Part shown: in pieces, positions 1-64,000 of the stretch | Layout of the letters: each line of letters starts with the position of its first letter | How positions within the stretch are numbered: position 1 is the stretch's first letter | DNA from: Amphiscolops sp. MND2022 | Lineage: Eukaryota | Direction: 5' to 3' | NCBI GenBank assembly: GCA_964187785.1 | Contig: OZ076409.1 | Location: forward strand, 58,158,001 to 58,222,000 | Length of the DNA: 64,000 nucleotides | Notes under the pieces: generated by a model | Seen by the model: only the letters and a program-made list of their open reading frames with translations | Databases searched by the model: none | Told to the model about the DNA's origin: nothing | Program-made: the position numbers and the translations under genes

Positions 1-3000
1 GAGCGCAAAAGCATTGCGTCTTCTCGCGATAGCCGACGGTGACTTCACGGAATACTATCAGTTTTCAAAAAGGCGGACAAGCGCAACTGACGCAACCTCA
101 AAGTTCGAAACACGCGTATTGTTAGATTATATTCGATTCATTATACAAAAGGTTTTACACTTCAGTAACTCGGGAAATTGCATCGCTCGGAAATTTTTGC
201 AACAAACAACGGGAAATAATTTTGACATTAAACTGCTGACTGATTCTGCCTAGTTCTGATTTGTTCAAGATCTGAATTTGCCAAAAAATGCTCTGGAAGA
301 TGAATGCTAGTGTCAACGTGTGCAAAAAATTTTAAATAAATGAATTGCGTGTAAAGTACCTGCGAGACACTTATGACTATACAGCAAAACATTTCGTAGT
401 TTTTCGTGTCGCCCTCAGTTGGTGCTGTACGACTGTTTGAAAAGGCGGGAGCAGCATAAGTGGTCGCCCGCCGTGAGGCTCGAAAAGAGAAAAAATACGT
501 AAAAGCAAAATGGGTTTGATAAAAATTTCTATCACATTAGGCCTAACCAGGCTTTATTTTGTCACCGGAAATACATAATACCAAAGCTTTCCCTTCGTTT
601 AAACACCAGAAACATCAAAGAACAGAAGCGAGAATCCTTAACGTTCTCCCATATGATAGTTCCGTGACCACTTGTCGAGGTCTTGCCGGAGGCGCAGTTG
701 GGCAAAGAGCAAAGGCTTCGCAAAACTCAATACCCAAAGTCTGAAACTTCAAGCAATTAAGTTTAAATCTCTACGGAGTCACTCTTCACTCGGGGGCTTC
801 GGCAGGCAAATCTACCATGAGAAATAAAGTGTCAACCGAAACTCTCTCCGAGAGGTTTTTCAGCATGTTTTTCAGCAGGGAGGTATCTCAGCATGTCTCG
901 TGGAAAAGGGACAAAAATTGGCAGTCTGTTTGTCGTACTTTGTGACGAAAACAATGTCACAATAAAAACTTGGTTCCATCAACGTTTAGAGCATTTTTGA
1001 TAACGTTTAATATCCCCTTGAGGATCCGCTCCTAAGACCTATTCACAGGAACTTTGTCGTAGCTCAGACTTCATTAACAAACAACTAACTTGGAGAGAAG
1101 AACTAACTAACCTGAGAAGAGCAACTAACTTGTTCAGAGAAACATTCAATAATAACACTCGCCAGATGAACTTAGAAGTCGACATTGCTAGTTCGTCATA
1201 AAGGGTGACTGCTTCTTCATAGAAGGATAGTATATGGATAGTATAGCTCATAGAAAATAGTTATTGCATTAATAACAGCTGTGAGAGCTAACAAAAATAT
1301 AGGTTAGCTATGTAACTGGGTTTATGTAAGTCTGTCAATGCTCACAACAACGTTTTAGGAAAAGAAATTTTTTTCCTACTTTTTCCTGCTTGAAAATTCT
1401 TGAAAAGATTGATTGAAAATTACATAGCACTTGCGTCATTGGTCATCGCTGTTTTCTGGTTGGGGCTAGAAAGCAGGAGTAGGAGGGTTCGACTACCGCG
1501 TGTGAGCAAAGATTTTACGTTTACAAACGAAGAAGAGACCTAAGAGTCCCCCTTTCCTTCGACATTCTTCGACTTTTTCGTGCTTTTGCTTTTTGAGTTA
1601 ACCAAAGATCCAGAGTAAATCTTGTTCCTACTACTGCTAGCTGACTGCTAAACTTCTATATAACGGCAAAATATCGTTTCATGATGTTGTTTTGAGTTTT
1701 GGTTCCTATAGAGCGAGTTGTTCAAATATTGAACCTTTTTGAAGGATATTTTGGTTACAATTAAATTACAAAATTGAATTAAGAAAAAAGTCACTTCAGC
1801 TCTGTTTGTTTTCTTGGCCTTCTTTCGCTCTGGTATAGACCCAGGGGTGCCAAAGGACCAATTTGTTCCTTCCAAATTTCTAACTGATAAAAGCAACTGA
1901 AGGAATCCATTCAGAAAAAAGCGACTATAGTCACGACTTTTCATCCGTTTTTTCGACACACCCGAAATAGCCAAAACAGTTCTACAAAAGTTCTTCAATT
2001 CTGGCAAAGCCTTTTTCGACCATCTACATACTACATTTGAACTGTTAAAAGTGCGAAGGAGTAACCTTCGACAATAACGCAACACATACCGGACTTAGCA
2101 CATACCGGATATAACGTACACTGGGAATAACGTTTTTTTATAACGAATATTTTAATGGTATTGACGTTATATACGAAGTAAGTTGCGTTTTACTAAAAAG
2201 AGGCACAGGTTTCAATCCAGGTGATTAGATTTTTAGCCCACTGATGAATTTTGCGGAAACCAAGTATTTTGAGAGCATGTAAGGCAACTTTGGGTTTTTT
2301 GGCACAATGCAACTTACCTAAAGTTTTCAAAAAAAATTAATTAAAAGTTCGAAAAAAATTGAATTTTTTTCATCACAAAATTAGTTTTTAAAAACCATTT
2401 GCGGGAACCTACGGGCGACGTCATAGATTATTTTTTGGTCTAGTGGAACTGTTGAGAATTTTCTCAATAAATGTTGTGTAACGGCAAGCAGTGATATGTC
2501 GCTCAACACGCTAACAGAGGTGCAACAACCTGCAGAAAGGGTTCTCGTTCAGGAAAGGCGCCCATCGCCACAGCTCCATTTTGCTTCAGGGGTGAAAGGC
2601 CGTGCGTGCCTCGACAAATGCCGTTCAACCGGTCCTAATCTTTGATTGCTAATAGTAACGGCATCTGACTCTAAAAACCAGGTTTATCTAGTATGTAACC
2701 ACAATGCCAAGAATAAGGTAAATTTCATTTTCCATGGAGACAAGGTAATATTGTCTAAAATCGAAAAACTTATCTCTCGAACTAGAAAATACGACTCAAA
2801 CCAGTGAAAATACGCACAATTAACACATCAATCTGGCACACCACTACACAGCTACAAGCTGGGACGCAAAAGCACCAATTACCAAATGTGCAGCTTTAAA
2901 TGGTTGGGTATTTCTGATGGTGGTATTATTCACAACTTCTAAAAGCGGCTAAGAGACAGGCTAGCTAGCTAACTTTATTACAACTAGGTCGAGGTGTTAG

Positions 3001-5172
3001 AAGTAGAACAAAAGGGAAGTCAACCAAATACTGATTATTAGTTTTCTCTCTCTGAAGGAGTAGAGACTTAAAGTCATTCAATAATAAATAAATGTACATT
3101 CTAGAACATTCTATAAACATCTAAATACTATTGGTTATTAATGTAGATCAGTACATCCATCCCGGTTTTTAAATAAAATAAAATTTTTAAGTAGCATCAT
3201 TAATCGAAATGGAGAAAAAAAATTTTTGTTCAAATGTTCTTAGCGTTTCAGCTAGTTAACATTTTTCATTTAATGGATGATTGACATAAGTCTCTTTAAG
3301 AGTGGTGTAAGTTCGACTCATTGGTGTACCTCGAATTGTCAAAATTTTGATTGACACCTCGTAGGTGCGAGTACAGTTCAAAAAGCGTCAAAGTGTTCTT
3401 TTTCACTATGCTTTCGTCGGCTTGATTTTTGAACTGGTAGATGCTCAATGTTTTGCCTCTGTTGAAGTCTTTGAATGAACTTCGCATTGAACAAACGTGA
3501 GCAAACATCATGCGAGTTAAAGGTCAAAGAATCAATGAAAAAAAATTTTGTCGATAAGCTTTTTTTATCGAGTGTGAAAACTGTCTGAAAAGATATCAGG
3601 TTGTGATTTAATTTGGCGGGTTTGTTATGTAACAAATGTTGAAAACTTTGAGAATTTGGGTTTGTCATTATTCGAATCTAATTTGAACAATGTGCTTGAT
3701 CTATTTTTTGAACTTGTTTTGTTGAAATTTTGAAAAGATTTGTTGTTAACATATGTGAATTTTGGATATGATAGCACCGAAAAATAATACTTATTACTTA
3801 TTCTTTAAAAATAAAGCAAATAAACATCGGTAAGGGTGTGAAATAAATGATTTTGAGGGCAAATAAACATGGGTGGGGATGAAATTTAAAATAAATACAT
3901 TGCGAATGTTTTCGGTATGAGTTTGAATTCCTTTAAATATTATCATGCACAGTGTTTTTTCTTTGAGTTTTCTTTCTTATTGATTAATAATCTTCTTCTT
4001 CGGCTGAGAACTGGATGGCTGAAGGTTGAAGATTGGAAGATGGATGAAGATGGGCAACTGTTGGGCGGCGATGAAGTTGTGAAGACAGGGTGCTGAGTTG
4101 TGACGAGCAATCGTTGTGGATGTTTGGATTTGAAGATGGGGTGGACGAGTGCTGTTGATGTCATCTGTTGATATCAGAAAGAGACGTAAGTATACGTTTT
4201 GTATGGGTAATTATCATCTAGAAGTGCTTCTGGAGGGTCTTTTTGAAGTTCTTCATCAGTATCGTCGTTATTGTCTGAAGGCCAATAGGAATTTAGATGT
4301 TGTTTTTCCATTTCAAAACGCATTCTGTTAGATAGACTTCGTACTAAATGTTTGGGCTTGATGGTAGTATGCTCTGTTTATGTAGTGGCGTCTCGTTGAG
4401 TTGAATAGGTATCAGGATGTTTATGAATTTGAAGATATTGGTCAAAGTTTATTCGTGTAATTTGGAATATTTGAAACATATTGAGCAATATCATTCTTGT
4501 AAGATGAGGGTCTGCCTTTTTATCTGTTTTGAGCTGTGCATTCAATGTTGTTAAATGCTTTTTCAGAATCAAGGATCGCAATCGAGCTGAAGGAATTGAA
4601 AGAAGAGGAGCTATCGGGCAGTCTGTGTCACCAGAATGGTGTGTCGTCATATTGGAGAATATGAAGAAATTTGCTGAGAATTGTAGAAGATACGTTGGAA
4701 TTCTTTTTGGATGGACGGCTTGAGAGGAGGAAGAAATGCTGATGAAGCAGTTGTGACGGTATTCACCTAAAATAGATTAGTTTGTTTACAATAAAGTTCC
4801 TTTTAAAATAGAATTTGATAGTTGACATTTTTTTAATGTAATTTGTGATGTTATATCTTTTTATATTTAAGAATTAAGTTGATGTATTTTGGAAGTCTTT
4901 TGGAGGGTATTTAAATATCTTTCATATAAGTACTTATTTGTTGAAATCGGTCCATCAAAAGGAGGAGCAATTGAGGAATTTTGTTAAAATTTTTTATGTC
5001 GTGATTGAAATTTTTTATATTATTTTATTTTAAAGGAGTATTTTAATATCAAGCATGTAATATAATCATGCAAAACAGGCATATGCGTGTAGACTCAATT
5101 AATTTTGACAGGTTATTAAGAGATTAAGTGATAAGTGTTAACAATTTAAAGTTATTATCCCATAATTACCAG

Positions 5173-5904
5173 TTAAGATCGGTGCATTTTTTCAATTGTA
5201 TAGTTGAATTCGTCCAAAGATGTGCGAATACACAAAGCTGATTGGCTAATTCTTGTCGTATCAAATACGATATTTTGTATTATGCTTCGAGCTTGTTCAA
5301 GAGTATTTACGATTTCGGCGATTGTTATAAGAATATCTCGGTTCGGATGATGAAAAGGTTTTATGATGTTCAAAATTTCTCTATATTTCTGTAATTCGTC
5401 CGTTGGGCGAAATTTTTGTGGTTGCGGAATGTCATTTTTGGTTTTCTTTGGCGGTTCTTGTTTTGTCTTTTTTTTGTGTTCTTTATGATGTCCATTCGTA
5501 AGAAGTGAAAGTAGATGAGAAATAATGAAAATTAATTCATCATTTGAATATCCTTTCTTGGTCAATGCGTAAAAATAAGACTTTTCACAGTCTCCCAAAG
5601 GTTGAGAGGCTATGTGTTGAAGTGGAGGAAGAGGATCAGATATATTTTGAGGTATATCTTCCTGTAGTAGCGAATCGTCGTTCAGAATGAGGTATTCTTG
5701 TGGTACAATGATTGGTCTTTTTGGGTTATCATTTGGAAGAAAAAGAAAACTTTGTTTAAGCGGATCATAATTTCTAAGTTTTCCTTTTGTTTTGGAATGA
5801 TCTATCAAATGTTCAGAGTTGGAAGTGAATGGCGACGTATATTTGGAGTTTAAGAATATATAAATATCAGGCTCTTTGTATTGAAGAAGTTTCTGATGAG
5901 TCAT
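5173..5904 (-). CDS. Orphan intronless ORF, 243 aa, function unknown
   Basis: A 732-nt open frame in AT-rich DNA is unlikely by chance. Lys-rich stretch and amphipathic C-terminus; no recognised domain. Confidence 0.4.
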   Translation of the reverse strand: MTHQKLLQYKEPDIYIFLNSKYTSPFTSNSEHLIDHSKTKGKLRNYDPLKQSFLFLPNDNPKRPIIVPQEYLILNDDSLLQEDIPQNISDPLPPLQHIASQPLGDCEKSYFYALTKKGYSNDELIFIISHLLSLLTNGHHKEHKKKTKQEPPKKTKNDIPQPQKFRPTDELQKYREILNIIKPFHHPNRDILITIAEIVNTLEQARSIIQNIVFDTTRISQSALCIRTSLDEFNYTIEKMHRS

Positions 5905-7288
5905 GTGATCAGATAAAGGAACCCGGTAGTGCTGTGCTTAGCTCGGAAACCTTCTTGCTGTTGCTGTAACAAGTTATTTCGTTTGCAGTGCAGTGTCAAT
6001 CGTTTGGTTATATTCCTTTCCATTAATTTTCCAATGTGACTGAAAAATGTCAGTGGTCGGAAACTAGAACATTCGGAGTAGGATTTCTTGTTTGGTTATC
6101 TGAAGAAGATATAATTTGATATGTTCCAAGGCCAGATGCCCTAGGCCCAGCATTTGCTGATTAAATGAAGGACTGCTAGCTTGACTCGAGAGCCCAAGTG
6201 TTTCAGTATCAATGTATGTAAGTTGTCAATGTCGAAGGACCCAGTAGGTGGAAGTTCTTCGAGAGCTTGTTCTAGTTCAGATATGGTTATTTCATCTTCA
6301 AAAAAGTCATCATTTTGTTCATTGTAATTCGAATTGAGTGAGTTTTCTCTTCCCACATATTCAAGATGATCTTCGTCAAACTTTTGAGTGGAAGATGTTT
6401 ACCTTCGAAAAAAACTTTTCGAAATTCGTCGGCAATCTCTGACTCCTTGCATGCAAGATCCGGGGAAGTGCGGATGAGACCAGGGATTGCAATTTTGAAT
6501 ACAATTAATTGCATGCAATTACAAATAATTGCGACTTTGAGGCTTGCAATAACAATTACCAAATTTTGAAAATCTTAAAAGCAATTAACAATTACAATTG
6601 CAATTTCTAATTTGTGCAATTTCGCAATTTTGCTACCATTTATACAAAAATTTGCAATTTTTGCAATTTTCCTGAAAATTTTAATTTATTTACTATTTAG
6701 CTATTTTACTGAGTGTAAATCCCTTTAAGTTCATATTTCATGCACAGTTGTTTTTTAAGATTTTACTGTTAGTTCTCTATTTTGCATAAGGTTCTTATAA
6801 TTTGTGTTTTCATCGAGTTAAGTTTACAAAATTGATACAAAAATGTTTAAGGTGTTTGGCTCAAAAGCGATTACAATTACAATTACTGGCTTCTGGAAAT
6901 GCGCAATTGCAATTAGCAACTTTACTCGACCCATTGCAATTACAATTACACCGATATGCAATTAATTGCAATCCCTGGATGGGACCAATATTACCAGTGT
7001 TCTTTTTATATAGCCTGTTGTAGACCTTCCAGAAGTTTTTACCTCTTTTGTAACCAAATTCTCGTAATAAACTTTGCATCCAATTTGAAGCTTCCAGGGT
7101 AGGCGAAGTTTTGAAGTGTTCTTTAGCTGAGTCCATTGCTAGACCATTAGAGTAGTTTGATTTTAATCTGAATTGTTCACGACATTTTCTTACCCCTTTA
7201 CTAGCCGCGGATAGGTCAGCGTTCCAGAAGGGCTTACTGTGATGGCATGATTTTTTAGTTGGAATGATATTATCTGTAGCTTCGATAT
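5905..7288 (-). pseudogene. Decayed non-LTR retrotransposon ORF2 fragment (pre-RT linker and RT N-terminus), interrupted by a MITE
   Basis: Minus strand reads SKPFWNADL...KNFWK, then after the MITE EITISELEQALEEL, GIWPW...PNKKSYSECSSFRPLTFFSHIGKLMER...QQEGFR. It contains stops and a frameshift, and is homologous to the start of the 9116 element. Confidence 0.8.
6481..6977. mobile_element. hAT-like MITE (497 bp)
   Basis: TIRs cagggattgcaatt / aattgcaatccctg; 8-bp TSD gatgagac (6473-6480) / gatgggac (6978-6985) with one mismatch; internal caatt repeats. Confidence 0.8.
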
Positions 7289-7793
7289 GGTGGCTGTAAA
7301 TAGGTCGAATTTTCCTGGTCGAAAGTACAGAGGTCGAACCTTTTGATCGAATTGCAGGGATCGAATGGAATGCGGTCGAATTTGATCGAAGCCTTCGGGT
7401 CAAAAACGTTCTTTGTTTGCCTCAAATCGATTGACTATCATAATGTGGGGCATATGCTGTGTAAGCACGCTCGCCCTCACCGTCGCAAAGACCAGCTCTA
7501 ACTACGATCGCTTCGCGATCTCCGTTCCCGCTAGGCTTTTGCTCCTGTTCGACCTCGCTTAGCAAGATGGAACATAAGCGGCCCCAAGGGGCCGCGGGGC
7601 ACTAGAGGAAATGGGGACATATCCGAGACACGTTTTATACTTTTCTAGGAATTTCTATCTGCGGCAATTCGATTTGTTTCCCAAAAATCAAAATTTCGAT
7701 CCGAGTTGTTTCGATCTCATTCAAAATATTGGTATGTCGACCCGAGGACTAACTGATTTTCGATCCCGTTCCTTCGACCTATTTCCGCCCACC
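7289..7793. mobile_element. MITE/foldback-like element with imperfect TIRs
   Basis: Ends ggtggctgtaaataggtcgaa / ttcgacctatttccgcccacc. Arrays of tcgaa on the left arm and ttcga on the right arm. No TSD seen. Confidence 0.55.
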
Positions 7794-7930
7794 CTCTTTC
7801 GCCTCATCTCGTCCATAAAAGGGAACAGTTGAAGATGTTTTGATGTCCCTGGTACTGGTTGATTCAGTAGACACTCTATTTCCTCTATCAAATGTCTGCC
7901 TTGAAAGTGTTTGACTAGGAAACTCCACGC

Positions 7931-8485
7931 TTTTTAGTCGGCGCTTTTCGAAGAAAAACGCACACTATAGTAGTGACTTCTTTTTTTAAGACCAACGAAC
8001 TGACAGATTTTAAAAAGAGTTATAAATAGCTGAGCTGACTTCACTGCACTAACAGTAACTGCAACAATAGCTATCACTGCTGGCACTTGGCATAGAGGTT
8101 AATTAAGCTTTTTGAGGTCTGCCAAGCAGAAGGACGTGGGTTCGAGTCTCGTCCTTGATCAAATTTTTTTGTGCAGGTTTTTTCGGCTTTGTGAGACTTT
8201 TTTCACAAATTTTTTTAATGTCTCTAAAGGGTCCACCCTTCATTTTTTTCTTATTTGCATAAGAATGGATGTTCAAAACCTCCCAAAGGGCCCCTTTTAC
8301 AATTTTTCGGCACTATGCGACTTACCGGAGATCAAAAAATTTCGAAAAAAAATTCGAAAAAATTCGGATTTTTAAAAACTTTTCCTCACGCGGGTACTGT
8401 AGAAGAGAATACTTGACACTTTGAAGTCCTTTTGCTATTTTTGAGCCTTAGATATGGCGCAGACTTGGGCCGTTCCCGGCTTGTT
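7931..8485 (+). mobile_element. Non-autonomous Helentron/HINE-like element
   Basis: Head ttttt-agtcggcgc...actatagtagtgact; tail gagccttagatatggcgcagacttgggccgttcccggcttg-tt; T-rich ends, no TSD. Confidence 0.7.
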
Positions 8486-8744
8486 TCTATTTCCATTGGA
8501 GTTATCGGACACTTTCGGAATAACCAAGAGCAGATCGGAGAACCCTTTTTGCTGTTGCTGAAAGTCTTTCAAGTGTCCCGAAGTGTCCATCTTTTTTTTG
8601 TTTTTGCTTGTCCGGCAACTGCGGAAGTTTCCTGAATATCGCCAAATAATTACCACAAGAAAGTCTTTTTCGATTGCTGAGAATGTTTTATTTAGTTGTC
8701 TTTTTTTGTAAAAATTCGGATTGTGTAGCTCTTCATAGATCAGT

Positions 8745-9003
8745 TTTTTTGGGGGACCCTTTGGGATTTTTCAACATCCATTCTGTCGTCAAACATCAAA
8801 AATAAACAGGGGACCCTTTAGTCTCGCCCGGTGCTGCATGTTACGCGTGAATACAGGAAGTGTGTTTTTGGTTCAGTTCGCTAGGCCAAATGGTTCAGTT
8901 TGACACCGTAAAATTTTGTAAAAACTAACTTGGCCAGTTCGTGTGGGTTAAAAAAAGCCACTATTATAGTCGCGTTTCACTTCATGAAAAACCGCGCCGA
9001 AAA
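8745..9003 (-). mobile_element. HINE-like element, 5' fragment, reverse orientation
   Basis: Reverse complement matches the head and body of copies 37896 and 39176 (catgaagtgaaacgcgactat..., tggcctagcgaactgaacc). Confidence 0.6.
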
Positions 9004-9115
9004 ATAATTATTGAACGCTTCTGATTGGTTGAAAATTGAAATGGAAAAGAATTAAATTTGTTGAATTTGTGTGCTACACAGCATCGAACTAATTACGATA
9101 ACGTAGTCAGCTATG

Positions 9116-10990
9116 CTGTATGGCTCTGGTCTTTATCACGAACTGTGTTTATCAGGAAGCCTAACAAAGACAGATATGACGACTGTTCCAGCTATCGACC
9201 GCTATCAATCTCTAGTCATTTTGGAAAGCTCTTTGAGCGTATGCTGTGCAATAGATTAAATTATTTCACGGGAACCGAGAACATTCTGGCGGACGAACAA
9301 GAAGGTTTCAGAAGTAAAAGAAACACAGTCAGATCTCTGTACAGGCTACATCTTAATCTGGAAAATTCTAAATTAATGAAAACACCGACCGCTCTACTCA
9401 ACATTGACCTCGACAAGGCCTTTGACAGCGTGTGGATAGATGGCCTACTTTACAAACTCAAACATTACAAAATAAACGGTAAAATGTTCTGCATTTTACG
9501 AACCTTTTTGAAGAACCGAGAAGCATTCATTGAGTTATCTGACTTCCGTTCGTCTATGTTCAAAATAGACATTGGTGTTCCTCAGGGCAGTGTCTTGTCA
9601 CCACTTTTGTTTGTAATTTTCTTGAACGATTTTCTGAGTGAGGAACCGTGTCACTACAAGTTCGCTGACGACAGTGCTATTTTAATTCAAGGCTGCAATG
9701 AAAATGATATCTCCCAAAAACTCGAACACTCTTGCAGGGGGATCGAACAGTGGTGCCGCAAATGGAGAATGGGAGTGAATGGCTCCAAGACAGAATTGAT
9801 TGTTTTCAATGTGGAAAGAAACAACATAACTGCGCCGAGCCTGAACAATGAAGCGTGCACTATCACAAAAGCTACAAAATCTCTCGGTCTCCTGATTGAT
9901 GATAACCTGTGTTACAAAGACCACGCCGAAAAAATCTGTAACAAAGCTAAACGCAGCTGGAATAACGCTTCTAGAATTTTGAGATGCAAATGGAGCTTGT
10001 CAATTCCAACGTTAATTTTCCTCTACACTACTATCATTGTACCGCAGATCTTATATGCATCAGTAATATGGTTTGAAAGAAATAGAAGCTCAGTCATGAG
10101 AGTCCAGAATCATATCATCAAATCAATCTTTCGACATAGTTTTACTCCTACTATTAGCATCTGCGAAACGCTGCTAGGACTACACCCTCTGGACATTTAC
10201 AATGATGCCATAGAAATCAAATTTGTCATCAAAGCCAAAAGAGCCAATGACTTGGTGAGTAATACCCACTCTCTTTACATCTCCAACCGAAGTAAAGCTG
10301 CAGCATTAGAAAGTAAGTTAAGTAAATTCAAAAAGTTCCTTGATGACGATACTCGGACAGAATACAACAAGCACGAAATAGATGAATTCATAGAACAAAG
10401 TTGGATAAAGAGATGGAAGAACACCCAAAACAAAGGCCTCTTGCAATATCTCCCTAACACGCAACCACAGTTAAACACCTGTTGTCCTTTAACTATTGGA
10501 GATCCTTATGTTGTCAATAAAATTTGCGAATTAGTAATTGGGAATTCCTTTGCTTTTGCCGAATATGCCTGGAACATGTGGAAGTGTGAATCGCCAATGT
10601 GCATATGTGGAGAGTCAGAAGACAATCTCTATCACTATTTCTTCTGCTGTCCGCACTATAACGAGATACGCCCAGACATACAGAGCCTAAATTTAATGGA
10701 AGCGACTGATTGTCAAAAACTCCGAGATTTCATAATGAATACAAATAAACTGAACTTATAGACTATTGNNNNNNNNNNNNNNNNNNNNNNNNNNNNNNNN
10801 NNNNNNNNNNNNNNNNNNNNNNNNNNNNNNNNNNNNNNNNNNNNNNNNNNNNNNNNNNNNNNNNNNNNNNNNNNNNNNNNNNNNNNNNNNNNNNNNNNNN
10901 NNNNNNNNNNNNNNNNNNNNNNNNNNNNNNNNNNNNNNNNNNNNNNNNNNNNNNNNNNNNNNNNNNNNTATATATTTACTTATTTATATA
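9116..10990 (+). mobile_element. 5'-truncated non-LTR retrotransposon (LINE): RT domain plus C-terminal CCHC knuckle; ORF ends at 10761
   Basis: Motifs YRPLSISSHFGKLFE, QEGFR, DLDKAFDSV, GVPQGSVLSPLLF, FADD, and C-terminal CICG-x6-H-x4-C-like knuckle. No endonuclease domain upstream. An AT-rich simple tail follows the N gap. It interrupts a copy of the ~150-bp dispersed repeat. Confidence 0.92.
10769..10968. other. Assembly gap (200 N)
   Basis: Run of N. Confidence 1.
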
Positions 10991-11135
10991 TGTTCACATA
11001 CTCCTAGTGCCCTAATTGCAGGAGCGAAGCGAAGCGGAGCGACGTGCCATATGGCCATGCCTCAATGTTGCTACTTGGCGAAGGGAGCGAAGCGACCGAG
11101 CCATACAACAAATATGCTAACCTCTTCAAATAATA
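10991..11135 (+). repeat. ~150-bp dispersed repeat (unclassified); other copies at 37548-37700 (-), 47050-47185 (+, internally deleted), 52230-52400 (+)
   Basis: Shared core cctagtgccctaaatgcaggagcgaagcgaagcggagcgacgtgccatatggccatgcctcaatgttgctacttggcgaagggagcgaagcgaccgagccatacaacaaatatg. Confidence 0.85.
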
Positions 11136-11425
11136 ACCTGAAAATAATCGCTGATATGGAGTTTTTCGACGCGATGAATAGCTAACTTTAATTTCGACGC
11201 TCTGAACACTTTTGTTTAATTTCGACTCAATGAATAGCCTCCTGAATATTTCAGTGCCACCGCTTCTCGTTCACATTTTCCTCTGAGATAGACATAGTCA
11301 ATGTAGCCGAGTAGTCCACGATGGAGATTTTTTGAAGATTTTTTCTTTGGTGCGAGGCCTAGCTACGTGAAAAAAAACATGCTTTTTCGTTATTGCTTAA
11401 AACAATGCTTTTTACTGCTGTTTAT

Positions 11426-12004
11426 CCTCGACAGTGCACCGAGAAGTCGAAAAATTGACAAAATTTTGGCGCAATTTTTTCAAAGCTTCATTTCTCCACA
11501 AATAATAGCCGCAGCTCCAATCGGTTTTCTGTTCCTGAAAGCCCTTTACCTAAGCTTTCAAATGGACACTAGTTAGGTCGCGAGTTGGCGCCACTTGTTG
11601 GGGTGAGAGCGCCACTCTGGCTGCGCTGGGCCTTTCAAATATTGGTTGAACTCATAACTAAAGCTTCATTGAAAAAAACTTCTATATGCGTTTTCAATGG
11701 TGGCAAACTGTGTTACTAGAGTGGGACAGTAACTTAAGCAAACAGTTGCTCAGTTATTGAGAAAAAAAACGAATTTTCTGAAATGTACTTTTTTGCAATT
11801 TTTCACTTTTTTTCAGTTACTTTTTTGCCAGTAGCTCGGAAAAAAATCTATATTGACACAAATAACAATTCACACCAGATAGTCCGATAGATAGTCGATA
11901 AGACAGACAATTTTTGGTGTTCCTCTATGCTTTTTGCGTGTCGTAATTTATTATTGATTGCGAAAAAAATCGGTCCTCATTTGAGGACGAAATCACTGTC
12001 GAGG
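11426..12004. mobile_element. piggyBac-like MITE family A, copy 1
   Basis: TIRs cctcgacagtg / cactgtcgagg; flanks ttat / ttaa; collinear with 23124-23688. Confidence 0.8.
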
Positions 12005-12285
12005 TTAAAACAGTTTAAAATGATGCCATTGTTGATTAGATCTAATGGTCCTAGTCGACCTGTTGTGCATGGAAACATTCACACATGAAACAACTTGCTG
12101 CAGTTCCATTTTAAGGAACAAGGATTTGCACAAAAATTGTGAAATTTAGTTTGTCCTGCTGTCAAACCGATAATCGCCCTTGTGCGACTCAAGGGACCAC
12201 TGCGTTTAAGTTAGGGAATGAGCGGTAGCTAGTTTTTCACCGATCATTGAAGATACTTGTATTGCCGCTCTTTCAGAAACATGTA

Positions 12286-14774
12286 ATGGCTCTTCGTGTG
12301 AATTTAGTCATCGTTAGACACGGCCGTACAGAAGACAACAGTAGAGGCGTTTTACAAGGGCATGTAGATAACCCTTTGGATCATCAAGGAATTATTCAAG
12401 TTAGGGTTTGATTTTTGAAATTTTCTGAACTGTGGCATCGGGCAATGAAAGATGCATTGATCAGAACTTGTGGCTCTGAAGTTTCACTATGACTTTTAAG
12501 AACGGAGAAAGTTTATTCCGCCTCTTAGGATTCGAATCCTAAGATCATCATCCTTGTAAATTAAAAATAGATAGTGGGGAAGATTGGATCAATGAAACCA
12601 CTAAAATGTTTTAGTTGCAAAATTTTTCTGGTGGTCTTCGTTTCTGACCTTGAATAATTCGTTTGATTAGGCATTGAAACTTGGTAGTTATCTCACCAAA
12701 ACAAAGTTCGACTATGCTTATTCCAGCGATCTGAAGAGGGCTCGTTTAACAGCCAAATTAGTTTTGTCTCAAAATGCTTCCTGCCAAGAGTTGCCCCTGA
12801 AAACCGTGAAAGTACTTCGTGAGAGAAATTATGGCATAGCTGAGGGAATGAAAATGACGGAGCTGAGCAAAATGGCTGCCCAAGCCAACAGTAAAATTCC
12901 CGAGTTTGTTCCGGATCAAGCGGAGAATTTACCCCAAATGCAAGAACGGGCAAAATTGTTTTTGAAGTTACTCTACAATACAATGGCCGATAAAACAGAA
13001 ACTACGTGGTGAGAGGTTGTTACCTTTATGAGTGGAAAATTTCTCTTGAATTATTAATGTTTGAACTATTGAGTAAGATGCTGAATCGATCGCTGAATGC
13101 CCTGGTGGTTCCATTCATCTTTTCTTTTCTCCATTTTTACGACTAAGACCAACGAAGTGACAGATTTTATAAGCTGACTTGAACTAACACTAAATGCCAC
13201 ACTACTTCTACTGGCACTTGAGATGGAGGTTAATTAGGTTTTTTGAGGTCCCCTTCTACATTTTTCGGCACTATGCGACTTATCGGAGACCAAAATTTTG
13301 AAAAAAACTGCGAAAACATGGGATTTTTTTCAATTTTTTCCCTCATGCGGGTACTGTAGAAGAGAATACTTGACACTTTGAAGTCCTTTTGCTATTTTTG
13401 AGCCTTAGATATGGCGCCGACTTGGGCCGTTCCCGGCTTGTTATGTTTTTTTTACTAAGGTTAGCGCCACAGTCGACTTTGCTGCCGTCCGTCAATTCCT
13501 GAAAATCTAAAACTTGTGAAATTTTCAATCTCTGTTGAATTTTCTATTTCTGAAACATGAATCGTCGTCGTATCAGAGATTCTGTATCATTGATTCATAT
13601 TTATCAAAAAAATCATTTTCAATTTTTAGTCGGCGCTTCTCGTTAGAAAAGAGTCTACTATAGTGATGGCTTTTTGTCAGTTTTTTTTTGATACACCTGA
13701 AGTGGCCAAAATAGTTCTACCAAGAGTTTTACAAAATCTTAAATTGTATCTGTTGGCCCAGGGAACTGAGCCAAAAAGGTTTTCCTTTTTTCCGCGTATC
13801 ATACAATACCGGGCGAGACTAAAGTGTCCCCCTTTCACTTTTTTTAGGCATTCTGCGATTTTTCGAATTTTTTTCCAAAGGGTCCCCTTTCATTTTTTTG
13901 GAGTTTTGCGACAGAATAGATGTTGAAAGGCCCCCTCCCAGTTTTTTCGGCATTGTGAGACTTTTTTTAAAAATCGGGTGCTGTAGAAGAATAATTTGAC
14001 AGTCCTTTTGCTATTTTTGAGCCTTATATATGGCGCCGACTTGGGCCGGTCCCGGCTTGTTTATCGTGATGTGATGAAACACGGATCTTTCTAAAGGCTG
14101 ATACACGGTTCATTATATCCATTCTTATATACGGTTTTACATCTGGTAATTTACATCTGGTTTTACATCGGTTTTACATCTGGTAATTTGGCATTTGAGT
14201 CAATTTGTTTGAAAATTTGACGTTGATCTCGAACTTTTTTGGTGTTCCTCTGATAGTTTCGAAGAATGTACTCATCACAGCTCCAAAAGTACTTTTACCA
14301 AAACAGTATAACCAGTCTAAAAGCGAGTTAAAGAAAAAAGTCTAAAAGCAAGTGATTTTCCATGGCCTAAAAATTTAGCCCCTATGATTAACAAAACACA
14401 GTCACCATTTGATGAACTTTTTTGTGCTCAGCATTGAAGATCCTAATGAGGATGACGAAGTTGAACTAGAGAATGCTCTTGCTTCAATCAGTGAAGAAGA
14501 AAAGAAAAAGTTGAGTCCTAAGAAAAACCCAGCGTGGAAGAAGACCGGTGGTGATTGCACCTGTTTAGTAGTCAGTCACGGAGGACTAATCAGGGAACTA
14601 CTCAGAGTAATTTGCTCAGAGAACGACGATAGAGTAGAGCTAAATCAGAAACGAAGACTTCTTGGATGTCCGGGCAACACTGGATTCACGCATCTTAGTT
14701 TAACCATGAACAATGGAACTGATTTCAAACTTGATAAAATTCATATTTTACATGAAACTTGTCATCTGAAGTAG
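12286..14774 (+). CDS. TIGAR: TIGAR-like fructose-2,6-bisphosphatase (histidine phosphatase / phosphoglycerate mutase family), ~264 aa
   Basis: Exons 12286-12399, 12671-13008 and 14432-14774 join in frame across GT-AG introns (795 nt). Motifs: VIVRHGRT (catalytic RHG), LQG, AYSSDLKRA, LRERNYG, LVVSHGG. Exon 1 is not in the ORF track and was read directly. Confidence 0.85.
13135..13442 (+). mobile_element. HINE-like element, head-deleted (TIGAR intron 2)
   Basis: Body matches the 7931 copy; full tail gcgccgacttgggccgttcccggcttg. Confidence 0.65.
13623..14061 (+). mobile_element. HINE-like element (TIGAR intron 2)
   Basis: Head agtcggcgc plus hairpin; tail gcgccgacttgggccggtcccggcttg. Confidence 0.7.
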
Positions 14775-15121
14775 CCGAATTTTGTACTGATTAGTCGTGA
14801 CTTGATGTTCATGTCTTACAAAGAATTATGATAAGCAAACTCGAAACTAAGTTGCGACAACTACAGTGACTAATTTTTCTTTAACTGAGTTAACTTACAG
14901 AAGTGTGACCATTGTATTTGTTCGATTAAGATGGTTTTAGCAAACGGCTAACGCTTGAGTTATATTTAAGATTCGATGTAGAATATCATAGTTTGCTTGG
15001 CAAGCTTTGTTATGCAGTGGTCGGTCAGCTACGTTTGTGTGTTCGCAGAGAAATTAGTTACTTTTGTGTTAGTGGCAACAATCTGACTACAAGTTCCGAA
15101 GCTGGGTTTCAGTTCTACAAA

Positions 15122-18100
15122 ATGAGTGTTGGAGGATCAAGACCCAAATCTGTGTTCTATATCAACCCAGCCGCAACAGTTCCTGCATTGCCCACCAATG
15201 GAAATAGCCAGAGTGTAAAAGTCAAACCTCCCTCGTTACCTCGGTCCAGTGCCGATGAAAAAAGTGAAGGCCATTGCAAAGCAAGCTTCACCAATCAAGG
15301 ATTCCGATATGAAGGCACTATTTTTGTAACTAAGTTCAGAGTCGTTTTTGTGTGCGATGATGACAAGATCGACGGAGATTCTGTTTCCCAAACAGAGAAG
15401 GAAACATCACAATCACAACGACGGAATACCAATTGCGGACAGAAGATGAGTACCTTCTACGACGAGTATCTAGACATTCCGTTGGCTCAGATTCGCAGGC
15501 TTTACGTTGTACAACAGGAGCCTGGGGCAAATGCACCTCCTGCTAACAATACAACTGGTGGATCTTTAGCTGCTTCCGGCAGTCCAACAAAGCCTAATTT
15601 AAAATGGCTAGTTTTCCCATCTCAATATGAGCCATTGATGGATTTTTTGTATATACAAATCGAAAGCTCCAATTTCAATTGCTGCACTATTTATTTTGAA
15701 AAATCACAGACCTCATATCAACAATTTCTCAATTCCTTAGCTTCGCGCCTTACGAATTCAATTCCCAAGCAGTTTTTATTCATGAACGTTGCCGACACTC
15801 TTACTCTTTCCGATTTGAATTACTCACCTTCAGAAGCGCAGAAAACTTTTGTGCGTCTGCAAGATTGGATCTCCTTTTTCCAGAACTCATTCTTAATCAA
15901 CATTCTGAAAGATAAACAAAAAGCCGGAGAGCATGAAAACGTTTGTTCCGTTATTGCTAGTGCAATATTCCAGTTAGTGTATTCCAAAAGTTTTTCCCAC
16001 GCCGAAGTTGTCAATTTTCCTCAGTATTGTTTCACCATCAAAAACGATAAACAATTTGACAAGTTTTTCTTGCGGCACACAGAGAGCATGTCAGGGGATG
16101 CGGCTCCAAATTGTTCCGTCAGGGCCGCCAAAAGTCCAATAAAACAATTCTTGCAGCAAATCAAGGACAGACTCGAAGTCATTGAGGTCACTGAACAATT
16201 GACCTTTTCCCCTAAGGCGCTTTCACAGGGTTATGAATTGCTGGAGGAATATTTACAGTTCAGATTTGGAAGGTCGCGGAAGTTCTTCAAGCTGTCAATC
16301 AAACTTTTTAGAACAATTTTTGAGAATTCTGGCTGGCTTTTAGCTGTGAGCAATTGTTTGAAATTTGCTACCACAGTGGCGGACAAGTTTCAGAAATCGA
16401 ACGAGCGAATTTTCATACTCAAAAATGCCGACGGTGTCCCTCTTGGAGTGTCGTGCATTTTGAGCTCCCTGGTAGAAGTGTATGTATCGCCTAGATGTCG
16501 TACAATAGATGGCTTCATCGAGATGATACAAAGGCAATGGGTGGCAGCTGGTTTTGACTTCAAGGAGCAGTTTCCTGGTTTCATGGAGAAGAAACCCAAA
16601 TGCCTGGTTAGAATTATTAGTGTTCCGTGATTATTAGTCGGCGCTTTCGTAGAAAAAGCAGACTATAGTAGTGACTTTTCTTTAAATTTTTTTAATACCT
16701 ACAAACTGAGATTTTATAAGCTGTTGCTCACTAACTTATAGCTTCTACAAATCAAAATAGGTGAACCCAGCGGTCGCGGGTGCGAGTCTCTGCTTCAGTC
16801 AGAAATTTTTTCGTGCATTTGCAAAACCGGACGAGACTCAAGTCCCCTTTTGATTTTTTTTGCTTTGTGAGGTCCCCCCTTCAATTTTTCGATATTTTGT
16901 ACCACTTTTCGGTAATTGTGATATTTTTCAAAAGGGTCCCCTTTTACAATTTTCGGCAATTGTGATATTTTTCATTTTTCGTCTTAACCCTAAATGACCT
17001 AAATGTCAAAAAATTGGATTAAAAAAATTTAAATCATCAATATCTCCACAACTACGCGTACCAGAGAAACAAACTATAGCGCGTTTGAAAGGTCTGGTAT
17101 TGGGCTTTCATTTTGGTCAGGTGAGCCCCTGTCACCGCGCGCCCCCTCCTTCAGAATTTTAGTTTCTTTTTCCGGTACTACCGCTTAGCGGCAGTTCCGC
17201 ACTTCGTGCGGCCAACTGAGCGGGGGCTTGTATTAACAACAAAATATTATTGGGATTTGTTGCGTAGGAACTTGATGTGCAAGTGTACGGGGTTGGTTTT
17301 TGCCATGGGACAAGATTTTTTGAGAAAACTGGATTTCGCCAAAAAGTGAAATTTAGAAAAAAAACAATTCGTGCAAAAAAACTCATTTTTCTCAAATTTT
17401 GGAGATATGCCATTCAAACCAATTTAGGTACCAAGGAATTGTTAGAAAAAACTGTGCTAGAGAATATGGACTACTGGCAAAACGGATTACAAATTGAAAA
17501 AAAGGTATGTGACTTTCAAGTACCGGTGGGTCGTTTAGGGTTAAAGTTAGGTCCTCAGCACGCTATATCCGAATATTGTTTTTTTTTGACGAAGCGTTTT
17601 GCGGGGATTCGGGGCTCCTTATGGTTTTCGGCACTATGCGACTTACCATCAAAAAAATTCTCTTTAGGTTTTTTGAAAGCCTCCAGTTGGAGAAAAATTG
17701 TTTTCGAGTCTTATGCGTATCCCTTCGTGTATCTTGTATCTTTCGGCACTGTAAAGTTGATGAAATTTTGACAATAGTGTCCTTTTTGCATATTTAAAAT
17801 ACTTTATTTTTTTGAACCTTGGGCGGGGCGCCGGCTTGGGCCGTTCCCGGCTTGTTTTATATTAAATTTTGAATCAGCTCAAGTGGAAAACCGATTTAAC
17901 TGGAGTTTTTGATAAGTGAGCATTTTGTTGGATCTTTTCCAAACGCCCCGTAATTTTCACGTAACTTGAATTTCGTTGGCTAAAATTTTTTCAGCTAACC
18001 TTTTGAATCAACTTTATTCCGAACATGTAATAATTCCGGTCACGTTCAATTGTTACAGAAGCGGTTTCTGGAGGACAAAAAAAGTTCGATTGCTAGCAGC

Positions 18101-20048
18101 AAACGAATGACAAAAAATCTTCTCAAATTTGGTACCACCGTCAATCCGAGCGACGAGCAAAGTTTGACTAGAACTCCGACACCTTATTTCCTCGTTTTTC
18201 TCGACTGTATTCATCAGCTCACGCGCTTGTATCCAACCTATTTCGAATTCAATTCTCCATATTTGTCTCAAATCTGGAACTTTTTGCTCTCTGGAGTCTT
18301 CTCTGATTTCCTCAGCCCAAAAAGTGTGTCATTGAAGCCTTCGTTGTGGGAATGCATCGCAGAGTCACCCAATGCCCATTTGTTCAGGAACCCTTCGTAC
18401 TCGGTGGACTTCGTGGGCGATGACATGAGACCGCAGCTTGATGCCAGAATGTACTGTTGTGCCAATTTAGATGTCTGGGATGATCTCTTCTTCCGCTACC
18501 ACATCGACTGCTCTACTGTCAAAGTGTACATTGACGAGGAGAACAACCAGAAACCTGTTTTGTCCAACAACAGAAAGTTCTCTCTAATTCCGCCTCCCAA
18601 CATTCTAGAACGCAACACTTCGTTCGATTCCTCACTGCAACGCGTCTACGAGTTCATGGATGTCATTAAGCTTCAATTTGATGACGTCGACAGTGAGTGG
18701 GTGCAGCCGAAGAGGTCTTTCCATTCGGACGTTAATCCCAGAAGCTTCGCTCGAGTGGCATCTTCTATCGAAATTTTGGATCTCCTGGTAAGAAATTTTG
18801 CTGTATACAAGTTTTGACACCGTTACTCAGCGAATTAGCGGCCGCCGGGAATGTTTTTAGCACTTTTGTTAGCAATTAGCAGAAGCTAAAAGATTGTCCA
18901 AATTCGGAATTTCCTCAGAAAATACAGGGAGTTCCGAAATGAATTTCGGAAAATTCCAACTGCAACACTTGTAAAACTCACGCAGTATGAGAAATTGTAG
19001 CCTTTTCTTGCAAAATTGAATAAAGTTATGATTGAATTTTGAAACACATTTAATAGTTTGAAGAAGTTTTTCATCGAAATAGCGATTTACCGATAAGCGA
19101 AAAAAGCGATGTCATAACTCAGCTGTTTACTCTGACTTTATTGATGATACTGGTAAAATCTTGTTGGGAAATTTTTTCTTCTTCATTTGGTGACAATTTT
19201 AATTTCACGCCTCAAATTTATATATTTTTTACCATTTCAACCGAAGATCATTTTCACTTTTAATTTTACTCAAAATTATAATACGCGCAAAAGCTATTAG
19301 AAGATACTTTTTGCTTCGGGTTTGATTTATTCTTTTTTTTGTGAACCATTCGTAAAGAACGATTTCAGATTCGTGCAACACTGGTACAGTTCAAATCCTA
19401 AATGTACTCCTGGATCATTAACCTGGGAATTCAAATAATAATCCCCGCGCAATGTTGTGGATCAAAAATAATTAAACCCACCCCTCTTATCAAGACCCCT
19501 ACTAAATTTTCACTATATATGAGCAGGTTTTTTGCGAAAATAGCTTCCGAAATATGGAACGACGAAGTCTTCGTCAATGAGAAGGCAGTTTTGCCTAAAA
19601 TGCATATTCTTAACTCCTATACACATTACTGTTTACCAACTGAATTCAAGCTGTAAACGTTTAAATTCTTTTAAAATCAAATCTCTGAATCCAGACCCCC
19701 TCTTTTATCTGGATCCCCAGAGTATTAGTGTAACCCACACTTCTCGAGCGACGTCTGGAAATATTTCTCTTCGCCAGACTGAAGTTGTTGGTGTTTCAGG
19801 AGTCAGGCGATGAGGAAGACTTGCCAGATGGGTCTGCCTCCAACAACCTTGAAATCGCCACTAACAGATCAAACAGCAGGGAATCCACTATCTCGGAGAC
19901 GGACTGGAGTAAGTTCTCACTGGGGGGCGACAGCAGAGGACCATCAATTCGCTTGACAGGCGAAAGCAAAGAGGCACTGGACTTGGAAAGCTCCACAGAA
20001 ATGGTAGATTCTAGTGAATTGGTCATTATCAAAAGTACTCAATTATAG
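15122..20048 (+). CDS. Myotubularin-related pseudophosphatase (MTMR10/11/12-like), ~820 aa
   Basis: Exons 15122-16606, 18059-18787 and 19800-20048, all phase 0 (donors gttaga, gtaaga; acceptors ttacag, tttcag). PH-GRAM-like EGTIFVTKFRVVF. Myotubularin motifs FENSGWL, SLVEVYVSPRCRTIDGFIEMIQRQWVAAGFDF and PYFLVFLDCIHQL...FEFN. The catalytic HCSDGWDRT is absent. Exon 3 is inferred; without it the ORF stops at 18817. Confidence 0.8.
16631..17856 (+). mobile_element. HINE-like element carrying a piggyBac MITE (MTMR intron 1)
   Basis: Head tagtcggcgctttcgtagaaaaagcagacta; tail gcgccggcttgggccgttcccggcttg. Confidence 0.7.
16988..17540. mobile_element. piggyBac-like MITE family B (nested in a HINE-like element in MTMR intron 1)
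   Basis: TTAA-ccctaaatgacc ... ggtcgtttaggg-TTAA; 12-bp TIR with one mismatch. Confidence 0.8.
19387..19653. mobile_element. Possible degenerate Tc1/mariner-like MITE in MTMR intron 2
   Basis: TA-cagttcaaatcc ... gaattcaagctg-TA; weak TIR. Confidence 0.3.
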
Positions 20049-20844
20049 AAATCTATCCTTAAATATATATTTTTGTACAGATCAATCCTAACCAGAATTT
20101 AAATTATTTATTATTCCTTCATAAAACATGCTGAGCTAGACACCAGGAGCAACCTGAAGAAAAATTTGGAATCAAACGTTTTATTCCTAACGAGTTTGTG
20201 GTCTTCCGAATTATAACAATCCCATGTGAGGGCACAGTGGCACCCCGTAGACGTAACCTTTGATGCATGCACGAACCACTCAAGCCGTCCGGTTATTCTC
20301 ATTTGATTTTTATTGCGTCATTTCTGAATTAGAAGTATATCCGCAAAATCTCTTGTAATTGATATTATGACGGCGAGACTCATGAGTGATAGAAATTCGC
20401 TCATAGTAAACCTCGCTCTGAGGCTGAGAACTTTTCGCTTATTCTGCTTTTTAAAGCAACCACTAAACTCTAGCAGTCGCTAATGGGCAAATGTTACTAG
20501 AAATTTGATCATTCAAAATTTTAGAATTTCTTTTAAAGTGCCAGCCATTGTGTAGTGAATCTGATAGTAAAAATCAAAGATTTTGTTTTTCTTGTAATTC
20601 AAATGCCGCTAAGCAGCCGCTAATTTGATTTGAGCGTCGCTTATCCGCTACCGCTAAACTTGCATTGTTCCTTGGTGGCTTCGCTGTTTCAACAAGATGC
20701 CAAAAATGTCGATTCACTATCAGAAGTATCTGTGCGTCCGAAACTTTCTGATTCTTGCGGCACTGGCTCCCGTTTTATGTCCCTGTTTCTTGTGCATTTT
20801 TCATTTCATTCCTGTGAAAAGAAAAAAATCAGTAGCCAAGCCAT

Positions 20845-21075
20845 AGAATACAAAAAGCTAAGACACTAGATTTGGCACCGAAAGTTTTCATAACGCAATA
20901 TCTTTCAATTTATTCATTTTACAAACGTCTCAAATTTTGATTACTGCGACATTTTTTGTTACAATTTCATGGTATTTTAAGGACTTTTGGAATTTCCGAA
21001 ATTTACTACGCAATACCTTGAAAACTACTGGTCAGAAAATTCCCTGGATCATTTTTGTAGCCTTGAAACACCCTT
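20845..21075 (+). repeat. Older dispersed repeat, similar to 40135-40395
   Basis: Shared cact-gatttggc, cgcaatatctt, aaaactactggtca and tttttgtagc-ttga motifs in the same order. Confidence 0.5.
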
Positions 21076-21128
21076 CAACTTTTCTATGGAACCCTTATTC
21101 TATGAAACTCGAAAGGGGTGGATCACGA

Positions 21129-22628
21129 TTTTTAGTCGGCGCTTTCTTATAAAGAGCAGACTATAGTAGTAACTTTTGAAACCGACGAACTGGCAGATTT
21201 TATAAGTTTTATGAGCTGGTGCTCAGTAACTTGTGACTTTTACTGTCACTTGGCACAGAGGTTGATCCGTATTTTTTGAGGTCTGAAACAGAAGGACGTG
21301 GGCACTTGACAATTTTTTTTATGCTCGCAAAAGTAGAGGGGAGACCAAAGGATCCCACCTTCGGTTTTTTCGGCACTACGTGATTTTTTCTGAAGTTTTT
21401 TTTAAATAGCCGCCCTTTGATTTTTAAAAGAAACAGGTCAATTTGCGAGCTAAAAGCCACCTTAGATTTTTTCAGCACTATGCGACGTATCGAAGCCATT
21501 TTGTTTGGGAAAAAAAGAATTAAAAGCATTCAAAAACGTTTTGGATTTTCTGTTAACGAAATCCGTTTCTCAATTCTTAAAGGTGCAATCGTTGGTTACT
21601 TTTAGGGCCTGTGGGACTGATGAGAGTTTTCTCAGTACCTGTGGAAAGGAGCTACGGTGTATCGGCACTATGTGACCTTTCTTCAAAAGCTTTTTTGGTC
21701 AAAGGGTACCTACCCCTTCACTTCTTAGTTTTTTTGGCTCGAATTGTTTTTTGCGCTTTTAATTGTTTTGCGAATTGAAGGGTCTCCTTTTGGGATTTTT
21801 GTCATAATTAGACTTTTTCCGGAAAGATAAAATCAACATTTTCCCCCCAAAAAATGGGATTTCTGATGTTTCGAGTTAGAGTAAAAGGTTTTTCGAGTCT
21901 TAGGGGCATTGCTTTGGGTATTTTTAGTCGGCGCCTTTTCCCTTAAAGAAAAAAGCCCGACTCTTACAGTGGGTAGTTTTTGTTCAGCTGACAATCTGAC
22001 TCTGAATGGTCCACTTTTCTTACAGTTCTTACTATCTTACAAATTCTTACAATTCTTACTTAGCTTACGAAGTAGTATTTTTACATCATCTAAGAAACTC
22101 AACGGGGGCCAAAGGGTACTCCCTTAGAGTATTTTCGGCTCTGTGAGACTTGAAAAATTTTCACTGAAGCGTCCCCCCTTCAATTTTTTAAATGTTTTCC
22201 GACAGAATGGATGTTGAAAAATCCCAAAGGGTCCCGCCCCTTTCAGTTTTTTTGGCATTGTGAGACTTTTTCGGATTTTTTTTCACCAAAGGGGTCGCCC
22301 CTTCATTTTTTTGTTTTGCAACAATGGATGCTAAAAAATGCGAAAGGATCCTGGTTAGCGGGCACCTGGCGCACCAGTTCCGTCATTTTGGTTTCTCGTG
22401 AGTTTGATACTCTTTTTGTGAGTTTGATATTTCGAGTTTTTGACACTTTCATGTCCTTTTGCTATATTTGAGCCTTAGATATGTCGCCGACTTGGGCGGT
22501 TTCCGGCTTGTTTGTTTTGAAAGTTAGATAAAAACTCACAATACTGTCCCTCTGCATATTTAAAAAATATTTAAAAAACTTTTTTGAAACTTGAGCGGGG
22601 CGCCGACTTGGGCCGTTCACAGCATGTT
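21129..22628 (+). mobile_element. HINE-like element with a second complete copy (21921-22512) nested inside
   Basis: Two heads (21129, 21921) and two tails (22512, 22628). The outer body resumes after the inner tail, as judged from the uninterrupted copy 25215-26065. Confidence 0.7.
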
Positions 22629-22689
22629 TGTCATTGTTTTTGCTTCAGCAAGGGCCTTCATTGTTCGAGTTCTTGTGTACATTGGAGTG

Positions 22690-24113
22690 TTATAGTCGGC
22701 AGGCGCTTTTCCATTAAGGGAAAAAGCCTGATTATTACAGTGACTAGTCTTTTATCGGAGCTTTTCTAGTGAAAAGTGCCCGATTATTACAGTGGCTTTT
22801 TTTCGTCAGACCACAGACCTCACCCTGTATGTACCACTATTTGTGCACTGTGCACTTTTACCAAAAGTACTTAGTACTTGATTTTGAACGCATCCAAGGC
22901 CTCTAACATCAAATACAAAACCACTGCAAACTTTTTTGTCACTTCCCCCTTTTCGACTTTGTGAGACGTTTTGTCGAAATTTTTTTTGATGTCTCAGGGC
23001 CCCCTACATTTTTTTGATATTTTGCAAGAGAATGGTTTTTAAAAGATCCCAAAGAGTCCCCCTTTTACATTTTTAGGCACTGAGGCTGTTCAAAATTTTC
23101 CGTCCGATATGAGGTTTTCTTAACCTCGACAGTACACCGAGAAGTTGAAAAAGTGACAAAAAATAGCGAAGAAATTTTCAAAGCCTCATTTCTCCACGAA
23201 TAATAGCGACAGCTCAAATCGGTTTTCTGCTCCTGAAAGCCCTTTATTTACCTAAGCTTTCAAATGGACACTAGTCAGGCTGGGAGTTGGCGCCACTTTT
23301 GGGGTGAGAGCGCCACCCCGGCTTCGCCAGGCTTTTCAAATGACACTAGAACTTTTCCCTGAAGCCTCAATAAAAAAACTTCTATATGCGGTTTCAATGG
23401 TGGCAAATTGTGTTACTAGAGAGTGACAGTAACTTAGCAAACAGTTGCTGTGTTTTTGAGAAAAAGGTAATTTTCTGAAAAGTATCTTTTTGCAAATTTT
23501 CACTTTTTTTCTAGTTACCTTTTTGCCGGTGGTTCGGAAAACAAACTATATTGACACAAATTACAACTCGCCCCAGGTAGTCCAATAGATTGTTGATTAG
23601 TTTTCCTATGAGCTTTTTGCGTTCCGTAATACTTTATTGATTGTGAAAAAATCGCTGTCCTCATTTGGGGACAAAAGCACTGTCGAGGTTAATATACATC
23701 CACCATAGATTTTTTCATTCCTATCCGACTTTTGGAGGTGGAGGTTCGAAAATATTGCGCCATATCCGAATTTTTGACGTTATAAACGAACTATATTGCG
23801 TTTTACTAAGGAGGAAGCGGAGGTTCGAAAACAAACGCTCCCATGTGTCTCTCAGTACGCTATATGCGAACTATTGACGTTATATCCCAAGTAATTTGCG
23901 TTTTACTGAGGAGGAGCCGTAGGATCAAAAAAGCGCTCATATTTGTCTCAGCACGCTACATCTGAACTTCTAAAGCGTTTTCTGAGCATCAAAAGGCACC
24001 CTTCGGTGTTTTGAAAATGTTTTCTGAGTTTTTCATAAAAAACGTCCTGGGAATAATTTAAAAACATTGAGTTTTTTGAGCCTTAGGTATTGCGCCGACG
24101 TTCCCGTCTTGTT
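22690..24113 (+). mobile_element. HINE-like element with double head, nested piggyBac MITE and ~98-bp internal duplication
   Basis: Heads near 22690 and 22750; tail gcgccgacgttcccgtcttg. Confidence 0.65.
23124..23688. mobile_element. piggyBac-like MITE family A, copy 2 (nested in a HINE-like element)
   Basis: TTAA-cctcgacagta ... cactgtcgagg-TTAA, with a perfect TTAA TSD. Confidence 0.85.
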
Positions 24114-25050
24114 AATCCTTTTCCAGATGATAATGTTCCATCCATATAATTCATATAGAAAATCTCAACTGGAAGTTTTTTTTCCAAATTTTGAATTTTG
24201 TTCTATACTCAAAAGATAGTTTCCTCCACAGAATTCAATGACGAAAACGTTAAGTTCGTAGCATACGTCTTTGAGAGGTTTTTCGAAAACTGTGCATAAA
24301 ATTAATGTTGATAAACGTTAAAAAGGTGTTTCTGATTTCGATTTATCATATTTTTCACAAGATTAAAAAATGTTCGTTTTCAACATGATCTTCGCTGTCA
24401 GTCTGAGCTTGCGACAAAATTGAAAATTATTGAGACATCATTAAAATCTTTCAAAATCCTTTTAATAGTTAGATGAAGATGACTGTGAAAATAAAAATAG
24501 TTGTACCTCTTCTTCGAGGACACTTCAGGTAATTAGGACTGAATCCAATTGTACCGCTTCATCTATTTTTTTTCTAATAATCAATGGAACTCGTCCGTAC
24601 CTGAAAATAGTCTTAGAGCAAAGTTATTGCTACGCAATAATGCCCAACAATGTTCTGCCTACAGAATCGCATTTTTTACCAAGAAAAGTATTGAAAAACT
24701 TCAGTCGAAAAACTCAGAAAAAAATCAAAAGACTTAGCACAGGGACCGCGAAAAATCCGCTCTACAAAACACACTTGTGAACTTGAACGGCGAGTATGTG
24801 AAAGAAGACGCGACATCAAAGAAACTGAATGGTATAATAAGCTTTGGATTCACGAAATATTCATTTTACTTCAAGTCTGTCAAAAAATGCATGGAACCGC
24901 AACTTTTTGGGAACAATTTCGGACTCCAAGGTAACTCACGAATCTGGTCTCTGATGTGTGTACATGATTGCAGTACATCATTTTTGGAAATGAGAAGGAA
25001 CTCAGCACAAATACTAACGAGTGTTCTGCTGAAACTGTGCTTAGAAAATG

Positions 25051-25158
25051 AGTTCACCCGAAAACTTTTCTAATGAAACAATTTACAGTTCACCCGAAAA
25101 CTTTTCTAATGAAACAATTTACAGTTCACCCGAAAACTTTTCTAATGAAACAATTTAC
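25051..25158. repeat. 36-bp tandem repeat, 3 copies
   Basis: (agttcacccgaaaacttttctaatgaaacaatttac) x3, perfect. Confidence 0.9.
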
Positions 25159-25214
25159 CTCTCCTTTCGAGATGAAGGACTTCCAAAAAAGCATGAAGCC
25201 GAAAACTTTTCGAC

Positions 25215-26065
25215 TTTTTAGTCGGCGCTTTTCTTTAGAAAAAAGCGACTATAGTCATGGCTTTTCGTCAGTTTTTTTTTCGAAACACCTGAACTACCTA
25301 AAATAGTCCTACCAAAAGTTCTTCAATTTTTGTCATTGCCTTTTGGCCTAGTGGTTAAAGTGGTTAACGCGGATTTTCCGTCGTGGCGGCGAGGTCTAAG
25401 AAGCAATGGTACGTGGGTTCGAATCTCTCACTAAACCAACATTTTTTCCTCTTTCCAAAAGCGTCCCCCTTTAGAATTCTTTCTGCTGTGACTTTTTCGT
25501 CAAATTTTTTTATCATACCTAAACTCACTCCCTCAATTTTCAGCAGAAACAAAGCGTTTTGCCATCATAGATGGCCTATTATAGTTTTTTTGGTACTACC
25601 GAAGTTAAAAAAATTTCGAAAAAATTTCAAGTTTGTTTTGTGTAAAGGAAACATGTTTTCCGAGTCTTGAGGGTGACGTCTTTGTTACTTTTGGTCCTGT
25701 GAAACTAATGAGCTTTCTTAATGATTGTGGAAAAGGCTTTTTCGGCTCCGTGCGTCTTTTTTCTGAAACTTTCATTGGTCAAAAGGTACCCCTCGCTTTC
25801 ATAGCTGATTTTTGCAGGCTAGTTTTGCAGGCTGAAAGCTCCTTTTTCGGCACTATGAAACTTATCCGAAAAATTTCAGAAACTGATTTTTTGTGTTTCG
25901 TTGGGAAAAAGTGGTTTCCGAGTCTTGTGCGTATTTCTTGGGGTATTTTTTGGATCTGAGAAATTGATAAATGTCTAAAAGTAGTCTCGTTTGCATATTA
26001 AAGAAACAAGGTTTTCCATTTTGAACCTTGAGCGGGGCGCCGACTTTGGCCGGTCCCGGTTTGTT
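25215..26065 (+). mobile_element. HINE-like element with tRNA-like A/B boxes
   Basis: Head agtcggcgcttttctttagaaaaaagcgacta; A box tggcctagtgg at 25344; B box ggttcgaatc at 25416; tail gcgccgactttggccggtcccggtttg. Confidence 0.7.
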
Positions 26066-26578
26066 TGTAGTTGTTCAGGCTGCTGGAACTGTCTAAATTT
26101 GAAATCATGAGGTTGGAAAAATTGCGTGATTTAAACGTTTTTCTTAGCTTTTTTTTGAGAAAACCACTAAACAAAAATGGAGTTGAAAAAAAAATGAGAA
26201 ATTGATGCTTCAGGTTTTGTTTTCTCAAAAATTACCAACGCTTCTATTCTGAGCTCCGAGATCAAAGATCGAAAATTTTGTCAATTTTTGTTTAAAGTTT
26301 GTCTTTTAAAGAAAGTTATCCTGGGTATGAATATTTCAAGTCTCGCTTTTCCGTGAAAATTGAGAGCCGACTGAAAGATTTGATCTAAATAGTTTACAAT
26401 AGAATATCTTGCTATAACTTTTTTATGCCGTGGTCACATTATCTCATGATTTTTCCTCAGGGATTTTTTATAATTGAAGTAATTCCATACCCCGAAGGAG
26501 CCGTTTTTCATTACTTATCTGGTTTTCTGAAACTGCGTGTCAACAGGTGTCGAGGAAAGTTTGCGTACGCTTAAAATG

Positions 26579-26949
26579 ATTTTTAGTCGGCGCTTTTCTT
26601 TAGAAAAGAGTCGACTATAGTCATGGCTTTTCGTCAGTGTTTTTTTAAGACCACCTGAACTGACCAAAATAGTTCTACAAAAGTTCTACAAAGCATTATT
26701 GCACCAAATGGCACCATTTGGCCTAGCGAACTGAACCAAAAAGGTTTTTCCTGTTTTCCCGCGTAACATACCATACCGGGCGAGACCAGAGGGTCCCCCC
26801 TTTCAGTTTTTTTTCGGCAATGTGAGACTTTTTTTCCAAAAAAAATTCATAAAAGGGTCCCCAGCTCACCAATACTTTGACATATTGAAGTCCTTTTGCT
26901 ATTTTTGAGCCTTAGATATGGCGCCGACTTGGGTCGTTCCCGGCTTGTT
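26579..26949 (+). mobile_element. HINE-like element
   Basis: Same head and tail motifs. Confidence 0.7.
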
Positions 26950-27455
26950 GATTTTCATTCCGCGATATCTTTTCCCTCTGTTATACATGTATTTTTTCAT
27001 TCTTCAAGTAGCTTCATTTTGCGATTTAAAATTTTCCCATGTCGCCATTCTGACGTATCAACTTTGTATTAATTCTAAAAAGTTGAGTAAAGCATCTGCA
27101 TTTGCATTGCAGCTCAATTTTGAGAGTATGTTTCTCATCTGTTTTGAGCTGTCATATGCTCAACCCTAAATGGGGATTAAGCCATGCAATTTAATTTACT
27201 TTAGTGCTCTCTGGGGCTATTTTGGATGCAGACCAAGTATAATTGGGGGTGAACCGTTGACAACTCAGCCAATGCTTCACGCAATCACTTTTCATCTGCT
27301 TAAAATTTATTTGTAGACTTCGGGCTCAGAGCTCTGAGAGCACGTAGACCTAGGTCACGTGCCGTTCAACTACTATGTCTCATTCAAACGACGACGCTCT
27401 TGGAACATTTTTTCTCTCATTTTCAGTTGGTCGTGTCTTTTTAGCGCTAAAGCTG

Positions 27456-28004
27456 TTTTTAGTCGACGCGTTTTCCTTTAAGGAAAAAAGCCCAACTATT
27501 ACAGTGACTAGTTTTTTTTCAGACTATTAGACAGCAGAATGTATGCGTAGTTGACACTTTTTACAGAACTACTAAACTACTGGACCGGCAAGCGGAAACG
27601 CATCTAAGTTAGTTCTAAGAGTCCCCTTTCCTTTATTCCATTTTAAACGTAAGATACAGACCCGGACGAGACTATAGGGCCTCCTATGATTTTTTTTGAA
27701 ATTTTTTGTCTCCAAAGGGCCCCCTTCAAGTTTCTTGATATTTTGCAGCAAACTGAAGTTTCAAAATGCTCGAAAGGTCTCTCCTTTTTTAAGTTTTTCG
27801 GCACTATGAGACGAATTCTCAAAATTCTCAATTTTCGTTTTTCGAAAAATTTTGATGTCTCTAAAGGGTCCCCCTTAATTTTTTTTATATTTTGCAACAA
27901 ACTGGACTTTCAAAAAGCCCAAAGGGTCCCCACTTTTACAATTTTAAAAACTGCGCTTTTTGAGCCTTAGATAGAGCGCCGACTTTAGACGTTCCCGTCT
28001 TGTT
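27456..28004 (+). mobile_element. HINE-like element (agacg-ttcc-cgtct tail subfamily)
   Basis: Head agtcgacgcg...; tail gcgccgactttagacgttcccgtcttg. Confidence 0.7.
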
Positions 28005-29214
28005 AGTGAATCATTTGGTCATAAGACCAAACAGGGTTTCTATGAATTATTTAAAATTCTGTGGACTATGAATGCATGGTCACTGAAATTAATCAAGAGA
28101 CTATTGAACAAGAGAAGTTGAAAATTCCAAATGTGAATACTAGATCGTGTAACGTAGCCGGGAATTGCAGCAGTGGATTGTGCAGTGTAATTCTACAAGA
28201 TTCACCACAAGATTCACTCTACTGAATTTTCGAGGTTTTAATTTTAAAAAAATTACCATGCATGCAAGCCTGCAGCATGTAAAAAATTCCAGTAGTCTCG
28301 AAAAATCTACTTGAGATCGACAAAATATCTGTTAAACTTATTCCAAATTTATCTGAAGAGCTTATTATAGAATGGGACTTTTAGTGTAAAATATGAATGA
28401 GTGCTTCATAGTTGTCAGATTGACTTGTATGCTTGTTCTCACTTTGAGAGATTATCCTTATGGCTGTAATTTCCAAAGTTCCGACCATCAGTGTCAAATT
28501 GATTTTTTGCGCCCCGGTGAGATTTCACTTCATCCAGCTTTTACGTCGTCAAAGTCTTGTTGTTTTGGCTAGAACGTCAACTCCACTCAAAAGTTTTGAT
28601 TTAAAAAGGTCCCAAAACTTTCTGGGAAAGAACAGTGCCATCTTTTACGTTCAGACTTTTTTGTATAGACAGCTGAATCTTTGGTCTCAAAGCTTGTATT
28701 CTAGTTCTACAGTGGATCTAAAGGTTGATGTGGTTTTCAAAACGCATCACAGTTATGCAAAACATTCTCGCAAAACATAGTCGCTAAGGTACGATAGTGC
28801 TACTGAACTTATAAGAAGTGTCATGCAATTGAAAGAAGTTAAACATGCGTGTCGAAATAGCTGACTTTGAATGGCTGGCTATTGTCGGCATCAAAACTAA
28901 CTTATTTTAGATGATAGATTTAACAGTAATCACTTCAAATCTGAACGTTTCCACTAACTAGAATGGTAACAACCAAAAGGATGTTCTCGAACACATGGCT
29001 CCTGAGATTGTTTCTGGCAGTGAAGACGGTTTGGGAAAAGCTACTTCTTTTTACCGAAATAAACTTGAAAAATCGTTTACATTTCAATGATCAATCTCAT
29101 TTGAGGTTCACATGGTTTTTAAAAAATGCCTGTGATAAAAAAATGGTATGTAAATATCAACTTAATGTCAATTGGCTTCAAAGCTATATGTAGCTAATTA
29201 ATTCAGAAGTGAAA

Positions 29215-32200
29215 ATGAGCTCGAAATGGCAGTTGGCGAGATCTGTAGCAACGGTTGCCGGAGTATCTTTCCTAACTGGAGTTGCTCTCTATCACTCTTT
29301 TGGCCAACGGGGCAAAAGCAAAAAGAAAGTGGAGAACGACGAAACTCCTCAGATTTTCATAATGTACGCTTCTGTTGAAGGAACTTCGAGGGATTTTGCA
29401 AAGCAATTGTATGATTACCTCACATCAATAACCCAAGGTTAGGTGCAATGATTCACTTATCAATAGTAAAATACGGAGAATATTTACATTTATATTGCAA
29501 TTAGGCTCTGAGCCTTGCGTCATAACCGACACCATCAGTACCTATTTATATAACTTAACCCCTTTGAAGGTGGTCCACACAATTTAGTGGTTTCACGCTT
29601 TCACATGACATTGCGGGGCTTATCTTGTACAGTTTTGTGAAAAAATAAGACATAAAGTAAAATATGATTCAGATTAAGAACTCACAAAGCACTGAAATTC
29701 GTTGAAAATGAGCTAGACAAAAGATTTCTTGAAATTTCATGTAGTTTACAATTATGTTTCATTTTCGGAATTTCATTTTCACTTGTATTAACCTTGTGAT
29801 TGAGTTTGAGGTCTCCATTTTTGACATTTGAAGTGTTTAGACTTGATGTAACATTTGCATTTAATATACCTGAAAGATGATCGTTCACTGATCTCCATCA
29901 GAAAGTTCAAGTTTCTTCAAAACAAACTTCAGGAGACATTGAATCATCTCGGAGAATTACTTCGATACCTAATCTTAATACATGTAGAAAGAATCGATTC
30001 TCAGAGAAAGCGAAAAAAGTGTTCTATAGAGCAAGCAATACTAAGAAATCTTGAAAATAATTAGAAAATCATTAAAATTTCAATTTCAAACTATTTAAAC
30101 ACCAAAAGTTGTGATGTTGTGGATGACTACTCCCCATCCTAATACATGAGAATATCATTTTCAAACTTCGTCATATTTGCTACAGAAACGTAAAAAAATT
30201 CAAAACTAGATGAAATTCCAAGCAACTTTTGTTTTTCCGAGAAAATGCTATTTGAGTTGTTTTTGAGCAATTCTCACTTACTCAAAATTTTAAGAATATT
30301 TCTTCTATCCTGTTTCTTTTTCATAGCACTGTATTTCATCTACCGGCAACCACTGTTAGCGTTGCTTGATGATGATATAAAGAAACATGATTTAAAACGA
30401 ACGAAGCAAGCCGGGAACGGCCAAAGTTGACGCCCCGGTCAAGGTTGGACAGGAGCAAAGTTTTTTATCTATGCAGAGGAACACAATTGTGAAATCTTCA
30501 TCAAATTTACAATGCCTATAATACTCGAAGGTACAAGCTTTTGACTCTAAAAACACTTTTCCCCGACTAGAAACAAAACCATTGTAAATTTTTTCCAAAA
30601 ATCTTTTCCGGAAAAAAGTCTCATAGTGCCGAAAAAGGAACTTAAGCCCGCAAAACGCTTTTTTCAAGCTGAAAACATTTATGAAAGTCAAGGGGTACAC
30701 TTTTAACTGAACAAAAAAGTTTAACCAGGACTCCAAAAAGTGTTTGCCTCTCAGAGAATTTCACAAAATCAAAAATGGGATTTTTTACAATCTTCGATGA
30801 GTCGTATTGTGCCGAATAAAAACCGAACGTCGCCCTCTATGCTCGCAAAACGCTTTGTTCCTGCTGAAAAAAAGGATCACTTCGATTGAAGAAATTTTTG
30901 AAAAAAAAGTCGAATAATGAGATGAAGGGAGCGAAAATTCGTAATTATGCTCTCGTACGCCGAGTTATTGCGATGAAGCGAACGAGTGTTGATTATTCGT
31001 TCGCCGAGAGGCTTGCCTGCATTCAAATGCGATTGTGAAACTCCGTTGACGCTTAGTAGTTATATTTTCTTTGGTCCGAGAAGAATTGAAGGTAGTGTAA
31101 ACTGGTACAGTGATTGTACGCTATTTAATGATCAAACAGGAGCTTTTTGTTATTCCATTCCAGATATGCTTCTATTAATGAACATGAAAGTCTAAAAGCA
31201 GAAATAATACTTTAATATTGTTTTTCGAAAATTGTTTTCTTCGGAAAAAAAGTCTCAAAGTGCCGTAAAAAGAGCATGAAGCTCACCAAATTTTTGTTTC
31301 GGGTCAAGTTCGTTTATGGAAGTAAAGGGGGTACCCTTTGACTAAATGAATTTTTTTCGAAGAAAAGCCGCACTTTGTAGAAAAGGCTGTAGGTCATTTC
31401 CACAATTATTGAAAAACTCACTTCCGTTCCACAGGACCAAACAATTTCGGAAAAAGCACTGAGCGAGCCTGAAGGGCTTTTTTGGGATTATCAGCGCCAT
31501 GCAACTTTTTTGGAAATAATTTTTCAAAAGAATTTGAGCTTTTGTGATGTTTCCAGTGCAGAAAAAAAGCTGTTATCGGTAAATGAATGTAAATTAAAAT
31601 TGAACCAATGAACTTTGAAGCATATAAATTATTTTATGTAATAATAATATACTCTAGGGTACCAAAAAGCTAAAGATACATGATCTCGCTGCCCAGAAAT
31701 TTCAAATTGTAATAAACCCACATAATCAATGGACACAAAAGTCCTAGGAGCAGAACTTTCTCGAATTTCAATAGCAATTGATGATTTTTGTTTTGACATC
31801 AACTTGTGGAATTTTCCGAACATTATCATGCGATGTCTCAAAAAACGTTGTTCGTAACAAAAATGCTTGAGACTGGCTTTTTACCTTTGATTCAGATCTC
31901 TAACTTTCGAATTTAACACTTTCTGAACGCCCTCCTTAAAAATTTAAAAATCGCAAAATGGCTGTTCATTTTTTGGCTGTTCATTTTTCACGATAGTAGT
32001 TTTAGGGCCACAAAATTGATCGGAGATTTTTCTTCCAACCAAGTAGTTTTTGACACATACCGTAATAAAGTTCGGAATTTGCCAAAATTCCTCGTAGTAC
32101 CATGTGATATAACTTTTTGAATCATCATTCGATTTCAAATTAAGGAATATCATCGTAATCATCAAAGAATATCATCCTCCTGGGACTTTTTTGTCCCAAT

Positions 32201-35200
32201 GCGTATTGAAAGTTTTCGCCTGTAATATTAGCTGTCTAGGTTTAATGGTTCCATTATGTATTTCTGCCCGGGCGCGTGTCTTGGAAAATGTTTTTCTTGC
32301 AGGTTTTTCCGAGCATCATCAAAAGCGCTCAGAGCTCATATCTATTTCTAGCTCCATGTTGGATTTTTGTTTTTGCTTGTTTAGAGTTTAAAATGTCGAA
32401 AACTTGTGAAACCGAGAATTTTAATTTCAGGCGTGGAAGTGATTCTTGTAAATTTGGAGAACTTTGACCCGGAGCACCATATTCTGAAGAAATTGGGATG
32501 TGAGAATGTCTTGTGGCTGTTTATTCTACCTTCTTACGACACAGATTCCCATGCACCTCAACCAGCTGAGTGGTTTTCCTCTTGGTTAGAAGAAAGTGCC
32601 AACGATTTTAGAGTCAGTCAGTCGCTATTAACTGGAATGCTGTATGGCTTGTTTGGCGTTGGTGATTCGGCTTATGGCGACAATTTCAACTCTTTTGCGA
32701 AATCAACAGACAAAAATTTAACAACATTGAGCGCGAAGCGTTTAACAGACACCGTATATGGTGATTGGCAGAGTGATATCGCCAAAGCTTTCAACAAATG
32801 GAAGAATGAAGTTTCAGAATGCATCAGGATTTGGATTGACTCCGTATGGGTGAACGAAGTAGAAGCAAAGGAAAATGGCAAATCGGGCTCCTGTGGAACC
32901 TGTACTTCTGGGTGCAATAAGCCAAAGGGTACTTCTAAGAATGGCAAAAAACTGGGTTGGCACAAAGAGTGTAATCTTTCCTTTTCGTGAACTTAAAAAT
33001 AACAGCGCATTTTTCCTGGATACTTGTTTTTGTTTCTTAGCGTTTAGTACAGTGATTCTTTATATGCCGCCCACTTAGTTGATGGAATTTTGAGGAAACT
33101 TAATTAACCAAAAGTTTTGTAAGTCAATATTTTCGGAAACTCGCATCGACTTCGTTCCAACCAACTTCTTTGCAAATGAGCTTTTATCAATTTGAGTAGA
33201 AAAACCCCAATTTTATTCACTCTTAAGACATCTTCAATTTGTTTTTTTTTGGTGTCAACCTTAACCTTAAAGATGCGAATGGCGTAGAGAATGAACACGA
33301 GTACGAATCGTCAGACGAAGAGAACAACGTTTTAAACGATTCTTCGAACGCTGTCGACCTTGAAGACATGGGAGCGCTTCTGAAGAAAGGCTCCGAGATC
33401 CAGGAGGTCGAGGAAGGTGGAGGCGACAACGTGAAAGACATGCTAACTCCTCTCATCCGCGAGTCTTTGACAAAACAAGGATACAAATTGATCGGTTGGT
33501 AATGAATGTAATGAACGTTAATCAACAAATGATTAGACTTGAAGTGTTTCCATTTGTAGTCTTTGAATATTGGATTTAGAAACGCTTAGAAGTAATTGCT
33601 ACAGATCAAAAGTTAAGTCGTCGAATTATGGGCTGCCGGACAGAAAAATAAACTTCAATTCAACAAAACCTTGATTTTAGATTTTAGACAGTCCTCTGTG
33701 AAGAACTGTCCCTTTTGCGACCTTGCTCTGAATCCCGCAGAGCTACTGAATTCTAGGAGATTTTTGCAGATATCAGTTTTTGTATGATGTTTACAAAAGA
33801 GGTTGTAAGGGTTTTATTCAGGTTGACTTAAACTACGAGTTCAAGCTGTCTCGTTAACATTTTTATTTGGCTTTTAGTATCTTTTTAAATGGAAATCAGT
33901 GATTTTAGAATCCAAAATATTTGTAATTCTACCGCTTTCTACAACTTGTTTCTTCTGAGTTTTCGACAGTTTAACTTAAATTGAACAGTTTAATTATCTC
34001 GAATCGATTGCAGTATCAAAGAATTCGTCAAAAACACTGGTTGGAGAATACCCCCTTATGCCTATGTGGATTTCTCTGATTACGCCATTTCTAAAGCACT
34101 TAATAATATTCTTGAAAATGTCTGTACTGCTTGATTTTCCAACAAATCTTTTTTAACAAAAAATCTCTAAATTCTAAATTTAAGTCTATCGTTTAATTTG
34201 AATTTAACGGATTTAATTTTGAGGAATTCGCATTCGATATTTTTTTTCGTGCAGGTTCTCACAGTGGTGTGAAGCTATGTCGTTGGACGAAGTCCATGTT
34301 GCGAGGCAGAGGAGGGTGCTATAAGCACACATTCTATGGTATAGAGAGTCACAGGTGCATGGAGACTACTCCGAGTCTGGCATGTGCCAACAAGTGTGTG
34401 TTCTGTTGGAGACACCACACCAACCCAGTCGGCACTGAGTGGAAGTGGAAGATGGACAGTGCTGACCTCATCTTTCAGGTATCATCTTGACAAATCAATA
34501 TTTGTCTATTCTGGTGAAACTATTCAATATTTTCGTCAAATGAAGGCATCGTCATTAATTCGAGATAAGAGATATTTTATCGCGATGGATATTTTTGAAG
34601 TGTTTTTTTACAGTAATCTTCTCAAACAAGTGATGCCAAAATAGTATTTATTGGCTCTTCTTGATATTTATCTATTGTTTCCATATATAGAAATAGATTG
34701 GTGCATGTAAATTTCATACCGATCATGTCAGTATTAGAGTACATTCCTTACGTTTTTTTAAAGATTGGTGCCATTTCATTGCCATTTTGTCCACTCTATG
34801 GAATCAAAAACTCAAAGCGGCTATCAAAGTAAACAATCTAGATTGATCATCTATGACATGTTTATCGCGTTCCTCAGTGCAAAAGTGTTATTACTTTGTT
34901 TTGAACTAAATGTAAATCGAAAGTTCTTGAAAACCATGCTTGTCGCCAAGAGGGAATACCTTAATTTTGTCGAAACAGTCTGAAATATACATTCAATGGC
35001 ATGTATTGGTATATAGGCCCAAAGTGGTACAATTGGTGGAATTGAGGGACTTAAAACAATCAAACTTATTTGTTACGTTGTGTTGTTTTTCAATTTTGTA
35101 GGGGGCCCTGGAGAATCACTATGCCATGATTAAACAGTTCAAAGGTGTGCCTGGAGTGCTGCCTTCCAAATTCCAGGACGCGTTCACCGTCAAGCACTGT

Positions 35201-36514
35201 GCGTTGTCATTGGTGGGCGAGCCAATTATGTACCCGGAAATAAACAAGCTTGTGAGCATGTTGCATGACAAACAAATATCCACATTTTTGGTCACAAATG
35301 CCCAGTTCCCCGAAGCTATTACCAACTTATGTCCAGTCACACAGCTGTATGTTAGTGTAGATGCTAGTACCAAGGAGAGCCTGAAGAAAATTGATCGACC
35401 TTTGTTCAAAGATTTTTGGGAGCGCTTCATTGCATCTTTGAAAGCTCTCTCAGAAAAAGGTTATTTCGGTTTCATAAGGTTCAACGAAAATTATGTCTGA
35501 TCGAAAGGGATTGTGCACTCAGCAAGATGTTATTCAAGATGCAATTTAACTAACATCGTTAACCCTTTTCTTACATTTTTTTTGAATTTTTTGTTTTTGG
35601 AGAAAGTTATATTGATTTGTCCCCAGAGGTTTGGTGGAAAGCGGGTGATAGTTACGTTGCAATTCAACTTTAGTTCCACTGGTAGGACCTATTGTGAGCG
35701 CGATTTCCTCGTCATCGGGCTTGGAACACAAGTTTTAGACACTCAGATTTACTTATTGCAGAGTGAAGGGACAGGCCCGAGTAGAAAAATCAGGAAAACT
35801 GGCTCTTCGTTTCAAGCAATTAATTTTCAATTGTCGTTTGATTGTCAATTTTAATAAAACCATATCTGACAAATAACGTTCTTTCAATAAATTACAGTAA
35901 GTTCGTTAATTTTCCAAATTTCCACGTTTTGCCAATCCTAAACAAATATCACAAAGTACGATTATAAATGATTTTATTACTAATGATGATGAAATGTTTC
36001 CATCTTTTTAGGTCAACGGACAGTCTATCGTTTGACTCTTGTGAAGGGTTTCAATGTGGAGGAAATAAAGCAATACGCTGATTTGATTTCTTTTGGGAAT
36101 CCTGATTTCGTCGAGGTTAAGGGCGTGACCTATTGTGGTACAACCAAAAATAGTGGGAAGGCACCTCTGAGCATGTCCAATGTACCTTTCCACGAAGAGG
36201 TCATTGAATTCTGTGAACAACTGGCCGAACTCTTAACTGATCATGAAATTGCCAGTGAGCATGAACACTCGAATTGTGTCCTGATTGCTAACAAGAAGTT
36301 TAGACCCGATGGAAAAACGTGGCACACTTGGATAGATTATGAAAAATTCCATCAACTCAATGGAGAGTTTCTTCAGAGTGGCAAAATGTTTTCTTCGTCC
36401 GACTACATGGCACGCACCCCGGATTGGGCTGTTTTTGGGTGTACAGAGTGCGGCTTCGATCCTGAGGAAACTCGTTGGTTCAGGAATAAGTCCAAAAACA
36501 GTAATAATGCTTAG
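29215..36514 (+). CDS. TYW1: S-adenosyl-L-methionine-dependent tRNA 4-demethylwyosine synthase, ~684 aa
   Basis: Exons 29215-29437, 32431-32955 (alternative end 32970), 33273-33494, 34255-34478, 35102-35459, 36012-36514; phases are consistent (2055 nt). N-terminal hydrophobic anchor, flavodoxin domain (IMYASVEGTS...YGLFGVGDSAY), radical-SAM CANKCVFC, GSHSGVKLCRWTK, HCALSLVGEP, EVKGVTYCG. Confidence 0.95.
30403..31550 (-). mobile_element. Degenerate HINE-like element(s), reverse orientation (TYW1 intron 1)
   Basis: Reverse-complement tail caagccgggaacggccaaagttgacgcccc at ~30406 and body motifs aaaagtctcatagtgccgaa. The right boundary is approximate. Confidence 0.5.
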
Positions 36515-37547
36515 GTAGTTTTACAACTTAAACCTAGTCTTTTGAATTTCATTTGAGCTCTTTGGTATTAATATTTAAGGGAACCGTGATGCTCTTCATG
36601 TCAAAGTATGTGTCTTTTTTCTTACATGAATGAATGATAATTTGCTAATGCTGGGACTTTTTTCGGGGGAATTTGATTGGAATAAAATATTTTATCGAAT
36701 AATTTTCACCAAAAATTGCCAACTTAGCTACGGATTGGGTCCGTACTTGGCGATTTATTGGGACAAATTGTCAGAACTTGACATTCGCCATGTAACTCCC
36801 TGGTGTAATGTTACTAAGTTCATTTCAATCGGAACAGATGTCATAGTTTTCAACGATCAATTTGCCGTGCTTTCAATGGTAATTCAATGGAATTTGGAAC
36901 CATTGATTTTGTGATAGCCTCAAGGCAATTGAGATGACACGACATTACAAGGAAGAGTAGGGGGTGGGATTTACTTCAATGAAAATTGCACAGAACTCTA
37001 ATTTTGGGACACATCGTCGCCTGACAGCTGAATTTGGCGCTGTCTAAAATTTTGTTCTGCAGGTTAACAATTGAGGCTAAATTGCACTCGGAACATTTTC
37101 AATCAATCTCAAAAAAATGAAATTGTTGGCTGATCCCGTGAGCCTAATTGATTTTCAGAGCTGATTTGCCATGTAACCTTAGTTCGACCTTTGAGGTCTC
37201 GTACGTTTGTTCAATTTTTGGTGAGTGAAAAAAGCTGAAACAAGAGATTGTTGAAATCTTCCAGTTCAATTTTGAAATGTTTGACTTTTCTCGCTAATTG
37301 ATGGTTTTGTAGTGTGTTAGGAATAGCGGAGCTGATGTAAAACGTTGGTTTATTTCGACATTCTTAAAATTTCTCTGTCCAAGCAAAAAGTATCCGCGAC
37401 CAAGTGTTCACAATATTTCGTGAACTGGAATGTTTTGAAGGATCCGGGACAAAACAGCAGATTTTAAAACGAGACGAAACAGCCGATTTTCAAAACGGAA
37501 CAAAATGAGTGCTGTTACAGCCAATATGCATGGAACTTGATTTATTT

Positions 37548-37700
37548 GAAGAGGTTCATATTTGTTGTATGGCTCGGTCGTTTCGCTCCCTTCGCCAAGT
37601 AGCAACATTGAGGCATGGCCATATGGCACGTCGCTCCGCTTCGCGTCGCTCCTGCATTTAGGGCACTAGGGGTATGTGAACATAGCTGACTACGTCATAA
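37548..37700 (-). repeat. ~150-bp dispersed repeat, reverse copy, between inverted subrepeat arms (37445-37510 and 37735-37851)
   Basis: Reverse complement of 10991-11135. The arms carry acaaaacagc(c)gatttt motifs in opposite orientations. Confidence 0.8.
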
Positions 37701-37895
37701 TAATTTTATTGATTGCTAATCTTATGCATTGACAAAATCGGCGATTTTGTACTGTTTTAAAATTAGCTGTTTTGTCCTATTTTGAAAATCGGCTGTTTTG
37801 CCCCGTTTAAAATCGGTTATTTTGTCCCGCTCCCGTTTTGAAACTGGCCCTGATGTTGTTTACAAATCACGTATCATTCACGGAAGCTATAACCG

Positions 37896-39802
37896 TTTTT
37901 AGTCGGCGCTTCATGAGTGAAACGCGACTATTATAGTGGCTTTTTTCAATCCACACGAACTGACCAAAATAATTCTTAAAAGTTCTACAAAATATTATTG
38001 CACCAAATTGCACTATTTGGTCTAGCGAACTGAACCAAAAAAGTTTTTCCTGTTTTCCCGCGTAACATACCATACCGGGCGAGACCAAAAGGTCCCCCTT
38101 TCAATTTTTTTCGGCACTGCGAGACTTTTTTTTCGGAAAAAAATTTTTCCCCGAAGGGTTCCCCCTTCATTTTTTTGCTGTTTTGCGACAGAATGGATGT
38201 TGGAAAATCCCAAAGGGTCCCCCCTTTCAGTTTTTTTCGGCACTGTGAGATTTTTTTTTGAAAATGTTTTTCTCTCCAAAGGGTCTCCCTTCAATTTCTT
38301 TGATATTTTACAACAGATTGGGTGTTTAAAAATCCCAAAGGGTCCCCCCTTTCAGTTTTTCGGCATTGTGAGACTTTTTTCGAAAATTTGTATTTTCTCC
38401 AAAGGGTCCAAATGTTGACAATTTCGGAAGTGTCTCCCTTTTAGCGCGCCAGGCGCGCCACTCGGTCCATTTTTTCGGTTTCTTGAGTACTGTAAATTGA
38501 CACCTGGAAGTACTTTTGCTATTTTTGAGCCTTGGATATGGCGCCGACTTGGCAATAATCGCCGTTTTTTAGTCGGCGCTTTATCCTTTTAAGGAAAAAT
38601 GCCCGACTATAGCAGTGACCTTTTTTTTTCTTCAGCCTCACACTGATCGGTCCACTTTTTAGAAACACTCCTGAAACCACCCAAGGCGCCCAGTCCGGCA
38701 AATAAGGCCAAGGCAAATTCAGTGCAAACCTTTTTCAAGGTAACCTACAAAATCGGACGGGACTACAGAGTCCCCCCTTTCGATTTTTTCGATTTTTTTT
38801 CGGCACTGTGCGACTTTTTTTCGAAAATTTTTTTGGCTCCAAAGGGTCCCCCCTTTCATTTTGTACTTTTTTAACGTAATCTACAAAACCGTCCGAGGCT
38901 AAAGGGTCCCCCCTTTTGATTTTTTTCTGCACTGTGCGACATTTTCCTTAAAAAAATTTTTTTCGAAAATTTCAAGTTTTTTTCGAAAAAAATGTTTTGC
39001 GCTTTTTGAGCCTTAGATATAGCGCCGACTTTAGACGTTCTCGTCTTGTTAGCAATAATCGAGCAATTTTTGTTGGCAATAAGCGACCATTTGTGTACCT
39101 AAGTAATTAATTGTTGGTGGAGATCTTTAAGTAATAAATGCACAAGGTCATTCACTGCATATGTAACATCTTCTGTTTTTAGTTGGCGCTTCATGAAGTG
39201 AAACGCGACTATTATAGTGACTTTTAAAAAATTTTTTCAATCCACACGAACTGACCAAAGTGGTTCTTAAAAGTTCTACAAAATTTTATGGTCCCAAATT
39301 GAATCATTTGGCCTAGCGAACTGAACCAAAAAGGTTTTTCCTCTTTTTCCGCGTAACATACCATACCGGAGAGACTAAATGGTCCCCCTTTCAGTTTTGT
39401 TCGGCATTGAGAGTTTTTTTTCGAAAAAATTTCCCCAAAGGGTCCCCCTTCAATTTTTTGAATGTTTTGCATCAGAATGGATATTGAAAAATCCCAAAGG
39501 GTCCCCCTTTCAGTTTTTTTGGCATTTTGAGACTTTCTGATTTTTTTTCACCAAAGGGTCCCCCTTCAGTTTTTTTAATGTTTTGCAACAATGGATGTTA
39601 AAATATGCGAAAGGATCACCCTTTTAGCGCGCCAGGGGCCCGCGCTAGCGGGCACCTGGCCCCCCCAGTTCCGTCGTTTTGGTTTCTCGTGAGTTTGATA
39701 CTCTTTTTGTGAGTTTGATACTCGAGTTTTTGACACTTCCATGTCCTTCTGCTATTTTTGAGCCTTGGATAGGGCGCCGACTTAAGCCGTTCCTGGCTTG
39801 TT
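37896..39802 (+). mobile_element. Cluster of three head-to-tail HINE-like elements (37896-38552, 38565-39050, 39176-39802)
   Basis: Three heads and three tails; internal repeats of aaagggtccccctt...ttcggcactgtgagac. Confidence 0.75.
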
Positions 39803-40503
39803 CAAGAAACGAAGCGTATACCCATTTTGACAAAAATGCATTCCTTACAAGGATCCTCTCAAGATCCTTGCAAAAAACGGTTTTCTTGGAAGATCTTTTA
39901 AGGAAATTGTTTCCTTGAGAGAACTTTAAATTTTTCAAGGAGTGTAACGACCTCGAGCGAGAATTTTTCTGATTGTCTCAGATCAGCATTTTTCTGTAGA
40001 GTTTAATCTGGTTTCCGTTTTTTGCAAAATTCGCAATTCATACTTTTGAGAAATTTACATTGGATTGAAAGACTTTTGTTAACAAGTTTTTATAAAGTGC
40101 TATTTTATTCCGAAAATAGAAAGGATGTACACAAGAGTACCAAACAACTATAGGCACTCGATTTGGCCAACAAAAATTTCCGTAGCGCAATATCTTCCAT
40201 CATATTTGTTTTACAAAAATCTGAATAACTCAAATTTTGATCAGGATTACTACAGTGGTATTTTTTTTCGAAATCGAATTAATTTTTAAAAGGATATAAC
40301 ATTTTATTCCGATGAATTATGGAATAGTTCGCAATGTCTCAAAAACTACTGGTCATCGGAAAAACCTGTCCCGATTTTTGTAGCTTTGACACTGTTCTTT
40401 AACTTTCACTTTTTGCACATGACGAAGTCAATGTGCATTGCAGTCCAGCTAAGTAAGTTTTTTTCCACTATAGTCAACTTCATAATGAGCGCCTTTTAGA
40501 AAA

Positions 40504-40574
40504 ACCCCAGAGGGATTCGAACCGGCAGCCTCCCGATTGCACGGCATAAGTGTTGACCACTGTGCCATAGGGAC
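40504..40574 (-). pseudogene. tRNA-derived sequence (pseudo-tRNA or SINE head)
   Basis: Minus strand: A box tggcacagtgg, B box ggttcgaatcc, ~71 nt, followed by a T run. Anticodon and T stems pair poorly. Confidence 0.55.
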
Positions 40575-42689
40575 GTTATGGAACAAAGTTGAACTGTTGA
40601 ATATATACGCATGCGATTAAAATAATATATATACGCATATTAAAATAATCCATGTCTTCGTCATGTGCTGCGAAGCACCGCTTCGCCTCTGTGTTAACAC
40701 TTTTTCTGAAAATGCTTTCTTTAAAAATGAACAGCCAATAATTCCGTAATTCCGTCAAAACAATATTTTTAAGTAGTAAAAACTGAATTCTCATTTTGTG
40801 TTTTTTTTCAGGGGTAAATTCTTAAGGAGGGCATTTCAAGAAAAAGTATTAAAGTAAAAAGCTACAGATCTGAATCAGAGGTAGAAAGTTTTTCGCATGC
40901 ATTTTTTGTTATGTACAATGGTTTTCGAGATATTGCATAATAAGTTTTTGGAAATGCCAAAAATTAAAAATTAGTCGTGTTACAACTTTTTGTTTCCAAG
41001 AAAAAAATGCCCCTATAATTCTGATCAAAATTTGAGAATCGAATTTTCCCCCTGGAACTTTCGTGTCAATCGGATGTGTAAAAATTTATTGCGATTAAAA
41101 ATTTTTCGAAATGTCTTTAGGTTTTTGGTCCCTAGTGAACTTTCTTGGAACTTGTTTACAATTTCAGAGATATCGTTTAGCCTCTGAGTGACCGACCGAC
41201 TTTCTAAAATTGGAAAAATTAAGATTTTGTCAAATCCTGTCTGTAATTGAAAGTTTTGCTTTATCTTTGTCTAAAATAAAAGTGCATGCATAAAATTCCC
41301 ATTGATAAATATGCTTATTATACACTTGTGCAAACATTGAGCCCCAAAAGGGCCTATACTTTTTGAAAATCAAAAACAGCTACTAGTTTTTTCTCCAGTC
41401 TCACTGTTACGTCCTTTTTCTGTTTAGATTTTTTATTTGGTGCATTAGGCATTTTGTTAAAATATGGAAATGAATCACCATTAAAAACATCTTTTATTCA
41501 TTTTTGTTCAACTCTGACTTGTTTTCTAGCGTTTCCAGCCTAAATTTTTAATTCCTCTAATGTTTATGAAACTTCTGTCTTCGCTCTTTCAGAACGTCGT
41601 TTTTCTTTTCAAATCCGCTTTTTGTCCGTTTTTGTTGGCAAACTTTTGTGACCTAACGTAATGAGATTTAATATTTGGAATTGTTAGTTCAAATAGATTG
41701 CCATCTGTTGCATTCATGCCTGGCTTAACGTTGGATTAAATTTTGCCATAGTTGTCACGTTCAATTATCGGCTTGGAACAAAAACCTTGCCAAGAAAGTA
41801 CCTTTAATTGCAAATTGGATACCTTTATATTCATAGTTACCTGCAAAAGTTTACATGTACTTTCCAAAAATTTTGGTTGGAGAGCAGTAAAAAGTTGTCT
41901 AATTGAATCGGACAATGTTTTAATATGCGTTTCGACTTATTTTAACATTTCCACGACTGAGCGCCTTCTATATGATTCCTTTTATCTAAATCAAGTTTGC
42001 TTACCAGTTGTCACGGCCTCAAAGTTCCTTTGGACTGAAGCGTATGTTTGCAAACTTTTGATATAGGTCGCAGGAGGTAATCTCGGGACAAATATTAAAC
42101 AATAATAGAAACATTTCTTTTCTACTTCCAGATATATAGAAAATTGGAATTAACTATGGCTATCTACGCCTTTCTAGCTACCGGGATAGTTTTTGAAAGA
42201 AAGTTTAGCCATGTTAACAGCCATGGCATTTCGAACGTTGTCGATTCGGTAGACCCAATTTTCTAATTCCTTGGTGAGCTGTTTTTAAGACAATGGCTCA
42301 TAAAAAACATTTTATTTTCTGTTGAGATTTTTGTAGAGGTTGAGCCGCTCAGATATTCCTACAGGAAATGTTTTACCCTGGTAATATTCGTGCGTTGATA
42401 AGTGCGCTAAAGTTTGAACCGTTTTTGAGCCACTTGAGATGTTTAGTTTTGGAAATCCAAATGGCCTTGAAAAATTTCGCTCATTCTATCTGTCAAAAAT
42501 ATTCGAATCCTCAAAGGATCAAGCGCTTAGTTGATCATTAATTTCCACGGTGGTAAAAAAATTACTGGTGGTTTGAAAAAATTGGGCAAAGACTTTTTCA
42601 GTTTCAAAAAATAAATTCGTTAACTAAACTAACGTATCCAATCAAGGTGTTATCTTAATTTGCGATAAACAATCATCTCAATCATCAGT

Positions 42690-45600
42690 CTACGCGTCGG
42701 ACGTGTTAGACAAAACTTGGTCTGAAGAGCTTTTTGCGGGTGGAAATCTCAAACACAACGGCAGTGATGTTTTCTTCTGATCGCGCAAAGGTTTCATTTG
42801 TTGCTCTCCATCGACGTCGTCTGCTACCTCATGAACACCCGCTAAAAAGGTTCTAGAATTTGGATTCTGACTTAGAATCAGCGATTTTGGTCTCCTTGAT
42901 GCGGTCGCTTTGTTCACATTTGACGATGGACGCCTTTGGAGTATCTCGGAAATCATATTTGCGTCATCTATGCGTCGGGGTGTGACAGGTTTTAGAGGAG
43001 GTACCACGTCTGATGTAGGTGAGGTGGTAGTGCAGGTATTGGAGGGTGTTTGGTCACTGACGACTGGATCTGGGTTTGCTTGTGACAAATTGGAAGTTGA
43101 AGCCACCGGACTTGAGTTATGTGACGCTGTTTCGTGATATTTCAGAAGCATGTCCAGCTTGTAGTTAACTTCCACCATTTCATGTTGGATGCCTCGTCCG
43201 ATCTGACTAAATTTTCTATCGGAAACTGAAATAAAAGTTTGGAATTAGTCACTTCTATCTAGAATTATGTGAATTTGATCATGCATCAATGGTTTCGTGT
43301 TATAAATAATTGTTCTCGTGGTTTCGCTGGAGCATTTCTCGTATTTTTCTAATGAAATTGGCTGGTTATTGTTCTCAGAAAAATCTGATATATATAGTTT
43401 TGTCGGTATAGAAATGGAAAAAAGCCTTCCAGAAATTGATTTAAAATGTCGCTTCAGGACTTTTTGTTACGAACATCTCTTTTGTGCATTAAAATTCAAA
43501 GTGCAATTCTATGACCTCTATTATAGCAAATTTCCATCGTCTTAGCAACTGCTGTGAGCCATGCTACCATACAGGAGAGTTTCCTCACCACAAATTTCCC
43601 TTTCACTCCACTGCTGGTGGGAGGGAAGTTGAAAAGCACCTGTTACAGTTTATCCTTCCCTGCAAAACTCGTTCACGGAAAGGAATTACGATTCCGCCAA
43701 CAGGAAACGAGGTCCGGTTTTTTCACTTAGATTGGCTACTGTGAAAATGAGTACATGTCTGTAAAATTCCACTTTGAAGTCACCAAGTTGAAGTTTCTGA
43801 AAATTTCCAGATGCAAAGGCTCGAGTAAAAACAATTCACTGTCTAGTATTTTGAACACTAAATTAATTATAGCTGTCTTGGCGTAATGGCCTGGTGTTGT
43901 TTTCTGTGTCGGGTTTCATGTGTTGAATTTTCTTGTTTTCTTGTGATCCCTTTAATTTTCGAAAATTTTCTCATTAAAATAGACCAATGTGTCTCTTGAA
44001 TTTTTTCTCCAGACCACAGAGCTCAAACTAAATGGTCCACTTTTTTAACGACTTTTGCGGCAAAATTTCGATACTTGCCTTAGTGGTTAGGATGGTTGCT
44101 ACGCAAGCAGAAAGTCGTGGGTTTGAATTTCTAGCGTGCTATTTTAAAATTGTTTTTTATTTAGAAGGGACGAAAAGGTCCCCTTTTGGGTTTTTTCGCT
44201 CAGCAAATTTGAAAGACTTTGCGCTTTTTGTCGGACTACTTAATATCGACTTTCATTGTTTTTGAACCAAGCTGTTTTTAGTCATGCCTAAATTGCGTGA
44301 CTCATAGTGGCCTTAATTTAAGTTGAACTATTCAGTGACACCAAACCTGACCTGCTAGTCAGTGTAATAAACATACTAACCTCCTCTTTTGAATTCTGTG
44401 TTAGCCGCCCGTCCAATTTTGCGTAGCCGGTCTCTGGCTACTTGTTCTATGGTGGCTCGCATGTCTTCGAACTCTCCCAAAACCCCGTGGAAGTCACTGT
44501 ACTCCAGACTATACAAATTACAGAACGTATCTGCCTTCACACTTGCTGTGCGCTTCAGTTTGGCCAGCAGACAAATTTCTGAAACAGACCCGCATATTCA
44601 CTTTGAGACTGACAAGTACGTGTAGAATGAGAGTCGACTTTGATTTTGACCTGAATCAGGCCGAATTTAAAATCCAATTTAATCTCAAAGTTTCATGTTT
44701 CCGGTGTTTATCAATTGTTACCTGACTTGCTAAATCGTTGCATTTGTCACTCAAGTTTTGACCCTTTTCACATAATTAGGTTCAGTGTTTGAAATTTCCA
44801 TGTTTCGGTGGATTTTGATTTTTCCTACTTGGAAAGGTTTTGTTTTCACCACTTTTGTTGTCTTTATTATCTACTTTTATGAGAAAACGCACTTTTTAAC
44901 CATAAATGTCATAAAGGTTTGTCTTTGTGCTTCAAAACGGAAAGGTTCAATATTTTTTGGAGAAAATATAGCAGCGAAATGGCATGATTTTGAGTGGGTC
45001 TGGTTCGTTGTCTTACCTCCAAAATAGGCACCGTCAGTCAGTTGTGCGACTACTGTGTTATCTTTCGTGATAACATCCAGGGTTCCTGTTTGTATGAAAT
45101 ACATCTTCGTGCCTATACTTCCCTCTGTGATGACGTAATCACCTGAAAATGACGTCATAAATGCTAAATTACCTAAAGGCCAATGTAATACCTTTCAAAG
45201 TCTTTCTACTCACCTGGTTGATAGACCTCGAACTTGAGTTTGCCCACGACTGCCGAAACAAACAGCGGATCAGCTCCTTTGAAGAAAGGCACTACTCGAA
45301 CCAGGTCTCTGCAGTTGTAGTTCAACACCTCCTAAAATAAAAATAGATTTAAATGAAAGTATTCTATTTTTTAAAATTTTTATTAGGCGCATTCGTTTGA
45401 AAATGCAGACTACAGTAGTGATTTGTTAAGAGATGCGAACTGACAGGTTCTATAAATCCATAACTTTCTCTTTTGTTGTCCTCCGCTTCACTTCCCACTT
45501 GGCCTAGAGGTTGGCGCAGGTGCCTGTACATGGTGACAATGGCTTTGAATCAGGATTCCTTGGGTTCGAATCCGGTGTTGTTCTGAATTTTTTAGGTTAG

Positions 45601-48600
45601 GTTAAAGGATCTCATTGGCTTTTTGGCACTATCAGACTTTTTTTGGAAAAAAAATCATTCCACCAAAGATTTCCTATTCTGCGTTTTAGTTTTCACCAAG
45701 GAAGAAGCGTTTTGCGTTCCTAAAGGCCCCTCTCTGGGGTTTTCGGCACAGTGCAACTTTCCGAATCAGTTTTTCACAAGTTTGTTTTCAGTTAGAGAAA
45801 AGCGTTTTTCGAGTTTCGAAAGGAAGCCTCGGCACTGTGATCTTGATGAGGGATTCTCCATAATTGTCCTTGAGCATAATCAAAAGACTTCTTTTTGAGC
45901 CTCAACCGGGCGCCGACTTGGGCAGATCCCGGCTTATGTAAATTTCTAATTGGTTCTAAATTTTTCATGGAGATTATTTTAAAGTAGTTACGGTATCATC
46001 TTAGATGTGCTTCTGGAATCGAAAATAACTGAATGCCGCTTGAAAACGCACGGGATGAGGTTTTGCCGTTAAAGTTGAGTTAACTTTTTCGTTGGTGACA
46101 ATGCTTGCTCAACAAGAATCCCAAAAATTTCTTTTCATCTGTGTGAACTTCTAACATGTGCTTAGCTCATGTAAATGCCAATCCCGCTGTCTTACCACTG
46201 TTTCAACATTTCAATCAAATCCATTCAACCGCAAGTTGGTTTTACACGAGCAGTAGACCGAATGTTGCATTAAAAATGCAGCTATGACTGGTTGAAGGAA
46301 AACAGACTCCGAAAACTTGTTCTGGAGAGAAGAGCCGATTAGATGGCTCTGAGTTCGGAATGACAGCCGATGGATTTGCGGAGATCCCTGCCAGGTGGAT
46401 GCAAGTGACGCTCCCAAGATTGTAAATGGTTGCTTCTCTGACAGCTGACATGAATTCAGAGGAACTAATTAAAATTAGGCTCCACTTAAGCTCCGTTTAA
46501 ATCTCCGTTGTCTCCTAATCTTCAATGGAACCTCGGTAGTCCCGAAGATTACAATTGATGTATTTTCTTTTTGCTATCTTGACTATACAATTTGTGCTTA
46601 AGTAATTAGTGGAAAATGCACAAGACGTCAGGACCTGCGTTCTTATTAAGAGATGTAGTTCCATAATTCCTTTATTTTAACGACGTATATTTTTGTACTG
46701 ATTGTTAATTCACATTTTCTTCTCCTATTGACAGCTTCTAATTGACAGTTTTTCAGGGTTACTTTCTAGCTATTGTCACCTTTGTCAATTTTCCGAAGCA
46801 GTTGGTCTGAGTGTATGCTTGCATTGCAAATGTCAATTTCAGTTAATAAAGAAGTTTATACATACTCAACTGTCTTTCGGAAGTTTATTATAATAGCATT
46901 GTTTAAGTTTTCAATGTCTTTCAGTTGCCAGGCGATTTTGAATGATTTTTAAATAAAAAGGAACTGAAATGTTCAAACTGTTGCTTGAAGCTATATATAG
47001 ACGGTGTCGCCCGCAGGAAAAACGCCCTAAACAAATTGAAGTCAATTAAAAAATTACGATAACGCAGTCAGCTATATTTACATTCTTCTAGTGCCCTAAA
47101 TGCAGGAGCGAAGCGAAGCGGAGCGACGTGCTACAACTAGTCCAGCAGCTTGTTTTCACGAAGGAGCCATACAACCAATATAAAAATTATTGCTGAAATG
47201 AAACTAAATTCTATCAATAGTTGTCATGGGCTTTTTTCTCTGGGGCGTTTTTTCCTTGAGTGATTTTAGTCGGCGCTTTTCTAGTAAAAGAGCCCGACAA
47301 TTACAGTGGCTAGTTTTTAGTCGGCGCTTTTCCATTAAGGGAAAAATGCCCGACTATAGCAGTGACTGTTTAGTCGGCGCTTTTCCATTAAGGGAAAAAT
47401 GCCCGACTATAGCAGTGACTGTTTTTAGTCGGCGCTTTTCTAGGGAAAAGTGCCCGACACTTACAGTGGCTAGTTTTGAGCCTTAGATATAGCGCCGACT
47501 TTAGACGTTCCCGTCTTGTTTTCTTTTTTTTTTCGTCAGACTACAATCTCACTCTGATTGTGCCACTTTTCTTACAATCGAAACTACTAAAACTACTACC
47601 ATAAGGCCAAGTCCGGTCAGCGGAAATTAGTGCAAAAGGGTCCCCCTTTCATTTTTTACTATTTTAACGTAACCTACAAAACCGGACGAGACTAATTGGT
47701 CCCCCTTTCGATTTTTTTCGGCATTGTGCGACTTTTTTTCGATAATTTTTAATGTCTCAAAAGAGTCCCCCTTTGAGTTTTTTGTTATTTTGCAACAGAA
47801 TGCATGTTTATAAAACCAAAAAAAATGGTCCCCCTTTTAGATTTTTCGGCACTGTGCGATATTTTCCGTAAGAGAAAAATTTCGAAAATTTCAATTCAAT
47901 TCTCACAAATGTCCTTGACCCATGAAATGAAAAAAGCAACCCTATTCCCATTCACAAGAAGTCATTGTGCAACAAAACCAAATAATATGCTGTTACTACA
48001 AGCAGCCCCCGCGCTACTGTTCATTTCTCGTATACGTAGTTGTGGAGATATTAACCATTAAAAATTTTTGACCAAGTTTTCGAAAATTTGCAAAAATGCA
48101 TAGGACAATTGAAGTTAAATTACCGAAACTATGAATTATTCCATAAAAAGGATCACCACTGGACAGAATATTCAAAATGCTGTGAATTGTAATTATTGGA
48201 ATCTTAAATAGTTCCCAAAAGGGGTCAAATTCCGTTTTCAAGCAAAATGGCTATTTCTGTTTACCGATGAGTTTTTGGGTGGAGCGGAAATATTCCGGTG
48301 TCATGTATAGAAATGTTGATTAATTTATATCGGAAAATAATTCCATGTGAGGTACTTGAGAAAAATTGTTGGCTGAGATTCCTCCTGCACTTCGAGATAA
48401 ATGGGCGGTTCCAGCTCACTGTGTTTATCGGGTGCCTCATTGAAATTCAACTTCGAAAACCGGCGCTGCCAAGATGCGCGATCGTTCGACGCCGCTTTCT
48501 TATTCAAATTTAATTAATTAGAAAAACAACCGGCTTCCAAATTGATTGGCAGTTGCGCATATTTATCTTCGTGAGTGCGAGGAATGATTCCGCTGCTTTC

Positions 48601-51600
48601 CAATCACTAGCCCGCCGGGAAAATAAACGAAATGTAGGGTTTTTAATCCTTGCAATTATCACTCAAGTGGAATGTTGCCCGAATTGTCTTGCGTTTATTC
48701 ATATTTGCAAGTTGGTGAGAGTATCGGCAGGTCTGTGTTGAGGAAAATTTCAATTCCGTTCTAAAGTTACCAAAGTTCATGTTCTTGTCTACCGAAGCAC
48801 TTGTTTTTGGTGCATGTGAAGCACATTCAAATGACATTTCCGGCCAAACTTTTCCCATTTAATCGAATTCCGGGAGCGTTTTGTTATCCTGTAGGTGACA
48901 AAACAAACCAGCTCCCCTAGCGATAATTTCCGGTACACGGCCCGTAATTTTATTTCTTCCATGATTGAGTTAATGTAAATACTTGCGGGAAGTGCTACGC
49001 AATTTCTCCGGAATGATTGGTTCACTGTTTGGTTTCACTGTGCATTGAGAAAGACTTGCCCTGAAGTTTTACTTGGTATTGTGTAGAAAACCGTCGAACT
49101 TATTGCTCAATCAAAACATTGATTTATTTGGTTAATTAGTCGTTCAAGTCAAACATTCCTTGGGAGCTTGTGAATAATGACTGGGATTCGCGAAAATAGC
49201 TTGCTACGAAATCTTAGATTTTCGCAAAAAATGAAATAAAAATGATTGAGAAAATACTGTACTTTTATTCTGCAATGATTTCTCGAAAATTCCTTTGACG
49301 GGTGTACATCTAATTTGTACGCTGTGATATTTAACTGTAGAACTACCAAAGCCAAGTTTTACACGAAAATGTAATTTAGTAACCTCTCGCAGACAGTCGT
49401 TGAGCTCGTCGAGGATGTCTTGCTCGTTGAACATTTTGCCCTTGTACTTGTACTCGTAGTATTGGTGCACCCTCACTTGTAAGTCTGGGGGTAATTTTCT
49501 GTGGGTCATGTACTGTTCTATCTGCTTCATCTGAAAAATACAAATTGAGTTTTCAAGTACCTTAAGTTTTGGTCGCACAATCTGGACATCATGTAAAGCA
49601 TGTGCCTCCGATCAAATTTTCCTATATGCGATACAATGTATACAAAAACGACAGGTGCATTTTGCCATGTAATTGGATAGGAATGCCATTGGTCCCCTGA
49701 GGTAAAAAGAATCACCAGTCTGGTACAATTTTTCGTTTTTGCCCAACAGGTCTTGGGCTCGAGCCCATCGTGTTCCAATTGTATGGTACTAAAACAGTAA
49801 AAATTTATCGGAAATTTGCAGCAAAAGAGATTTTCAAACACTTGAATTTCTGAACTTTTTGCGAATTCTACTTCAAAATAAACTTTTAAAGCCCTTTCAG
49901 TTTTTAGAGAGCGTATTGTTGAAAAGTTGTTGGACCTTTTCACTGTACTGTCTCCTGGAGCTGTTGAGTTGTTGAATGATGTTTGTTGCCTGTCCAATGA
50001 ACAAAGCGTAGCACGTGGCACCAGAGAGCATGCTGACCATGACCAGCCATAGGTCCATCATGTTGGCGGGTGCCCTCTGTCCGTAACCTATACCCAGCAT
50101 GTGGGACATGGCTCTGAACAGAGACCAGCTGTACTGTTGTTGCCAAGGAATGCCCTGGAAAAAACTACTGTTAAAGAGAGGTGTTGTTTCTAAAATTGTC
50201 GAGATATTGATTTGCAATGTTCTAAAATGTCTTCATATCCTTTTGTTGTCGAATTATCGCGTCGACGACGCTGTAATTGACACCGGTTATTGCAGTATTT
50301 GTTGTAGTATTTGATCTATAGATTCACATCTTCACACTAACCGAATATGAAACTTTTCGAAAGCCCTCGCAAACATCGACTTTTCCATAACCCATATTTT
50401 GGAGACTTCGTTTTCGCATGTGTGTTTCTTGATTATATTTTTATTGTCATATCAAATGGCATTCAGCGCGATGAACTGAATTTCGAATCAATTTTTGATT
50501 TTCGTAGCCGCTACTGATCTCAACTGTATCACGACGTGTATCACAACAGATGATGAAAATGTGTTTCTTTATGTTTGAAAAGTACCTAGTTTCGATTCAT
50601 TTAAGTCTATAGAGCTCCGTTTTTCCAATCCAGCTCTTGGCGAAGAACAAAATGAAGTTCTTCATTCACAAGTCTATTCGGAGGAACCTGAAAATTCACC
50701 TATCTGATGAATAGTTTATGCATAATTCAAGGATACACTACGTTTGCAGAGCATGTTTTTCCTGTTGGAACTGAAAGGCGTACAGCGTCAAAATATTGCT
50801 GTTTATATAGCATTTCGAAAACAATCGGACTGTGTCTATTAATATTTTAGAACGATTTTGAGTTTCACAGTTCATAGGATATTTCTTCAAAACAGGTGGA
50901 GTATTCGATTGTTCCGCTAAAACAAATGGCGCTATGTCGTGAAATACGTTACCCAACTTTCCAGTTACCTTCTAGTCTGTGAATTTGTTCACAGCAAATT
51001 GATATTTAATTGAGATTGTTGAAGTTACTGATTTTTGTGAACCAGTTGAGATAAAAGGTTTGTGAAACCCGCCCAAGTACCGTGTCGCTAATTTGTCATA
51101 ATTTGTATTTTCCGCGTTGCGCCGATTTAAGTCTTAAAAGTGGGAAGGTTTTGCAGTTCATGTGACGCATAATTTACAGTGAACGAATTTTGTTCTTGGC
51201 TATTACTCGTCTTCTTAAAGCTTTAGCTACTTTCAAAGAAGTGAATTCCAAAAATCATTATTTTTCTTCATGGTATTATCTTTTGATAAGTTTAGATATC
51301 GCGAAAAACCGTTGTTGCAGAAATATTACAGCCTCGAAGAGGCATATTTTTATTCGGAGCTTTTTGTAACGAAAAGTGCCTGACTCTTACAGTTTCAAGT
51401 TTTTTTCTGTCAGACCACAGACCTCACACTGAGCGGTCCACTTTTTACAGACTTTACGCCTAAGTTCTAAAGGCTACCCAAAGAGGCCAAATGGTACCCC
51501 CTTTGAGTATTTTATAGGTTTACCTCATCCTGGAAACTATGTGGGACCGAAAGACAGTCTTTTCGGCAGTGCCTTTTCTCAAAAAAAATAATTGAAGAAA

Positions 51601-54600
51601 AATATCCCTTGGAAAAAATTCGCACATTGCCGAAAAACGGGGGAATTGAATCTTTTCAATTTTTTTTCTGTTTCCACTTGTGAAAACACGTCTTCCGGGC
51701 TTAAAGAATCCCCCTTCGGGTTTTTCAGCAATGTGCGACTTTTTTGAGGGATTTTGTGGCGCCGACTTGAATGGTATGAATTCATGCTAATTTGTCATCA
51801 AATCAAACGGGTTCCCGGTTGTCCGCTGAGGCCAGTCATTCTTGATGGTAAATATAAGAAAGTTTCTTTTTATAAACGGCGTGACATTTATTGAAATGTT
51901 CTGTTAAAATTATGGTGTCTTTCATTGCGAGCATAGTTTACAATTCGAGAAAGTGCCATTAAGAAAGCTTTTAGTTGATAGTACGGTTGCGTAAATATTC
52001 AACGGTTTTGGAATTCTTCAGTTTTACAATGCCGATTAGAGACTACAATCCCAATGAGCTCTTATCTACAGTGGTGTCCTAAAAATACAACTAAGTAGTA
52101 GCGATTCTCGCATCTCATTGGCTGATGAAGAATCAATTTTATTCCCAAATATTTTTGATTTATGCTGAATCAAATATTTCCAGTTTCCATGGTATTTTCA
52201 AGGTCATTTTCAATAATTGGGCTGAAAGTTTTTACGATAACAGTCAACTATGTTCATATACCCCTAGTGCCCTAAATGTAGGAGCGAAGCGAAGCGGAGC
52301 GACGTGCCATATGGCCATGCCTCAATGTTGCTACTTGACGAAGGGATCGAAGCGGCCAAGCCGAGCCATACAGCAAATATGCTAACCTCTTCAAATAATC
52401 TAAAAATAACCTTCCATTTTGAGGTCACATTTTGAAATGAATAAATTATACCGATTAGCGCTTAATTTTGTGTATAGCATAGAATAATTTCCCATAATCT
52501 GTCAAAAATGCGACGAAATCTGTTAAAAGTGGGACGAAATCTGTCAAAATTCCACGTGGGACGAAATCTGCCACATTCTGACATTTTACACAACTCACTG
52601 ATTCTTTCTGGTCACCAATGTAATTTTCGTTTCTCGTAACGTTAGAGCTTTCATCATGTCGCGACTGTGTGATGTTTCAAATGGAAACAAAGGTGGAAGC
52701 TAGCCTGCAAATGGCTCAAATCGAAAAGCAACAAATTTTCTTCGTTCAAAAGCAACAATGAATTATGTGATATATCTATCTCGTGAATTCTATCTTGAAC
52801 AACCTTTTTTCCTAAGAAATAGTTATTTCTTGAAAACTTATGTACTCGATGATATTTGTTTTATTCGAACTATGTGTGTCAAATTATACATTTCTTGATG
52901 CATAGAGGCTCTAAGAATTCATAATACATTACTATTGCCTTTCATATTTACCCAGAAGCTAACGTCCTTCGGATGACTTAATAACAAAATTATTTTGTAG
53001 TGGAATATATTTCAGCCATGAAATCCTAAGTCAAATTGTAAAGAATTGCATTAAAATTTCCCACGCAACCAAATTGGTTCTTTGATCCATTTGCCCTCTC
53101 GCATTTTGCGCATTATTGTTCGTAAACCCTGAGCCCAGGTTCTCACTGTCGGCTGTCTAATGTAGTGATTAATCGACTGGAAACTTTCACTAAAAACTTA
53201 GCTTGACGGCGTCTTTGAGCGTATAAAGCAAAGAGCATAACCCGAACCAAATTTCTATTCTTTCAGTCTTGAAAGAATTATTGTGCTTGGACGTGGAAAA
53301 AGACGTCTTTGATCTAGTTGAAGATGATCAGTTGGCACAAGAATTGACTGCCTTTTTTGATCAAAACTTACATCAAGGTGGTCCCTTTGATGCTTTTTTC
53401 CTTATTACTACCCTGTTTCCTTGTGAAATTTAAACCCACATTCCGGATTGATCAACGGACGCTGTCCTTGTTAACTAATGCTGTGCTCTTACAGTCTAAT
53501 TATTTACGATCGAAATATTCAATATGGAAAATTATCATCTTTATTTCATTTGAAATTAAGCCGAAATTAATTGCTTTTTGTCCGAAAATACCGCTTGTTA
53601 AATAATAGAACGCTGCTTTGTTCCTGGATTGAAGGCGTCTTAGATATAAGATAAGATGTTAAAAGCTCAATTTTCGATCTTTCATACTTTTTCCATACCG
53701 CGTTAGTGTTTCATTTAGCCGTGAAGTTTTGGACTTTGTGAAAGCCAAAATCTCGCAATGCAATGTGGGAAAACAACGATATGGGCTGACAACTTCCATT
53801 TAAACCATGGTCTAAGAAATTAGTCATCTAAGAAAATCTTTGGAATAGAAATGTGTTCAGTTTTTGTAACGCTCCGCAGTGTTCACGTAAAGTGCATCAA
53901 CTATGCATTCGGAAGGAAATAGCCATTTTTTCTTTATAGCTCTCGAAACTGTTTTGAATACAAATCGAATGGCTTCTTTTGAGAGAATTCAGTTCGAAGA
54001 CATTTCCAAGACCTTTTTAATATTTGGGGAATCATTTAGGGAGATTTTCCTGGGTTTTTGAATCTCGAGCTAATAATGCTATAGTCGTACTATTTGCAAC
54101 GCTGAAGCAACGATATCGCTTGCAAAGTTGGTGTGCTGACGTGCAAAATTCACGAAAAAATAACATCAGTTTTCTCTACATGTTTTGTATGACAGTCACT
54201 CCTCGTTTAATGCAGTCGATAATTCCCTTTTATTGATGTTTTCCCTTTTCGCCCCCTAACTGACGTAAAACGAAGGCAACTCCTTAAGCTTTGTGTTCTA
54301 TTTGAAGATGGGTTAAAATGCCACTAGTTGAATTTACAGAGTGGTAAAAGCACTCTAGGGATCGACAAAAATTGGAATGACGTGAAATGTCAGATATTAT
54401 AAAAACTTTCCTGTCTGAAGGAAGAAAAAGGCTTGATAAGATGGCGCTGTTGAATTGTAAGTTGTGATTCCTTTGAGAATTGAGCGACTTCTTGGATATC
54501 AAGCAGAAATTTATTAGACAGTCGCTCAAATCGAGAAAAATTGGTGCTTTTAAAATGGAGTGAATGAGTAGATTGAAAGTGTCAACTATTTGCATTGATA

Positions 54601-57600
54601 GCAGTCAAACCTCTGAACGAGCGTCCATTGTTCAATTTTGATCTATTAAGTCGGCTGAAACAGGTCATCTCTTGGTACTTCTTTCAACCCGACGTGTGAC
54701 CTTACTGTGAATGGAATATCTTTTCAAAAAGCGGTTGCTTTCAAATGAAATAGTTTTCAGTTTAAGTTCAACTGCTGTATGAAACTTCGGAACCAAAGAC
54801 CCTTAAATGAATTTCATGAAGTAGGAAATGCATCAAGTCAAACGCAAGCCACGTCACGTTCAACTATTAGCTGCTCGGTTTTTGTGCCATTTGGCCTAAA
54901 CCCGAATGTTCAGAAAGTTCAAAGTACTGCGCAGATCAGATGATCGTGATAGAAGAACAAAAAGCGACCTTTAATTGAATTTCTCTCAGAATTATCATTT
55001 GACGCTTAGTTAGCTTCTCAACCTAAAGCAAGTGTCCGTTTTTATTGCTTCAAACTAGGAAGCTACGTTGATCAATACTCGTCAACATGTTTCCAGTGAC
55101 GTTACCATGTGACACGTTTCATATAACAGCGAATCTGTAATCCTTAAATTTTATTTCTTCATACGTTTTTTACATACAATCGAAATTTGGCTCTTTAGAT
55201 ACAGACAGCGCACAATTTCTTTCAACTGGTCTAAGTTGTCTTTGCTCGTTAATCTCCAATAAACATCAAAGATTTGCAAACTTATGGCTGTTTTGATAAA
55301 TTCAGCGAAATAGTTTCTTTTACTATTATTTGCACTTCGGTGACCTTGAATACTTGCTTGTAAAGGTTGTTCTTGCTCAACCTATGACGTCATTTGTCCC
55401 ATTAAACAATCCAAACGATGTCAGAATTTATTTCTAAAGAAATTCGATCGCGCGAAACTGGCACACAGCAAATTTACAAGCTAATTTAGAATTCTACTGA
55501 ATACTGTCAAAAATATTGAAATTTATAGTTGAAATAGACCACCCTGAACCTTTTGTAATCATTGTAATATTTGCTTCAAAAGTCTAAAAGTTCTTGGCTT
55601 GTTTAATAGCTCGTGAATAATTATAAGTGCAATTCGCCTAAGTCGTACCGCTAGGGACCAATTGAAACAGCACGAAAAAGGAGAAGTGCGAGTTAACGGG
55701 ATGATAATACATTTGTCATCACGAAATGGAGGTTTCAATTATATCCAATTCAAACGAAGATCCAAATTATCCGGATACGAATTAAACGGAGTTGACTGTA
55801 TTTTGTTTTAGATCCCAATATCTCACAAGTTTCGGTGTATCAATCCCCTGTTCAAAACTAGAATGCAGAACGAATTCGCTGGGTCTTCTACTCATTTCCA
55901 GTGAATTAGGTCGCTTGGAAGCGGAAGCGCAAATAATTCTTATCCCTTATCGAATTATAATAGTGTCAGATCCTATTTGGCATTGGAAAAGTTGACAGAA
56001 TTCTAGAAAAGTCAAATCCAGTCTCCAAAAACTTTGTTGTCAAGTACTGAGCGTTTCACCCGACGCTAGTACAGTTGAAATACGTTTCTCTTGTGCTGGT
56101 GTTTTGTTAAAAAAATGCGTTCGAAAAATTTTCATTTGAAAATTTGGATCTTTCACTATGCCCCCCCTATATCACTCGTTACACTATGTCCCCCCTAGAG
56201 AAAATAAATGTTTGTGGCTCATATATATTTATCTCCTATTGGCTAATCTCACATGCTATTCTGTCAATCAATTTATCTCGTCATAACTAACGACATTTTT
56301 TATTGGTTCTTATTATCAAAATCCCCACTCAGCCAATCAGAAGCGTTGTTAGATAAGAGCAGATCTGCGCTATTAGAATGTGCAATACATGTATTTAATA
56401 GCGTTTCACTATGTTCCCCCTTTTTGCTGTAGGGGGGATATAGTGAAAGAGATCCGAAAATTTATATCTTGAGCCAAGCTTTTTTCCAAAAAGCGCCACT
56501 TAAGCGTTAGAGGTCAGTCGCAATCGCAACTAGTGATAAGCGCTTTTTTGGCAAAATTAATTCATTGCTCAATAATACAATATAGTTAAATTTTGGACTC
56601 CTTTGTTCAAGCAGTTTTGAAGACTTTTTCAGTCGGCTTTTTAAAAACTCTGGGTGGTATAACCGAGTAGCTTTCCCGTATTGAAAGGGCGAAGTAACCA
56701 TGTCTGCTCGTTGGCTTAATATTCGTCTAGAAAATAGCTGTACAATTCATCTTACCATACTGTAATAAATGAATTGGACCTCTGATTGTAAAAAAATGAT
56801 TTGGACTCCATTGCATGAGACCAAAATCTTCTGAACGAAAAAGTATTTTGGAAAACTGTAAAACTAAAAGTTTAATAAATTTTAACGTTGATTACAAACA
56901 TTTTTGTTTGAAAAATCTAAGGTCAATATGCAAAAACTTGGAAACTATGCGTTTCCCTACCGATTTCGATTCTTTGTTTTAGTTAAAATTTCTAAAGCCT
57001 TGAGTGTTGAAAAAAAAGTTTTTAATCTTTCAGACGCTTTTTTCAACAAAATATTCCACTGATATGTTTTTTATTGCAGAACTTTAAAAGAAACCTTCTT
57101 GAACAGGACATTTCGGAGAAGACACTTGAATGCAATGTATTAAGATAGGGCATAAAATTACTTTTGAAAGAACCCTTATAAAATAAGTTTTCTTCAAGTT
57201 TTCTGTAAACAAAACATATTATCGTCATTAGTGGATGGATTAGTTTCTGTCAATATTGCCAAACTGCGTCTGAGACGTCTAATTTTGCCAAAATTTGCTC
57301 CTAGATCAAAATTTAGTAGTAAATACAAGTTGTTGAAAGTGATATTACAATGTTCCAAAATTGATTGCAAAACTGATTCTGAAGTGTTTTCACAAATTTA
57401 ATAATATTTGATCCGGAGTTTTTTGATTACCTCCAAAATCACTCGGGTTTCGAGCTAATTTATTTTCAGTCCAAATCATTTTTTACAATCATTGGTCCAA
57501 TTCATTTATTATAACCCTTCATTGGATGTTCTGGTATTTTGCGATTAAGTGTTCAAGGTAATGATTCATTGTCTCTCCATGGTGAACGCGCTTGCTGTTT

Positions 57601-57915
57601 GAGCATAGTAGCTCGCAATGTTTTAGTTTAAATTCACGCAGTGTACTAGTAAATTTGGATATTGTTAACTTTCAGATCCAAATGATATCAGATATGTGTT
57701 TGGTAATTTCATCATCGTCCTTTCAATTTGTGATAATGTGAATGCAACACTGAAGAAAAACCAACCGTAATGTTTTCTCTGGAAACCCAGCAATCTTCTG
57801 GAAACTGAGCCAGTCTTGGAAATAGAAACATGAAGCATCCGTTCCAGTGGCCGATGAGAAGCATGGTGAAAATCACATTAAGCACCCTCACTGCTATGCT
57901 GGCCATGTTGAGGAT
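42690..57915 (-). CDS. HCN: Hyperpolarization-activated cyclic nucleotide-gated (HCN/Ih) channel, 5'-partial (S5, pore, S6, C-linker, CNBD, tail)
   Basis: Minus-strand exons 57915-57766 (ILNMAS...[11 protein letters not shown]), 50154-49936 ([18 protein letters not shown]...[10 protein letters not shown]), 49530-49384 ([12 protein letters not shown]...YKGKMFNE), 45331-45214, 45142-45017 ([11 protein letters not shown]...YFG), 44578-44381 (EICLL...RTASV), 43225-42690. All introns are GT-AG with matching phases. S1-S4 exons were not found in the window. Confidence 0.92.
45377..45935 (+). mobile_element. Diverged HINE-like element with tRNA-like A/B boxes (HCN intron)
   Basis: Head ggcgcattcgtttgaaaatgcagactacagtagtga; A box at 45500, B box ggttcgaatcc at 45563; tail gcgccgacttgggcagatcccggctt. 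Confidence 0.6.
47264..47900 (+). mobile_element. Stack of four HINE heads, one tail, then element body
   Basis: Heads at 47264, 47314, 47369, 47422; tail at 47474-47520; body resumes at ~47530. Confidence 0.75.
51350..51770 (+). mobile_element. Degenerate HINE-like element
   Basis: aaaagtgcctgactcttacagt...gtcagaccacagacctcacact; ends with ggcgccgacttg. Confidence 0.5.
52230..52400 (+). repeat. ~150-bp dispersed repeat copy
   Basis: Near-identical to 10991-11135, with the upstream ttacgataacagtcaactatgttcat intact. Confidence 0.85.
55626..55798. mobile_element. Tc1/mariner-like short MITE, inverted copy of 59980-60157
   Basis: Ends ...atccggatacgaattaaacggagttgactg-TA, matching the reverse complement of the 59980 copy's left end. 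Confidence 0.55.
56146..56455. mobile_element. MITE with 8-bp TSD (Merlin/hAT/Mutator-type; superfamily uncertain)
   Basis: TIRs ggatctttcactatgcccccccta / taggggggatatagtgaaagagatcc; TSD gaaaattt at 56138-56145 and 56456-56463. Confidence 0.75.
56763..57511. mobile_element. MITE with ~45-bp inverted ends
   Basis: taataaatgaattggacctctgattgtaaaaaaatgatttggact ... agtccaaatcattttttacaatcattggtccaattcatttatta. TSD is unclear. Confidence 0.6.
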
Positions 57916-59979
57916 CTACAAGCAGGAAATAGAATGAAGACAATGACGTCACTGCCGTGGGAGTTGAGAGACGAGAACTTCAAAAGATTGACAGTGTAAG
58001 GAAAAGATAAAATTGAAAAGAAGCAAGTTGTGAGCAAGTATAAAAAAGTAATTCTCAGGCGCAATCAAATAAATTAATCATGTCAAATGATATTAGTAGT
58101 TACCTGACTTGATTGATTAAGGCACTTAGAATAGGGTTGCACTGGAGAAATCCAGACTTTCCCATTTCTTTCTTCTACACAAGCTCCGTCGAAAATTCAA
58201 CCGCAATAGAATTTGATTTGAATTTAATCAATTTTTCAAATAAGATATTAGTAGAAGTGCTGAATTTTCTTCGGAATCAAACTTGGATTGGTAGCTTACA
58301 TAAGGCTTTCAATCATATCCAAGTAATACAAAGCGTGAAAGTAAAAGACAAACTAGAACCGCTAAATACAATATAAGTGCCATCTTTGCTCAGAGATTTT
58401 ATACACGGACAAATCGCATTCTTTTACATGTAATGCAGGTCGAAGAAGCCCCCTTACCATGACATGATACATAAAGAAGATGGCATGTTTATGGTACACA
58501 TACCAAGTTGGATGGAAAATGAATAATGCGCTCAGCAACTAGCATATTATTTTCCAATTTTTGTCCGCTCGTTTTCTATCCCAATTTTTCGATCTAAATC
58601 TTCGAAGAAAATTTAAATTGTGTGCCATCAAACCGTAGCTTTCAATGATGGGTTTCAATAATTTTGATTGAAAGTTTTATGCTGTAAAAATTCGATATGC
58701 ATCACTGCCTTTCGTATGTGTACAATAAACTTCCTCAAACAGTAAAATTCCAAGCCATTTGATGTAAAAAACAATACCGTTTCGACGTTTTTAATTGTGA
58801 ACACCTGAAATTAACAGTGTTGAAATTTCTATTAGCACACAGGAGAAAGTAAAATCATGATAATCATCTGTATCAGTTACTCTTAAACTGAAGAACTAAT
58901 TTGAACAGCAATGCGCAAGTATGCTCACTATATTTACAGTAGCTGGGTTTTTTTCCTAAGTTCTGATAATTGTCTTCACCAGCCAACATTTTTCTTTTGC
59001 AATCTTTTGATTATTTTTGAATAAGAGGTGCTAATGACTATATTCTCAGATTCCGATCTAATGTAATGTTTTGGCCCTTTTCCACCAAATAGTTTCCGTA
59101 ATGACATGTTCTGCTGAGGTACACGATTCGAGATATTCTGTCGAAAAGCACTATTGTTTTTACAACGTCTAAGTGTTGTTACAATGTCAGTTTGCTCAAA
59201 ACAATTGTCTCTATTGAGTGTAAAATGACTGGAAAGCAGTGTTAGTATCAATCTCTTGTTGGCTAGGCTTCCGCTCATGTGTCCTGGATAATAAATCATT
59301 AGCTGGCTACGCTGGGTTTTCGTTTGTTGGAAATTTGTTATTGAAACGTTTCAGAAAAATTTCGTAGTCACACCAAGACATCTTTTGGTTTTTCGATGCT
59401 TTCAGTAAGGAAAAACTTTTTGATCCCAAAGGGTTCCCTTGAGAATTTGTGTCGGTACTGAGATTTTTCGGAACTTCTGTAGTAAGTCTTTAAACAAATT
59501 TAAACGACTTTCTCGTTTTCAGTCTCAAACGGGGCATCGTTTTCGTCTCTTGCTTCTTTAGTAAAAGGAGTTATAATCAGTAGCAAATTCCTTTATATTA
59601 GCTTTTCATACTACAATAGATTCGGTTATTCAGATCAGTTTTTATGCTAATTTCAATTGAAGGTATCTGAAGGGAAGTTGTGAATAAATCTGTTAGCCGA
59701 TATTACCTCGTTTTTGAGGTTATTAGTAAATGACGTGATTACAAAACAGACTAAATTAAAATATACTCGACAAAAACCTATCCATTTTGGATTATCACAT
59801 TGGCGGAAACAATTCTACAAGAGCGAGAGTTGCTTTAGTTTTTGCTGAGATTACATCAGCTTGAAGTATAAAATATAAAGATTTGAAGTATAAATTGTTT
59901 AAATTTTCTTGATGAAAGCATTTCAGTAATAAAACACACTGTTTCAAAATCTAATTGAACACAAATCAAATTACTTGTA

Positions 59980-60157
59980 CAGTCAACTCCTGTTAAGTCG
60001 TATCCGGATGATTCGGATCTTCGTTTAATTCGTATACATCTGAACCCCTATTTTGCGACAACCAAAATAAAATCGACCGGTTAATTCGTAATTCTCATTT
60101 ATTCGTACTATTTTATTCGTTCCCTAGCGACACGGACTACCTAGGCGGATTCAACTG
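59980..60157. mobile_element. Tc1/mariner (pogo/Tigger)-like short MITE
   Basis: TA-cagtcaactcc ... ggattcaactg-TA; a second, inverted copy lies at 55626-55798. Confidence 0.6.
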
Positions 60158-63100
60158 TATAGTTTTTGAAGCAAACTTAGTTAGCGGACCGCGTAACTTG
60201 GTGAACATGTAAAAAATCAGTTTGAGAAAGGGAACTTCTATCAGTTTTGTGGTGGTTGTAGTAGTAGTAGAAGTGGTTGAAAGGTAGACGGTGGTATCTA
60301 GTTATTTTGATTATTAGACATTAGTAGTGATGTTATAATTAGAGTGAACGAAGGTTATTTCACAGTTATTCCAGCTTGTGAAAGATACTCATCATTCGAA
60401 CCTTCTCCACATTGCTCATTGCGTGCAGCACCTCCTAAAAACACCATGCTTCCGATAATTTTATATCTGTCATGTATTCCCGGAAAATAGAATTTTTTGG
60501 GTAGAAACTTTTATTGATTTTCCGGCGAACTTTGCCTATTCTTTTGTTTGTTAGTTTTCATAGAAAATCAATGAACTAAGCCAAACTTTTCAAAATAGTT
60601 TTTCACACTCAGCTGTTCAATGGCATTACCTGAAATTGATTGAATGACGAGAATAGTGGTTGTCCCTCTATTTGGTACTTTTCAAGTGCGGTACGGCATT
60701 GCAATTATCGCACTTTCATCAAATAAGTTTGTTCATTATTTCATTTTTTGAATTTTCTTCTGGAAGTTCACAAAAAACTGAACAATGACACCAGAAAGCG
60801 CATCAGCCTTTAATTTCGCAATTCAATTTTCGAATCTCAACTTTTTCGATTGAATTACGCTTTTGATGATGTTACTCGAGTCATCAAATGCCGCTCTAAT
60901 CCCTACAAATATCAAACAATTTTCCACCGTGTGGTCAGCTATCACTTCAAGTGGTATGTATGTGAGACGGGCGCTTCTCAAGTGATATTTTGTTTGTTGC
61001 CTCTTTTGCACGAAAGTAAATTAGGCTGCTGAAAAACTAGAAAGAGAAATTTTGTGCTTCTTGATATCTACAGCAAAATGATTCCATTTCTAGGACACGT
61101 GTTATTATACATAGTACACCCCGTGTGTTTCTTGAATAAGCAACTATTCCCAATTGTACGTTGCACTGCCAAAATTGGGGAAAAGTTCCATTAATTCTTT
61201 CCCCTCGTTACGTCAGCCACTGCCACCCGCTAACTTGTTGAACTTAATTGTGATGAAATTGTTGTTTCCCTCTAATTTTTGTATGAAACTGATTTAAGTT
61301 GCTTTGCATTCAACCGTGAACGCTGTGTGAAAGTTGCAGATTTTCCTTATAATATTTGTTAGTAGACGAATAACATGTACCAAAAATGGATATCACACTT
61401 CTAATCAATCAATAGGTTTATATATTTTGATATTCTTAAATTCACGAAGTCGATACTTGAAATGGTTCATTTAAAAATTTGAACAAAACACTGTTGTTGG
61501 TAAGTAGTAAAGAGTGAGCTGAACAGAGGGGTATAAAGTGAGGAGTACATGTATTAAGATTGGTTATAGGACTAGAAATCCCTTATTTGGAAATTTACAG
61601 AAAAGGAGGAGTTCAACGGCCGCCGCCGCCGCCAACGGAACGCCGCCGCCGCCGCCGGTGACAGCTGTTGCCGCCGCGGGGACGGATTAAAGATATTGTA
61701 AACATTAGTTGAAGTATATACAAGTTTACCAAATTACAATTAATTGAGTACAAGCGTTATCACTTGTATCAACGTAAAATCTAATCACTCATTATCAAAA
61801 CGTACTAATTTGGTATCAAGCTGAATAAAATTGGTATTAACATGATTAACTAAGAATCGATTGTATTAAATTAGGTAGTCCAAAGTAACTTTCACAGTAG
61901 GTTGCTCTAAGTACGCGATTATTTCAAAGGCAAGTTTTCACACCTGATAATGAAAAGACCTAATCCAACATCTGGAGTGTTTGGGAAGAATATAAGGGAA
62001 CGTCTGAAATTTGTTCCCTCATTGTTCCAAAAATGCCAACAGTATTCAAGGAAAGATTGTCTACGAAAGATGAACAACATAGAGAGTCTGGTCATCATGA
62101 CTGTTTACAGAACAAACACAATCACTGTTGGATATGTATGACTCTCAATTCAGCATGTTGGTGTGAGTGGTTGCAATGCACCACTTGTAGGAAAGTTTGC
62201 TGTTCCAAAGTGTGTGGAACAATGTTAGTTTCATGTCCACATTGTAGGGAAGGACAGCTTTATGATCCCCTCCAATAATTTTTCAATCATCAAAAACCCA
62301 GCCTTTTTAAAGGCTACCCTGATGCGAATTGAGGCTATAAACAAGTTTTATACTCATTTCAAAGTCATGGGAAGCTTTTAAATGAAACTATTATTAATTT
62401 ATATTTTTCGATAATTATTTTATTGAATGATCTCTTTCACGGTTTACTAGACAGTTTAGAGAATCAATAAGTCTAACCTGTCATGTTCACTGCGACTCAA
62501 ACGTTCATTCACTTTTCATTCCCTTCATGAATATTCTCTTTCGCAGATTACTACTGTAAGTTTACTACTGTATACTGTAGGTTGAATGAAAGTCAGCAGT
62601 GTCTCTTCAATTAGTTTTGGTTGACTCAATCCGTCACAAGTGTTCGCTGATATGTTACTTTCAGTAGTCCAGTAAAGGACGCTTCCCAAGGTTTCATGAC
62701 TCACTTAATCCAGTACAAGTGCTGGCTGAATTTTGCAACTAGTAGCTAAGTACGGGAAACTCACTCAACAAGAATTAGTTTAGTATTGAAAGTTATTCGT
62801 TCCGCCAGGAATTTAGTATAATATAATCGAACCAGTATTTATGTAAGTGAAGATTCATCGATTTAGAAAAACTATTATCAGTAACATCCGGTGGGAACAA
62901 GTATTGAGCATAATACTTTTAAGTGAACAAGAACATGTAAGTAAGAATCGAAAACTTAGATTTTTCAAGAATCAGAGATTAATTCTATCACATAGCTTTT
63001 ATCTCGTTCAATTCCATTTTGAAGCTTAAGTAAGTTTTATTGAGTATATGTTAACCTATAGCGCTAAGGGTGTGTTATCGTGACGTCTCGGAATGAGTCT

Positions 63101-63329
63101 TAATCGTTACAGCTATAGGCCAGTCATATCACGCCGACCGCGGGGTATACACCCCCATGTATATAAGGGGGTGGGGCCCCCCCGCGCTCCCAACATCAGA
63201 GACATCAACTCAATGTACTCAAATTCGAGAAAACACAACGGGTTTTACTCTTTTTTCGTGAAAACGAGTTTGAAAATTTAGTTTAAAATTTGAAAAAAAA
63301 AGTTTATATTTGTTTGAATATGTCAATTT

Positions 63330-64000
63330 TTATGAAAAATGGATATTTTTATTGGAAAAATCATCAAAAAACACGAAAAAAAGTTGTTCTTTTAATGAAA
63401 AAATTGGTCTAAAATAGAGAAAAATAAGTTTTTATTTGGTGAAAACAGCAAATCTCATTCAAAAAATGGTCGTTTTCTATTGAAAAATTATCGAAAAACA
63501 CGAAAAAAAGGTTGTTTTTTATGGAAATTTGCTCAAAATTCATAGAAAAGTGGTTAAAATTATCAAAAAATTGGTCTAAAATAGAGAAAAATGACCTTTT
63601 ATTTGGTGAAAACATCAAATGTCATTCAAAAAATGGTCGTTTTCCATTGAAAAATTATCGAAAAACTCGAAAAAAAGCTTGTTTTCTATGAAAAAACGGT
63701 CAAAATTCATGAAAAAAAGGTTGAAATCAACAAAAATTGGTCTAAAATGGAGAAAAATGAACTTTTATTTGGTGAAAATATTAATTTTTTTTCGAAAAAC
63801 GGTCGTTTTCTATTGAAAAAGTATCGGAGAACACGAAAAAAAGGTTGTTTTTAATGAAAAATTGCTCAAAATTCATAGAAAAGTGGTTAAAATTATCAAA
63901 AAATGGTCTAAAATAGAGAAAAATCAACTTTTATTTGGTGAAAACATCAAATTTCATTCAAAAATGGTCATTTTCTATTGAAAAGATATCGAAAAACTCG
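63330..64000. repeat. ~166-bp tandem repeat (satellite-like), about 4 copies, running off the window
   Basis: Anchor ggtctaaaat at 63406, 63573, 63739, 63905 (spacing 167, 166, 166). Confidence 0.85.

Follow-up and report, generated by a model that had tools for sequence, protein, structure and literature searches.

Candidate spliced-leader trans-splice acceptors directly upstream of three genes in the acoel Amphiscolops sp.

Three genes of Amphiscolops sp. MND2022, encoding a TIGAR-like protein, a myotubularin-related protein (MTMR) and TYW1, each have an acceptor consensus shortly 5' of the first coding ATG. They lie in a 64,000-nucleotide stretch of DNA (the window; contig OZ076409.1, positions 58,158,001 to 58,222,000, forward strand). 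We put the probability that at least two of the three AGs are spliced-leader (SL) trans-splice acceptors at roughly 0.85, and we lean, less firmly, towards all three serving in this way. Taken individually, the MTMR AG is very probably used as an SL acceptor, the TYW1 AG is highly likely to be, and the TIGAR AG is likely to be so used as well. A leader produced from a large tandem gene family would be joined to the three pre-mRNAs, with the spliceosome pairing the leader donor with the three unpaired AGs. The upstream outron would be removed, and the remaining 5' UTR would measure some 40 nt (31–32 nt of leader plus 8–9 nt).

When the sequence was rechecked, every coordinate of the original prediction, which had placed TTCAG 8–9 nt 5' of all three ATGs, was found to be exact, and the cis acceptors ending at 19799 and 32430 did read TTTCAG as it had said. 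The prediction had also cautioned that three cases might be chance. Among 1,032 ATGs on the plus strand, 37 (3.6%, a figure that counts the three sites) have a TTCAG ending 0–20 nt before them, and the chance of three such sites is 3.6% cubed, or 5e-5; the pattern is thus beyond chance. The TYW1 acceptor departs from the TTTCAG form. There was no in-frame upstream ATG in any of the three genes, and no leader remnant was found in the window at up to 3 mismatches.

Table 1. Features of the window and parent acceptors of the captured host mRNAs
Feature	Position	Strand	Remark
TIGAR-like histidine phosphatase gene	12286..14774	+	3 exons, 264 aa; ORF assembly and Pfam
MTMR gene	15122..20048	+	3 exons, 820 aa; ORF assembly and Pfam
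TYW1 gene	29215..36514	+	6 exons, 684 aa; ORF assembly and Pfam
TTTCAG, candidate SL acceptor, TIGAR-like gene	12271..12276	+	9 nt before ATG 12286
TTTCAG, candidate SL acceptor, MTMR	15107..15112	+	9 nt before ATG 15122
ATTCAG, candidate SL acceptor, TYW1	29201..29206	+	8 nt before ATG 29215
GTTAGG, donor-like	12210..12215	+	67 nt upstream of TIGAR acceptor; with TTTAG ending 12149 could bound a 60-nt non-coding exon
GTTAGT, donor-like	15068..15073	+	45 nt upstream of MTMR acceptor; sequence
GTATGT, donor-like	29146..29151	+	61 nt upstream of TYW1 acceptor, directly behind an ATG
Start-stop mini ORF (ATG-TAA)	12281..12288	+	between acceptor and ATG, overlaps TIGAR start codon; sequence
Candidate intercistronic region	14775..15112	+	TIGAR stop to MTMR acceptor, 338 nt
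WDR36, parent acceptor TTTTCAG			8 nt to ATG
SLC28 transporter, parent acceptor TTTTCAG			7 nt to ATG
CSE1L, parent acceptor TTTTCAG			4 nt to ATG
XRN2, parent acceptor TTTTCAG			11 nt to ATG
eIF2A, parent acceptor GTTTCAG			about 293 nt to ATG
Acyl-CoA synthetase, parent acceptor TTTTCAG			215 nt to ATG
TRPM, parent acceptor TTTTAAG			about 586 nt to ATG

All three gene models are free of internal stops; for TIGAR exon 3, several in-frame AGs could serve as the acceptor, and the most suitable one was taken. Pfam recognized flavodoxin, radical SAM and wyosine formation domains in TYW1, a myotubularin-related domain in MTMR, and a histidine phosphatase domain in the TIGAR-like protein, where the His_Phos_1 profile begins at residue 7 and the last exon has no Pfam match. 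Pfam therefore places the last protein in the histidine phosphatase family, the name 'TIGAR' itself being only a label taken over from the original prediction. A coding exon upstream of the MTMR acceptor is formally possible, since 64 open codons precede the AG and the AG lies in phase 0. The homologue search for MTMR gave one relative (65%), whose record begins approximately 33 residues in and thus does not cover the start; the N-terminus may resemble that of vertebrate MTMR10-12. A fourth gene (HCN) extends past the window, and its start was not located within the 30 kb examined beyond it.

The leader given in the accessible text on Symsagittifera roscoffensis (PMC9911081) was found exactly in this genome, with no matches to the reversed-leader controls. 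The base following the exact copies was A in 103, G in 1,275 and C or T in 300, and only 40 of the 1,275 copies followed by G lacked GT, which gives up to 1,235 copies with leader and GT. Among 30 array copies fetched, GTAAGT stood behind the leader in 29 and GTAACT in one, and the Sm-like site AATTTTTG was present in 29. The 111-nt SL RNA fold had a z of -4.0. A search of Rfam with the leader array unit returned a 5S rRNA match (117 bits) and no SL model, and the sampled leader genes form a tandem array with a 904-bp unit in which SL RNA and 5S rRNA genes alternate. The genome search for an SL RNA gene that had been proposed as a check thus yielded a family in which the leader runs directly into a GT donor, with stem-loops and an Sm-binding-like site in an RNA of approximately 100 nt. 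Whereas the leader as published for S. roscoffensis is 32 nt long including a terminal A, the donor here, AG|GT, lies one base further upstream, and that A belongs to the exon; at the other end, 120 of 128 dispersed copies have an A directly in front of the published leader. The placing of the leader boundary corrects what has been published, and the array of SL RNA and 5S rRNA genes adds to it. In known 5S rDNA arrays with SL RNA genes, such as the Caenorhabditis elegans SL1-5S cluster (10.64898/2026.01.07.698080; PMC4233971), leader and 5S genes alternate in a short tandem unit as they do here, whereas the leader sequences are unrelated.

The use of this leader could be read from fossil cDNAs, from which a consensus for SL acceptors can be drawn in the absence of RNA. 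The mRNAs of seven host genes, each capped by the leader, lie captured in one LTR element, and in 7/7 the leader joins exactly at the acceptor AG of the parent gene; a single leader is joined to seven unrelated host mRNAs at acceptor AGs. Introns are gone from the captured copies (nine from XRN2, five from acyl-CoA synthetase and two from WDR36), XRN2 is fused in frame to a piece of RNase PH, and in the acyl-CoA synthetase mRNA the leader sits on an upstream non-coding exon. For the TRPM parent, the match in the first block is no better than 90%. TTTCAG ends six of the seven parent acceptors, and four of the seven sit 4–11 nt before the start codon; TTCAG was found at 6/7 SL acceptors versus 7/23 cis acceptors (Fisher p 0.015). 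By sequence, the three window sites share form and spacing with these fossil-verified acceptors of the same genome, and for this reason they are likely to be ordinary SL trans-splicing sites. Searches with the TYW1 exon, the TIGAR 3' exon/MTMR 5' end and the TIGAR 5' end showed no processed copies of the window genes, and none matched among the 158 of 443 non-GT leader copies examined. A further candidate host retrocopy (L250) was rejected, having no parent gene, and is a decayed LINE.

Leader-headed LINEs were also present. Eight LINE family pairs combine a longer and a shorter form, both headed by the leader (1- to 4-base differences between leader-headed copies excluded), and the lost piece ends in TTCAG in six, in CCAG in one and in a non-AG in one; target-site duplications were mostly unconvincing. 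Copies that begin with the leader are likewise described in the accessible text on parasitic flatworm retroelements (PMC12582326) and dinoflagellate retrogenes (PMC5585692, PMC12014239), and the present genome differs in that, in many full-length LINE families, the leader is followed by another acceptor or by an anti-leader hairpin.

The AG-to-ATG distance was examined at the starts of Ras- and UBC-family genes across the genome (69 candidates, of which 18 without an in-frame ATG within 45 codons were set aside, leaving 51). TTCAG lay no more than 12 nt before the start at 4/51 (background 2.0%), and T[CT][CT]AG no more than 30 nt before it at 18/51 (background 13.5%, p 7e-5). Start-proximal acceptors are thus enriched, as the original prediction would have it, and the excess is near the published 30%; the TTCAG pattern is not universal among genes.

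The strongest competing explanation is that ordinary 5'-UTR introns, spliced in cis, end at two of the sites or at all three (for example 12210-12276 and 29146-29206); the upstream non-coding exon may then itself bear the leader, as in the acyl-CoA synthetase mRNA. A short intron of this kind is possible at each of the three genes, and most so at TIGAR, since each has a donor-like GT 45–67 nt upstream; at TIGAR the second TTTAG would supply the other border of an exon. Such a pentamer was present at 3/3 window sites against a background of 8.4% each, with both the pentamer set and the distance range chosen after the three sites had been seen, whereas only one of the seven verified SL sites has such a pentamer within 110 nt. 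Cis donors in this genome are degenerate (GTT, GTC, GCT), and the absence of a partner donor therefore cannot be shown from DNA. Short cis introns of 63–74 nt, including 63 and 67 nt, occur elsewhere in the genome, and TTCAG is not foreign to cis acceptors, as noted above. However, the 45 nt at MTMR is less than the shortest intron measured (63 nt), and a TYW1 splice from 29146 would create an upstream ATG with a 2-codon ORF. The fossil-verified SL site of eIF2A also has GTTAGG 77 nt upstream, and at Ras/UBC sites pentamers 40–110 nt upstream were not enriched (2/22, background 17.7%), a comparison of low power. Motif and spacing agree better with the SL class, and between TIGAR and MTMR a 3' end, a promoter, an exon and an intron would all have to fit into 338 nt. 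Taken together, we regard cis-spliced introns at two or more of the sites as improbable.

It is very unlikely that the motif is an initiator-like transcription start element in front of unspliced 5' UTRs of approximately 10 nt. TCAGTT at the MTMR site does resemble what we take to be the insect initiator, but the other two sites read TCAGAA, and at other host genes this motif is where the leader is joined. Less probable still is a mere coincidence without any role in splicing: the pattern was spotted after the fact in three genes, but the background rate given above and the genome-wide enrichment at true starts speak against it. The original prediction that the AGs are outron acceptors has therefore gained an SL gene family, fossil junctions and start-proximal enrichment; we infer the use of these three AGs in particular, and its caveat about 5'-UTR introns stands, chiefly for TIGAR.

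If the SL reading holds, joining of the leader at the MTMR acceptor would also free MTMR from a TIGAR-MTMR dicistronic precursor, which we favour slightly. The two genes lie on the same strand, and the short gap ends in a putative SL acceptor; neither AATAAA/ATTAAA nor repeats were found in its 338 nt, and the region is unique in the genome. The distance from MTMR to TYW1 is 9.2 kb. In the accessible text on Macrostomum lignano (PMC8629364), operons are defined as same-strand neighbours less than 1,000 bp apart of which the second gene is trans-spliced; the TIGAR-MTMR spacing fits, as judged here from DNA alone. A screen upstream of 44 curated Ras/UBC starts (seven more dropped for intron-like N-termini, one ATG moved) gave no host Pfam hits in 111 ORFs and one RT, which is uninformative since the last exon of TIGAR has no Pfam hit either.

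SL trans-splicing at such sites is known biology for this kind of animal. The accessible text on S. roscoffensis (PMC9911081; preprint 10.1101/2022.08.27.505549) reports 30.2% of genes as trans-spliced, close to the start-proximal acceptor excess found here, and that on Convoluta pulchra (PMC2481426, Table 4) describes it for a second acoel. In neither text was the word 'operon' present, and '5S rRNA' has no hits; acoel operons are marked '?' in PMC2481426. Searches of the open-access literature turned up no description of SL RNA-5S linkage in an acoel, of an acoel operon or of mRNA capture anchored by the leader.

The captured mRNAs suggest a mechanism in which a non-autonomous LTR element keeps the leader at one fixed slot, and template switching at that slot would swap in the complete 5' end of any trans-spliced host mRNA. 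LTR-mediated retroposition as described in the accessible text of PMC5131818, which has no hits for 'spliced leader', similarly places partial host mRNAs and chimeras between the two LTRs of a non-autonomous element; its switch points lie at short similarities anywhere (median 6 bp), whereas here seven mRNAs enter one fixed site via the whole leader. The combined proposal, that TIGAR-MTMR is an operon split by trans-splicing and that the leader is a universal homology handle for gene capture by LTR elements, is tentative, with the odds just short of even.

The three sites are ordinary in an animal of a kind in which trans-splicing is already known for some 30% of genes, and the by-products weigh more. 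An acoel operon, if true, bears on the age and recurrence of operon evolution in bilaterians. If the leader does act as such a handle, trans-splicing feeds a machine for serial gene capture and exon shuffling, as in the fusion of XRN2 to the RNase PH piece, and leader-mediated capture of host mRNAs would be a concrete, testable link from trans-splicing to gene duplication.

The original prediction placed TTCAG motifs directly ahead of the start codons of the TIGAR-like, myotubularin-related (MTMR) and TYW1 genes, and all three positions were confirmed in the sequence. The assembled proteins are 264, 820 and 684 aa long, respectively, and fall into the expected Pfam families; no further-upstream in-frame ATG was found for any of the three. 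Across the window, a TTCAG ends ≤20 nt before 37 of the 1,032 ATGs on the plus strand, which puts the chance probability of three in three at about 5e-5.

For the acoel Symsagittifera roscoffensis, 30.2% of genes are reported to receive a spliced leader (SL) by trans-splicing, and a 32-nt leader is printed (PMC9911081); SL addition is also listed for another acoel, where operons are marked '?' (PMC2481426). The window corresponds to G000:C1:58158001-58222000 of a 1.07-Gb genome, in which the published leader had 103 exact matches and the reversed control 0; this suggests that the genome belongs to S. roscoffensis or to a species very near to it. These matches are scattered and do not represent SL RNA genes; the base before the published leader start was A in 120 of 128 dispersed copies. 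A search with the published leader minus its last base, plus G, gave 1,275 copies, 40 without GT; the 1,235 followed by GT are only an upper bound on the SL RNA gene number, because two retrocopies also start with leader-GT. The first 100 listed leader + G copies lie in one array with a period of 904 bp. GTAAGT directly followed the leader in 29/30 array copies examined (L022–L051), and the Sm-like site AATTTTTG was present in 29/30, so that the predicted family of leader, GT and Sm site was found; the 111-nt SL RNA folds with a z of -4.0. Given that GTAAGT stands right behind AG in the array, the leader ends in AG, the published boundary being one base too long. Within the tandem unit, SL RNA genes alternate with 5S rRNA (L022–L051, L288), and the 5S rRNA gene following the SL RNA gene scores 117 bits.

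Processed (fossil cDNA) copies in the genome were used in place of RNA reads. Among the 443 exact leader copies without a following GT, we examined 158 (98/103 followed by A, 30/300 by C or T, and 30/40 by G), and four shared one upstream sequence. It belongs to a non-autonomous LTR-type element with at least 10 copies (eight by junction search and two more by TRPM search; L339–L346, L357, L358), 98–100% identical over the upstream 1.45–1.5 kb. In the two copies mapped, the element has direct repeats of 2.1–2.2 kb. For the synthetase copy, TG...CA termini and a target duplication of 5 bp were identified, along with a zinc-knuckle ORF that matches DUF1759 weakly. At one fixed position the element carries the leader joined to 5′ portions of seven different host mRNAs, identified by Pfam; the reading frame of the XRN2 portion stays open into an RNase PH (PNPase-like) fragment. 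Parent loci were located for 7/7, and the leader junction coincided with an acceptor AG in 7/7. The copies of XRN2, the synthetase, WDR36 and TRPM lack introns; the stretches compared for SLC28 and CSE1L are intronless, and the eIF2A comparison is a single 426-nt block. TTCAG occurred at 6/7 leader junctions versus 7/23 cis acceptors (window 2/9, XRN2 3/9, synthetase 2/5; p 0.015). Together these results show that TTTCAG a few bases ahead of an ATG serves as a leader junction in this genome. Besides the ATG-TAA element at the TIGAR start codon, early ATGs occur in 3/7 of the verified SL mRNAs, 5–8 nt past the leader and a long way upstream of the main ORF.

Verified and candidate acceptors, predicted leader junctions and other located features
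Feature	Location	Acceptor	Distance to ATG	Remark
TIGAR-like	window, ATG 12286	TTTCAG	9 nt	predicted junction 12277
MTMR	window, ATG 15122	TTTCAG	9 nt	predicted junction 15113
TYW1	window, ATG 29215	ATTCAG	8 nt	predicted junction 29207
WDR36 parent		TTTTCAG	8 nt
SLC28 parent		TTTTCAG	7 nt
CSE1L parent		TTTTCAG	4 nt
XRN2 parent		TTTTCAG	11 nt
Acyl-CoA synthetase parent		TTTTCAG	215 nt
eIF2A parent		GTTTCAG	about 293 nt
TRPM parent		TTTTAAG	about 586 nt	first block only 90% identical
SL RNA array	G000:C1:16.23-16.43 Mb
LTR element, examples	G000:C7:10.87 Mb, C9:22.57 Mb
ATG-TAA start-stop element	window 12281-12288			overlaps TIGAR start codon
LINE reverse-transcriptase ORF	window 9040-10761			ends at 200-N gap, ~1.5 kb upstream of TIGAR
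Anti-leader hairpins	L297:303-375; L295:7820-7880			z -6.9; z -4.9
Polinton-like element	L260:2507-10000 + L261:1-6100			in HCN intron, just right of window

Most of the 158 examined copies stand at the head of LINE-like elements. Pfam reverse transcriptase was found in 9/9 such ORFs submitted, from 8/16 long stretches; full-length LINEs starting with the leader (L052–L081, L291–L304) carry an endonuclease-RT ORF2, and several a PHD ORF1. Many have a second TTTCAG acceptor close behind the leader, and re-spliced short forms exist: long and short forms occur in eight families, where the missing piece ends in TTCAG (6/8), CCAG (1/8) or non-AG (1/8). L298 and L299 are 99.6% alike across 4.36 kb, and their 5′ ends differ by TTTCAG. 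In 25/128 leader-headed copies an anti-leader stretch directly 3′ of the leader forms a hairpin, which possibly hides the leader's own AG.

The window acceptors could alternatively close short cis-spliced 5′-UTR introns. A donor-like pentamer does lie upstream of each, at 67 nt (TIGAR), 45 nt (MTMR) and 61 nt (TYW1), the background being 8.4% per site with range and motifs picked after the fact. Judged by the smallest introns observed (63, 67, ~70 and 74 nt), the TIGAR spacing fits, TYW1 is borderline and MTMR is too short. Such a donor occurred upstream of 1/7 verified SL sites, at 77 nt, and ≤110 nt upstream of 2/22 Ras/UBC start-proximal acceptors. No processed copy of the three genes was found by gene-part searches of the genome or among the 158/443 non-GT leader copies, and donors are too degenerate for an outron to be provable from DNA alone. 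GT-T donors (GTTAG, GTTGG, GTTAA, GTTAT) are as frequent as GT-R in introns of the window and L274–L279.

Of the 69 candidate first exons from Ras and UBC genes, the 51 with an in-frame ATG no more than 45 codons away were used (curated set, 44). The AG-to-ATG distances showed the enrichment looked for: T[CT][CT]AG lay ≤30 nt from the start in 18/51 (19/44 curated) versus 13.5% of 6,721 background ATGs. This excess, amounting to roughly one-fourth to one-third of genes, agrees with the published 30% (PMC9911081). TTCAG ≤12 nt from the start was found in 4/51 versus 2.0% of background, so the three exact matches in a row are not typical, and represent a lucky or operon-related cluster.

The outron-acceptor reading is supported by the SL RNA genes and by the 7/7 junctions at AG in other genes. 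The genome holds leader genes with a donor and an Sm-like site, and the leader is joined at TTTCAG elsewhere; at the window sites it would likewise replace the outron, leaving a 5′ UTR of ~40 nt on the three mRNAs. We put the probability of leader trans-splicing at two or more of the three sites at about 0.85, and consider it likely that all three are SL acceptors. The TIGAR stop and the MTMR acceptor are 338 nt apart, with no AATAAA or repeats in this gap. As an excerpt on Macrostomum uses a gap under 1,000 bp as the rule (PMC8629364), TIGAR-MTMR counts as a candidate operon, with slightly better than even odds.

In the neighbouring HCN region, the Polinton-like element has a 1,413-aa polymerase-like ORF and, by eye, integrase-like and ATPase-like ORFs. 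HCN exons occur twice, ~6 kb apart (L261, L289), either by local tandem duplication or as an assembly artefact.

In the text (not image figures) of the open-access literature, we found no acoel SL-5S linkage, operons or leader-mediated mRNA capture. Excerpts describe SL-5S gene linkage in other animals (PMC4233971), mention leader-tagged retroelements in flatworms (PMC12582326) and describe LTR-mediated capture through template switching (PMC5131818); the latter, as excerpted, proceeds without any leader, whereas the cargo found here carries one. SL trans-splicing itself is already known for acoels and the window sites are further instances, so the interest rests mainly on the by-products, namely the 5S linkage, the operon candidate and the leader-mediated capture, rather than on the three sites.
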